A stretch of DNA of 49,909 bases from Promethearchaeia archaeon (GCA_029856125.1 JAHQWJ010000027.1:1-49909), one strand, 5' to 3'. Positions 1 through 49,909 are shown, counted from the stretch's first letter. The notes: a model not told the origin generated them from the sequence alone. Made by a program: numbers and translations.

Positions 1-399
1 AAATGGTCCTCTCTTGTCAGAAGGAGGAGATTCTGTCAGGTGCATCATGCTAAAAGCCCCATAATCCTTATAAGCAAATTCTAAAAAATTAGTAAAAAAC
101 TTCATTAAAAGATCAACCACAACCCCCTCATGTTCTTTAATAATTTTGATATTTTCGTTTCGATATTGATTAAAAAATTTATTTCGAATAGCAATCCACA
201 ATTCTCTTTTACTATCAACATAATTATACAAATTATTTTGGTTCATTCCAAGAATTTTAGCTAACTGCCGAAGAGAGAAACCGTCTCTTCCTTTTTCTAA
301 AAATAACTCTTTTCCCGATTCTATGATTTGTTCAAATTGAGCTGCTTTTTTTTCAGGGGAACGACTTCGAGTTTGTTTTTTACTTGATTTCTCACTCAT
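1..399 (-). CDS. TetR/AcrR family transcriptional regulator (partial; 3' end runs off the window; absent from the ORF track)
   Basis: Manual translation from ATG at 399: MSEKSSKKQTRSRSPEKKAAQFEQIIESGKELFLEKGRDGFSLRQLAKILGMNQNNLYNYVDSKRELWIAI..., a typical TetR HTH; GGAG lies just upstream; frame is open to position 1. Confidence 0.9.
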   Translation of the reverse strand, partial: MSEKSSKKQTRSRSPEKKAAQFEQIIESGKELFLEKGRDGFSLRQLAKILGMNQNNLYNYVDSKRELWIAIRNKFFNQYRNENIKIIKEHEGVVVDLLMKFFTNFLEFAYKDYGAFSMMHLTESPPSDKRGPF

Positions 400-539
400 A
401 AATATCTCCATTAATTTTATCTAGAGTTGAATTTAATCATATTTATTTCAAGCTTAATCAAATTAAGTGTTAATATCTTAAATATAATCTGTATATTTGA
501 AAAAATAGTATATTTATCTAAATAAAAAATTGCTTTTAT

Positions 540-1424
540 TTAAATCAAACCTGCTGACTTTAATCCTTTAATTACCCATTCCACTAACATTTTGTATGTG
601 ATCTTACCCTCTGGATAAAATGAATCTAATTCATGTAATCTATCAATGAAACTGTTAACTACATCTTCCGTTATATGATTTTTCTCTAATAATGAAATAA
701 AAAAATCTCTCCAAAAAATGTAGCAAAATTTGGCGTACGTAGGAAAGATCTCTGCTGAATCCTCAGTTAATAAACCATAATGAGAACAGGCAATTACAGA
801 ATAGTCGATATTTTTCACTTTATTAAAAGTAGATAATAGTTTCTCCTGAGAAAATTCAGGAGGCATAATTGGTGGGAATATAAATTTTTCCCATAAATAT
901 CCTAGAGCATCCCCTGTATATAAAATCATATTTTTTTGATCTAATATAGAAATACTACAATTTGTATGACCTGGAGTTTCATAGATTAGCAATTCCATTC
1001 CGCCTAGATCAATTATATCTCCTTCCTTTACAAGGGTAATATTATCTACTGGTTCTAAATCTGTAATTATCTCTGAGAAGCTTTCGTTGTATTTTGAATT
1101 GTTTTTTAACGATTCTATGGCAGGTTTTGCGGCAATTACTTCAATATTTGGAAATTTTTTTTGGAAAACTGTGGTTCCACCAGCATGATCCCAATGGGAA
1201 TGCGTTAGTATAAGGATATCGGGTATTAGATCTAGCTTTTTAATCTTTTTTGCAAATCTTTCTGCTTCTATGGGTCCTGATGTGTCAATAAGCGCTCTCT
1301 TTTTAGTTCCCTGCAAAATGTAATACCCCATACTATACTCGGCATCACATTGAAATGAATCAAATAAATATGTATTATTATTGAACTTTCCTTCATTTAA
1401 TATCCAAGGCATAATTATAACCAT
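540..1424 (-). CDS. MBL-fold metallo-hydrolase
   Basis: THSHWDH (HxHxDH) motif, PGHT, GDA and a C-terminal SH. Confidence 0.9.
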   Translation of the reverse strand: MVIIMPWILNEGKFNNNTYLFDSFQCDAEYSMGYYILQGTKKRALIDTSGPIEAERFAKKIKKLDLIPDILILTHSHWDHAGGTTVFQKKFPNIEVIAAKPAIESLKNNSKYNESFSEIITDLEPVDNITLVKEGDIIDLGGMELLIYETPGHTNCSISILDQKNMILYTGDALGYLWEKFIFPPIMPPEFSQEKLLSTFNKVKNIDYSVIACSHYGLLTEDSAEIFPTYAKFCYIFWRDFFISLLEKNHITEDVVNSFIDRLHELDSFYPEGKITYKMLVEWVIKGLKSAGLI

Positions 1425-1429
1425 AAATT

Positions 1430-3619
1430 TTAAAATCTGTATTTTCCATTTAGAATGTTTTCATAAATCTCTTCTGTGAGAAGTGTATATTTAGTGCTTC
1501 TTGGGAGATAAACATAAATAGGGTTGTTTGTTTTTTTAATGTTGAATCCGATTTTTTTCATCTCATATTTGTGAATTTTGTAAGTACTTGTTGTGTTTAA
1601 TTCAGATAAGAATCGTATGAATATAGGAATAGCATAATTAGGCAAGTTATCGTGTATTGTTTCTATAAAATCGTTAAAGTCAAATTCTTCATGTTTAACA
1701 GCCGTCAAGACTGAGGCCATACCTGCCCGTCCTTCACACAATGGGATTTCAACGCCGTAAACAGAGGTGTGGTCGATCACTTCAAAAGAAGTGATGATAT
1801 CTTCAACTTCGGCAGTCGATACATTCTCTCCTTTCCAACGAAATGTATCACCAAGTCTATCAACAAATTGAGCATGCCTATATCCAATATTCCGTACAAT
1901 ATCACCTGCATTCATCCAAACATCACCCTTTTCAAACGCATCATAAAATATTTTTTTCTCAGATGCTTTTTTATCCGTATAGCCAGCAAAAACATATTCA
2001 GACCATGTTTGTATAATCAATAAACCTGCTTGACCTTCTTCCACTTTTTGTAAAAAACCATTTTTATCTCTATCAGGTTCCTTATTTTCAAAGTTATACT
2101 TCACAATAGCATATGGAGCAGCGTTATATCCCACAGTACAATCTAAATTAATGTAATTCACAAAAGCGCCCCACATTTCAGTCATTCCGTAGTGTTCATA
2201 GACTTCTCTTATACCAAATCGCTCTTTGAATTCTTTCCAAATTTCAGGACTAAGACCATTTCCACAAATCTTGTAAACTCTATGATTTCGATCCTCTGGA
2301 GTTGATGGTTGATTAAAAAGGTAGCGACAGATTTCTCCGATGTAATTAAAACATGTAGCATTAAATTTTTTTATGTCTTTCCAGAAATTTCGAACACTAA
2401 ATCTACGAGCAATAGCTATTGCTGATCCACCTCCAATAGCGGATGACCATGCAAGATGGAGGGCGTTGCTATGAAACAATGGAAGAGATATATACATAAT
2501 GTCATCAGGCGTCATATGTAATACGGCATTACTCCAGTGAATTATGGATGTTGCTGTATACATATTCCGAATGTGTGCTGCTTTTGGAAGTCCAGTTGTC
2601 CCAGAAGTAAAAATATATAAGTATGTATCTTTTCCCTTTATTTCTGTTTTAATTGATGGGTTTTCTCTACTTTTATCCTTAACCTCTTCTTGAAGATCAA
2701 CAAAATCTTCAGGTATATCAATTTTACACTTATCCTTCAAAAAAAAGAGTTTTTCCTTCCCGGTTAAGCCTAATTCTGATTTTATTTCATTAAAAGGATC
2801 AATAAGTTCCTCTCCAATAATATAGATTCTTACTGGATTTAGTGTTAAGCTATGCAATAGTACCGACGATCTTTGTTTTGTATTAATCAAAGCTCCGATG
2901 GTTCCAATTTTTGACATCGCTGCAATTAAAAACAACAATTCAGGTCTGTTTTCTACGAAAATATTTATTACTTCTCCTTTAGTTACGCCAAGAGAAAGAA
3001 GATAATTAGCATATTGATTAATTATTTCGTTGAATTCTTTGTAGGTATACATGATATCTTCATAGTACATAGCAGGATTACTAGAATATCGTTCTGCATT
3101 ATATTCTAAAAACTTGCCAAGCGAGACATTATCATCTGGTCCAGTCTTGCTGTTTTGTATTGTAGTATTGAAAAAATCACCTAACCTCCAGTAAACAGAT
3201 AAGAGGCCAAATATAATATCTCTATATTTTAACACATACTGTGATTTTGATTTGCTTTCTTTTTCGGGTACAATTGGTCCAAGCCACTGAGAATAATACC
3301 TTTTTAAATATCGTACCATATAGGTGTTTTCTACTCTCGATAATAATTCATCCTTACCCTTCTCTGTTGCTGCATAATAACATATATTATCTTTTCTATA
3401 TTCTTCAATAAATCCATTAGCTTTTAACTTATTAGCCCATTCATAAAATAACTTCTCATCCATCCTATCATTAATAGAGTTACTAATGTCATTAACAAGT
3501 TCTTTAAGTTTGTGAGGTCCAAAAACGGCTAATGTAAAAAGAAGAGCATCATCATATTTTCCTCTTTTTAACCTTATCAAGAATTTTTTTGGAAGTTTAT
3601 TAGGTATGGTTATGCTCAT
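1430..3619 (-). CDS. Long-chain acyl-CoA synthetase (FATP/VLACS type) with N-terminal winged-helix-like domain
   Basis: YIFTSGTTGLPKAA AMP-binding motif, YIGEICRYL, and the FATP signature FVDRLGDTFRWKGENVST; first ~120 aa end in a wHTH-like YYAATEKGKDEL. Confidence 0.9.
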   Translation of the reverse strand: MSITIPNKLPKKFLIRLKRGKYDDALLFTLAVFGPHKLKELVNDISNSINDRMDEKLFYEWANKLKANGFIEEYRKDNICYYAATEKGKDELLSRVENTYMVRYLKRYYSQWLGPIVPEKESKSKSQYVLKYRDIIFGLLSVYWRLGDFFNTTIQNSKTGPDDNVSLGKFLEYNAERYSSNPAMYYEDIMYTYKEFNEIINQYANYLLSLGVTKGEVINIFVENRPELLFLIAAMSKIGTIGALINTKQRSSVLLHSLTLNPVRIYIIGEELIDPFNEIKSELGLTGKEKLFFLKDKCKIDIPEDFVDLQEEVKDKSRENPSIKTEIKGKDTYLYIFTSGTTGLPKAAHIRNMYTATSIIHWSNAVLHMTPDDIMYISLPLFHSNALHLAWSSAIGGGSAIAIARRFSVRNFWKDIKKFNATCFNYIGEICRYLFNQPSTPEDRNHRVYKICGNGLSPEIWKEFKERFGIREVYEHYGMTEMWGAFVNYINLDCTVGYNAAPYAIVKYNFENKEPDRDKNGFLQKVEEGQAGLLIIQTWSEYVFAGYTDKKASEKKIFYDAFEKGDVWMNAGDIVRNIGYRHAQFVDRLGDTFRWKGENVSTAEVEDIITSFEVIDHTSVYGVEIPLCEGRAGMASVLTAVKHEEFDFNDFIETIHDNLPNYAIPIFIRFLSELNTTSTYKIHKYEMKKIGFNIKKTNNPIYVYLPRSTKYTLLTEEIYENILNGKYRF

Positions 3620-3679
3620 TTTATTGTTTAAATCCTATTATTATTCATAAATTTAATTGAAATTACATCTAATATAATA

Positions 3680-3690
3680 TGTATATTTAA
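3680..3690 (-). promoter_or_regulatory. Archaeal TATA box (TTAAATATACA) upstream of the acyl-CoA synthetase
   Basis: The same or a 1-mismatch 11-mer recurs upstream of other minus-strand genes at 490-500, 20735-20745 and 30084-30094. Confidence 0.5.
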
Positions 3691-3771
3691 GTAAATTATT
3701 AATAAATTTAAGACTTTACTAAGATTATTGATTTAGATTTATAAGGAGAATTAAAAAGAAAGGTTTATTAA

Positions 3772-4599
3772 ATGTCAGATGAAAAAAGGTTCGAACATGT
3801 AAAAATTGAGAAAGTAGAGGAAGGTAATTATGCTATTATTTCTATAAATCGTCCCGATAGATTAAATGCACTCCAAAACCAAACACTTAAAGAAATAGCT
3901 GAAGCTTTAGAAACTGTGGAAGTGGATCAGAGTGTCCGCTGTGTGGTTATACGCGGGACAAGAGAATTCACTAAAAAGCCTGCTTTCTCTGCTGGCGCTG
4001 ATCTCTCGACCCGAGGAGATTCCCGTCTTGATCCTGAAAACCTAAGACATCGCAGCCATGCTATGTATTTCAAGCACAAATACTACGATTTAATTGAAGA
4101 ATTTCCAAAACCTTTAATCGCTGCTGTTGATGGTTATGCTCTTGGTGGTGGATTAGAATTAGTCTTAGTTTGTGATATAGTTATTGCATCAAAACGATCA
4201 GAATTTGGCTTTCCTGAAATTAAAAGAGGAATTTTTCCTGCTAATGGAGGAACTCAGCGCATGATTAGACATCTTGGTAAAATGAGAGTTAACAGGATGA
4301 TGTACTTTGGTGAACATTTTCCTGCTGAACAGATGAATGATTGGGGATTTATCTCCTTTTTAATCGATGATGATAAGTTTGAAGAGTTTGTACATGAAAA
4401 AGCCTCTCAGATTGGTAATTCTGCGACAAATGCACTATTCGTTATTAAGAAGTGTGTTCAATACGGGACTCAAGTACCTTTGAATGTGGGACTACAATTT
4501 GAGCAATGGGGCTTTGCTTTGAATACTACATCACAAGATGTCATAGAGGGAGTTACAGCATTTCTTGAAAAAAGAACTCCAAAGTTTCAGGGAAAATAA
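3772..4599 (+). CDS. Enoyl-CoA hydratase/isomerase (crotonase family)
   Basis: FSAGADL oxyanion motif, GGGLE and PE; both catalytic glutamates present. Confidence 0.93.
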   Translation: MSDEKRFEHVKIEKVEEGNYAIISINRPDRLNALQNQTLKEIAEALETVEVDQSVRCVVIRGTREFTKKPAFSAGADLSTRGDSRLDPENLRHRSHAMYFKHKYYDLIEEFPKPLIAAVDGYALGGGLELVLVCDIVIASKRSEFGFPEIKRGIFPANGGTQRMIRHLGKMRVNRMMYFGEHFPAEQMNDWGFISFLIDDDKFEEFVHEKASQIGNSATNALFVIKKCVQYGTQVPLNVGLQFEQWGFALNTTSQDVIEGVTAFLEKRTPKFQGK

Positions 4600-4608
4600 A
4601 ATATTTGA

Positions 4609-4634
4609 CTTTTCTATTTTTTTTTTAATTTTTT
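4609..4634 (+). terminator. Poly-T archaeal terminator after the enoyl-CoA hydratase
   Basis: T-rich tract (tttctattttttttttaatttttt) starting about 10 nt after the stop. Confidence 0.55.
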
Positions 4635-4695
4635 AAGAGATCTTTACATCTAAGTAGCCCAACCAGATGAGAAAAATAAAATAAAAACTAGTTTT

Positions 4696-6558
4696 TTAAG
4701 GATTTGCAACCCAATCTATATCTAATTCTTCAAGTTTAGATCGAGTAGGAATTCCATTCTCGTCCCAACCCATCATAGCGTAATATGTATTTATCGCATT
4801 TTTAAGTTTATCCGGGTCAATAATGGTCTCAGAAAGAGCTCCTGAAGTATGAGGTTTGAAAAATCTTTTAGGCAAACAATCGTCATTTTTGGTAAATCCT
4901 TCTCTATTATTAAAAACTCTTGCCATAGTCGAAATCCTTTCTCCTGCTTTCATTAATTCCCATATTGAAGTATTCCAACCAGTTACTGCTTTTACTATTT
5001 CAGTAATATGATCATAACGCCAAAAGACAAAATAGCACATCAATAGGGCGTTAAATATATAACGCCAATTACTAAAATAAACTACTGCTCGTACCTTCTT
5101 TGGACTTAAATCATCCAACTCTAAAGGTTCTAAAATTCCTATAGGACCATGATACGCCATAACCCTCCTATGAGCAAAAGAATAATCATCTAAATTAGTC
5201 ATATGCTCTGCTCCTGTAGGTGATAACGCATAACCAAGTCCCATTCCTTGTTTTAGGCGAGGTTCATGCATTGGAATCTCGGCACCCTTTACATGCATAG
5301 CGAATTTGTCTGATCCATTTTTTAACTTATCACTGGCTCGTTTAACACCTTCTGCTAATATGTCACCTAAACCCTCGCGTTTACCAATCATTTCAACCAT
5401 TTGAACCATTGCTTTAGCGTTACCAAAGTTTAATTTAATACCATCAGTATCTTTATCAGTTAAAATTCCTTTTTCATAACACTCCATTGCGAAACCAATA
5501 GAAATCCCAGTTGAAATTGTGTCTATCGAATACTTGTTGCACAATTCATTCGCTTTACATACTGCTTTCACATCATCAACTCCGCAATTAGATCCTAAAG
5601 CACCTAAAGTTTCGTATTCAGGTCCTCCATATTTCGAATCAACGTTCCAAGGATCTCCGATTTCAACAACCTTTTTACAACGAATAGAACACGCATAACA
5701 ACCATCCTTCTCAAGCCCTAGTGTTTCTTTGATAGTTTTAGGGTCTAATGCTATGGCATTCGTAAATCCACCGTCCCTGAAGTTTCGAAACGATAGATTA
5801 CCAGATGAAGCAGCTTCTTCCATATAAGCTCCTCCTGTTCCAAATTCAAAAAATCCAGCATTTCTTTGCTGCATAGTTTCATTAAATAATTTCAATAACG
5901 CTTTCAATTTCTCTTTATCTACTGCTTCTTGTTTTTGATTACCCCTTACAGCTATAGCCTTTAAATTCTTAGATCCCATCACAGCACCCAGCCCAGTGCG
6001 TCCAGCAGCATTTCTTAAATCGTTAATGATACAAGCATATCTTACTAACCGTTCTCCTCCAGGACCAATTTGAGCCACACGAATAAATTTATCATTCAAT
6101 TCTTCGTGAATTTTCTCTTGAACTTCACCAGTAACTTTACCCCAAAGATGATTTGCATCTCTTATTTCTGCCTCACCATCATGTATCCATAAATAAACAG
6201 GATTTTTCGCTTTTCCTTCTACTATAATAGCATCAAATCCAGCGTGTTTTAACTCAGCCCCCCAATGACCACCAACCTCTGCCTCACCAAATCCACCTGT
6301 TAAAGGAGATTTTGCTCCAACACTGTTTCTTCCTGTTCCGGGTATTGCAAATCCTGTTAAAGGACCGTTAGCAAAAATTAGTTTATTTTCAGGGCCTAAA
6401 GGGTCAATATCTGCTTCTAGTTCCTTTAAAAGGTAATAGGCTACAAAGCCTTCTCCACCAATATATCTTCGGCAAAAAATCTCGTCAAGGCTTTCAATTG
6501 AGATTTTTTCATTTGATAAATTAACTCTTAAAATATTTCCAGTATATCCATTCAGCAT
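4696..6558 (-). CDS. aor: Aldehyde:ferredoxin oxidoreductase (tungsten AOR family)
   Basis: KSPLTG, AAGRTGLGAVMGSKNLKAIAV, GCYACSIRC [4Fe-4S] ligands, GPEYET; 620 aa. Confidence 0.93.
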   Translation of the reverse strand: MLNGYTGNILRVNLSNEKISIESLDEIFCRRYIGGEGFVAYYLLKELEADIDPLGPENKLIFANGPLTGFAIPGTGRNSVGAKSPLTGGFGEAEVGGHWGAELKHAGFDAIIVEGKAKNPVYLWIHDGEAEIRDANHLWGKVTGEVQEKIHEELNDKFIRVAQIGPGGERLVRYACIINDLRNAAGRTGLGAVMGSKNLKAIAVRGNQKQEAVDKEKLKALLKLFNETMQQRNAGFFEFGTGGAYMEEAASSGNLSFRNFRDGGFTNAIALDPKTIKETLGLEKDGCYACSIRCKKVVEIGDPWNVDSKYGGPEYETLGALGSNCGVDDVKAVCKANELCNKYSIDTISTGISIGFAMECYEKGILTDKDTDGIKLNFGNAKAMVQMVEMIGKREGLGDILAEGVKRASDKLKNGSDKFAMHVKGAEIPMHEPRLKQGMGLGYALSPTGAEHMTNLDDYSFAHRRVMAYHGPIGILEPLELDDLSPKKVRAVVYFSNWRYIFNALLMCYFVFWRYDHITEIVKAVTGWNTSIWELMKAGERISTMARVFNNREGFTKNDDCLPKRFFKPHTSGALSETIIDPDKLKNAINTYYAMMGWDENGIPTRSKLEELDIDWVANP

Positions 6559-6628
6559 ACGAAACCCATATTTTCTAATTTAATTCAATAATATATAGTT
6601 TAATTCCATCTTACTTATATAACTTTTT

Positions 6629-7666
6629 TCATTGAATCTCAAGAATAGCTCTTCCAACTATTTTACCCTGTTCAAGTTCCTCTAAAACTTCATTTATCTC
6701 TGAGAACTTCCCGATCCTTCCTACATGAGTTTTCACTTTACCGTCTGCAGCCAAATCAACTAATTCTCTCATTTCTTCGATGTTTCCAACTAGAGCTCCC
6801 GTGATATGAAGCCCTCTTAATATAAAACTAAATGGATCTACCGAAAATGGACCTTCACTTAAAGCAGGTAATCCTACAATTACTAATACTCCTCCACGCC
6901 CAAGTAATTTTAAACCGAGTTCAAAACCAGCTACTTTTGATGCAAATACTATACTTGCACTTACTCCCTTAATTACTCCCAATTTAAATTGTTTCCTCAC
7001 TGTTTTTATGGCTTCATTTGCATCTACAGCAAGATCTACGCCCATTTTTTTTATGAATTCCAATTTTTCAGGACCGATATCCACTCCAATAACTTTATAT
7101 CCAAGGGCTTTTGCTATCTGAATTCCATAATGACCAAGACCGCCTGCAGCACCAATGATGGCAATAGTTTTCCCTGCATGAATCCCGAAATTCGAAAGCT
7201 TTTTGATAGCGCTATACGCTGTTAAACCAGCACAAGCTAGTGGTACCTCATTATTTCCGATTTCATCTGGTAGTTTTACTAGAGCCTTCGCCCATACAAC
7301 AAAATATTCAGCAAATACTCCTTGTAGCCCCTTCCGGCGTGTACATAGCATAGGTTTACCCGCAAGACAATGTTCACATGCACCACACCAATATTTTCCC
7401 CATCCTCCTAAACCTAGTATAACTCTGTCTCCAATCTTCACAAATTCCTCAGATCCAGGACCCAATTCTTCTACTATTCCTATGGCTTCATGCCCAATTG
7501 GAAATGGTGTCGGAACTTTCATCCAATGACTTTTCACTACATGAACATCTGAATGGCATACACCTACGGTAGAGATTTTTACCAAAACCTCCTCATGTCC
7601 TGGAGTAGGTTTTGGTACGTCCTTAATACTAACTTTTCCTATTTCTTCAACTATAGCTGCTCGCAT
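6629..7666 (-). CDS. Zn-dependent alcohol dehydrogenase (MDR, AdhP-like)
   Basis: CHSD, GHE, structural Zn motif CGACEHC-x7-C, GAAGGLG nucleotide-binding motif. Confidence 0.93.
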   Translation of the reverse strand: MRAAIVEEIGKVSIKDVPKPTPGHEEVLVKISTVGVCHSDVHVVKSHWMKVPTPFPIGHEAIGIVEELGPGSEEFVKIGDRVILGLGGWGKYWCGACEHCLAGKPMLCTRRKGLQGVFAEYFVVWAKALVKLPDEIGNNEVPLACAGLTAYSAIKKLSNFGIHAGKTIAIIGAAGGLGHYGIQIAKALGYKVIGVDIGPEKLEFIKKMGVDLAVDANEAIKTVRKQFKLGVIKGVSASIVFASKVAGFELGLKLLGRGGVLVIVGLPALSEGPFSVDPFSFILRGLHITGALVGNIEEMRELVDLAADGKVKTHVGRIGKFSEINEVLEELEQGKIVGRAILEIQ

Positions 7667-7862
7667 TATATTTTTCCTTTCTTTCTTATTAGGTCTATAA
7701 AATATCGAATTTTATAACAATATTATTCAAAATGATTAATCTTTTCTTAAGTTAGTCTTTGTTTAAAGCAATAAATTTTTTTTTCTTAATTTTTCGGTAT
7801 CCCTTAATTTTTCAATAGCAATGTTATCTCTAATTTCAAAAGTATCTCTATTTCCCATAGCT

Positions 7863-9083
7863 TCATTTACCCCACATTCCTATCATTTCTCTTGAGATTA
7901 AATACTTCATTATTTCAGTTGATCCCGCTGCAATTTGCGCTACTTTTGCATCTCTGTAATAGCGTTCTAATGGATACTCTTCAGAATAACCTAAACCACC
8001 AACAACCTGAATAGCATCTTGAGTAATTTTAACAGTAGCATCTGCAAGCTTAGCTTTAACGGCAGCAACTGATGCTCTGCAGTAATATCCTTTATCAAGC
8101 ATTCTCGCTATCTGTGCCATAGCTATTCTATTTAATTCTATGTCCATAAACATTTCACTTAATTTGAACGAAATTCCTTCAAAGGAATAAATTGGTTTTT
8201 TAAATTGAATCCTCTTATGAGCATACTTATATGCAACTTCGAATGCACTTCTAGCTAAGCCAAGATATTGAGAAGCTGTAAAGGTTCTCTCACCATCAAG
8301 TCCAAACATCAATACCTCAACTCCCTCATTTTCCTTATGGAGTAAATTTTCAACAGGTACTTTACAATTATCAAATCGGAGATGAGAATTTGGCATTCCT
8401 CTACGGCCCATATGATTATAATCCTTGATAACCTGAAATCCTGGTGTCTCTGTCTCAAAGATGAAAGCTGAAATACCTCGATGTCTATTGACTTGGTCAT
8501 TAGTAACCGCATATAAACAAATGTAATCCGCAACACTTCCATTAGTTATAAATCTTTTTTCTCCATTTAATACATAGTAATCTCCCTGTCTTGTAGCTCT
8601 CAAATTCATTCCTCCTATAGCATCAGAACCTCCCGTAGGTTCTGTTATCCCTATTGCCCCAATTTTTGTACCATCAGCAATACCTGTAAGATATTTCTTT
8701 TTTTGTTCAGAAGTTCCATATTCAATAATAGGACCAGCAAATAAGCAAGAGGAAGCACCAAATATAGTTGCGATGGAATAATTAAAAGCAGATAACTCTT
8801 CACCAAAAATCGTACGATAAAGTATTCCTTTCCCTAATCCCCCAGCTTCTTCAGGAATTACTATATTTAGATAAGGTTTCATTTTTCGTAGTGTTTCCAC
8901 TGCTAAAGTTGTATTTCTTTCCTTATCAATTTTGTCAGAAACGGGTTGTATATTCTCTTCACACCATTTTCGCACTTCCATACGAAATTCATTTTCTTCT
9001 TCTGAATAATAATGTAATCTATCGTGCATACAAGAATATCCAAAATTTAAATCTAAATCCTCAAATTGTATGTTTCCAATCAT
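7863..9083 (-). CDS. Acyl-CoA dehydrogenase, isovaleryl-CoA dehydrogenase-like catalytic arrangement
   Basis: ITEPTGGSD, KRFITNG, GGLGYSEEYPLERYYRDAK; Glu in LDGER and Ala at the MCAD catalytic position (IAAGS). Confidence 0.92.
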   Translation of the reverse strand: MIGNIQFEDLDLNFGYSCMHDRLHYYSEEENEFRMEVRKWCEENIQPVSDKIDKERNTTLAVETLRKMKPYLNIVIPEEAGGLGKGILYRTIFGEELSAFNYSIATIFGASSCLFAGPIIEYGTSEQKKKYLTGIADGTKIGAIGITEPTGGSDAIGGMNLRATRQGDYYVLNGEKRFITNGSVADYICLYAVTNDQVNRHRGISAFIFETETPGFQVIKDYNHMGRRGMPNSHLRFDNCKVPVENLLHKENEGVEVLMFGLDGERTFTASQYLGLARSAFEVAYKYAHKRIQFKKPIYSFEGISFKLSEMFMDIELNRIAMAQIARMLDKGYYCRASVAAVKAKLADATVKITQDAIQVVGGLGYSEEYPLERYYRDAKVAQIAAGSTEIMKYLISREMIGMWGK

Positions 9084-9259
9084 TTAAATCAATTACATTT
9101 GATAATCGAAATAGTTAAAAATTAATTAAATAGGTCAATTAAATATCAAATTATAAGTTTGCTACGATAACTCAAGAATTATAATTCATTTATTAAAGCA
9201 TAGTAAATCCTTCTGAATGGATTTATTATTGAAATCCATATTTTTTTAATTTAGTGCTT

Positions 9260-9973
9260 TTATGGTTTTTTCCACCAATGTGGAACTGTTACTGGCTTTA
9301 ACTCACCATAATCTAATAGTAAAGTTTGTTCTTCTCCTACGGTGTAGGCAAATCCGCCTAGGAATTTAACCCATTTCTCTGGTCGAAGCCCAAACCATCC
9401 AAATCTAAGAGCCATTGTATTCATATCATGAGTAACAAAAATATTCAAACCATTTTCAGGTGAGGATTTAACTTGGTCTAGAAACATTTGAGCGGTTGAT
9501 TGACAATATTCCCTGAATGGTGTCCAAATATCAGGATTATAAAAGCCTACTACCCATCGATAAAAAATGTCAAAAAAAGGAACATTTTTAAATTCACTAA
9601 AGAAAAATTCCCTACTTTTCATTCCGACAGATTGGAGAGGAAGAAGCGTCCCTTTTATTTCGCTTGTCCCACCAATACTTTTAAATCCTTCATGTATATC
9701 GTTAGCCGTTTCTTCACATCTCCATATAATACTATGGAATAGGTTGATCTGTCTGTTATTAGGTAAATTTTCGCCGAATTTCTTAGCGATAGCATGACCT
9801 TGAGGCGTTAATCTTAATTTCTGAGCTCCCTTCAATGCCTCTGGTTCGTCTCGATGCGAATGTCTTAAAACAAGGATTATTTTTGAATCGTCAGGAAACT
9901 GTTTAAGTCCTTCAATTAATTGACGCGCTTGCTCTGTCCAGTCACTTTCTTTCCATATTTTTTCCGAATCCAT
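9260..9973 (-). CDS. Histidine phosphatase superfamily protein
   Basis: LRHS (RHG variant), LTPQG, RCEETA and VTHD. Confidence 0.85.
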   Translation of the reverse strand: MDSEKIWKESDWTEQARQLIEGLKQFPDDSKIILVLRHSHRDEPEALKGAQKLRLTPQGHAIAKKFGENLPNNRQINLFHSIIWRCEETANDIHEGFKSIGGTSEIKGTLLPLQSVGMKSREFFFSEFKNVPFFDIFYRWVVGFYNPDIWTPFREYCQSTAQMFLDQVKSSPENGLNIFVTHDMNTMALRFGWFGLRPEKWVKFLGGFAYTVGEEQTLLLDYGELKPVTVPHWWKKP

Positions 9974-9987
9974 CTCTACTCAATTAC

Positions 9988-10977
9988 CTACTTTCTTTGG
10001 ATCAATCTTATAATTATGTTACCATTATTTTTACGTGTATCAAAGCAGGCAAAAGAAGGGCCATTCTTAGGTTTTCCGCTAAGTATTGCGGGCATACCTC
10101 TATAGATCATGGTTGCTGCTTCTTTCTCAAGATCAGATACTGTAAATACCATTTCGGCGACACCTTCGCCTCGACTATCGAGCGATTCTTGATAAATAGA
10201 AGGTCCCTCAAGGGGTTGAATGAACTCAAAAGCCACTGGACCTACTAAACCTGATTTTACTCTCGTCTTGAAATTTAATTCCATAGACTCACTGGACACA
10301 TTGATTGAGTCAAGTGAGGCGCTATTAAGTTCAGTTTCGGGTTCAAATTCAATAATATCTAGTTTCTCATAGTACTCAACTACCTTATCAAGATCTCTAA
10401 CTGCAATACCAAGCCCATGGAATTTCCAATCCTTTAGATATGGATAAGAACGATAGTACTCTATCCATGTTTTTTCAAGCTCGAGTACGGGAGGTCTGAA
10501 CGAGATATCCACGTTACCATATTTGCGAGTGTCGATGTGATTTTCTAAAACATTATCAGCTTGGGTAATCTCCCACATGAGCGCGCAACCTTTTTCCAGT
10601 AACTTTTCAGTCTCTGTATTAACATCTGGAACATTGAAGCATATGTGGGTAATGCCTTCTAATGGAATACCTTGATTTTCCCCAATTTCAAGCAGTAGAT
10701 CCCCAACTTGGCAATCCTTATCCATAAATGTGTATTTATCTTTTCTTCTTCCTCGTTTGGCTTCCTCTAGGGGTTTTCCCGGGCCTAAACCACCATTTGT
10801 TGGTGGAACATCTTTGTTTGAATAGATCTCAGCGGGTCCACCGTTCCGATAATCCATGTACATTGCTTGAGGGCCTACACTAATCCCCATTCTTTTAGAT
10901 TGATAATAATCCAAAGCGTCATTCCAATTCCTAACGACGAGACAAATGTGATGCAATTTCCAATCTTTTTTTAACAT
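9988..10977 (-). CDS. Two-domain VOC/glyoxalase protein (methylmalonyl-CoA epimerase-like); start probably ATG 10977 rather than 11040
   Basis: Internal duplication KDWKLHHICLVVRN / KDWKFHGLGIAVRD; FEFIQPLEGPSIY..L..RGEG is typical of the Glyoxalase_4 family. Confidence 0.8.
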   Translation of the reverse strand: MLKKDWKLHHICLVVRNWNDALDYYQSKRMGISVGPQAMYMDYRNGGPAEIYSNKDVPPTNGGLGPGKPLEEAKRGRRKDKYTFMDKDCQVGDLLLEIGENQGIPLEGITHICFNVPDVNTETEKLLEKGCALMWEITQADNVLENHIDTRKYGNVDISFRPPVLELEKTWIEYYRSYPYLKDWKFHGLGIAVRDLDKVVEYYEKLDIIEFEPETELNSASLDSINVSSESMELNFKTRVKSGLVGPVAFEFIQPLEGPSIYQESLDSRGEGVAEMVFTVSDLEKEAATMIYRGMPAILSGKPKNGPSFACFDTRKNNGNIIIRLIQRK

Positions 10978-11066
10978 AATATTCTCTCTTCTTAAAAATC
11001 TCAATTCCTTGAGATGATTATAATCGTAAATTCGATACAATATTTAAGATTTTCAGTTTACTGAGG

Positions 11067-11834
11067 TCAACGATCCCAGGGAAAATGACTTCTTATAATT
11101 AATAGTTCACCTGTTATTTTATCGGATGCTGATGAAGCAAGGAATAAAGCTAAATCTGCAATATTTTCAGGAACGGGCGGACGTAATAATCGAGGCAATA
11201 GTTTACCATCTTCATTTTTATCAGAAGGTATTATCCCCCATTGTATTACTCTTTCAGTCAATGTAAAACCAGGAGCAATACAGTTTACATTTATGTTATG
11301 TTCCGCCCATGAGGTTGCTAAATTTTTCGTTAACATGATGACACCTGCTTTTGCTACTGAATAATGCATCATTCCCGGAGACCCCACAACTCCCGCTGTT
11401 GAAGCAATATTGATAATCTTACCTTGTTTTTGCTCTATCATTACCTTACCCGCAGCTATGCACCCAAGAAAAACGCCTGTGAGATTGAGAGTAAGGACAT
11501 GATTCCATTCTTTGAGAGAAATCTTTAGTGGTTCAGTCGGGATCCCCCGACCAGCGTTATTGATCATTATATCAAGCCGCCCAAAATTTTCCACTGTTTG
11601 TTTGACCATATTGTCTACCTGTTCTGGAATCTTAACATCAGTAGCTATAGCCAGAGATTCCCTACCAAGTGTTCTGATTTCTTCAGCAACCTTATCGAGA
11701 TTCTCTTGCTTGCGGCTTGCAATTACAACATTGGCTCCTGCTTCAGCATATGTTAAAGCGATACTTTTTCCAATACCACTGGAGCCACCAGTTATTAAAG
11801 CCACTTTTCCATCTAATAATTCCATTTGTTTCAC
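11067..11834 (-). CDS. Short-chain dehydrogenase/reductase (SDR, paralog 1)
   Basis: TGGSSGIG, NNAG, catalytic YSVAK. Confidence 0.93.
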   Translation of the reverse strand: MKQMELLDGKVALITGGSSGIGKSIALTYAEAGANVVIASRKQENLDKVAEEIRTLGRESLAIATDVKIPEQVDNMVKQTVENFGRLDIMINNAGRGIPTEPLKISLKEWNHVLTLNLTGVFLGCIAAGKVMIEQKQGKIINIASTAGVVGSPGMMHYSVAKAGVIMLTKNLATSWAEHNINVNCIAPGFTLTERVIQWGIIPSDKNEDGKLLPRLLRPPVPENIADLALFLASSASDKITGELLIIRSHFPWDR

Positions 11835-11889
11835 TTTTAAATTTTTTAAGCAATAATGAATGATTTTTTAGCAATAATTTATATGGGGA

Positions 11890-12648
11890 TTAACGATCCC
11901 ACGAAAAATGACTCCTTACGATAAGTAATTCACCGGTTATTTGATCGGATGCTGAAGAAGCGAGAAAGAGAGCTAAATCTGCAATATTTTTAGGACCAGG
12001 GGGACGTAATAGTCGAGGCAATAGTGTACCGTCTTCATTTTTATCAGAAGGTAATATCCCCCATTGTATTATTCGTTCAGTAGCTGTCAGACCAGGAGCG
12101 ATACAATTCACATTAATGTTATTTTTCGCCCATGAAGCAGCTAAATTTTTAGTTAACATGATAACACCTGCCTTTGCTGCTGAATAATGAATCATTCCTG
12201 GATCCCCTTTAACTCCAGCTACTGAAGCAATATTGATAATCTTACCTTGTTTCTGCTCAATCATTACCTTACCAGCAGCTACACAGCCAAGAAAAACCCC
12301 TGTGAGATTGAGAGCAAGGACATGATTCCATTCTTTGACTGAGATCTCTAACGGTTGAGTCGGGATCCCACGACCAGCGTTGTTGACCATTATATCAAGC
12401 CGTCCGAAATGCTCTACTGTTTGATTGACCATATTCTCTACTTGTTCCGGAATCTTAACATCAGTGGCAATAGCAAGAGATTCCCTACCAAGTGCTTTGA
12501 TTTCTTCAGCAACCTTATCGAGATTCTCCTTTTTACGGCTTGCAACTACAACATTAGCCCCTGCTTCGGCATATGTTAGAGCGATGCTTTTTCCAATACC
12601 GCTAGAACCACCGGTTATTAAGGCTACTTTATCCTTTAGTACTTCCAT
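11890..12648 (-). CDS. SDR (paralog 2)
   Basis: TGGSSGIG, NNAG, YSAAK. Confidence 0.93.
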   Translation of the reverse strand: MEVLKDKVALITGGSSGIGKSIALTYAEAGANVVVASRKKENLDKVAEEIKALGRESLAIATDVKIPEQVENMVNQTVEHFGRLDIMVNNAGRGIPTQPLEISVKEWNHVLALNLTGVFLGCVAAGKVMIEQKQGKIINIASVAGVKGDPGMIHYSAAKAGVIMLTKNLAASWAKNNINVNCIAPGLTATERIIQWGILPSDKNEDGTLLPRLLRPPGPKNIADLALFLASSASDQITGELLIVRSHFSWDR

Positions 12649-12710
12649 TTACTTCACATTTAAGTTTCTATATACAAAAAATGTTGTTATTTCCAGAAAA
12701 TTATATGTAC

Positions 12711-12759
12711 CTAAGTTTTATTATATTTAACAGCTTTGGTAGCATAATTTGTGGAAGGG
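12711..12759. promoter_or_regulatory. 49-nt block identical in both cassette copies, containing a minus-strand TATA (TTAAATATA)
   Basis: CTAAGTTTTATTATATTTAACAGCTTTGGTAGCATAATTTGTGGAAGGG at 12711-12759 and 17460-17508. Confidence 0.65.
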
Positions 12760-12952
12760 AGGGTGAATAATAGATTAATTTGATTAATATTTTTTTTAGA
12801 AAAAAAAATTACTTTAAAAAATTTGGATACTCATACTCAAGGTTAGGATACCTATAAAAAATTAATTAAGTAATGATTATTATTGATTTCCATATTATCA
12901 TAATAGAAATTTCTTTTAAGGAAAGAAGGTCTAATTTCGAATAAAAATTGAT

Positions 12953-14272
12953 GTGATTATAATGATTAAAGATTTTGGAGGAAAGGTTGCTGTAATTACG
13001 GGAGCGGCAAGTGGTATTGGGCGTGGACTTGCTTATGGTTTTGCTAAACGGGGGATGAAAATTGTTCTAGCAGACATCGATAAAGAAAATCTAGAAAAGG
13101 TAGCAAAAGAACTCAAAGAAATGGGCATTGAGGTAATGACTCAAATAACAGATGTGAGTGATCCAGAACAGATGGCACAATTAGCAGATGCTTCTTACGC
13201 GCGTTTTGGAACAGTAAATATACTTTGTAATAATGCGGGGGTCGGAGGAGCTGGACGCATTAGTTTAATTACACTTGAAACTTGGAATTGGACTCTAGGT
13301 GTTAATCTCTTTGGTGTTATCCATGGTATTCAATATTTTTTAAACCGAATGTTGGCAAGTAACGAACCATGTCATATAGTTAATACTTCTTCAATGGCAG
13401 GATTACTTTCTGGCGACAATTCACCTTATCCTGTATCTAAATTTGCAATAGTTGCAATTTCTGAAGCTTTAGCTTTAGATTGCTTTGATACAAATGTGGG
13501 CGTATCTGTAGTTTGTCCGGGGCGAGTTAACACAAATATAATAAATAATACACGTATGCTTAGAGAAACACGACCAGGCACTTGGCAACCACCAGCAGAA
13601 ATGATTGAAGAATCAGAAATTGGGAAGGAAAATATGAATAGAATTTTGGCGCGAGCATTGGCTCCAGAAAAATTAGCAGAAATGGTGATTAAAGCAATTG
13701 AAAACGATATTTTTTATGTTTTAACTCATCCAGAATACATACCATTAGTAAAATCTCGGTATGAGCGTATTTATGAGGATATTTTAAGATTGCATGAAGG
13801 AATTGAAGCAAAAAGTGAGAAAAAATCGAGGATTTTTAAATGTGATGCACCAATTTTTTCCATAGCTTACCCCGAAAGTTTTATAGAGTTGAAACCAAAT
13901 CCAATGAATTTTCCAGTGAACGAACCAGTTTTGGTTGCCAGTAAAGAACCCGGTATTGATCTTCTGATTTTTGCTTTTAAATCTTCGACGAATGACAGAC
14001 CATTAGCTGAAACAGTACAAGATATTGCTAAACGAATTGAGGAGAGGGCAAGAGAGATCAATATTACTTCCAATGAACCAGCAACTTTGAGAGATGGAAC
14101 AACTGCTTATGAGAGTGTTATTGAATATAAATATCTAGGTATTTTTAAGATTAAAAGTATCCATCTTTCGGTTTTAAAAGATGATCATCAGATTGTCATT
14201 AGCATTTATGCCAATGCTAATTATTATAATGATGATTTAAGAGATATTTTATATTCTCTTGAATTTAATTAA
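12953..14272 (+). CDS. SDR fused to a C-terminal PsbP/Mog1-like domain (copy 1)
   Basis: TGAASGIG, NNAG, YPVSK; extra ~150 aa with FSIAYPESF...TLRDGTTAY resembling the PsbP fold. Confidence 0.88.
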   Translation: MIIMIKDFGGKVAVITGAASGIGRGLAYGFAKRGMKIVLADIDKENLEKVAKELKEMGIEVMTQITDVSDPEQMAQLADASYARFGTVNILCNNAGVGGAGRISLITLETWNWTLGVNLFGVIHGIQYFLNRMLASNEPCHIVNTSSMAGLLSGDNSPYPVSKFAIVAISEALALDCFDTNVGVSVVCPGRVNTNIINNTRMLRETRPGTWQPPAEMIEESEIGKENMNRILARALAPEKLAEMVIKAIENDIFYVLTHPEYIPLVKSRYERIYEDILRLHEGIEAKSEKKSRIFKCDAPIFSIAYPESFIELKPNPMNFPVNEPVLVASKEPGIDLLIFAFKSSTNDRPLAETVQDIAKRIEERAREINITSNEPATLRDGTTAYESVIEYKYLGIFKIKSIHLSVLKDDHQIVISIYANANYYNDDLRDILYSLEFN

Positions 14273-14427
14273 AACCTGTTGATTAACTTAGAGAGTTCAC
14301 GAGTGTTTTTTAAATATAAGTCAGAAGCATAGTTCATTATTATTACTATTTAATTAATTTTAAAGGGATGTTCCCTCCAACTCTAAATTTTTTATTTTTT
14401 ACATTTTATTAAATGAAAAAACCCCCG

Positions 14428-15519
14428 TTAATGATATAATTTTCTGTGTTCAGGATCTAATGCATCAAATGTTTTCTTTGCCTCTTCAGGGGGAAGAACA
14501 ACGATAGTGCCATCTTCCTTTTGAACTACGCAACCAGAATTTTGAAGCAAGCGGTAATTTTCGTTAGTCTCCTTTGGATTCCCCCAACATACAATTTGAC
14601 AGTGTCCACAAGTAAATATCAAGTAATCTCCTAATTTTACGGTTTTATTTCCTATGAAGGGAACTTCATGTTTCTCTTCTATCTCCTTGTAGTCGTAAGA
14701 TTTGAAATCATCTCTCTTTGGTAATTTAAACCAGTTTTTTTGTGCACGAATCAGCGATTCTAACGCCTCACGCTTAGTTTTAGGTTGTTCATAGCGACCT
14801 GGGCTCCAAGTAGACCACTCTCCCGTTATATCTAAACCCGAATATCCTCCGCATACCAAATGACAACGTCCTTTATCAATTTTTTTAGCGTGGGTAAATG
14901 TATACCCTCCAATCTTTATTTCTACTTCTTCTTGATTATCAAAAGTCCTTAACGCACATACTTTTACACATACTTTACATTGATTACAAAACGACTCAGA
15001 CTCTGGAAGAGGATCCGTAGGTTTTAACTTTGCAGATGTTACAATTGCTCCTAACTCTAAGTTTGGGCCATAACCTTTTAAGCCTAAATTTCCGCTCCAA
15101 CCAAACAAACCAACGCCTCCTCTTACCGCTAAATATCTGAGAGAAATATCGGGAGGCAATTCGTATTTCCAATCTTCCAGCTCTTTTCTGTATTTAAAGT
15201 TTGACATAACCGGAAATGCTTCGAAGTCCTTTCTTCTTAATAACTCTGCAACTTCTTTAGAAATATCATAGGCTTTCATAGTAAGGTCGAATCGATCTTT
15301 CTCGTGATTATACCTACTATTCGGCTCTTTTTTTAAATAAGGGCGTATCAATTCTCGATTTAACGGGAGAGCGTAAGATATAGCAGATTGTGCTTCTGGT
15401 AGGACATATTTTATATCTGATCCTGGGGGACCTCCCTTTAGAGTTTCAAGTGTAGTAAATCCAACTTTTATTGCCCCTTTTCCTAAGAGAAAATTCTCCA
15501 ATTCTTCATTTAATGAAAT
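14428..15519 (-). CDS. Epoxyqueuosine reductase (QueG)/reductive-dehalogenase-like Fe-S cobamide protein; start TTG 15501 or ATT 15519
   Basis: ISLRYLAVRGGVGLFGWSG and GAIVTSAKLKPTDP family motifs; CxxCxxCxxxC plus split C...C...CxxCxxxC cluster ligands. Confidence 0.8.
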   Translation of the reverse strand: MSLNEELENFLLGKGAIKVGFTTLETLKGGPPGSDIKYVLPEAQSAISYALPLNRELIRPYLKKEPNSRYNHEKDRFDLTMKAYDISKEVAELLRRKDFEAFPVMSNFKYRKELEDWKYELPPDISLRYLAVRGGVGLFGWSGNLGLKGYGPNLELGAIVTSAKLKPTDPLPESESFCNQCKVCVKVCALRTFDNQEEVEIKIGGYTFTHAKKIDKGRCHLVCGGYSGLDITGEWSTWSPGRYEQPKTKREALESLIRAQKNWFKLPKRDDFKSYDYKEIEEKHEVPFIGNKTVKLGDYLIFTCGHCQIVCWGNPKETNENYRLLQNSGCVVQKEDGTIVVLPPEEAKKTFDALDPEHRKLYH

Positions 15520-15762
15520 CTTAATCCTCTCAATACAATAATTTTGATATAAATGCTATAGTTAACTTTTATATTAAAATATTCTCTAGTGATTATCTCC
15601 ATTTCAAACCTTTTATCACTCATTAGAAATACCATAATTATTTTTCATTTATGAAAAAATTAAGTAGAATTATTCTGAATATATACCTTAAATGATTAAA
15701 TTTGATAAAATTCTTGATTTTGCGAGGTAAGAATCAAGAATATTAGGGTTGATAATTTGATC

Positions 15763-15779
15763 ATGTGAGTTACTCACAT
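15763..15779. promoter_or_regulatory. Perfect palindrome ATGTGAGT-T-ACTCACAT, candidate operator
   Basis: 8-bp arms with a 1-nt spacer in the intergenic region upstream of the QueG-like gene. Confidence 0.5.
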
Positions 15780-15849
15780 TACATAATTAGAAATCGAATT
15801 TCTTTCAGTTTGTTTAATTCATTACGAAGCCCCTTGTTATCTACTGAAG

Positions 15850-16617
15850 TTACCGGTCCCAAGAAAAATGACTCCTTATAATTAGTAGTTCACCGGTTAT
15901 TCGATCAGATACGGGTGAAGCGAGAAAGAGAGCTAAATCTGCAATGTTTTCAGGAACGGGCGGACGTAATAATCGAGGAACAGTTGTATCCTCTTCATAT
16001 AGATCAGGTGTTAATACTCCCCATTTTATAACTCCTTTAGTAGCTGTCAAGCCTGGAGCAATGCAATTTACATTTATGTTATGTTCAGCCCACGAAGCCG
16101 CTAAATTCTTGGTTAACATTATGACCCCAGCCTTTGCTACTGAATAATGTAGCATTCCGGGAGAGCATTTAACTCCCGCTGTTGAAGCAATATTAATAAT
16201 CTTACCTTGTTTCTGCTCAATCATAACCTTACCTGCAGCAATACACCCTAAAAAAACGCCAGTGAGATTAAGGTTAATGATCTCATTCCACTCATCAATA
16301 GAAATCTCTTGTGGTTCTGTGGAGATCCCACGACCAGCATTGTTGACTATAATATCAAGATGTCCGAAACGATCTACAGTTTGTTTGATCATATTATCTA
16401 CTTGTTCGGGAACACAAACATCGGTGCTAATGGCAAGAGATTCCCTCCCAAGTTCTTTGACAGTTGTAGCAACCCTATCGATATATTTCTGTGTACGACT
16501 GGCAATTACAATACTAGCACCTTCCTTCGCAAAAGTCAAAGCGATACTTCTACCAATACCTCTAGAACCACCGGTTATTAAAGCAACTTTCCCATCTAAT
16601 ACTCCCATATTCTTCAC
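15850..16617 (-). CDS. SDR (paralog 3)
   Basis: TGGSRGIG, NNAG, YSVAK. Confidence 0.93.
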   Translation of the reverse strand: MKNMGVLDGKVALITGGSRGIGRSIALTFAKEGASIVIASRTQKYIDRVATTVKELGRESLAISTDVCVPEQVDNMIKQTVDRFGHLDIIVNNAGRGISTEPQEISIDEWNEIINLNLTGVFLGCIAAGKVMIEQKQGKIINIASTAGVKCSPGMLHYSVAKAGVIMLTKNLAASWAEHNINVNCIAPGLTATKGVIKWGVLTPDLYEEDTTVPRLLRPPVPENIADLALFLASPVSDRITGELLIIRSHFSWDR

Positions 16618-16638
16618 TTTTATTTTTTTATAGTGTGA

Positions 16639-17406
16639 TTAACGATCCCATTCAAAATGACTTCTTATAATTAATAGTTCACCAGTTATTTGATCAGATG
16701 CAGATGTAGCAAGAAAGAGAGCCAAATCTGCGATATTTTGTGGAATAGGAGGACGTAATAGTCGTGGTAATAGTGTACCATCTTCTCTTTTGTCAGAAGG
16801 TAATATCCCCCATTGTATTACTCTTTCAGTCAATGTAAAACCAGGAGCAATACAGTTTACATTTATGTTATGTTCCGCCCATGAAGCTGCTAAATTCTTG
16901 GTTAACATTATAACCCCTGCCTTTGCTACTGAATAGTGTAGCATTCCCGGAGACCCTACAACTCCAGCTGTTGAGGCAATATTGATAATCTTACCTTGTT
17001 TCTGCTCAATCATAACCCTACCAGCAGCGATACAACCAAGAAAAACACTTGTGAGATTGAGCTTAAGGACATGATTCCATTCTTTGATTGAAATCTCTAA
17101 TGGTTCTGTCGGAATGCCACGACCTGCGTTGTTGATCATTATATCAAGCCGTCCAAAATTATTTACTGTTTGCTTGACCATATTGTCTATCTGTTCCGGA
17201 ATCTTAACATCAGTGGCTATAGCAAGAGATTCTCCACCAAGTTCCTTGATTTCTTCAACAACTTTATCGAGATTCTCCTGTTTACGACTCGCAACTACAA
17301 CTTTGGCTCCTGCCTTGGCATATGTTAAAGCGATACTTTTACCAATACCGCTCGAACCACCAGTTATTAAGGCTACTTTACCATCTAATAATCTCATTTG
17401 TTTCAC
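16639..17406 (-). CDS. SDR (paralog 4)
   Basis: TGGSSGIG, NNAG, YSVAK. Confidence 0.93.
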   Translation of the reverse strand: MKQMRLLDGKVALITGGSSGIGKSIALTYAKAGAKVVVASRKQENLDKVVEEIKELGGESLAIATDVKIPEQIDNMVKQTVNNFGRLDIMINNAGRGIPTEPLEISIKEWNHVLKLNLTSVFLGCIAAGRVMIEQKQGKIINIASTAGVVGSPGMLHYSVAKAGVIMLTKNLAASWAEHNINVNCIAPGFTLTERVIQWGILPSDKREDGTLLPRLLRPPIPQNIADLALFLATSASDQITGELLIIRSHFEWDR

Positions 17407-17703
17407 TTTTTGGTATTTGTATACAATAACCAGTGATTTTTATAGAAAATTATATGTAACTAAGTTTTATTATATTTAACAGCTTTGGTAGCATAATTTG
17501 TGGAAGGGTGGGTAAATAATAGACTAATTTGATTAAAAATTTTTTTAGAAAAATAAAAATTACTAAAAAAAATTTGGATACTTTTACGCAGTGTTAGGAT
17601 ACTTAGAAAATATTTATTATGTAATTATTATTATTGATTTCCATATTAGCATAATACGAATTTCTTTTAAGGAAAGAAGGTCTAATTTCGAATATAAATT
17701 GAT

Positions 17704-19020
17704 GTGAATATAATGATAAAAGATTTTGGAGGAAAGGTCGCTGTAATTACGGGAGCGGCAAGTGGTATTGGGCGTGGACTTGCGTATGGATTTGCTAAAC
17801 AGGGGATGAATATTGTTCTAGCAGACATCGATAAAGAAAATTTAGTGAAAGTAGCAAAAGAACTTGAAGAAATAGGTATTGAGGTAATGACTCAATTAAC
17901 TGATGTGAGTGATCCAGAACAGGTGGCTCAATTAGCAGATGCTTCTTATAAACGTTTTGGGACGGTAAATATACTTTGTAATAATGCGGGAGTCGGAGGA
18001 GCTGGAAGCATTAGTTTAGTTACACTTGAAAATTGGAAATGGATTCTTGGTGTTAATGTCTTTGGCGTTATCCATGGTATTCAATATTTTTTAAACCGAA
18101 TGTTAGCAAGTAACGAACAGTGCCATATTGTTAATACTTCATCAATGGCAGGATTACTTTCAGGTGACAATTCATCATATCCAACCTCTAAATTCGCGGT
18201 AGTCGCGATTTCAGAATCTTTAGCTTTTGATTGCTTTAATACAAATGTAGGCGTATCTGTAGTTTGTCCTGGGCGTGTTAATACAAATATTATAAAAAAT
18301 ACATATACATTTAGACAAAACCGACCAGGCGTTTGGCTGCCACCAGCAGAAATGATTAAACAATCAGAAATTGGTAGGGAAAATCTGAATAGAATCTTGG
18401 CAGGAGCAATGACTCCAGAAAAATTGGCAGAATTAGTGATTAAAGCAATCAAAAATGACATATTTTATGTTTTAACTCATCCAGAATACATACCATTGGT
18501 AAAATCTCGGTTTGAGCGCATTAATGAAGATGCATTAAAATTGTATGAAGGAATTGAAATAAAAAGTGAACAAAAATCGAAAATCTTCAAAAATGATTCA
18601 CCTACTTTTTCCATAACCTACCCCGAAAGTTTTATAGAATTGAAACCAAATCCAATGAACCTTCCAGAAGTCAAACCAGTCTTTGTTGCCGCTAAAGAGC
18701 CCAGTATTGACCTTTTGATTTCTGTTATTAAATCTTCGAAGTATGGCCGACCATTAGATGAATCTGTAAATGAAATTGTAAGACGAATTGAGGATATAGC
18801 AAGAGAGATCAACATTAGTTCCAACGAACCAATAACTTTGAGAGACGGAACACCTGCTTATGAGAGTGTTATTGAATATAAATATCTAGGTATATTTCCA
18901 GTTAAAAGTATCCATCTTTCGGTTTTAAAAGATGAACATCTGATTGTTATTAGTATTTATGCCAATGCCAATTATTATAACGAAAATTTTAGAGATATTT
19001 TATATTCTCTTGAATTTTAA
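17704..19020 (+). CDS. SDR fused to a C-terminal PsbP/Mog1-like domain (copy 2)
   Basis: TGAASGIG, NNAG, YPTSK; aligns full length with 12953-14272. Confidence 0.88.
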   Translation: MNIMIKDFGGKVAVITGAASGIGRGLAYGFAKQGMNIVLADIDKENLVKVAKELEEIGIEVMTQLTDVSDPEQVAQLADASYKRFGTVNILCNNAGVGGAGSISLVTLENWKWILGVNVFGVIHGIQYFLNRMLASNEQCHIVNTSSMAGLLSGDNSSYPTSKFAVVAISESLAFDCFNTNVGVSVVCPGRVNTNIIKNTYTFRQNRPGVWLPPAEMIKQSEIGRENLNRILAGAMTPEKLAELVIKAIKNDIFYVLTHPEYIPLVKSRFERINEDALKLYEGIEIKSEQKSKIFKNDSPTFSITYPESFIELKPNPMNLPEVKPVFVAAKEPSIDLLISVIKSSKYGRPLDESVNEIVRRIEDIAREINISSNEPITLRDGTPAYESVIEYKYLGIFPVKSIHLSVLKDEHLIVISIYANANYYNENFRDILYSLEF

Positions 19021-19032
19021 TTAAAAACTTTT

Positions 19033-20715
19033 TTAAACTCCTTTAATCATACTAGAGATTTCATACTTAATTTTAATATCTATTACCGCAGGTTTTTCCG
19101 AATTTTTTGCGCGCTCTAAAGCAGGAAAAATTTCGTTAGGATCTACAACTTCCTCACCATAGCATCCAAAAGATTCAGCTATTTTTCCAAAATTGCAATA
19201 AGGCAAGTCTACGTCAATAAAACGACTATCAAAATCTACAACTTGACAACTCTTAATCATTCCCCAGGCAGAATTGTTCCCAATTATAAAGATTAGATTT
19301 TTCAATCCTAATCTAACTGCTGTTTCTAAATCTTGGATGTTCATCATGAAGCTCCCATCTCCACAGATAGCAATGACTTGTTTATCAGGTTTTCCTAATT
19401 TTGCCCCAATTCCGTAGCCTACGGATACACCAAGGTGTCCCATCCCAATTGCTTGAAGGTATGATAAGGGCTTCCGATCCTTATATAAGTTTATAGATTC
19501 TAATGCAAAAACAGTAAGGTCTCCTCCATCGGTGATTAAAATAGCATCCTCATCCATAAACTCATAAATTTCTTTAACCATTCTTACAGGATTAATCGGA
19601 ATTTCATCCTTGTTAGCTTTTCTTATAGAAGCTGCTTGATTTTTTTTTTTATTGGCAGCCAGAGTTTCCAACCAATCTCTTTTTTCAACTCGATTACTTT
19701 TTTTTAATTCTGCAAGTAATTGAGTTAAGTATTGTTTGCAATCAGCTACAATACCTAACGTTATTGGTTTTGATCTTCCAATTATGGATGGATCTATGTC
19801 AACATGTATTAATTTCTGTGAGTCCTTCCAAGCTGGTGGTTTTCCGAGCGCTAAGGTAAATGAAAATTTAACACCAAGGGCTAATACTACATCTGCTCCT
19901 GTTGAAGCTTGGGCTGAAGACAAACTTAAACCCCCAAGAGAACATTTAGAATTATTTGAAAGAGATCCTATTCCTCCAAGACTTGTAATAACAGGTATTT
20001 GTAAGTATTCAGCAAGCTCTTTTAACTCGTTCCATGCTTCAGCTCTTAAAACTCCGCCACCAGATACGATTAATGGTTTTTTGGCTGATAGTAGTAGTTC
20101 TAGAGATTCTTTTATTAAAGAAATATCTACAGCAGGTTTCTTTATTGCTCGATATTGATTAGAAGGCAAGATAGAAATTTGATCTTCTTCAATGGTATCA
20201 TAAAATGCATCCGAAAATATCTCCAAAACCACAGGTTGTGGTCGTCCACTGCTTACTTCTCGAAATATTTTATGTACAGCGTCTGGAATTTCTTCTATTC
20301 TTCTAATCGACTTTTGGTACTTTGTAATTGGTTTGAACAATGCAATTTGATCTAAATTACCTTGTAGTATGAAGGAATCTTCATGTTGAATGTTTACCTG
20401 TGGAATTATAGCAACTACAGGAACATTATCACTCCATGCAGTGCCTACTCCAGGTAAAAGATGTAAAGCTCCTGGTCCAACAGTCCCAAAACATACTCCA
20501 GGAGTATTAGTAACCCGGGCATAAGCATCAGCTGCATGGGCTGCGACTTGTTCATGACGAAATAGTACCGTATTAATTCCTTTTTCTCTACCCCATTGAT
20601 AAATAGCATCATACATTGGGAGGAGTTGACCACCAGGAATCCCAAACAAGTATTTTACCTTCTCTTCGAGGAGACACTTAATTAATATATCTCCACCATT
20701 TAATTTATTAGACAT
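19033..20715 (-). CDS. Thiamine-diphosphate-dependent enzyme (acetolactate synthase/lyase-like)
   Basis: RHE catalytic Glu, GPG, GDGS...NN ThDP-binding motif. Confidence 0.92.
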   Translation of the reverse strand: MSNKLNGGDILIKCLLEEKVKYLFGIPGGQLLPMYDAIYQWGREKGINTVLFRHEQVAAHAADAYARVTNTPGVCFGTVGPGALHLLPGVGTAWSDNVPVVAIIPQVNIQHEDSFILQGNLDQIALFKPITKYQKSIRRIEEIPDAVHKIFREVSSGRPQPVVLEIFSDAFYDTIEEDQISILPSNQYRAIKKPAVDISLIKESLELLLSAKKPLIVSGGGVLRAEAWNELKELAEYLQIPVITSLGGIGSLSNNSKCSLGGLSLSSAQASTGADVVLALGVKFSFTLALGKPPAWKDSQKLIHVDIDPSIIGRSKPITLGIVADCKQYLTQLLAELKKSNRVEKRDWLETLAANKKKNQAASIRKANKDEIPINPVRMVKEIYEFMDEDAILITDGGDLTVFALESINLYKDRKPLSYLQAIGMGHLGVSVGYGIGAKLGKPDKQVIAICGDGSFMMNIQDLETAVRLGLKNLIFIIGNNSAWGMIKSCQVVDFDSRFIDVDLPYCNFGKIAESFGCYGEEVVDPNEIFPALERAKNSEKPAVIDIKIKYEISSMIKGV

Positions 20716-20734
20716 TGAGTTTTTAAATGGAAAA

Positions 20735-20745
20735 TGTATATTTAA
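20735..20745 (-). promoter_or_regulatory. TATA box (TTAAATATACA) 20-30 nt upstream of the ThDP-enzyme ATG, consistent with a leaderless transcript
   Basis: Motif and spacing to the start codon at 20715; no SD seen. Confidence 0.55.
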
Positions 20746-20906
20746 CTTTGAGTTTTGATTTGTGTTGAATTTTATTATTAATTAGAGTAGGAACACATAT
20801 TATAAATCTTCAAAGCAATAAAATAACTATTAAATTTTAAAAAATTATATTCATTTATAAATTCTAATTTAAGAATTAATTTTTATGTAATAGAAGAGGA
20901 TTATCT

Positions 20907-21818
20907 ATGGAATTTGGTGTCCAGATAAATAATTATTTAACTTCATGGGAAAGTATTCTTGCCACAATTAAAACTGTGGAGTCAGGACCTTGGTCCAGTC
21001 TTTGGGTCTCGGACCATTTTTTCCCTCCAGTTGGAGACAACGTAGAGCATAAAGAGGCATTAGAGGCGTGGTCACTGATTACAGCAGCAGCTACCGTCAC
21101 CAAACGCTTAAGGTTAGGTGTTCTTGTAACAGGCAATACCTACCGCAATCCAGCGTTGTTAGCGAAAATGGCGGCAACTGTGGACCAAATCTCAAACGGT
21201 CGCCTAATCCTTGGTATCGGAGCAGGTTGGTATGAACGAGAGCACGAGGCGTTCGGTTGGAAGTTTCCAAGTACTAAGGAGAGAAGCGATCGTCTAGAAG
21301 AGGCAGTAGAACTTATTAAACTGTTATTTACAGCTAATGGTCCTGTTAGTTATGAGGGACAGTATTACAAGCTTAAGGATGCGTATTTTTCACCTCCCTG
21401 TACGCAAAAACCTCATTTACCAATTTTAATAGGGGGTAATGGTGAGAAACGAACATTAAGAACCTTGGCAAAGTTTGGAGATATTTGTAATCTTGATTTT
21501 AACGCACCAGGATCCCCCGAAATCTTTAGACGCAAAATTGAAATACTAGAGCGCCATTGTGAAGAATTTGGGCGCGATCCTAATGAAATAAAGAAGACTT
21601 TACATATGCCCATTCATCTAGAAAATGATGAAAAAAAAGCTATAAAATACCGTAAAATACGCGGGGAATGGACGTTAACAGGTTCTGCTTCTTTTATAAT
21701 TAATCGCATCCAAGAATATTTGGATGTTGGTGTGGAAGAATTCATGTTTGGGAGCGTTCCATCCAAAGCAGAACTATATGAGCGACTAAATAATGAAATA
21801 CTCTCAGCATTTTTCTAA
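20907..21818 (+). CDS. LLM-class F420-dependent oxidoreductase
   Basis: SDH, RLGVLVTGNTYRNPALLAKMAATVDQISNGRLILGIGAGW, GGNGEKRTL; GAGG SD upstream. Confidence 0.92.
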   Translation: MEFGVQINNYLTSWESILATIKTVESGPWSSLWVSDHFFPPVGDNVEHKEALEAWSLITAAATVTKRLRLGVLVTGNTYRNPALLAKMAATVDQISNGRLILGIGAGWYEREHEAFGWKFPSTKERSDRLEEAVELIKLLFTANGPVSYEGQYYKLKDAYFSPPCTQKPHLPILIGGNGEKRTLRTLAKFGDICNLDFNAPGSPEIFRRKIEILERHCEEFGRDPNEIKKTLHMPIHLENDEKKAIKYRKIRGEWTLTGSASFIINRIQEYLDVGVEEFMFGSVPSKAELYERLNNEILSAFF

Positions 21819-21856
21819 AGCTAAATAAAGAAATTTATTTTCAAACTTAATTGAAA

Positions 21857-24328
21857 TTAATATGAACCATGTACCGTTCGATCGATGATACTATCTTGAA
21901 CTAACTCAGGCAACTCAACAAATCGAGCGACATACCCAGCAACTCTCACCATTAAGTCCTTGTATTTTTCAGGCTCTTTCTGAGCAGCCTTTAACGTATC
22001 TGATGAAATCACATTAAACTGGATGTGATGTATTTTCTGGTCGACAAAAACTCTTATTAGATCAGCAAACCTTTTGAAGCCATAATCTTCCTTGAACATC
22101 ACTGGATCTAGTCTCATATTGCAGGAAATTCCTGCGAAAACCTCGGCGTGGTTGATCTTACCTACTGACTTGAAAACCGCAGTGGGACCACTAACAGCGC
22201 TACCTTTAGTGGGCGCGAGTGAATCTGCGAGCGGTTTCGCATTTAATCTTCCAGAAGGGAGCGCTCCCACGGCCTCACCAGCCCTGACGTAGCTACTTAA
22301 AGGTATATGAACCGGGATTTTATGACCACCACGCGTATTTTTTTGTTTTATTGCTTCTTGAGCGAAAGTGTGCATTACCCACGCTGTTTGTTCATCGGCA
22401 TAGTCGTTGTCATTTCCAAACTTAGGGACCTTTAACAACATTTGGCGTAGATCGTCGTACCCTTCGAAATTCTTCTCCAAAGCGTCGCACAGCTGATCGA
22501 TAGTAATCTTTTTTTCTTCAAACACAAGCTTCTTTATGGCGGTCAGGGAATCACCAACATCAGTAACACCAACGCATGATACGAACGGCCCAAAATTAAA
22601 ACGAGCTCCACCTTCTTCTCTACATAACCCTTTTTCAATGCAGTCCTCTATGAGCGATGATTGATATATAGTTGGATCGTATTCAGCCAGAAGCCTCTCA
22701 CCGATATTCGTGGCAATTGTCTCCATTTCGAATCCCCATACAAGTTGTTTTCTAAACGCTTCTAGTAATTCTTCAAAGGATTCGAATTCCCGAGGATCCC
22801 CTGTTTTAGGCGCTGTTATTCCTTCGAGCCAGCCCCTCCTGCCATTTGTCAACACCGATATTAAGACTCCTGGAAGTATTGGGATGTAAACGGAGGTGCA
22901 ATATCCAGATTCCATACCAGCTAAAGTTGGCTCAGCGCACCCCATTGCACTAGCCTTTCTGGCTATCTCCAGTGTTATTGGTTTCTCTCCACCTAATGTC
23001 CCTCGGCCAAGGAGATTAACAATAAAGTTATCATGATTGAGAAATTCAGGATGACCCGTTCCAAGTGCACAAAGCTGACAAGCCTTAATGAGGAGATCTT
23101 CAGGTGTTCTACTGTGAAGCAAGATACCTACATCAGGTTCTACTAATCTGGTATGCATCATACCTTCGAGAATCATGTATGACAGTTCATTAGTAGCATC
23201 AGTTCCATCTGCTCTGAGACCCCCTACATCAACATGCTGTGCAATTCCGGCAGTATCCGTTAGAAGATAACCTTTTTTGGAGTTTAAACTATAAAGAAAC
23301 CATGAAGGTCTTAGAAGGAAGCAATCAATAAGTTCCTGTACCTCATTTTTGGTAATTCTCCCCTCTCTTATATCGGCTTCATAGTAAGGATACAGATACT
23401 GATCCATTCTTCCAGGACTGATGGATGCAACATCGCGGATTTCCCACCAATGAAGGATATGTGAAAACCAGATTGATTGTATCGCTTCGTAGAATGTTCT
23501 CGCGGGATTTGCGGGTACCCAATCGCACACTTCAGCTATTTTGAGTAATTCAGCCTTCCTTTTGGTATCTACTTCCTTTTCGGCTAATTCTCTTGCCCTA
23601 GTAGCAAAACGCTTACCGATGGAAGCTGCGGCTTCCATAACCATAATCACACCTTCAAGGAATGGAATTTTTTTAACCTCTTCAGGATTGGTGCTATCGA
23701 TCCTTCCCAGTCTTTCCTCAGCATCCTTCTTTATTCCCAAAAATCCCTTTTTCAATACTTTTTCATTATTGGGAATGAAGTGACCAATATGCCAATATGC
23801 CATCGTTCTACTCTCATTATACCACCTTTCAGGAGTAAATCCCTCAGGAACTGGCTTGTAATGAGCAGGATCATGGCGCGTTCTTTCCCAATTGCCTTGC
23901 CCCTTCCAGTAGGGAATAATTTCCTCTTTTAATTCTCGCATCTGTTCTGGGGTAATTAAAACTGGATTACGTTCTCGACTACTAATAACATCGAGATAAT
24001 TTTCTAGATTAGGGTCACTTCTCACAGGAAGTGGGCAGTTGTTTGGTATAGGATCATACCAACCTACTAAAAGCTCATCTGGAAAGATGTCGATGGGTAA
24101 CTCTCTAACTATGGTTTGAAAGAGCTTCGCTTTGCGGGTTACCATTGGTTCTCCTTCTGTTTCCTTCATAACCCTTACTTCAATGCGATCTCTATCAATT
24201 GAGTAAACGAGTTTGCGGTTGATATAGCGTTGCCTATGTCTCTCAATTCTTTGAGTTGGTTGTACAGTCAACACCCTTTCTAACAAGGTTTTTGTTTTTT
24301 CTGCTGCTTTTTCTACACTCTGCACCAT
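21857..24328 (-). CDS. Glycyl radical enzyme (PFL2/eliminase-like clade), substrate unknown
   Basis: C-terminal RVAGY glycyl-radical motif, Cys loop MGCAEP, SPGRMDQYL, PKFGND; 823 aa. Confidence 0.93.
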   Translation of the reverse strand: MVQSVEKAAEKTKTLLERVLTVQPTQRIERHRQRYINRKLVYSIDRDRIEVRVMKETEGEPMVTRKAKLFQTIVRELPIDIFPDELLVGWYDPIPNNCPLPVRSDPNLENYLDVISSRERNPVLITPEQMRELKEEIIPYWKGQGNWERTRHDPAHYKPVPEGFTPERWYNESRTMAYWHIGHFIPNNEKVLKKGFLGIKKDAEERLGRIDSTNPEEVKKIPFLEGVIMVMEAAASIGKRFATRARELAEKEVDTKRKAELLKIAEVCDWVPANPARTFYEAIQSIWFSHILHWWEIRDVASISPGRMDQYLYPYYEADIREGRITKNEVQELIDCFLLRPSWFLYSLNSKKGYLLTDTAGIAQHVDVGGLRADGTDATNELSYMILEGMMHTRLVEPDVGILLHSRTPEDLLIKACQLCALGTGHPEFLNHDNFIVNLLGRGTLGGEKPITLEIARKASAMGCAEPTLAGMESGYCTSVYIPILPGVLISVLTNGRRGWLEGITAPKTGDPREFESFEELLEAFRKQLVWGFEMETIATNIGERLLAEYDPTIYQSSLIEDCIEKGLCREEGGARFNFGPFVSCVGVTDVGDSLTAIKKLVFEEKKITIDQLCDALEKNFEGYDDLRQMLLKVPKFGNDNDYADEQTAWVMHTFAQEAIKQKNTRGGHKIPVHIPLSSYVRAGEAVGALPSGRLNAKPLADSLAPTKGSAVSGPTAVFKSVGKINHAEVFAGISCNMRLDPVMFKEDYGFKRFADLIRVFVDQKIHHIQFNVISSDTLKAAQKEPEKYKDLMVRVAGYVARFVELPELVQDSIIDRTVHGSY

Positions 24329-24577
24329 TTATAAGACCTTTTTCAAAATTTAATATGATGTAAAAAATTCTATTGTAGATATATATATCTAAGGAATAAA
24401 AATTTTTAAATGTATAGTGTATATTTTATTACGATTTCAATATATTTCATTATAATACCTATATGGAAAAACGAAAGGATTAGATACTACCACTTTTAAC
24501 TTCTGATTTGAAAGATTATAAATAAAGAAACATTCATAAATACTAAATTTGTTAAAATTGCTTAGATTGAGTAAGGT

Positions 24578-26665
24578 ATGAGTACTAAAACTGTTCGAAC
24601 TATCTGTTTTGATTGTCATTCCCGTTGCGGTGTGCTTCTCGAAGTTAAAGACGGAAAAATCATTGGAGTGAAAGGAGACACGGACCATCCCATAAGTCAC
24701 GGATATATGTGTCCAAAAGGGAGGGCATGCATGGAAATTATATACCATCCTGAACGGCTCACTAAACCTTTGATAAGTGTAGGGGAACGAGGAGAAGGGA
24801 AGTTTAAGGAAGTATCTTGGGATGAAGCTCTTGATGTTATAGCTAAAAAACTTCTTAAAACGCGAGAAAAATACGGGGCTGAATCTGTCGTATTCGGTCA
24901 AGGTACAACGAGAGGTATGCCACCCTGGATTTACCGCTTTATGAGTCTATTTGGGACACCTAATTTCATGTCTGCTGGTCACATGAGTGGTGCTCCTATA
25001 GCCCTTGCAAGTTCTCTCACCGCTGGATTTGGAATACTCGATCCTGACTATGGGAATAGTAAATGCATATTGTTGTGGGCACATAATCCTGAAAAATCAT
25101 ACCCCGGAATTTATAATTATTTCCTTAGAAAAGGTTTAAAAGCAGGAGCTAAACTCATTGTAGTTGATCCTAGGGGTAATTCATATACGCGTAAAGCAGA
25201 TCACTGGCTCCCCATTAGACCAGGGACTGATGTTGCGCTAGCACTTTGTTTTATCAATGTAATTATAGAAAATGAGCTGTACGACAAGGAATTCGTGGAA
25301 AAGTGGACTGAAGGATTTGATCAGTTGAAGGATTGTGCCTCAGAATTTACCTTGGAACGAGTTGCTGAAATAACATGGCTATCACCTGAAGAGATAAAAG
25401 CAGCAGCGATCACCTATGCTACAACAGGACCTGCTGCGATGGGTCCTGGTCCTGGTGGTGCTTGCCAATCAATTAATGTTTTCGATCTCACACGCTCACT
25501 CACTATTTTAGCGGCGATTACCGGAAATTTAGACATTAAAGGAGGAAATGTAAGTCACGTACCTCCAACAAAAGCGCGGAGTTGTTATGGGGGTGATTAT
25601 CAATATGAAAACGCCTTATCACCAGAACAATCAAAGAAAAAAATAGGTCGTGATAAATTTCCAGGCTTACGTTTTACAGGAATGTCAGTCACTCCTGAAT
25701 TAGTATGGGACGCGATTCTTAAGGGAGACCCGTATCCTGTTAAAGCTATTGGATTATTCGCTACTAATCCTATGTGCGCATATGCTAATTCTAAGCATGT
25801 TAAAGAAGCTTTAAGCGCTCTAGAATTTCTATTTTCCGTGGATTATTTTCATACACCTACCACAAAAATGGCAGATGTCGTGCTTCCAGCAGCGCATTGG
25901 ACTGAAAGAGATGATATTGAAGATTTGAGCATGAAAAACCATGTTTTCTGCCAAGTAAAAGCAGTAGAACCTATCCCAGAATGTCGTTGCGAAAAAGAGA
26001 TCTTAGTTGACCTTGCTAAAAAAATGGGTCTTACAGATTATTGGCAGTCGGTCGAAGAATCTCTTAATTATCGATTGGAACCTATCGGGATGACATTTGA
26101 GGAATTTAAAAAGGTCGGAAAATATTCTCTTCCCATGAAATACAAATTGTATGAAAAAAGGGGTAGATTTAATACTCCATCGGGTAAAATCGGTTTATGT
26201 CCTAAATATTTTGAAGAATGGGATTTAGATCCTATACCTGCGTATAAAGAACCACCAGAAAGCCCTGTTAGTACCCCTGATCTATGGAAGGAATACCCTC
26301 TTGTATTAACTACAGGGAGGAGAATCTTATCCTATTATCATTCCTCACTTCGAAATATCCCCTCTCTTAGAAAGAATGCTCCAGATCCAGAACTTGAAAT
26401 ACATCCTGATACATGTAAAAATCTAGGAATAGAAGACGGAGAGTGGGTTCATTTGGTTTCACCAAGAGGTAAAGTTGAGGCTAAAGTTAAGTATTTTGAG
26501 GAGACACATCCAAAAATCGTACACACACCTCATGGGTTCTGGTATGGAAGAGAAGATGGGTGGGAAAAGTTAAACATTAATCAAATCACAGACGATGGCC
26601 CGAAGGATTCAATAACAGCTTCAGTATCAACAAAAGCTCTTTTATGTCGGGTCGAAAAAATGTAG
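24578..26665 (+). CDS. Mo/W-bisPGD oxidoreductase (DMSO reductase superfamily, acetylene-hydratase-like subfamily)
   Basis: N-terminal CxxCxxxC-x27-C [4Fe-4S] motif, IRPGTD, ADVVLPAA, C-terminal molybdopterin-binding domain; no Tat signal seen. Confidence 0.9.
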   Translation: MSTKTVRTICFDCHSRCGVLLEVKDGKIIGVKGDTDHPISHGYMCPKGRACMEIIYHPERLTKPLISVGERGEGKFKEVSWDEALDVIAKKLLKTREKYGAESVVFGQGTTRGMPPWIYRFMSLFGTPNFMSAGHMSGAPIALASSLTAGFGILDPDYGNSKCILLWAHNPEKSYPGIYNYFLRKGLKAGAKLIVVDPRGNSYTRKADHWLPIRPGTDVALALCFINVIIENELYDKEFVEKWTEGFDQLKDCASEFTLERVAEITWLSPEEIKAAAITYATTGPAAMGPGPGGACQSINVFDLTRSLTILAAITGNLDIKGGNVSHVPPTKARSCYGGDYQYENALSPEQSKKKIGRDKFPGLRFTGMSVTPELVWDAILKGDPYPVKAIGLFATNPMCAYANSKHVKEALSALEFLFSVDYFHTPTTKMADVVLPAAHWTERDDIEDLSMKNHVFCQVKAVEPIPECRCEKEILVDLAKKMGLTDYWQSVEESLNYRLEPIGMTFEEFKKVGKYSLPMKYKLYEKRGRFNTPSGKIGLCPKYFEEWDLDPIPAYKEPPESPVSTPDLWKEYPLVLTTGRRILSYYHSSLRNIPSLRKNAPDPELEIHPDTCKNLGIEDGEWVHLVSPRGKVEAKVKYFEETHPKIVHTPHGFWYGREDGWEKLNINQITDDGPKDSITASVSTKALLCRVEKM

Positions 26666-26683
26666 ATGGATTTTTAAAAGATA

Positions 26684-27589
26684 TTATCCACCAATTTGAG
26701 CCTTCATACCACAAGACTCAACAAGTTTCTTTAATTTTTTAATGTGTTCTTCGCTCGGAGGTTCGATATCCTTGAGTTCATATTCTCTACCAAGTTGCTC
26801 ATAAGTGCCGGTTCCAAACTTATGATAAGGCAAAAGATCAATTCTTAGAAGGTTTTCTCCCAATTCAGCAGCAAACTTTCCCGTTTTTAGTAAATTCTCT
26901 TCAGAATCGTTTAGTCCTGGTATTAAAGGAATGCGTATTATAATAGGTCGCATTTCAGAAGCTTTTCTAGCATTCTCTAAGATAATTTCGTTTGGAACCC
27001 CCGTAATTTCTTTGTGGATATTTGAATCCATGTGTTTAATATCGATATAGAGGAGATCTATATGTTCAAGGATTTCCTCCAAAAATTCCCATTTTACGTA
27101 ACCACAGGTTTCCATTGCTGTGTGTACGTAAGTTTCTTTACATTTCTTAAGTAGAGCTGTAACAAATTTATGTTGCATTGTAGGTTCGCCTCCCCCAATC
27201 GTGACCCCTCCGCCTGATCTTCTGTAAAAATTACTATCCTTCATTACGTCTTGGAATAATTCTTCCACCGTTCTTAGCTCTCCTACAAGTTTTAAAGCTT
27301 TGTTAGGACAGGCATCAACGCATTGACCACATGAATTGCAAAGCTTTTTGTTTATCTCTATTTCTTCCTTATCGGAGAATGTAATCGCTTTCTCTGGACA
27401 TACATCAACACAGCGCAGAGAATTTTTACAATTCGTCTTAATATAGAGTAAATCAGTTGAAAACTTCTGCGTTTGGGGCGAAGAACACCATAAACATTTA
27501 AGCGGACATCCCTTCATGTACACTAAGGTTCTTATTCCTGGACCATCATGGATAGCAAACCTCTGAATGTCGTAAACTAGTCCTTTCAT
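26684..27589 (-). CDS. Glycyl-radical enzyme activating protein (radical SAM with ferredoxin insert)
   Basis: HDGPGIRT, GCPLKCLWC, ferredoxin insert CKNSLRCVDVC / CNSCGQCVDAC, GGGEP. Confidence 0.95.
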   Translation of the reverse strand: MKGLVYDIQRFAIHDGPGIRTLVYMKGCPLKCLWCSSPQTQKFSTDLLYIKTNCKNSLRCVDVCPEKAITFSDKEEIEINKKLCNSCGQCVDACPNKALKLVGELRTVEELFQDVMKDSNFYRRSGGGVTIGGGEPTMQHKFVTALLKKCKETYVHTAMETCGYVKWEFLEEILEHIDLLYIDIKHMDSNIHKEITGVPNEIILENARKASEMRPIIIRIPLIPGLNDSEENLLKTGKFAAELGENLLRIDLLPYHKFGTGTYEQLGREYELKDIEPPSEEHIKKLKKLVESCGMKAQIGG

Positions 27590-27644
27590 CTCTCTATATC
27601 TATAACCTTTCTGTGCGAGGATTCTATCCGATTTTTAATTAAGT

Positions 27645-27658
27645 AAAAAAAAAAAAAA
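27645..27658 (-). terminator. T14 tract immediately after the LLM stop codon
   Basis: 14 consecutive A on the + strand adjoining the stop at 27661. Confidence 0.55.
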
Positions 27659-27660
27659 TG

Positions 27661-28575
27661 TTATTTGAAAGTAGACAATATTTCTACTTCTATTTGCTCA
27701 AAAAACTCTGGTTTAGACAAAACACCGCTTAAAATAATCTCTTCGGCACCAGCGTCAATAAATTGTTGAATACGGTCAATTATAAATGGTACGGTTCCAT
27801 ATAAAGCCCAATCTCCACGTCGTTCGCGAAGTGCTTCAGCTTCTTTTTCATCTTTCTCAATTCGTATTGGTATCACCATCGTCTTCTTAATATCTTTTGA
27901 ATTGCGGCCGACATCTTCACAATGCCGCTCAAGCACTTCGATTTTATGTTGAAACATTTCAGGTGTCCCGGGTTTATTAAAGTCTATATTTGCAATATCA
28001 CCGAATCGAGCGAGCGTACGTAAAGTTCTTTTCTCTCCGTTTCCACCAACCATAATTGGAAGATGCGGTTTTTGCGTACAGGGGGGAGAAAAATAGGCAT
28101 CGTGAAGTTTATAGTATTGACCATTATAATTGATCGGGCCATCCACCGTAAATAGCATTTTAATTAGCTCTACAGCTTCTTCCAGACGATCGCTTCTCTC
28201 TTTAACTCCTGGAAATTCCCAACCGAAAGCCTCGTGCTCTCGCTTATACCAACCGGCTCCGATTCCAAGAATAAGCCGACCATTCGAGATTTGGTCTACG
28301 GTTGCTGCCATCTTTGCTAACAAAGCTGGATTGCGGTAAGCGTTGCCTGTTACAAGAATACCTAATCTTACTCTTTCTGTAACAACAGCAGTTGCTGTGA
28401 TCATTGACCAGCTCTCTAACGCTTCCTTGTCCTCCCAATTAGCCTTTGGATAAGGTGGTAGGAAATGATCCGAAAAGAAGAGGCTGGACCAAGGTCCTGC
28501 ATCTATATGTTTAATCGCCGAAAGCGTTTCTTTCCAAGTAGTAAAATAATTTAATAATTGCGCTCCAAATTGCAT
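27661..28575 (-). CDS. LLM-class F420-dependent oxidoreductase (paralog of 20907-21818)
   Basis: Same motifs; long identical stretches such as YRNPALLAKMAATVDQISNGRLILGIGAGWY and DAYFSPPCTQKPHLPI. Confidence 0.92.
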   Translation of the reverse strand: MQFGAQLLNYFTTWKETLSAIKHIDAGPWSSLFFSDHFLPPYPKANWEDKEALESWSMITATAVVTERVRLGILVTGNAYRNPALLAKMAATVDQISNGRLILGIGAGWYKREHEAFGWEFPGVKERSDRLEEAVELIKMLFTVDGPINYNGQYYKLHDAYFSPPCTQKPHLPIMVGGNGEKRTLRTLARFGDIANIDFNKPGTPEMFQHKIEVLERHCEDVGRNSKDIKKTMVIPIRIEKDEKEAEALRERRGDWALYGTVPFIIDRIQQFIDAGAEEIILSGVLSKPEFFEQIEVEILSTFK

Positions 28576-28656
28576 ACAAATTCACTTTATTTTTTTATTT
28601 ATTTCTAATTGGTTTTAAATTTTAAAAAAATATTTGTTGATTTGATTATTACATTT

Positions 28657-30039
28657 TTAAAGATTGTTGGGATGCAAAAACTTCTTAAAACGTTCCGCTT
28701 GTGTTAAAGTTCTTTTCGAGAGATTATGTATTGACTTATCATTCCATTCCTTAAGACCTGGAATTATTTCACCTCGAATAAAACGCTTCACATATGACGG
28801 AATTAATTTCTGACCTAAATATGCACCAACAATGGCTCCTGCGTTTCCTGCATTACAATCAGTATCAGCTCCACATTCAGTACTAATACGTACCGTCTGT
28901 ATAAAATCCCCATCTCCATATAATAAACCCATTACAATTGCAGCATTATTGAATAAGGTATGAACAGCTTTACTTTTTCTAAGGGGCTTTAATCGTCTTT
29001 CAAGCATACTCGGAAAATCCTTAAATCTGGAAATTGCATCTTTAATCATATCTTGCTCAAACAGCCACCATAGACCATCTAAAGTTTTTTGCCAATCTTT
29101 TTTATTCGAAGCCGTCCAGTGTTTTCCCAAATCTCTTGAATCTGGATTATCGATATAAATATCGATTACTGGATCAATAAATTTAAAGTATAACTTAACG
29201 TCTTCTGTTGAAATTGAATCTATTAAGGAAGCATATTCTAACAAGACTGCTTTTATACGTTTAATATCGCTTATAATAGTCTCAGAACAAATCCCAATCT
29301 GATCAATTTGTTCCGTAAATCCATCAAATTTTTCAGTTTGTGCCCCCTCAAGGTCCCATTTATAAACTTCAGACTTTGGAAATTTTATCTCTTCTCTATA
29401 TTTGAATGGATCGTGTGTTATTGCTACTGAAATTATGGCGGAGATAAATAATTCACCCACAATTCCTACCTCTCTATGAGCAATCAACGCATCTTGAAGG
29501 GATAAATCCAAACATGGTTTTAATAATTCGAGATCATCTTTGGAATTTTCGTACCAACCCCATGCAGGAAGTAACATTCCATATAATTCTCCCTTCATTT
29601 GTGCTCCAATCCAATCAGCATATTCGTTCCCAAAAACTTTTCCCTCATGCTCATAAACATAATCACCAGCATGTTCCCAAGGAACACCATTTTTAGCGTT
29701 ATCGTAAGCAGATTTTTCTGCTGTAAATACATATTGAGGGAGTAAATGCTCCAACCAATACGATCCAAGATAGTTTGGTTCCAAAATTGTCCCAGCTTTT
29801 AACCTATTAGCAAAATCATCATCACTTAATGCTTCTAATGCTAAAATAGATATCAATTCATATTGTTCATCGTCGTTTATACCTTGTCTATGATGCTTGC
29901 TCCATCCACTTAAAGGAGGGTGCATATTAATAATTACCTCACGATGTTTTCCTTCGACAGGCATCCCAAATGTGCCCCCTGCGACTTTTCCTGTCCAGCT
30001 GCCCCAAATTTTTTGGAGTAAAAAATCTTTTTCAGACAT
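28657..30039 (-). CDS. ADP-ribosylglycohydrolase family protein
   Basis: GSWTGKVAG..FGMPVEG, NDD and DTDCNAG..GAIVG metal-binding motifs. Confidence 0.85.
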   Translation of the reverse strand: MSEKDFLLQKIWGSWTGKVAGGTFGMPVEGKHREVIINMHPPLSGWSKHHRQGINDDEQYELISILALEALSDDDFANRLKAGTILEPNYLGSYWLEHLLPQYVFTAEKSAYDNAKNGVPWEHAGDYVYEHEGKVFGNEYADWIGAQMKGELYGMLLPAWGWYENSKDDLELLKPCLDLSLQDALIAHREVGIVGELFISAIISVAITHDPFKYREEIKFPKSEVYKWDLEGAQTEKFDGFTEQIDQIGICSETIISDIKRIKAVLLEYASLIDSISTEDVKLYFKFIDPVIDIYIDNPDSRDLGKHWTASNKKDWQKTLDGLWWLFEQDMIKDAISRFKDFPSMLERRLKPLRKSKAVHTLFNNAAIVMGLLYGDGDFIQTVRISTECGADTDCNAGNAGAIVGAYLGQKLIPSYVKRFIRGEIIPGLKEWNDKSIHNLSKRTLTQAERFKKFLHPNNL

Positions 30040-30226
30040 ACTTTAATCTCATTTTTTTTATTTCATTAAAGTTAAATGAAATATGTATATTAAACAAATT
30101 CCTTTTTGGATAAATATCTATGATTCAATTTAGAATAAGTAATATAAGAGAGAGATCTAAAGATCTTAAATCTTGACAACTTCAAAGTAATGAAAATTAA
30201 AAATTTTCTTCAATTTTACCAGTAGA

Positions 30227-31921
30227 TTAATCCGCGTCTTCTATGTCCTCTACTCCTTTTGGTGGATTGACACACCAAATATAGTGACCTTCCTCAATCT
30301 TTATTTTATGAGGTGTCTCAACTTCACATTCTTCTGTTCGATTATCTGATACACATCGAGGATTAAAAGCACATCCCGGTGGAGGAGCAATTGGGCTTGG
30401 AACCTCGCCATCTATAACATGTTTAACATCCTGATCAAAAGGATCAATTTCAGAGCGACTCTTTAGTAGCGCTTGAGTATAAGGATGAGTTGGATTTAAA
30501 AAGATTTGATCAGTTTCTCCAACCTCAACCAACTTACCGAGATACATTACCGCAACTCTATTCGCAATATGATTCACAACGGCTAAATTATGGGTTATAA
30601 ACAAGAAACCATATCCATATTCCTCCTGTAAGTCGATGAGAAGGTTTAAGATTTGTGCTTGTACAGACACATCAAGGGCTGATGTCGGCTCGTCAAGGAC
30701 AATCAATTCTGGATTACACGCAAGTGCTCTTGCGATAATAATTCTTTGTTTTTGCCCTCCTGAAAACTCGTGAGGATAACGATCCATGTGTTCTCGTTTT
30801 AACGAAACTTGTTCCAACAATCTTAAAACATGTTTTCTGATTTGCATCTTGTTAGTAATACCCAGCAAATTCTTAAGGGGTTCTGCTATAATACTTGTAA
30901 CTTTTAAACGTGGATTTAAAGAAGCATCAGGATCTTGGAAAATAATTTGAATTTTTTGCCTTAAATAACTTGAAAGATCGTCCGGGACGGGTTCCTCATG
31001 AAATAATATTTCTCCTTCTTCTTTTTGTAGTAATCCTAAAATTGTGTTTGCGACAGTCGTTTTCCCGCAACCGCTTTCTCCAACTAATCCTAATGTTTCA
31101 CCTGTTTTAATTTCAAAAGATAATCCATCAACCGCTTTTACATCCCCAACTTTTCTTTTAAGTGTCCCCTTAAGTAAAGGAAAATATACCTTAAGGTTTC
31201 TTACTTCTAATAAGGGCTTACCCCTTTCTAAAACATGGTGTTCTCTGAGTTCCTGATTTGATATTGTTTTATATGCGATTCTTCTAGCTACAACCATTGT
31301 TATAGCTGATAATATAAGACTTATCATGAAATTTTGAAGAAAATTATCAAAATAATTTACTTGTTGAGAGACAAACATTGTTAATAGATAGAGAGTCCCT
31401 GGTATTATACTGACAATAATAACTACTCTTCTTAACTTTACTAGTTGAAGTTTATCTCCCCAACTTGATATAAATACTGTAACACCTGTAGCAGTAAGAA
31501 TCAATAAAACAAAAACAAATTTTGCTCCATCTAATTGAGGATTATCAACAATAAGGAAAATTTCTATAATATCATAAAGTAAAGTCAAAAAAATAGAAGT
31601 TATGAATAAAGAGATTTGAGCTAGTCCTACAATTTCTAATGATTTTAACCAATTATTTTTGTAAATGATTTGCATGGTAATTAATCCAACAAAAATGTTG
31701 ACAATTATTATGGGAAGGTCGTTGAAAAGATTTTGAGTAACTAGCGAATAAAGAGTTAACTCTAAAATTATGCTTATAACAATCCAAATTATATTTATAA
31801 TTAATGTTGAAAAAGATGCTCTATCCCATCTTTCCAAGTGGATATGCCAGTTTATATAATAGAATCCCACTAAGAACAAGATAATTTGAGAAAAAAACAG
31901 TGATGCTATATTAACAACCAT
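30227..31921 (-). CDS. oppF: Oligopeptide/dipeptide ABC ATPase (OppF-like) with ~7-TM N-terminal domain
   Basis: Walker A GESGCGKT, FSGGQKQR, LIVLDE, HPYT, C-terminal Cys-rich tail; first ~215 aa are hydrophobic helices. Confidence 0.9.
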   Translation of the reverse strand: MVVNIASLFFSQIILFLVGFYYINWHIHLERWDRASFSTLIINIIWIVISIILELTLYSLVTQNLFNDLPIIIVNIFVGLITMQIIYKNNWLKSLEIVGLAQISLFITSIFLTLLYDIIEIFLIVDNPQLDGAKFVFVLLILTATGVTVFISSWGDKLQLVKLRRVVIIVSIIPGTLYLLTMFVSQQVNYFDNFLQNFMISLILSAITMVVARRIAYKTISNQELREHHVLERGKPLLEVRNLKVYFPLLKGTLKRKVGDVKAVDGLSFEIKTGETLGLVGESGCGKTTVANTILGLLQKEEGEILFHEEPVPDDLSSYLRQKIQIIFQDPDASLNPRLKVTSIIAEPLKNLLGITNKMQIRKHVLRLLEQVSLKREHMDRYPHEFSGGQKQRIIIARALACNPELIVLDEPTSALDVSVQAQILNLLIDLQEEYGYGFLFITHNLAVVNHIANRVAVMYLGKLVEVGETDQIFLNPTHPYTQALLKSRSEIDPFDQDVKHVIDGEVPSPIAPPPGCAFNPRCVSDNRTEECEVETPHKIKIEEGHYIWCVNPPKGVEDIEDAD

Positions 31922-31978
31922 TTCGACTTATCCTTCCATTTTTGTTTTACGCTTTAATTTTGGATTCTGTAATTGATC

Positions 31979-34006
31979 CTAATTTTCTTCTACTTTTTTT
32001 ATGGAAATTTCTGATAATCCTTTATATTCTGGATCATAAAGATGACATGCGACAAAATAATCTGGTTCAACCTCTAAGCTTTTTGGTACTTTTGAATCAC
32101 AAGGTTCGAAGTAATATTTACATCGCGGATGAAATCTGCATCCAGAAGGTGGATAAATCAGGTTTGGAACTGTTCCTTCTATAACTTCAAGCCGGCGTTT
32201 TTTCTTACCAATCATAGGAATAGAGCCGATAAGACCTCTAGTATAGGGATGATATGGTTTTACAAATATTTTTTTAATTTCCCCACTCTCGACAATAAAT
32301 CCGGAATACATTACAGCAACCCTATCACACATTTTAGAAATTATTCCTAGATCATGGGTGATAAACAGCATTGAAGTATTATATTTAGTCCTAAGTTCTT
32401 TCATTAACTTTAGAATCTGATTTTGAATGGTTACGTCCAATGCTGTTGTAGGTTCATCCGCAATTAAAAGTTTCGGTTTGCAAGCAAGACCCATAGCGAT
32501 CTGAATCCTTTGTCGCATTCCTCCACTCAGTTCATGAGGGTATAGATCAAAAACTAGATGGGGGAATGGTATATTTAAGTCTTGTAAAAGTTGCTGACCC
32601 CATTCTCGGGCAACAACAAAAATGCTTTTACTCCGGTTTGATGATTCCACGAGTAACTCACTTTCCATATGCAAGAAATAAGCTTCAGTGATTTGAGCTC
32701 CGATTTTAAAAACGGGATTAAGAGAATTAAGAGGATCTTGAAATATCATGGTAATATCTTTTCCACGATAATCCAATACTTCAGATGTCGATTTTTGTAA
32801 CAAATCTTCTCCCATAAATATTACTTTTCCTTTTTCTATTATTCCTGGTGGGCGGACTACTTGTAAAATTGATAATGCTGTCACGGATTTCCCACAACCA
32901 GTTTCTCCAACAAGGCCAAGAGTTTCTCCCTCATGAATTTTAAAAGAAACACCTTCGACGGCTTTTACAATTCCTTCTTCTGTGTAAAAATAAGTCTTGA
33001 GATCTTGAACATCCAACAAAATATGATTTCGAAGTACCTTCATTTCTTCACGTTTTTTCTCATATATATCAAATACTTCCTGAATTTTTAACTCACCCCT
33101 TTCAACAGCTAGAGGTTTAAATATTTTATTTAAGGTAACAAAAAAAACAGCAATATATATCGCATTAACGACTGGAATTAAAATACGAATATCCTGAAAA
33201 TATAGAGTGATGTTGAATAATCTTCGTAAATATAGTTCAACAATAACGAGTTGAATAGACCAAATTCCAAATGAGATAAATCCAGCAGTATACATAGCTT
33301 GTTTGAGCACAATATCTGAAATACGACTTTCAATCGAACGAGTTTTATTAACTACGATTGTTATAAGAATAGCAAAACCGACTGCAACAATAGCCCATAC
33401 AAAACCAAGATAAAATATATCACCAAATTCCAACGGAATTTGGAAGATAGAACTCGAGAAAAATATACCTCCAATGATCCATGTGACTATCATAAATTTA
33501 AAATATAATCGTCTGAATTGTCCGCTCTGGACACTAACTTCATCATCATCCAATTTGTTTTTTGTAACCTCTCTCTCTTTTTGCTTTCTCATTCTCTTCA
33601 AAAATATGGCATGGAAGGGTAGAAATAAAGTTACCATAATAGCAAATAAAAAGAAATCGTTAGTCAGGTATCTGAATATATAGAATACCTCAAAAATATA
33701 GTACTTTTCTAGAGATTCTAAAAATAAACGAACAGCTAATATTATCCCAAAAATTATTAAGCTGCTAACACCGGAACTAATCCTGTGAACTCTTCTAGAT
33801 ATTCGTCCTTCCTGTCGAAGATTATTATTTAGAATCCCAGCACTCAAATATAAGACGCAAGCTGCTACCAAAGCTTCAAGAAATGACATTCCAAGCTGAA
33901 ACACATAAAGAATAAATAATAAATACCCAAAAAACGTTATACCCAGAATAATAGCTAAATTGATGCAAATTTGCTTCTTTTTATTGTTCATTTTATTATC
34001 GCCCAT
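31979..34006 (-). CDS. oppD: Oligopeptide/dipeptide ABC ATPase (OppD-like) with ~8-TM N-terminal domain
   Basis: GETGCGKS, LSGGMRQR, LLIADE, GCRFHPRC...ACH; first ~295 aa are hydrophobic helices. Confidence 0.9.
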   Translation of the reverse strand: MGDNKMNNKKKQICINLAIILGITFFGYLLFILYVFQLGMSFLEALVAACVLYLSAGILNNNLRQEGRISRRVHRISSGVSSLIIFGIILAVRLFLESLEKYYIFEVFYIFRYLTNDFFLFAIMVTLFLPFHAIFLKRMRKQKEREVTKNKLDDDEVSVQSGQFRRLYFKFMIVTWIIGGIFFSSSIFQIPLEFGDIFYLGFVWAIVAVGFAILITIVVNKTRSIESRISDIVLKQAMYTAGFISFGIWSIQLVIVELYLRRLFNITLYFQDIRILIPVVNAIYIAVFFVTLNKIFKPLAVERGELKIQEVFDIYEKKREEMKVLRNHILLDVQDLKTYFYTEEGIVKAVEGVSFKIHEGETLGLVGETGCGKSVTALSILQVVRPPGIIEKGKVIFMGEDLLQKSTSEVLDYRGKDITMIFQDPLNSLNPVFKIGAQITEAYFLHMESELLVESSNRSKSIFVVAREWGQQLLQDLNIPFPHLVFDLYPHELSGGMRQRIQIAMGLACKPKLLIADEPTTALDVTIQNQILKLMKELRTKYNTSMLFITHDLGIISKMCDRVAVMYSGFIVESGEIKKIFVKPYHPYTRGLIGSIPMIGKKKRRLEVIEGTVPNLIYPPSGCRFHPRCKYYFEPCDSKVPKSLEVEPDYFVACHLYDPEYKGLSEISIKKVEEN

Positions 34007-34009
34007 TTT

Positions 34010-35011
34010 TTATTTGTGAAATCGTGGATCTAAAGCGTCCCTTAAGCCATCTCCTACTAACATAAACCCAGCAGATGTGATTCCGAGAAAAATACCCGGT
34101 ATAATTTGGGCCCATCTGCCTGTATATAAGCGACCGACAGCCCAATTAATATCAGTTCCCCAAGTCGCTACTGTTTGGTCTCCTAAACCAATAAAACCAA
34201 GCCCCGCTAAACCTAAAATGGTACCCGCAGCTCCCCAAAAGAAACTAATTATTATAGGGGATATGGCATTTGGTACAATATGTTTAAACATGACTTTTAA
34301 TTTAAGGGCACCACCTGTTTTTGCTGCCCTTACAAAAACCATTTCTTTTACTAACAAAACCATTGTTCGCATAAACCTTATACCACCCGGAATACCGAGT
34401 ATCCCAAAAATTACAAGCTGAGTCATCATATCTCGACCAATCATGGGAATAAGAATAAAAGTTAAAATTCCTATTGGAAATATATAAATGAAATCAACAA
34501 AACGCATTATAGCATAATCAACTGCGCCACCAAAATAAGCTGAAATGGTTCCTAAAACAACCCCACCCCCCATTGATATAATTACTGGAACAAACGCAAA
34601 TCCCATCGCAGATCTAGCACCCCAAATTATTCGAGCATAAATATCATATCCGTACAATGTTGTCCCTAGTAGATGTTCTGGACTCGGATCTTCGAAAGGC
34701 AATGAGTCACCAGGTATAAATGGCAATGTTACTTCTTGCAACGGAACCTCGGTTAACCAAGGACTATATACTGCTAATATTACAATAAACAATATCATAA
34801 AAAACCCAATAATTGTCAAAGGTTTAAGAAAACGACGGAATACCCGTCTTTTTGATTTTATTTTTTCAACTTCATTTTCATAAGCTGTGAATTCTGGATT
34901 CCGCCAGGTGGGAAGTAAATAAAATTTCAATAGATTTACCCATCTCTTCTTACCACCTACAGACAAATCCTTATAATCAATTTCGTCTATTGTTATATCT
35001 TGTTCGATCAT
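34010..35011 (-). CDS. oppC: ABC permease, OppC/DppC-like
   Basis: HLLGT..GYDIYARIIWGAR, EAA-loop variant FVRAAKTGG, HIVPN, GDGLRDALDPR. Confidence 0.92.
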   Translation of the reverse strand: MIEQDITIDEIDYKDLSVGGKKRWVNLLKFYLLPTWRNPEFTAYENEVEKIKSKRRVFRRFLKPLTIIGFFMILFIVILAVYSPWLTEVPLQEVTLPFIPGDSLPFEDPSPEHLLGTTLYGYDIYARIIWGARSAMGFAFVPVIISMGGGVVLGTISAYFGGAVDYAIMRFVDFIYIFPIGILTFILIPMIGRDMMTQLVIFGILGIPGGIRFMRTMVLLVKEMVFVRAAKTGGALKLKVMFKHIVPNAISPIIISFFWGAAGTILGLAGLGFIGLGDQTVATWGTDINWAVGRLYTGRWAQIIPGIFLGITSAGFMLVGDGLRDALDPRFHK

Positions 35012-35038
35012 TTTTTAAATCATTATTATAATTAATTT

Positions 35039-36103
35039 TTATTTATATACGATCCTCGGGTCGATAATGGTATAGGCTACATCAGCAATTAATGTTGTAG
35101 TAAGAGAAAATATTACGGTGAATATCGTTAAACCAGCAATGACTAAATAGTCCCCCTGAAGAACTGATTGGAGAAGATAATACCCAAATCCTTCGTAAAC
35201 AAAAACCGACTCGATAAACACACTTCCAAGAAATGCTCCCAATATTCCCCCAATGATTTTTTCACTTGATGGGAGTAATGCATTCCGTAGTGCATGTTTA
35301 TTATTAACCTCATCTTCTTCGACTCCTTTTGCACGGGCAGTTCGAATATAATCTTGATCTAAAACTTCTAACATACTTGAGCGTACTAGTGCCGTTAATC
35401 CCGAGATTCCAAGAATAGTCATGCATAGCGTTGGAAGAATCAAATGGGAGATTGTGTCCCATAGAAAAGCTTGATCATTATATATAATGGCATCAATTAT
35501 TCGGAAGTTTGTTCTAAATCCATCTATGGGGCCTGGATAGGAATATCCTAGTGTATTTGTGAACATAACGGGAAGATCAAATTGACCATTGGTAAAATCG
35601 GGTATATAAACACCAAATCCAAGTTGAAGAACAGCTGCAAACCAGAAAACGGGAAAAGCTGCTCCAATTATCGCAATAAAACGAATAAGGTTATCTTTTC
35701 TTTTATCCTTGTGTTTTGCGGCAAGAGCTCCAAGTCTGACACCAATAATTGGAGATAGAATTGATGGAACAATCATCAATTCAATAGTCTTAGGAAAGAT
35801 CTCACCAAGAAGTGTGAGGACAGGTTTTCCTGGCTTGAGTATATAAGATTCACCCCAATTCCCCGTGAAAAAGTTCCTTAAATAAAGAGCGATTTGAATA
35901 TACCAAGGATCATAATATCCAACTCTTCTTCTCTCCAGTTCAAGAACATCTGGATCTGTAAGACCTACTCTATTCAGTGTAGGATCTACTCCCATCATGT
36001 GTGATAAAAGCCAAGTACTTATTAAAGCTAAAAATAACATCGGAACCATGATAATAATTCGCTTAATGATATATTTTACCATATTTGTTGCTTGTCGAGC
36101 CAA
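35039..36103 (-). CDS. oppB: ABC permease, OppB/DppB-like
   Basis: YIIKR, HLILP, RSSMLEVLDQDYIRTARAKG, HALRNAL, IDPRI; GGAGG SD before the TTG start. Confidence 0.93.
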   Translation of the reverse strand: MARQATNMVKYIIKRIIIMVPMLFLALISTWLLSHMMGVDPTLNRVGLTDPDVLELERRRVGYYDPWYIQIALYLRNFFTGNWGESYILKPGKPVLTLLGEIFPKTIELMIVPSILSPIIGVRLGALAAKHKDKRKDNLIRFIAIIGAAFPVFWFAAVLQLGFGVYIPDFTNGQFDLPVMFTNTLGYSYPGPIDGFRTNFRIIDAIIYNDQAFLWDTISHLILPTLCMTILGISGLTALVRSSMLEVLDQDYIRTARAKGVEEDEVNNKHALRNALLPSSEKIIGGILGAFLGSVFIESVFVYEGFGYYLLQSVLQGDYLVIAGLTIFTVIFSLTTTLIADVAYTIIDPRIVYK

Positions 36104-36142
36104 TTTATTACCCCTCCTTCTTTTATAATTACTCTTTTTTGC

Positions 36143-36661
36143 TTATAATTTTCTTTTCTTTTTAAGAATCTGCTTTAATTTCATCCCACATAAAGCCCCA
36201 GTAAACGTACACCCGTAGAGTATTAAAATATTTAAATAACCCTCCGCACGAGCAAATTGTAAAATAAAAGGCTCAGTAGAGAATCCAAACATTATCCAAT
36301 AAAACAAAAAACCTTCAGCTATCAATGGTGGTACTAGCCATAATGAAGCTTTTATCCCATAATGGGGAATATCTTCCTTATAAGTTAATAAAAAGCTTGT
36401 TAAAAATAGTAATAAAATGGGTAAGTAGAATGTATCCGGATATACTTTAAAGGTCCAGATCAAAATCGTAGGATCCATTTCAGGATATGGGATCCAATTG
36501 CCAATATGATCTACCAAAATTATATTTGCTACTATTCCAAAGTAACCTAATAAAACAACAAGATAAGCAAAAATAACCGTTCCTTGTCTTCCCCAATCTA
36601 GGTGAAAATTACTTTTTAGACCTGTATTTTCCTCTATTTTATTGGCGTTTTTATTACTCAT
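36143..36661 (-). CDS. Hypothetical ~4-TM membrane protein, first gene of the opp operon
   Basis: Four hydrophobic segments and a basic C-terminal tail; 39 nt from the oppB start, same strand. Confidence 0.8.
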   Translation of the reverse strand: MSNKNANKIEENTGLKSNFHLDWGRQGTVIFAYLVVLLGYFGIVANIILVDHIGNWIPYPEMDPTILIWTFKVYPDTFYLPILLLFLTSFLLTYKEDIPHYGIKASLWLVPPLIAEGFLFYWIMFGFSTEPFILQFARAEGYLNILILYGCTFTGALCGMKLKQILKKKRKL

Positions 36662-36793
36662 GTGTTAATTTAATTTTTTAATATACATCGTTCATATATC
36701 TACATATAAAATACTAAAATTCTATTTATATTTTTTTAAAAATAATTTTAGCATTTTTTTGATAATAAAATTAGAAGAAACATGTACGATATT

Positions 36794-36814
36794 TAAATTT
36801 ACATAGTAAATTTA
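36794..36814. promoter_or_regulatory. Palindrome TAAATTTAC-ATA-GTAAATTTA in the divergent opp promoter
   Basis: 9-bp perfect arms; AT-rich, so chance occurrence is possible. Confidence 0.4.
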
Positions 36815-36896
36815 TGAAACATTTATATATATGGACAACATAAACATTTAATAACAAAGTCTAATTAAAAAAAAAAAAAAAAAAAGCGAAAAAACA

Positions 36897-39221
36897 ATGC
36901 GAAAATTTTCAACTAAACTAATTTTAATACTTTTGCTTAGTTCTCTTATGTTACCTTTCTTTTCTGTAGTATCTCAATCTACAACGATACCAGCATTCAA
37001 AGTAGGAGTAACTGGCGGTGCTGTCGGAAGTTGGGATGGGGCTATCGCCTCAGCAGGATTTGCTAGTGTTTATGGGGTAGATACTGTTGAGCCGTTATGT
37101 ATGTGGCCTGATAATTGGGACGGTGATTTTGACACTATGATCCCTGTGCTAGCAACAGATTGGACTATAACTCCATGGCCAGACGAGATGAATTACCACC
37201 CAGACGGACCATTTATGAACACAGGTGGTGTTCGGGCAATAGAATTCACTCTGCGAGAAGGCGTTAAATTTCATGATGGATCGGATTTTAACGCAACGGT
37301 TGCGAAATGGAATATTGATCGTGATATAGTAATCTCTGGTAATTTAACTGGTGCATTAACACCTGATTTGATGACAGATGAGATGTATAAAGCGATATTT
37401 GGTTATTGGTTACCCGCCGCACAATGGTCACAATTTGAAACTGACACTTGGAATGTATCACAATTTATTGGACAACCTGCATCATATGCTGAGTATGGAG
37501 CTACTAAATCTGATCCAGCCGACCCTTACTGGGGATGGCTATATGATTGGGCTTATGATGGTGCATATTGTAGAATTAAAAATGTGACTATAACAGAAGA
37601 TTTACAATCTGGAGGAAAAATTAAGGTTTACTTTAATGATTGGAGTGCTGTATTTCTATACGTTGATGACCATACTATGTTTTCAATGGATGCGTATAAA
37701 GAAGATTATTCTGATACACCAATTAAGGGTTTGGGAGATGTCTCTGGATTTGAACAACCAGATGTTACCGGAGGTTATCCTTCTACAGGATTTCCTGGAC
37801 ATTTGATTGGTACGGGACCTTACAGATTTATCGAGCACGATGAGGTGCTAGGACAAGGTACTATGGAAAGATTTGATGACTGGTGGAATACTACTGCCAT
37901 GCAAGCTCGGGGTTTGCACATGGTGCCAGAAATTAATATCGCTACCTTTATAACATCGACGGTAGGATTTAATTCAAGGAATTTAGCCATGGTTACAGGA
38001 GACATAGATTTCACCGGTGATGACGGTCAACTGGTCTATGGTGATATGGTTGCATCTCCCAATATTAATTACGTTGAAACGGGTGTTGGTCTAGATCGCG
38101 ATTTTATTACATTGAATTGTATCAACGAAACGTTTTGGAAAGACTGGGCAGATTTGGGCCCATCTGTTATTAATATGACTGATGGCGATTACGGGGCTTA
38201 TCCCTATCTTGGGGATATGAGATACTTGGAAGATGTTGATGATGTTGATGGACGGATTTATACTGATGGAATTAACAGAGCTACGAGGAAAGCGGTTAGT
38301 TACGCGTTTGATTACGATAAATATATTACTAATGTTAAAGGAGGACGTGCGGTACGATCTGATGGTTTTCTTCCGAGTACAAGTGAATACTATAACCCAG
38401 GTATACCTGTTGCAACCAGAGATCTCACTATAGCACGACAAACTCTCATTGATGATCCTTTCTTGAATGCAACTATAGCTGCTAGGAATTTAGACATTTC
38501 TAACTCAACTGATGATTGGAGGGATGTTGCGGAATCTAATCCAATCTTTGAATTTAAGATGCTTTGGGATATAGCCAATTATGATAAGGTGAGCGTATTT
38601 GGAGATTCCATTAAAGATATAGGGATGTCTTTGGGCGGTCTAAATGGAGCACCTGATGGTAGCTTATTAGTACAACCAGATGTTTACACTGTATTGTATG
38701 GAGAAGATATAGGATCAGTTCCATGGTTCACATCTCACGGATTCTCATCTGAATGGGGAGGCTTAAACTATAAATTTGGCCCCGTCGTTGAATATATATA
38801 TAGGAGTCCCGGAGATGCTGTATATGATCCCTTTTCATTTTCTTATAAGATCTTTCCATTCGAAGGGTTGACTAACACTGGATTTCATTATAATGCGACT
38901 GTTGATCGATGGATAGATATGACTTGGTTTGTAGACCCAATTACAGCTCAAGAACTTTGGGATAACATGACTAGACACTTTAACACTTATCAATATTTGG
39001 ATATCATGATATCGTCTAGCCTGGAGGGATATGCAATAAATAAAGATTGGGAGTGGCATTTGCCAGCATATAGTTATGCATACGTTGAATATATTGCGGA
39101 ACCGCCTGGTGATGGTCCTGGAGAACAAATCCCCGGATTCCAAACTGCTGCTATTTTAGCTATTTCTATGGTAACTATTACAGGTATCGGTTATTCGATT
39201 AAAAAGAGAAAACGTGCGTAA
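36897..39221 (+). CDS. oppA: Family-5 ABC substrate-binding protein (OppA/DppA-like) with IPGF C-terminal sorting/anchor signal
   Basis: Signal peptide, FTLREGVKFHDGSDFNA signature, IGTGPY, many NxS/T sequons, ends EQIPGF-TM-KKRKRA. Confidence 0.9.
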   Translation: MRKFSTKLILILLLSSLMLPFFSVVSQSTTIPAFKVGVTGGAVGSWDGAIASAGFASVYGVDTVEPLCMWPDNWDGDFDTMIPVLATDWTITPWPDEMNYHPDGPFMNTGGVRAIEFTLREGVKFHDGSDFNATVAKWNIDRDIVISGNLTGALTPDLMTDEMYKAIFGYWLPAAQWSQFETDTWNVSQFIGQPASYAEYGATKSDPADPYWGWLYDWAYDGAYCRIKNVTITEDLQSGGKIKVYFNDWSAVFLYVDDHTMFSMDAYKEDYSDTPIKGLGDVSGFEQPDVTGGYPSTGFPGHLIGTGPYRFIEHDEVLGQGTMERFDDWWNTTAMQARGLHMVPEINIATFITSTVGFNSRNLAMVTGDIDFTGDDGQLVYGDMVASPNINYVETGVGLDRDFITLNCINETFWKDWADLGPSVINMTDGDYGAYPYLGDMRYLEDVDDVDGRIYTDGINRATRKAVSYAFDYDKYITNVKGGRAVRSDGFLPSTSEYYNPGIPVATRDLTIARQTLIDDPFLNATIAARNLDISNSTDDWRDVAESNPIFEFKMLWDIANYDKVSVFGDSIKDIGMSLGGLNGAPDGSLLVQPDVYTVLYGEDIGSVPWFTSHGFSSEWGGLNYKFGPVVEYIYRSPGDAVYDPFSFSYKIFPFEGLTNTGFHYNATVDRWIDMTWFVDPITAQELWDNMTRHFNTYQYLDIMISSSLEGYAINKDWEWHLPAYSYAYVEYIAEPPGDGPGEQIPGFQTAAILAISMVTITGIGYSIKKRKRA

Positions 39222-39305
39222 AAGTAAAAAGCATATAATTTAATAATTAACTTTTTTTTTTATTTATACCTAAAAAAAGGAAAATAAGCTATTTATTCAA
39301 TGAAT

Positions 39306-41024
39306 TTAATGCCAAATTGAGTTTAGCTCGTGAATCTCCATTTTAACTAGTTTTGTTTTTCCTCCTTCACTAGAAGCTAAAATATCACCTTTCCCTAAGA
39401 TGATAGGTGTAGCGTATGATACTAAATAGTTAAATTTGTATGGATAGAGCTCAAGAAGCTCTGAGATACTAAATTCTGTGCCCCATTTTGAAAGGTCCTC
39501 AGATACATCCGAGATACTGATATGTGAACGGACGGGCATGTAAATTTGGCCATTATTGGCGAAAATTTCTAATGTAGTGCGATCAACGAGAATTCTGAAT
39601 TTTATTTTGCCTTTTATTGGTTTCAATGACGCATAACGCTTTTGACAATAGAGCTTTTGTTCCTTGATTTCATACATAATCGGGATATTATTAATAATGA
39701 GCCCAAATCTTTCGGCACTCCCGATTTCAAACTCAGCTGTGATATCAAATAAACTATCTTCATGCTTTTCTTCCATAAATGAATGCTGACCTTCTTCGAT
39801 AAGCCTATTTTGATAAACCCAGCTCCTGCCGTAAATTTTCTTAATCTCATTTATCGGCTGAGCAAACATTAGCAGTCCCTCTTCCGTAGATCTTAGTGTA
39901 AGTTCAACGGGAAAGAGCATCTGTTGGTTAAAAGCCATGTTTGGCATGGGAGATCCCCCCCATGCTATTTGAATACGTCGGCCATCTTCTTCGGGAATAT
40001 TGTTAAAAGTCTGTGATGCATAGAAACCATTGCCATAGTTGAAACTAATCCCTTTGGTCTCGGGTATGAATTTTTTCCCATCAAATTGGCCAATATCATA
40101 CCGACCATTGCCGGCATATAGAATCCATTTCTTATTCTTCTCATTACCATCGATTGCTAATTGGAATAGTTCTGGGCATTCATGAAGTCCTTCGCGTTTG
40201 TATTTACTTTCAAGTTGCCAAGATTTAAGGTCTTTTGACGTGAAAAAACCCATTTCGTCCTTATCTAAATACAAAACGATTACCCATTGATTATTTGGTG
40301 CATACCAGATAACTTTCGGATCACGATTAGAAAGTCTGATGTGTTTCTGGACGGGATTGCCGTTGTATTTAAGGAAGGTTCTACCCTTGTCATTGCTAAA
40401 CGCAATTGACTGGGTAAAAGACTTGCCTTTAGACCATGGAGAGTTACCACCAGCGGAAGTATATATACACACTATTGGTTTTTCATCGCCAGTTTGAAAA
40501 CTCGTAGTATTAAGCTTATCAACAACTGCTGAACCAGAATATATTCCACCTAGGTTATCTGGATGAATAGCATCGCTCAATTCTTCCCAATGGATCAAGT
40601 CTTTGCTTATTGCATGACCCCAAGCTTTATTAGCATCGGAGCCATAACTCCATCCGAAGGGATTATGCTGGTAAAACATGTGATATTCACCGTCATGATA
40701 GACCAGACCATTAGGGTCGTTGTTCCATCCTCGACGCGTTGAAAAATGGAACTGAGGTCTTAGGTGCTCTTTGTAGAGGTTTTCTTCTCCAGGATACGAG
40801 TCGGCCTGATAAATTTTATCGAACGCTTCGTTTTCCTTTTTGATTTGGAAAGTTGCTTTTTTACTTTTAAATTCAGAAACATCAAGAAAAACCCAAAAGT
40901 CAGGCTCGCCTATCGCCAGTGAAATTTTGAACTCACGTACAATTTTACCATCAATAATGAAGTGTATCAAACTTTCTTTTGTTCCCTGTTTGACGGGAAA
41001 ATTCAGATATTGTTTTTCAATCAT
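39306..41024 (-). CDS. Glycoside hydrolase family 32 (levanase/beta-fructofuranosidase-like), no signal peptide
   Basis: WNNDPNG, WGHA, YSGS, RDP and ECP catalytic motifs. Confidence 0.93.
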   Translation of the reverse strand: MIEKQYLNFPVKQGTKESLIHFIIDGKIVREFKISLAIGEPDFWVFLDVSEFKSKKATFQIKKENEAFDKIYQADSYPGEENLYKEHLRPQFHFSTRRGWNNDPNGLVYHDGEYHMFYQHNPFGWSYGSDANKAWGHAISKDLIHWEELSDAIHPDNLGGIYSGSAVVDKLNTTSFQTGDEKPIVCIYTSAGGNSPWSKGKSFTQSIAFSNDKGRTFLKYNGNPVQKHIRLSNRDPKVIWYAPNNQWVIVLYLDKDEMGFFTSKDLKSWQLESKYKREGLHECPELFQLAIDGNEKNKKWILYAGNGRYDIGQFDGKKFIPETKGISFNYGNGFYASQTFNNIPEEDGRRIQIAWGGSPMPNMAFNQQMLFPVELTLRSTEEGLLMFAQPINEIKKIYGRSWVYQNRLIEEGQHSFMEEKHEDSLFDITAEFEIGSAERFGLIINNIPIMYEIKEQKLYCQKRYASLKPIKGKIKFRILVDRTTLEIFANNGQIYMPVRSHISISDVSEDLSKWGTEFSISELLELYPYKFNYLVSYATPIILGKGDILASSEGGKTKLVKMEIHELNSIWH

Positions 41025-41226
41025 AAACTCTCGAAAAATAATTTATCACTTTTTAGTATGTAATTTTTAGTTTATTTTGGTGAAAAATTCATTCACATAA
41101 TTCAAAAAATTCACAATTCTTAAAAATTTATTGCGACAGTATTTTAAAAATTCGATTCACTATAGAACTACATTATACTAATCAATTCCAGTAATGAAGA
41201 AATCAATGTCAAAACTCCAAAAATTT

Positions 41227-42666
41227 TCAAATTGAGAAAGAATAGAGTATTGCATTTCTTAAATAGAATTTAAACTTAACTTCAGTATTTAAACTGATTG
41301 AATTTGGGTCTTTCATCGTGATTTTTAGTTTTTCATCCATGCAAGTTTTCTCAATTACACCATTTCCCAATATGTTATTATTTTCATTTAGAACAGTAAC
41401 CTTAACATACCCTCCATCATCTATGTCAGCAGAAAGTCCTAAATCATCACCATTCCATGGAAGGGGTACTGTAATAATGCTGGATTCCAACGCATCGTCT
41501 ATGGATTTATAGCCAGCAAATCCATCTGGTCGTAATGTAGCTAAACAAAAATATCCCTTTCTCCAATCTGTGTGAGGTCCATCACTTCCGGAATAGTATA
41601 ACCGAATTTCATTATTTAAGATAATGGGAGATTTTGCGGCGTAGATACAACCCCAATCAATATCCCCTTTCGTTTCACTATTTGGGATTAATGCTGTCCC
41701 AGAACATATTCTATACCATTTAATTGTATCAGGACTCCAAGCTAATTCTGTTTGTACAGTATCTGTTTTTATGTTAAAAATCGCAGGTAGTCCGAGATAA
41801 ATCCCATAATATTCAAAAATTGGCATTGAGTAAATCTGTAAATGATTCTCATTTCCTTCAAAAATAGGTTCTGTAAATGTCCATGTTTTATAATCCAAAC
41901 TTTCACTTCGCCCAACAATTCGTATTACTATATTTTTTCCATTGTTATTCTTTGTTTGTTTCCACATTCGAGTAATTAGAACGTATTTTTCTATTGTTGG
42001 GGCCCAAATCGCATTATTATGAGTATCCCCATTCCATTTAATTCTTAGGTTTTTTGTTTCTTCACTTACTTCTTCAATATTTGGGCAAGCTTGAGGTCTT
42101 GACCATTTTAATCCATCATTTGAGGTACAAATAAACATATTTCTTTCATTATCATTCGCTAAGATCAATTTATATCTCTCATTGGATTCTTCTATAAAAT
42201 CATCTTTAAATATACCCGCACCATGATTATTCCTTAATACTATATTGTTTTCTTTACTATCATTGAATTCAACAATGTTTAAACTTGGTTTCTCCCAATT
42301 AATTCCATCTTTTGAGATTGCATAACAAATACCCATTTCTCGACTTTCTTTGCTACCATACTTGACACTCATTTTTTTTAATCTTTCGATATAACTCCCA
42401 GTTTTCTTCTTTTTGTTCTTTGTTTTACTCGTTGCATAATCAATAATAAAAGGGCTATACCAACATCGATAATATGCTTGATTATTTATTGTATCAAAAA
42501 TAATATTTGCGTATAAATTATCAAATCTGGGCTCCCAAAGTTTATCTTCGGTAAAAAGAGGATTATTTTTACTTTTAGTAACTTTCCCAAGTGTTAACTT
42601 ACAATTTTCTGAGTGTTTAATTACACGAGAATCTAATAATAGGTATTTTTTTGGAGTAATTTCCAT
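41227..42666 (-). CDS. Hypothetical beta-propeller protein, glycosidase-like
   Basis: Repeated Asp-box-like SxDGxxW motifs (SKDGINW, SNDGLKW, SLDYKTW, SPDTIKW) and LATLRPDGF. Confidence 0.65.
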   Translation of the reverse strand: MEITPKKYLLLDSRVIKHSENCKLTLGKVTKSKNNPLFTEDKLWEPRFDNLYANIIFDTINNQAYYRCWYSPFIIDYATSKTKNKKKKTGSYIERLKKMSVKYGSKESREMGICYAISKDGINWEKPSLNIVEFNDSKENNIVLRNNHGAGIFKDDFIEESNERYKLILANDNERNMFICTSNDGLKWSRPQACPNIEEVSEETKNLRIKWNGDTHNNAIWAPTIEKYVLITRMWKQTKNNNGKNIVIRIVGRSESLDYKTWTFTEPIFEGNENHLQIYSMPIFEYYGIYLGLPAIFNIKTDTVQTELAWSPDTIKWYRICSGTALIPNSETKGDIDWGCIYAAKSPIILNNEIRLYYSGSDGPHTDWRKGYFCLATLRPDGFAGYKSIDDALESSIITVPLPWNGDDLGLSADIDDGGYVKVTVLNENNNILGNGVIEKTCMDEKLKITMKDPNSISLNTEVKFKFYLRNAILYSFSI

Positions 42667-42729
42667 AGTATATTATTAATTTGTTGAGTATAAATAAAAA
42701 GAGTTGATTGATATTTAATTTATTTTCAA

Positions 42730-42954
42730 TTGTGCTACAACAAGGATTTTTTAGCCAAAATGGGGTACGGAACGGATGTGAGAATGGAATCCGCGTGGAA
42801 ATTTCTCGCACGACATAAAACGAAAGAAGGAAAATATATATGTGATTGGATTCGCAATAATAAATATTGGAAATTTGAAAAGCGTGGTTTTGCAAGTAAA
42901 TGGATTACGTTTTATGCTTATCTGTGCTTAAAGTATAAGGAAAAAGCACATTAA
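42730..42954 (+). pseudogene. C-terminal remnant of a prenyltransferase/squalene-cyclase-repeat-like protein
   Basis: LAKMGY..D.R...AW.FL..HK..EGKY...G.ASKWITFYA resembles the tail of a much longer family; no room for the 5' part. Confidence 0.5.
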
Positions 42955-42982
42955 CACTAAGATTAAAAATGGGGTAAAAAAT

Positions 42983-43075
42983 TAATTACCAGGTATTTGA
43001 TTTCCTTCAGGCTTTTGCAAACTGGAGAATATAATCTGATATCATTTGCTCATAAAACCAAGCGGATACAATTTT
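42983..43075 (-). pseudogene. Degenerate 3'-end remnant of a serine-hydrolase paralog
   Basis: Translates FYEQMISDYILQFAK, then after a 1-nt shift PEGNQIPG; compare YENLILNYIVPLAKP and YENLLVDYIVQFAED in the two intact paralogs. Confidence 0.7.
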
Positions 43076-43093
43076 ATAATAGACATATAGCCC

Positions 43094-44164
43094 TTAGGGC
43101 TTAGCTAATGGGACAATATAATTTAGTATTAGATTCTCATAACCCTCTTTGGGTATATTCCCACCCGCTGTAACGCCAACCGTAAGATTATATTCTGGCA
43201 TAACATAGATCATCTGTCCTCCAGATCCAGCCATAAAATATCCCTCAATAGGACTATTCATCATAAAAAATAAATACCCATAATCCATCGACTTTTCCCC
43301 TTTGGACATACTTATCCTGACTGTTGTTGCATCTCTTATATAATTTTTATCTACTATTTGTGTTCCATCCCAAGAACCATTGTTATAACATAATATTCCT
43401 AATTTCGCTTGAACCTTCGGTGAACAATGAAAAATATATGCACCATAATTAATACCTTTACTATCATGCGGCCAAAATGTTTCTTCATCCGCAATTCCTA
43501 GCGGGGTAAATAGATACTCTTTTGCGAATTCCTCAGTGCTTTTACCAGTTACCTTGGTAATTATACCTGATAAGAGATTAGGTCCATCATTACTGTATAC
43601 ATAATTTCCCGCTTCCCCAGGAACTGCCCCTAAGGGCACATCATTCAGCGCTAAGTTAATGCAATTATCAGGAGGATACTTAGCCTTAGGATGATTAGGT
43701 TCCCATTCGCCAATTAATCCGGAATTCATTGTTAATAGTTGTTCTATTGTTATATTCTTCTTTGATTCACTATCGCAAAAATTTGGATCCCAAATATCAG
43801 CAAAGAACTCATATAATGTCTGATTTAGGTTGTCTATGAAACCTTCTTTGAAAGCTATTCCAATCAAAATGCTTGTTAAACTTTTGGTCGCAGAAGCTTG
43901 ATCGTGGAATATATGGTTAGGTCCGGTATACGCTTTAGGAGGAAGAAGATCAGAATACGCTTTAGTATCAAGAGTTTGGGAATTATGCAGGTATTCTTCG
44001 GTTAACAGATATCCATTGCGTGCTATAATAACACTGTGGAGATCATATGAATTTTTTTTAATAAATTCAAACATCTCAGCTATTTTATCAGAATCTAAGC
44101 CCTGTTCTTCAGGAGTTACTTCTGTCCATTTACTTGATTTTGATGGCCAAAATTTATTTTTCAT
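43094..44164 (-). CDS. Serine hydrolase, beta-lactamase class C/NylB-like, cytoplasmic form
   Basis: SATK (SxxK), YSN, LFTPLGI, AGSGGQ; no signal peptide. Confidence 0.9.
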   Translation of the reverse strand: MKNKFWPSKSSKWTEVTPEEQGLDSDKIAEMFEFIKKNSYDLHSVIIARNGYLLTEEYLHNSQTLDTKAYSDLLPPKAYTGPNHIFHDQASATKSLTSILIGIAFKEGFIDNLNQTLYEFFADIWDPNFCDSESKKNITIEQLLTMNSGLIGEWEPNHPKAKYPPDNCINLALNDVPLGAVPGEAGNYVYSNDGPNLLSGIITKVTGKSTEEFAKEYLFTPLGIADEETFWPHDSKGINYGAYIFHCSPKVQAKLGILCYNNGSWDGTQIVDKNYIRDATTVRISMSKGEKSMDYGYLFFMMNSPIEGYFMAGSGGQMIYVMPEYNLTVGVTAGGNIPKEGYENLILNYIVPLAKP

Positions 44165-44405
44165 GATTAGATCAATTTTTTTAAAATTTATTGATTAAAA
44201 TAATCAAGAAATAAAAAATTTGCCTTACTTTTCTGTGAAATTGGAATAGAAAGGTAAATTCAGCGTCTAATTTCAATGAAAATTCCATAGAAATAAATCA
44301 GATCAATTCAAAGTTTAAATATTAATTCAATTTAAAGTTGAATATGTTGAGTAAAATAAATAGAGTTTATCTTTGTTTCATTTATAATCCATCGAGGGAG
44401 GAAAA

Positions 44406-45482
44406 ATGCCTGCGGTAAAATCGTTGGATGGCCCCGTTGCAGTAACTGGTGCTTCAGGTTATATCGGCTCCCATGTGGTAGTTGCGTTAATGAAACATGG
44501 ATACACCGTACATGCATGTATAACTGACTTAAACAATCCAGACAAGACTGAACACCTTCTAAAACTCAATCAGTGCGATTACTCTGGCCATTTAGAACTA
44601 TTCTCAGCCAATTTACTCGAAGAAGGCAGTTATGATATACCATTCACTGATTGTATTGCAATATTACATGCGGGCACACCTATGGGTTACGGCGGTGTCA
44701 ACAATCCTCGACAAATATACGATGGCGCGTTGAACGGTACCAAGAACGTCCTTAATTCAGTAAAGGAAGTAGGAACAGTAAAAAGGTTTATTTATACTAG
44801 TTCTTTTGCTGCCATTCATCATCCCATGCCATCAGGATATATCTTTACAGAGAAAGATTGGGCTACAGACAATCGTGATAATGACCCGAATTGGAGTCAT
44901 AATAGAATCGACGAGGATGGCGTGATGGCTTATAACATGGCTAAAGTTGAGACTGAACTCATGTGTTATGATTTTGCAGAAAAAGATGGGCGTTTTGATG
45001 TCAATTCTGCTTGTCCAATCTCTGTTCTTGGGCCAGTACTTAGCAAAGTACACAATAGTGTAGGTTCTTGGCAATGGTGTATTGGCCGTATGTTAACGGG
45101 AGTAACCTGCAAGCGTGCATGGAATGTTTTGTGGAATATCGTTGATGTTCGGGATGTCGGAGAATCACAGGTGCTCATGCTTGAGAGTAAAGTTAGTAAG
45201 AATAGATCGCGGTATCAATTATGTGCCGCAGACAAGTCGGGTGAAATAAATGTCTTACAACTTCAAGCCCACTTACAAAAGTTGTTCCCGGAAGTAAAAG
45301 TGGGCGGACCACCTAATGAGATCCACACAATCATCAATAAGTATGGCAACGTTTATCAGACACCGCTTGCTCATTGTGATAAAGCTCGCGAGGAACTTGG
45401 TTTAGAGACTCATTCTATTGATGATACTCTGCGTGAAACGGGGCAATCAATGATTGATCTCGGCCTGGTTAAACCAGCTTAA
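44406..45482 (+). CDS. Extended SDR, aldehyde reductase/dihydroflavonol-reductase-like
   Basis: VTGASGYIG, YTSS, YNMAK, VDVRDV; GGAGG SD. Confidence 0.9.
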   Translation: MPAVKSLDGPVAVTGASGYIGSHVVVALMKHGYTVHACITDLNNPDKTEHLLKLNQCDYSGHLELFSANLLEEGSYDIPFTDCIAILHAGTPMGYGGVNNPRQIYDGALNGTKNVLNSVKEVGTVKRFIYTSSFAAIHHPMPSGYIFTEKDWATDNRDNDPNWSHNRIDEDGVMAYNMAKVETELMCYDFAEKDGRFDVNSACPISVLGPVLSKVHNSVGSWQWCIGRMLTGVTCKRAWNVLWNIVDVRDVGESQVLMLESKVSKNRSRYQLCAADKSGEINVLQLQAHLQKLFPEVKVGGPPNEIHTIINKYGNVYQTPLAHCDKAREELGLETHSIDDTLRETGQSMIDLGLVKPA

Positions 45483-45525
45483 AAATAAGAATTAAAGATA
45501 AGTCAAATCTTATTTAATACTTAAA

Positions 45526-45637
45526 GGAAAACTGGATTCTTGTGATACCTTAGAATTTCTGCTGTTCTGCCCCCAACATAATCTTATCTTGAGCCTTGGC
45601 AGCTGTAGTTCACAAGGTAATACAAGAATCCTTTTCC
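45526..45637. repeat. ~112-nt long imperfect hairpin between convergent genes
   Basis: GGAAAACTGGATTCTTGTGATACCTTAGAATTTCTGCTGTT pairs with GGCAGCTGTAGTTCACAAGGTAATACAAGAATCCTTTTCC. Confidence 0.75.
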
Positions 45638-47121
45638 ACTAAAGTTTCTATTATATTCTTAATTGCTTTTTTTGAAACACCGCAATGATTAAGAAGGTAA
45701 TTTTTCACTCCCCTATATTCCTCATCGAGAACTCCGAGAGTAGATTCTATATAATAACTCTTAGTGTCTTTAAAGGAAAGTAAGTAATCTTCTATAATCA
45801 ACTTTCTACTCACGCCAAGCAAATCTAATAATAGAGCAATGACAATTCCCGTGCGATCTTTTCCACCTTCACAATGAATAATTAGTTTATTGACAGCTGC
45901 CTTCGAAAAATAATCTTCAAAAACAATTTTAATTTCTCTTTGGAAATCTGCAAGGAATCTATTGTAAAAATGTTCTGATGGGTTTTTAGGAGGAGGAAAG
46001 GTTGCGTTTGTCTCAATGGGGATGTTTTTCACGTAACCTTCTTTTATATCATAGTTATAATTGTTATTATGTTGATCAAGTCTCTTAAGTTCATTTTTCC
46101 CCCTCAAGTCTATAATGAATTTTATATCGTGATCATCTAAAAATTTCCTTACCAGCTCTTTGTCATTTTGTGATAATGAGGCTGTTCTATATATTAGACC
46201 TTCTTTTATCTTTATTGTATCTGAGAATTTATTCGGGAGTAAGGAAATATCTCGAAGATTTGAGAATTTAGGATATTTTAAATCAAATTTCTCAAAGAAT
46301 TTTTGAGTTCTCACCATTAATCCATTCTCTAAATTGAAATATTTTATTCCTTGTTCAATAACTTCAAGAAACAAGTGCTTTAATTTATCCTTCCGATCAA
46401 CAATATCTGATCTACTCATTCCTGTTGATGCTTGAACATATTTCCACACTAATTTATAATTATGATTATAAAAAACACTCATTAGAAATTCTCTTGGTTG
46501 ATATAAATTAAAATAATTTCCGTCAACCATTGATTGTAGTCTCACAAGGGTATGAAAAGCCATATTATAGTTATGATAGGTTCTATATGAATCACTTTCT
46601 CCGAAACTTGAAAGAAATTTTTCGTAATTCTCGATAAATTTATAGCTTTCTGAGAAAAATTGTTTCTTCAAGATATCAAAATCATCGAGTTTGACCCAGT
46701 TCTCGGAATAGATTTTTTTAACTCTACCGTTCTTATCGTACACAATAGCTTGCTCTGGGTTTGGGATTCTTGATTCTATGACATAAATAGTATCTTTTCT
46801 CGCTGCAGAAATACTTTTAATCCCTATCTCTAATTTAATAAATGAGTGTTCCGTGTAAACTAACCATTTATCATTAATTTCGAAATCGGTAAAAAGTCCT
46901 TCATCATCACTCCTCAGTATTCCAAGAATTTTCTCCTTTACTCTCAATACTGCATTATTTTTAGAAAATTCGTCGTAATAGATGAAAGTGTCCAAGTCTG
47001 AATAAAAATTGTTATTATTTCTACCATGACTCCCATAAAACACGATTCCTTCAATAAAATCTAATGTTTTTATTTCCTCTTTAATTTTACTCGCAATTCT
47101 ATCGATTATCGGATTAATTAT
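45610..47121 (-). CDS. Fusion of a Pol-beta-type nucleotidyltransferase domain and a tyrosine-phosphatase-family (MptpB/IphP-like) domain; true start is upstream of the ORF-track GTG at 47043
   Basis: IEGIVFYGSHGR-x6-SDLD NTase motif; NLRDI, IYRTA, IIDLR and IHCEGGKDRTG (CX5R); frame open 26 codons further, to 47121. Confidence 0.82.
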   Translation of the reverse strand: MINPIIDRIASKIKEEIKTLDFIEGIVFYGSHGRNNNNFYSDLDTFIYYDEFSKNNAVLRVKEKILGILRSDDEGLFTDFEINDKWLVYTEHSFIKLEIGIKSISAARKDTIYVIESRIPNPEQAIVYDKNGRVKKIYSENWVKLDDFDILKKQFFSESYKFIENYEKFLSSFGESDSYRTYHNYNMAFHTLVRLQSMVDGNYFNLYQPREFLMSVFYNHNYKLVWKYVQASTGMSRSDIVDRKDKLKHLFLEVIEQGIKYFNLENGLMVRTQKFFEKFDLKYPKFSNLRDISLLPNKFSDTIKIKEGLIYRTASLSQNDKELVRKFLDDHDIKFIIDLRGKNELKRLDQHNNNYNYDIKEGYVKNIPIETNATFPPPKNPSEHFYNRFLADFQREIKIVFEDYFSKAAVNKLIIHCEGGKDRTGIVIALLLDLLGVSRKLIIEDYLLSFKDTKSYYIESTLGVLDEEYRGVKNYLLNHCGVSKKAIKNIIETLVEKDSCITL

Positions 47122-47254
47122 TTAAACATCCCCACAAAAGTATATCTATTAAAAGTAACATGTACGGAAAATTATTCTTTTGTTTTATTTATTTTCCAAG
47201 ATTTTATCTTATTTTAGTGAAATTTAAGTGTTAGAAAAAAAAAGATAGATGTTA

Positions 47255-49087
47255 TTAATTCTTAGAGTATTTTTTCCGCCAAATAATTAATACTGTAATA
47301 GTGCATAACATCGTAATTAATATCATTTTAAAATCAAATCCAGGAATTTCATTACTGGGTATCTCATTACTGGGTATCTCATCACTGGATTGAATTCGTA
47401 TATTTATCGTCACCGTAGTACTATTATTAAAGGGATTGTAGGCTCTTATTTCTAAGGTATAAACACCTACGGAAAGGCTCGACGTATTGGTTATTATTCC
47501 TTCGGGAGTGATGTTGAAATTTACCGTATCGTTTATCGAGTATTCTACTCCGGAAACACAAGAAGCATTTACATCGTAAAAAAGGAAATTTCCTTCTACT
47601 ATTGTCTGATCTTCGGGGATCTCATCCCATTCAGGTGCAATATCCTTAGCATATCTTATATTTATCGCCGCTGTTATATTATTATTAAAGGTATTATTTG
47701 CTCTTATTTCTAGCGGATAAACACCTACAGGAAGGCTTGACGTATTTGTTATTATTCCTTCGGGAGTGATGTTGAAATTTGCTGTATCGTCTATCGAATA
47801 TTCTACACCAGAAGTGTCAGTAGCATTTACATCGTAATAGAAGGACTCTCCTTCTCGTAGTAGTTGATCTTCAGGTATTTCATCCCAGTCTGGTGCGTTA
47901 TCCTCAGCAAATTGGACAATATAATCTACTAAAAGATTTTCATAATCCACGTCAGTTTCCCCAGTAAAGCCAACGGTAATATTGTATTCTGGGATGACAT
48001 AGATACACTGTCCTCCAGCTCCATATGTATAAAATAAATCGTAAGGAGTATCCGTCACATAAAATAAATACCCATAACCAACTTCATAAGATCCACCTTT
48101 AGATTCAAAAGTAGTCAGGTACGATACAGCATCTGCCATATAATTTGGCTCAACTACTTGTGTTCCATTCCAAGTACCGTTGTTTAGACATAGCATTCCT
48201 AACTTTGCCTGTACTTTAGGCGTGCAATCAAATCCATACGCACCATAGTCATTACCATAATCGTCATGCCACCAATAGTATTCATCCTCTGAAATTCCCA
48301 AAGGGGTAAATAAATATTCTTGTGCGAATTCTCCAGTGCTATTACCCGTAACATTGGCGATTATGCCGCTTAAGAGATTAACTCCTTCGTTACTATATTC
48401 AAATTCTCCCTCTTGCCCGGGAGTATACGATATTGGCACATACTGAAGCGCCCAATCAATGCAATCAAAATTACTGGAATCCTTAGGAGGCCATACGTCT
48501 CCCCGTAATCCTGCATTCATCATTAATAATTGTTTTATTGTTATATTCTTCTTCAATTCACTATCGAAGAATCCAGGTCTCCATCTGTCAGCAAAAAACT
48601 CATATAGGGTTTGATTTAGGTTGTCTATGAAACCTTCTTTGAGAGCTATCCCAATCAATATGCTCGTTAAACTTTTAGTAGTTGACTGTTGCATATGGAG
48701 TGTTTCTCCTCCAAAATACGAGTCAGTATGAAGGAGGGTGGAATTATACATGTATTCTTCGGTTAAGAGATACCCATTACGTACGATGATGACGCTATGA
48801 ACATCATGTGAACCTTCTTCAATAAATTCAAACATATCAGCAATCTTATCAGAATCTAATCCTTGAGTTTCAGGAGCTACTTTTGTCCATTCACTCGAAT
48901 TTCCTGGCCAAAATATATCTTGGGTTGATAAGTTAGTGATGGAAAATGAAAAATCGTCAATATTTGTGCTGATTCCTCGCGTTGATGGAGATCCTATCGT
49001 AAACGAAGCAATTAAAGTCAAGGAGATCATGCAAATAATTAGCTTTTCTATTTTATTTCTCATTATTAGATCAATTTTCTTTTTCAT
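47255..49087 (-). CDS. Secreted serine hydrolase (beta-lactamase fold) with two cadherin/Ig-like repeats and an IPGF sorting tail
   Basis: Signal peptide, STTK, YSN, YGAGGQ, two ~86-aa repeats, EIPGF-TM-RKK. Confidence 0.9.
   Translation of the reverse strand: MKKKIDLIMRNKIEKLIICMISLTLIASFTIGSPSTRGISTNIDDFSFSITNLSTQDIFWPGNSSEWTKVAPETQGLDSDKIADMFEFIEEGSHDVHSVIIVRNGYLLTEEYMYNSTLLHTDSYFGGETLHMQQSTTKSLTSILIGIALKEGFIDNLNQTLYEFFADRWRPGFFDSELKKNITIKQLLMMNAGLRGDVWPPKDSSNFDCIDWALQYVPISYTPGQEGEFEYSNEGVNLLSGIIANVTGNSTGEFAQEYLFTPLGISEDEYYWWHDDYGNDYGAYGFDCTPKVQAKLGMLCLNNGTWNGTQVVEPNYMADAVSYLTTFESKGGSYEVGYGYLFYVTDTPYDLFYTYGAGGQCIYVIPEYNITVGFTGETDVDYENLLVDYIVQFAEDNAPDWDEIPEDQLLREGESFYYDVNATDTSGVEYSIDDTANFNITPEGIITNTSSLPVGVYPLEIRANNTFNNNITAAINIRYAKDIAPEWDEIPEDQTIVEGNFLFYDVNASCVSGVEYSINDTVNFNITPEGIITNTSSLSVGVYTLEIRAYNPFNNSTTVTINIRIQSSDEIPSNEIPSNEIPGFDFKMILITMLCTITVLIIWRKKYSKN
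47349..47389. repeat. 15-nt tandem repeat encoding the S(N/D)EIP linker
   Basis: TCATTACTGGGTATC twice, followed by a degenerate third unit. Confidence 0.85.
47397..47899. repeat. Intragenic 258-nt-period tandem duplication (two Ig/cadherin-like domains)
   Basis: TTCGGGAGTGATGTTGAAATTT at 47501 and 47759. Confidence 0.9.
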
Positions 49088-49179
49088 TTTTGGATAAATT
49101 TTAGTTTAAATTATAGATGTACATTTACTATAAATAAATATTATTATTTTGTATTTTTTTTTAGAATAAATAAAAAAGA

Positions 49180-49638
49180 TTGCTGAATATGAATGACAAA
49201 ACCTATATTATTGCAGATAAGAAATATCATATTATAAAAATAGGAAGAGCTAAGAATCCATACAAACATTTGAAAACACTCCAAAAAAGCACTAGTACAG
49301 AATTGGAAATGGTTTGCGTTTTTGAGTATGACATTGAAAAAGAAATAAAGGAGTTGCTGAAGAACTATAAAATTCGAGGAGAATGGTACTATCCTAACCC
49401 AAAGAAAATGCTAGAAATCCAAGAAAAGTATCTTCCAAATAATCAAGAATTAGCTTCATTTATTCATAATTTATTTGGAGAAATAGAAATGAGTGATCAA
49501 CCTATTTGCTTATGCTGGATAGACGATGAAGAGAGTAGATGCCAATACAAACGACATAAGGGTTCGCTTGTAACATGTGAATCCTACGAAATTTGGAAAG
49601 CTTGTGTAAAAAAAGAAGAAATAGATTTCGGGGATTAA
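49180..49638 (+). CDS. GIY-YIG-like nuclease domain protein (T5orf172/MUG113 type) with Cys-rich tail
   Basis: TYII...IKIG...P..L..LQ, E..I...L...IRGEWY. Confidence 0.78.
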   Translation: MLNMNDKTYIIADKKYHIIKIGRAKNPYKHLKTLQKSTSTELEMVCVFEYDIEKEIKELLKNYKIRGEWYYPNPKKMLEIQEKYLPNNQELASFIHNLFGEIEMSDQPICLCWIDDEESRCQYKRHKGSLVTCESYEIWKACVKKEEIDFGD

Positions 49639-49693
49639 GGATTTTAAAAGCATTAGTTTAGAATTTAAATAAAAAAGGAAAGAAAAAAGGAAA

Positions 49694-49753
49694 TTAAATA
49701 TTTTCTAATATCGTAGCTTCCGAAACTCCTCCACCACCACATAAAGTGGCTAA
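49694..49753 (-). pseudogene. Orphan 3'-end of a thiolase gene
   Basis: Translates LATLCGGGGVSEATILENI*, the thiolase C-terminal active-site Cys motif, followed by a T-rich terminator; only ~40 nt separate it from the upstream gene's stop. Confidence 0.72.
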
Positions 49754-49795
49754 ATCAGGGCTCGTGTTCAAAAATTAGAAGAAAAAAAGGAAATT

Positions 49796-49909
49796 TTATT
49801 TTTCCCGAATTGGTATATATAGGTCAAGTTCAGAAGTATCAGAATTTTTCTGAAATCTCTGATCATACCATTCAAATTCGGGAGCAAACGGTACTCGTTC
49901 ATATCTCGA
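49796..49909 (-). CDS. C-terminus of a GyrI-like effector-binding domain protein (partial; absent from the ORF track)
   Basis: SRYERVPFAPEFEWYDQRFQKNSDTSELDLYIPIREK*, matching the usual PxFExY...SExxxYIP ending. Confidence 0.75.
   Translation of the reverse strand, partial: SRYERVPFAPEFEWYDQRFQKNSDTSELDLYIPIREK

Follow-up and report, generated by a model that had tools for sequence, protein, structure and literature searches.

Does an Asgard archaeon encode a new anaerobic radical pathway in which a glycyl radical enzyme (GRE) works together with F420-type luciferase-like oxidoreductases (LLMs)? An earlier note on the stretch of DNA analyzed here (49,909 nucleotides, hereafter the window) had proposed one, made up of a GRE, its activase, a Mo/W enzyme, two LLMs and a ThDP enzyme. 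The contig is part of a Promethearchaeia genome. No archaeal PFL-like GRE has an assigned function, and entire GRE clades are without experimental validation (2026 GRE review, PMC13450708).

Layout and composition of the locus

Using Pfam and NCBIfam profiles to assign families and an ORF check to examine integrity, we found all six genes of the block intact. The gene order and orientations claimed in the earlier note match the ORF coordinates exactly, and the profiles confirm every family: a ThDP enzyme of the acetolactate-synthase-like superfamily (19033-20715, minus strand, 560 aa), LLM1 (20907-21818, plus strand), the GRE (21857-24328, minus strand, 823 aa; PF02901 and PF01228), a cytoplasmic bis-MGD Mo/W enzyme (24578-26665, plus strand, 695 aa), a radical SAM GRE activating enzyme (activase, AE; 26684-27589, minus strand, 301 aa; TIGR02494) and LLM2, an F420-type luciferase-like oxidoreductase (27661-28575, minus strand; TIGR03560). 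The ThDP gene is divergent from LLM1, as proposed, with 191 bp between them. LLM1 is convergent with the GRE gene, and the two LLMs do face inward as close paralogs (68% identical). The GRE and Mo/W genes had been thought to share a divergent promoter; the 249 bp between them (24329-24577) contain two AT-rich promoter-like blocks that, in an alignment of six loci, are conserved in five related loci.

Upstream of LLM2 and the activase, on the same strand, lies a gene for an ADP-ribosylglycohydrolase-family protein (ARH; 28657-30039, minus strand; PF03747), followed by an Opp/Dpp-type ABC importer (30227-39221). Its two ATPase and two permease genes lie on the minus strand together with a 172-aa ORF, and its family-5 solute-binding protein is encoded on the plus strand (36897-39221). 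Since the importer, ARH, LLM2 and activase genes form one minus-strand run with the activase last, the unit reaches past the block at 19033-28575. On the other side of the block, Pfam identifies a histidine-phosphatase-fold protein, a two-domain VOC protein and two short SDRs (9260-12648, minus strand). Further out (1430-9083) are an AMP-forming CoA ligase, a crotonase, an aldehyde:ferredoxin oxidoreductase (AOR), a Zn-ADH and an acyl-CoA dehydrogenase (ACAD), which are candidates for downstream steps.

The block had looked GC-richer than its surroundings by eye, and the difference is significant, the block having 39.9% GC and the genome 32.7%. With 42.6%, the GRE gene falls in the top 0.07% of 2.4-kb windows of the genome, and the five other GRE paralogs of the genome have GC contents of 34-37%. 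Two absences claimed for the locus also held: the whole 99%-complete genome has zero matches to PF00936 (BMC shell), which led us to reject a microcompartment-associated GRE, and no small ORFs flank the GRE, leaving no room beside it for Bss/Hpd-type small subunits.

An eliminase-type GRE outside curated families

The glycyl radical domain PF01228 matches the GRE at 7e-28. The segment RVAGYVARFVELPELVQDSIIDR (residues 795-817), with Gly798 within RVAGY (codon 21935-21937), agrees at every position with the fingerprint RVxG[FWY]x6-8[FL]x4Qx2[IV]x2R given in the 2026 GRE review (PMC13450708). The Cys loop reads GCAEP, with Cys464-x-Glu466 at 22931-22939, and His183 is conserved; across the GRE clade the Cys of the loop is invariant and the Glu nearly so. 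Because CXE is the mark of GRE eliminases and isomerases (2026 GRE review, PMC13450708), the Cys-x-Glu loop and the full glycyl fingerprint together make this an enzyme of the eliminase/isomerase type.

The proposed novelty of the GRE would have been undone by membership in a characterized isofunctional cluster. The enzyme misses the cut-offs for HpsG, HpfG, HypD, CutC, IAD, HPAD and PFL, its top NCBIfam equivalogs being HpsG (543 bits), HypD (531 bits) and CutC (502 bits) against cut-offs of 1000-1100. Among solved structures it comes closest to CutC, glycerol dehydratase (GDH) and HypD, at 473-484 bits, and none scores above 484. Judged by these profiles, it is an uncharacterized eliminase/isomerase-type enzyme outside every curated isofunctional family. 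The activase scores 362 bits against TIGR02494 (cut-off 174) and has both a radical-SAM motif, CPLKCLWC at residue 28 (CX3CX2C), and a ferredoxin-like insert, CNSCGQCVDAC.

The LLMs and F420

Both LLMs exceed the TIGR03560 cut-off of 231.4 bits, LLM1 at 250 and LLM2 at 236.5. Adf, Mer and Fgd, all of them F420 enzymes, are among the solved structures closest to LLM1. A route to F420 is encoded as well, the genome's CofD, CofH and CofE exceeding their cut-offs. Since TIGR03560 is cleared by only 5-19 bits, we can only infer that LLM1 and LLM2 use F420 rather than FMN.

The Mo/W and ThDP enzymes

The Mo/W enzyme has an N-terminal CxxCHxxC [4Fe-4S] motif (CFDCHSRC), and its best PDB match is acetylene hydratase (2e7z, 1.8e-108). 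The label "acetylene-hydratase-like" in the earlier note nonetheless did not survive alignment, as both catalytic hallmarks of acetylene hydratase are missing. His14 (24617-24619) stands in place of the catalytic Asp13 and is invariant in 18 of 18 aligned family members, and Ser137 (24986-24988) aligns with the W-ligand Cys141. These two replacements rule out an acetylene hydratase identity, and acetylene hydration is not expected of the enzyme. Ser replaces the W-ligand Cys in all Mo/W relatives of at least 58% identity, Cys appearing only in a clade at 43-45%. This Ser/His variant of the acetylene hydratase clade, which occurs widely among Desulfobacterota and Asgard archaea, has no assigned function and is a target in itself.

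The ancestor of the GRE clade of at least 75% identity already had the Mo/W gene. One subclade then lost it, and 28–30-codon 3' relics persist there between the LLM and GRE genes (L008, two copies, and L001). In other Asgard and in bacterial genomes, Mo/W relatives of 53-62% identity never adjoin a GRE, activase or LLM; their neighbors are OYE flavoproteins, ACADs, CoA ligases, a sulfatase or GTPases. In one bacterial order, entered via locus L011, only two Mo/W homologs turned up. The Mo/W enzyme looks like an ancestral yet dispensable neighbor of the GRE.

All three TPP domains match the ThDP enzyme and every NCBIfam equivalog stays below cut-off; the solved structures nearest to it are BbmA, AHAS, oxalyl-CoA decarboxylase and glyoxylate carboligase (225-248 bits), and a literature search on BbmA brought up nothing relevant. 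Both its gene and that of LLM1 are confined to the closest relatives of the window, those with a GRE at least 85% identical, and the two appear to be additions particular to the window's subclade.

Recurrent partners and horizontal transfer

The pairing of GRE with an F420-type LLM recurs elsewhere, both at Asgard loci that have diverged and on high-GC DNA of probably bacterial origin. An LLM adjoins the GRE in the window and in L004, L005, L006, L027, L028, L008 and L001. An LLM of the LLM2 type accompanies the GRE in every related locus, with LLM2 orthologs next to it in L004, L005, L008 (two copies) and L001. Two metagenome contigs, probably bacterial, extend the range: on L034 (55% GC) a GRE of 52% identity is flanked by an LLM and an Opp-type ABC importer, and on L037 (54% GC) a 51%-identical GRE has an LLM, a VOC protein and two SDRs for company. 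LLMs of this family are not reserved for GREs, since orthologs of 70-75% identity occur at 8 sites in other Asgard genomes with no GRE within ~10 kb.

Several further partners recur, among which the SDR, VOC, crotonase/CoA enzyme and ABC importer genes had been overlooked in the earlier note. Histidine-phosphatase-fold, VOC and SDR genes lie near the GRE in L004, L005, L006, L008, L001 and L037. Crotonases and a CoA ligase recur near it in L001 and L117/L118, and an AOR adjoins related GREs in L002, L023, L045 and L058. ARH is conserved in L004, L005 and L006, and the importer is syntenic with the GRE in L004, in genome G236 (L111) and in genome G228 (L008/L117). Much of this synteny comes from close relatives, which are not independent samples.

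Between two genera (G000 and G192), the GRE and Mo/W enzyme are each 94% identical, the ThDP enzyme 91% and LLM1 89%, against 71% for EF-2. These identities, together with the GC outlier, show that the block is horizontally mobile and was transferred as a unit. The GRE clade is patchy, occurring in 4 of 400 genomes of the phylum, and its bacterial sister GREs are from Dehalococcoidia (P0034) and Desulfobacterales (P0037 and P0039). The GRE was not found at E<=1e-200 in 209 genomes of the bacterial order entered via locus L011, and a metagenome scan with the GRE clade alignment returned no loci of 58-64% identity. GREs with F420/LLM or Mo/W partners were found neither in our literature searches nor in the 2026 GRE review. 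The GRE–F420-LLM association is real and, within these searches, undescribed.

Alternative explanations

Our leading reading, held tentatively and at somewhat less than even chances, is that the locus is a mobile Asgard catabolic island with a functional core consisting of an uncharacterized CXE-type GRE, its activase and an F420-type LLM. The fuller pathway of the earlier note, in which a single substrate would pass through all six proteins of the block in turn (radical elimination to a carbonyl or enamine, F420 redox steps, Mo/W (de)hydration or dehydroxylation, ThDP C-C cleavage), stood in part: its uncharacterized GRE and the LLM pairing were upheld, whereas the Mo/W enzyme is lost in a subclade and the ThDP enzyme and LLM1 have the narrow range described above. 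The window, L004 and L005 share the complete set in the same order, and L006/G236, L027 and L028 have part of it, but all full-set loci are closely related and amount to roughly one observation. The Mo/W, GRE, LLM1 and ThDP genes are the most similar ones in the inter-genus transfer (89-94%), the Mo/W gene is as old as the GRE clade of at least 75% identity and shares a conserved divergent control region with the GRE gene, and the nearest characterized relatives of acetylene hydratase include catechol dehydroxylases (PMC7028382). Against this, one subclade deleted the Mo/W gene while keeping LLM and GRE intact, L008 and L001 do without the ThDP enzyme and LLM1, and the 53-62% Mo/W relatives live apart from any GRE, AE or LLM. 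We therefore regard action of the whole set on one substrate as unlikely.

It is also conceivable, if rather doubtful, that the island holds independent catabolic genes, the neighbors beyond GRE and activase merely traveling together or sharing a paralog-rich accessory region with no common pathway. The region is rich in paralogous oxidoreductases and has a 3.2-kb segmental duplication; the genes of the block are mostly monocistronic with alternating orientations, which lends co-regulation no support; and the clade's patchiness and the unrelated contexts of other LLM and Mo/W family members fit as well. So does the genome's total of six GREs and only three activases, which implies that activation in trans is normal here. 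This reading accounts poorly for the return of LLM-GRE adjacency with an Opp-type importer at 52% identity on the 55%-GC contig, and for SDR and VOC genes recurring in at least three differently arranged loci. Very unlikely, in our view, is a GRE that activates hydrocarbons in the manner of alkyl- or benzylsuccinate synthase, with the ACAD, crotonase, SDR and CoA-transferase genes as a bbs-like beta-oxidation route. The nearby ACAD, crotonase, paired SDRs and CoA ligase do resemble the established bbs gene content, as do two family III CoA-transferases on L034. Yet the GRE scores only 276 bits against TutD and 301 against MasD, compared with 473-484 for eliminases, it carries the CXE glutamate of eliminases and isomerases, small-subunit ORFs are absent from its flanks, and the activase falls below the cut-off of the BssD-type model. 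The naming of Asgard GREs as Ass/Bss (PMC8163825) speaks for this assignment.

Proposed pathway and its implications

Under the core-module reading, a hydroxylated small substrate would enter through the Opp-type ABC importer. The activase would use SAM to place a radical on Gly798, from which it would pass to Cys464, and the resulting thiyl radical would take a hydrogen adjacent to the hydroxyl group. Glu466, and possibly His183, would then assist a 1,2-elimination or a ring opening that yields an aldehyde or ketone. LLM2 (F420/F420H2) and the SDRs may interconvert alcohol and carbonyl around the radical step, replacing the NAD-linked dehydrogenases that bacterial GRE pathways use. The AOR, CoA ligase, crotonases, ACAD and VOC protein could take the acid that results further as a CoA ester, the CoA-dependent genes being candidates for these downstream steps by their proximity. 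For some of the substrates, the Ser-ligated Mo/W enzyme might carry out an accessory (de)hydroxylation or redox reaction.

The locus offers a defined, testable candidate: its GRE is intact, has an activase to itself and keeps company with a few recurrent partners, which narrow the substrate search. If the proposal is true, radical eliminase pathways would gain a new kind of redox wiring, in which a GRE is coupled to hydride transfer by F420, and a catabolic capability would be added to the Asgard archaea of marine sediments. A bolder version, which we think improbable, would make this the first archaeal glycyl-radical catabolic pathway, run on F420 and not NAD; its full form, with a new Ser-ligated Mo/W enzyme and a ThDP lyase, would degrade a sediment compound new as a GRE substrate, and the island would spread by gene transfer, both between Asgard archaea and into them from bacteria resembling Chloroflexota or Desulfobacterota.

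Comparison with known systems

The nearest known systems are the GRE 1,2-eliminases and isomerases (GDH 1R8W, CutC, HypD 6VXC, PD, IslA/HpsG and YbiW/PflD), with which the window GRE shares fold and domains, the glycyl fingerprint, a single Cys with the CXE glutamate and a His that corresponds to GDH His164; in both cases the activase carries a ferredoxin-like insert. It differs in its Cys loop, which is GCAEP or GCNEP in this clade and GCVEP in known eliminases, and in a Thr that aligns with GDH Asp447. Unlike known eliminase loci, this one lacks both a microcompartment and a neighboring CoA-acylating aldehyde dehydrogenase; its GRE is accompanied by F420-type LLMs, SDRs, a VOC protein, an AOR and CoA enzymes, and the host is an archaeon. 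The sole structurally characterized archaeal GRE, Archaeoglobus fulgidus PFL2/PflD (2F3O), is likewise PFL-like, its function debated and its origin probably a bacterial acquisition (2026 GRE review; PMC8163825); its score against the window GRE is just 378 bits, which places it in another clade. Among the F420-dependent LLM oxidoreductases (the TIGR03560/Rv1855c family, and Adf, Mer and Fgd), TIGR03560, above whose cut-off both window LLMs score, is without an assigned substrate. Acetylene hydratase of Pelobacter acetylenicus (2E7Z) is, like the window Mo/W enzyme, monomeric, cytoplasmic and free of a Tat signal, and the two share an N-terminal [4Fe-4S] domain and the bis-MGD domains.

Composition of the gene block

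The window spans an entire 49,909-bp contig from an assembly of 3.69 Mb (99% completeness), and the names of its protein matches assign it to the Asgard archaea (Promethearchaeia). The six open reading frames named in the earlier note are all intact, with the coordinates and orientations it had claimed. By Pfam and NCBIfam profiles, these encode a three-domain thiamine-diphosphate (ThDP) enzyme (19033-20715, minus strand), a PFL-like glycyl radical enzyme (GRE; 21857-24328, minus), and a bis-MGD molybdenum/tungsten (Mo/W) enzyme whose N-terminus holds a [4Fe-4S] domain (24578-26665, plus). The luciferase-like oxidoreductases LLM1 (20907-21818, plus) and LLM2 (27661-28575, minus) match TIGR03560 ('F420-dependent LLM') at 250 and 236.5 bits against a cut-off of 231.4 and are, as proposed, close paralogs (68% identity). 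The GRE activase (26684-27589, minus) matches TIGR02494 at 362 bits against 174, and its sequence includes both the CX3CX2C motif and an insert resembling a ferredoxin. The impression that the block is GC-richer was borne out (39.9% across 20907-28575 versus 32.7% genome-wide); the GRE gene reaches 42.6%, a value within the highest 0.07% of 2.4-kb windows in the genome, and the five remaining GRE paralogs range between 34 and 37%. Six GREs and three activases are encoded in total and, in agreement with the claimed absence of a microcompartment, the genome contains no BMC shell genes.

Next to the block lies a tandem segmental duplication of ~3.2 kb (11059-14280 and 15842-19032; 83.5% nucleotide identity), each copy containing a pair of short SDRs plus a long one of 438 aa. 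The stretch between the copies encodes a 357-aa protein that weakly matches Fer4 (14428-15501) and that in a related locus carrying part of the gene set (L006) is positioned between the GRE and LLM1. The contig end holds a GH32 fructosidase-like gene, two serine beta-lactamase-fold genes, and a MUG113/T5orf172 (GIY-YIG-like) ORF (39306-41024, 43094-44164, 47255-49087, and 49180-49638); the flank of another related locus, L001, is syntenic with the beta-lactamase-fold and MUG113 genes.

The glycyl radical enzyme

All elements of the glycyl fingerprint are present in the GRE (RVAGY…, Gly798), as is a GCAEP loop with a single cysteine (Cys464, Glu466), giving the CXE motif kept by 1,2-eliminases and GRE isomerases (2026 GRE review, PMC13450708). 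Its best solved matches are CutC, glycerol dehydratase, and HypD (473-484 bits). His164 of glycerol dehydratase has a conserved aligned His in the window's GRE clade, whereas Asp447 aligns to Thr. Placement in a characterized isofunctional cluster would have counted against the proposed pathway; all NCBIfam equivalogs are well under cut-off, the top one being HpsG at 543 bits against 1000. The CXE loop, the sub-cut-off scores, and the pattern of structure matches together indicate, at the level of sequence, an eliminase/isomerase-type GRE outside every characterized isofunctional group. Asgard GREs have previously been read as Ass/Bss-type (PMC8163825). For the window's GRE this is unlikely given its CXE loop, the absence of small subunits, and the lower scores of the solved X-succinate synthases (276-301 bits) compared to those of the eliminases.

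Against three related loci (L004, L005, and L028), the activase is 71-79% identical, compared to 85-96% for the flanking GRE and Mo/W enzyme, which suggests faster evolution or recombination-driven replacement. GREs are greatly expanded in Asgard genomes, reaching 15 first-look candidates in a single genome; one locus (L002, JGI Ga0073583_1317516) packs at least five full-length paralogs and a 56-aa stand-alone glycyl-radical-domain ORF into ~20 kb, adjoining an AOR and a CoA ligase.

Conservation of the gene neighborhood

GRE orthologues of at least 75% identity occur in four of 400 species genomes of the phylum: the window's own (G000), G192, G236, and G228. The complete order LLM2-activase-Mo/W-GRE-LLM1-ThDP-long SDR-SDR is found in L004 (GRE 85%) and in L005 of G192 (94%), and pieces of it are present on L027 and L028. 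In G236 the cluster is broken by contig ends, the GRE contig terminating with the first 152 Mo/W codons and a separate contig starting with activase-LLM2-ABC. Elsewhere the claimed association held for the LLM but not for the other partners: L008 of G228 (GRE 78%; ABC importer-LLM-LLM-GRE-VOC-SDR-crotonases) and L001 (75%; HisPhos-LLM-GRE-SDR-crotonase-crotonase) have no Mo/W, activase, ThDP, or LLM1-type gene. In the wider GRE radiation (47-56% identity), the LLM-GRE theme is repeated on two high-GC, probably bacterial contigs. L034 (55% GC) carries two family III CoA-transferases, an LLM divergent from the GRE, and an Opp-type ABC importer; L037 (54% GC) carries an MFS gene, a sulfotransferase, an LLM, a cupin, two SDRs, the GRE, and a VOC protein.

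Mo/W relics of 28-30 C-terminal codons, the stop codon included, survive between LLM and GRE in L008 (8520-8603 and 9817-9906) and L001 (7386-7469), in-frame, directly downstream of each LLM, and 64-86% identical in amino-acid sequence; the two in L008 were copied along with the LLM. In the GRE tree, L001, L008, and L029 form one subclade, sister to the Mo/W-bearing one. Relics and topology together indicate that the Mo/W gene was ancestral to the GRE clade and later deleted, LLM and GRE being retained. The missing activase may reflect deletion in this subclade or insertion in the other branch. Where present, the GRE-Mo/W spacer (212-249 bp) has two conserved AT-rich blocks, one close to each gene, around a variable, indel-bearing stretch, which fits two putative divergent archaeal promoters.

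The window's genome and G192 come from separate genera, with only 71% identity in EF-2, yet they share 94% identity in GRE and Mo/W, 89% in LLM1, and 91% in ThDP; the values for same-genus G236 are 82% for EF-2 and 85% for the GRE. Combined with the GC anomaly and patchy distribution, this shows that the block has recently moved from one Asgard lineage to another. The Asgard GRE clade has sisters labelled bacterial (Dehalococcoidia, Desulfobacterales). Two EF-2 paralogs were found in each of four Asgard genomes examined (L119-L122), all below the aEF-2 equivalog cut-off.

The Mo/W enzyme and the LLMs

The description of the Mo/W enzyme as acetylene-hydratase-like stands insofar as acetylene hydratase (2E7Z) is its top solved match (1.8e-108), but residue-by-residue alignment places His14 at the catalytic Asp13 and Ser137 at the tungsten-ligand Cys141, ruling out acetylene hydratase identity. 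Catechol dehydroxylases are among the nearest characterized relatives of acetylene hydratase (PMC7028382). All 18 family members aligned share the CxxCH motif; every relative of at least 58% identity (from Desulfobacterota, Spirochaetota, Hodarchaeota, and Thorarchaeota) has Ser at the ligand position, and Cys appears only in a 43-45% identity clade. The protein has neither a Tat signal nor a partner subunit. Relatives in other Asgard genomes (61-62% identical) neighbor a Ras-like GTPase and TPR protein, a sulfatase, pyruvate:ferredoxin oxidoreductase genes, or an MFS transporter, and bacterial ones (53-57%) neighbor OYE flavoproteins, ACADs, SDRs, and CoA ligases. None of these loci has a GRE, activase, or LLM nearby, and the Mo/W family is not dedicated to GREs. 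In two bacterial genomes (G497 and G413; loci L123 and L124) the Ser-ligated enzyme directly adjoins Old-Yellow-Enzyme-type flavoproteins, one fused to a pyridine-nucleotide-disulfide-reductase domain, ACADs, and AMP-forming CoA ligases, neighbors that hint at a family role in CoA-ester or aromatic/alicyclic acid metabolism.

F420 use by the window's LLMs is plausible: CofD, CofH, and CofE of F420 biosynthesis each score over cut-off in the genome, and Adf, Mer, and Fgd, all F420 enzymes, are among the solved structures closest to LLM1. LLM orthologues (70-75% identical) also occur at eight places in other Asgard genomes without a GRE within ~10 kb, and this family too is not dedicated to GREs.

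Proposed function and comparison with known systems

The five-enzyme pathway of the earlier note is only partly supported, because the Mo/W enzyme, although ancestral and transferred along with the block, is a dispensable neighbor and ThDP and LLM1 are confined to one subclade; the best-supported unit is the GRE, its activase, and an LLM2-type oxidoreductase. Its recurring auxiliary genes encode short SDRs, a two-domain VOC protein, crotonases and CoA-activating enzymes, and an Opp-type ABC importer, with an aldehyde:ferredoxin oxidoreductase in several loci. Beyond the level of family and motif, we infer that the GRE, by analogy with characterized eliminases and isomerases, would convert a hydroxylated substrate to a carbonyl compound by radical 1,2-elimination or ring opening, to be followed by F420- and NAD(P)-dependent alcohol/carbonyl interconversion and finally by CoA-dependent processing.

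In the literature, consulted chiefly as titles and abstracts, we found no description of a cluster joining a GRE with F420 or with an acetylene hydratase, and the terms F420, luciferase, and molybd- do not occur in the 2026 GRE review (PMC13450708). [quoted passage not shown]
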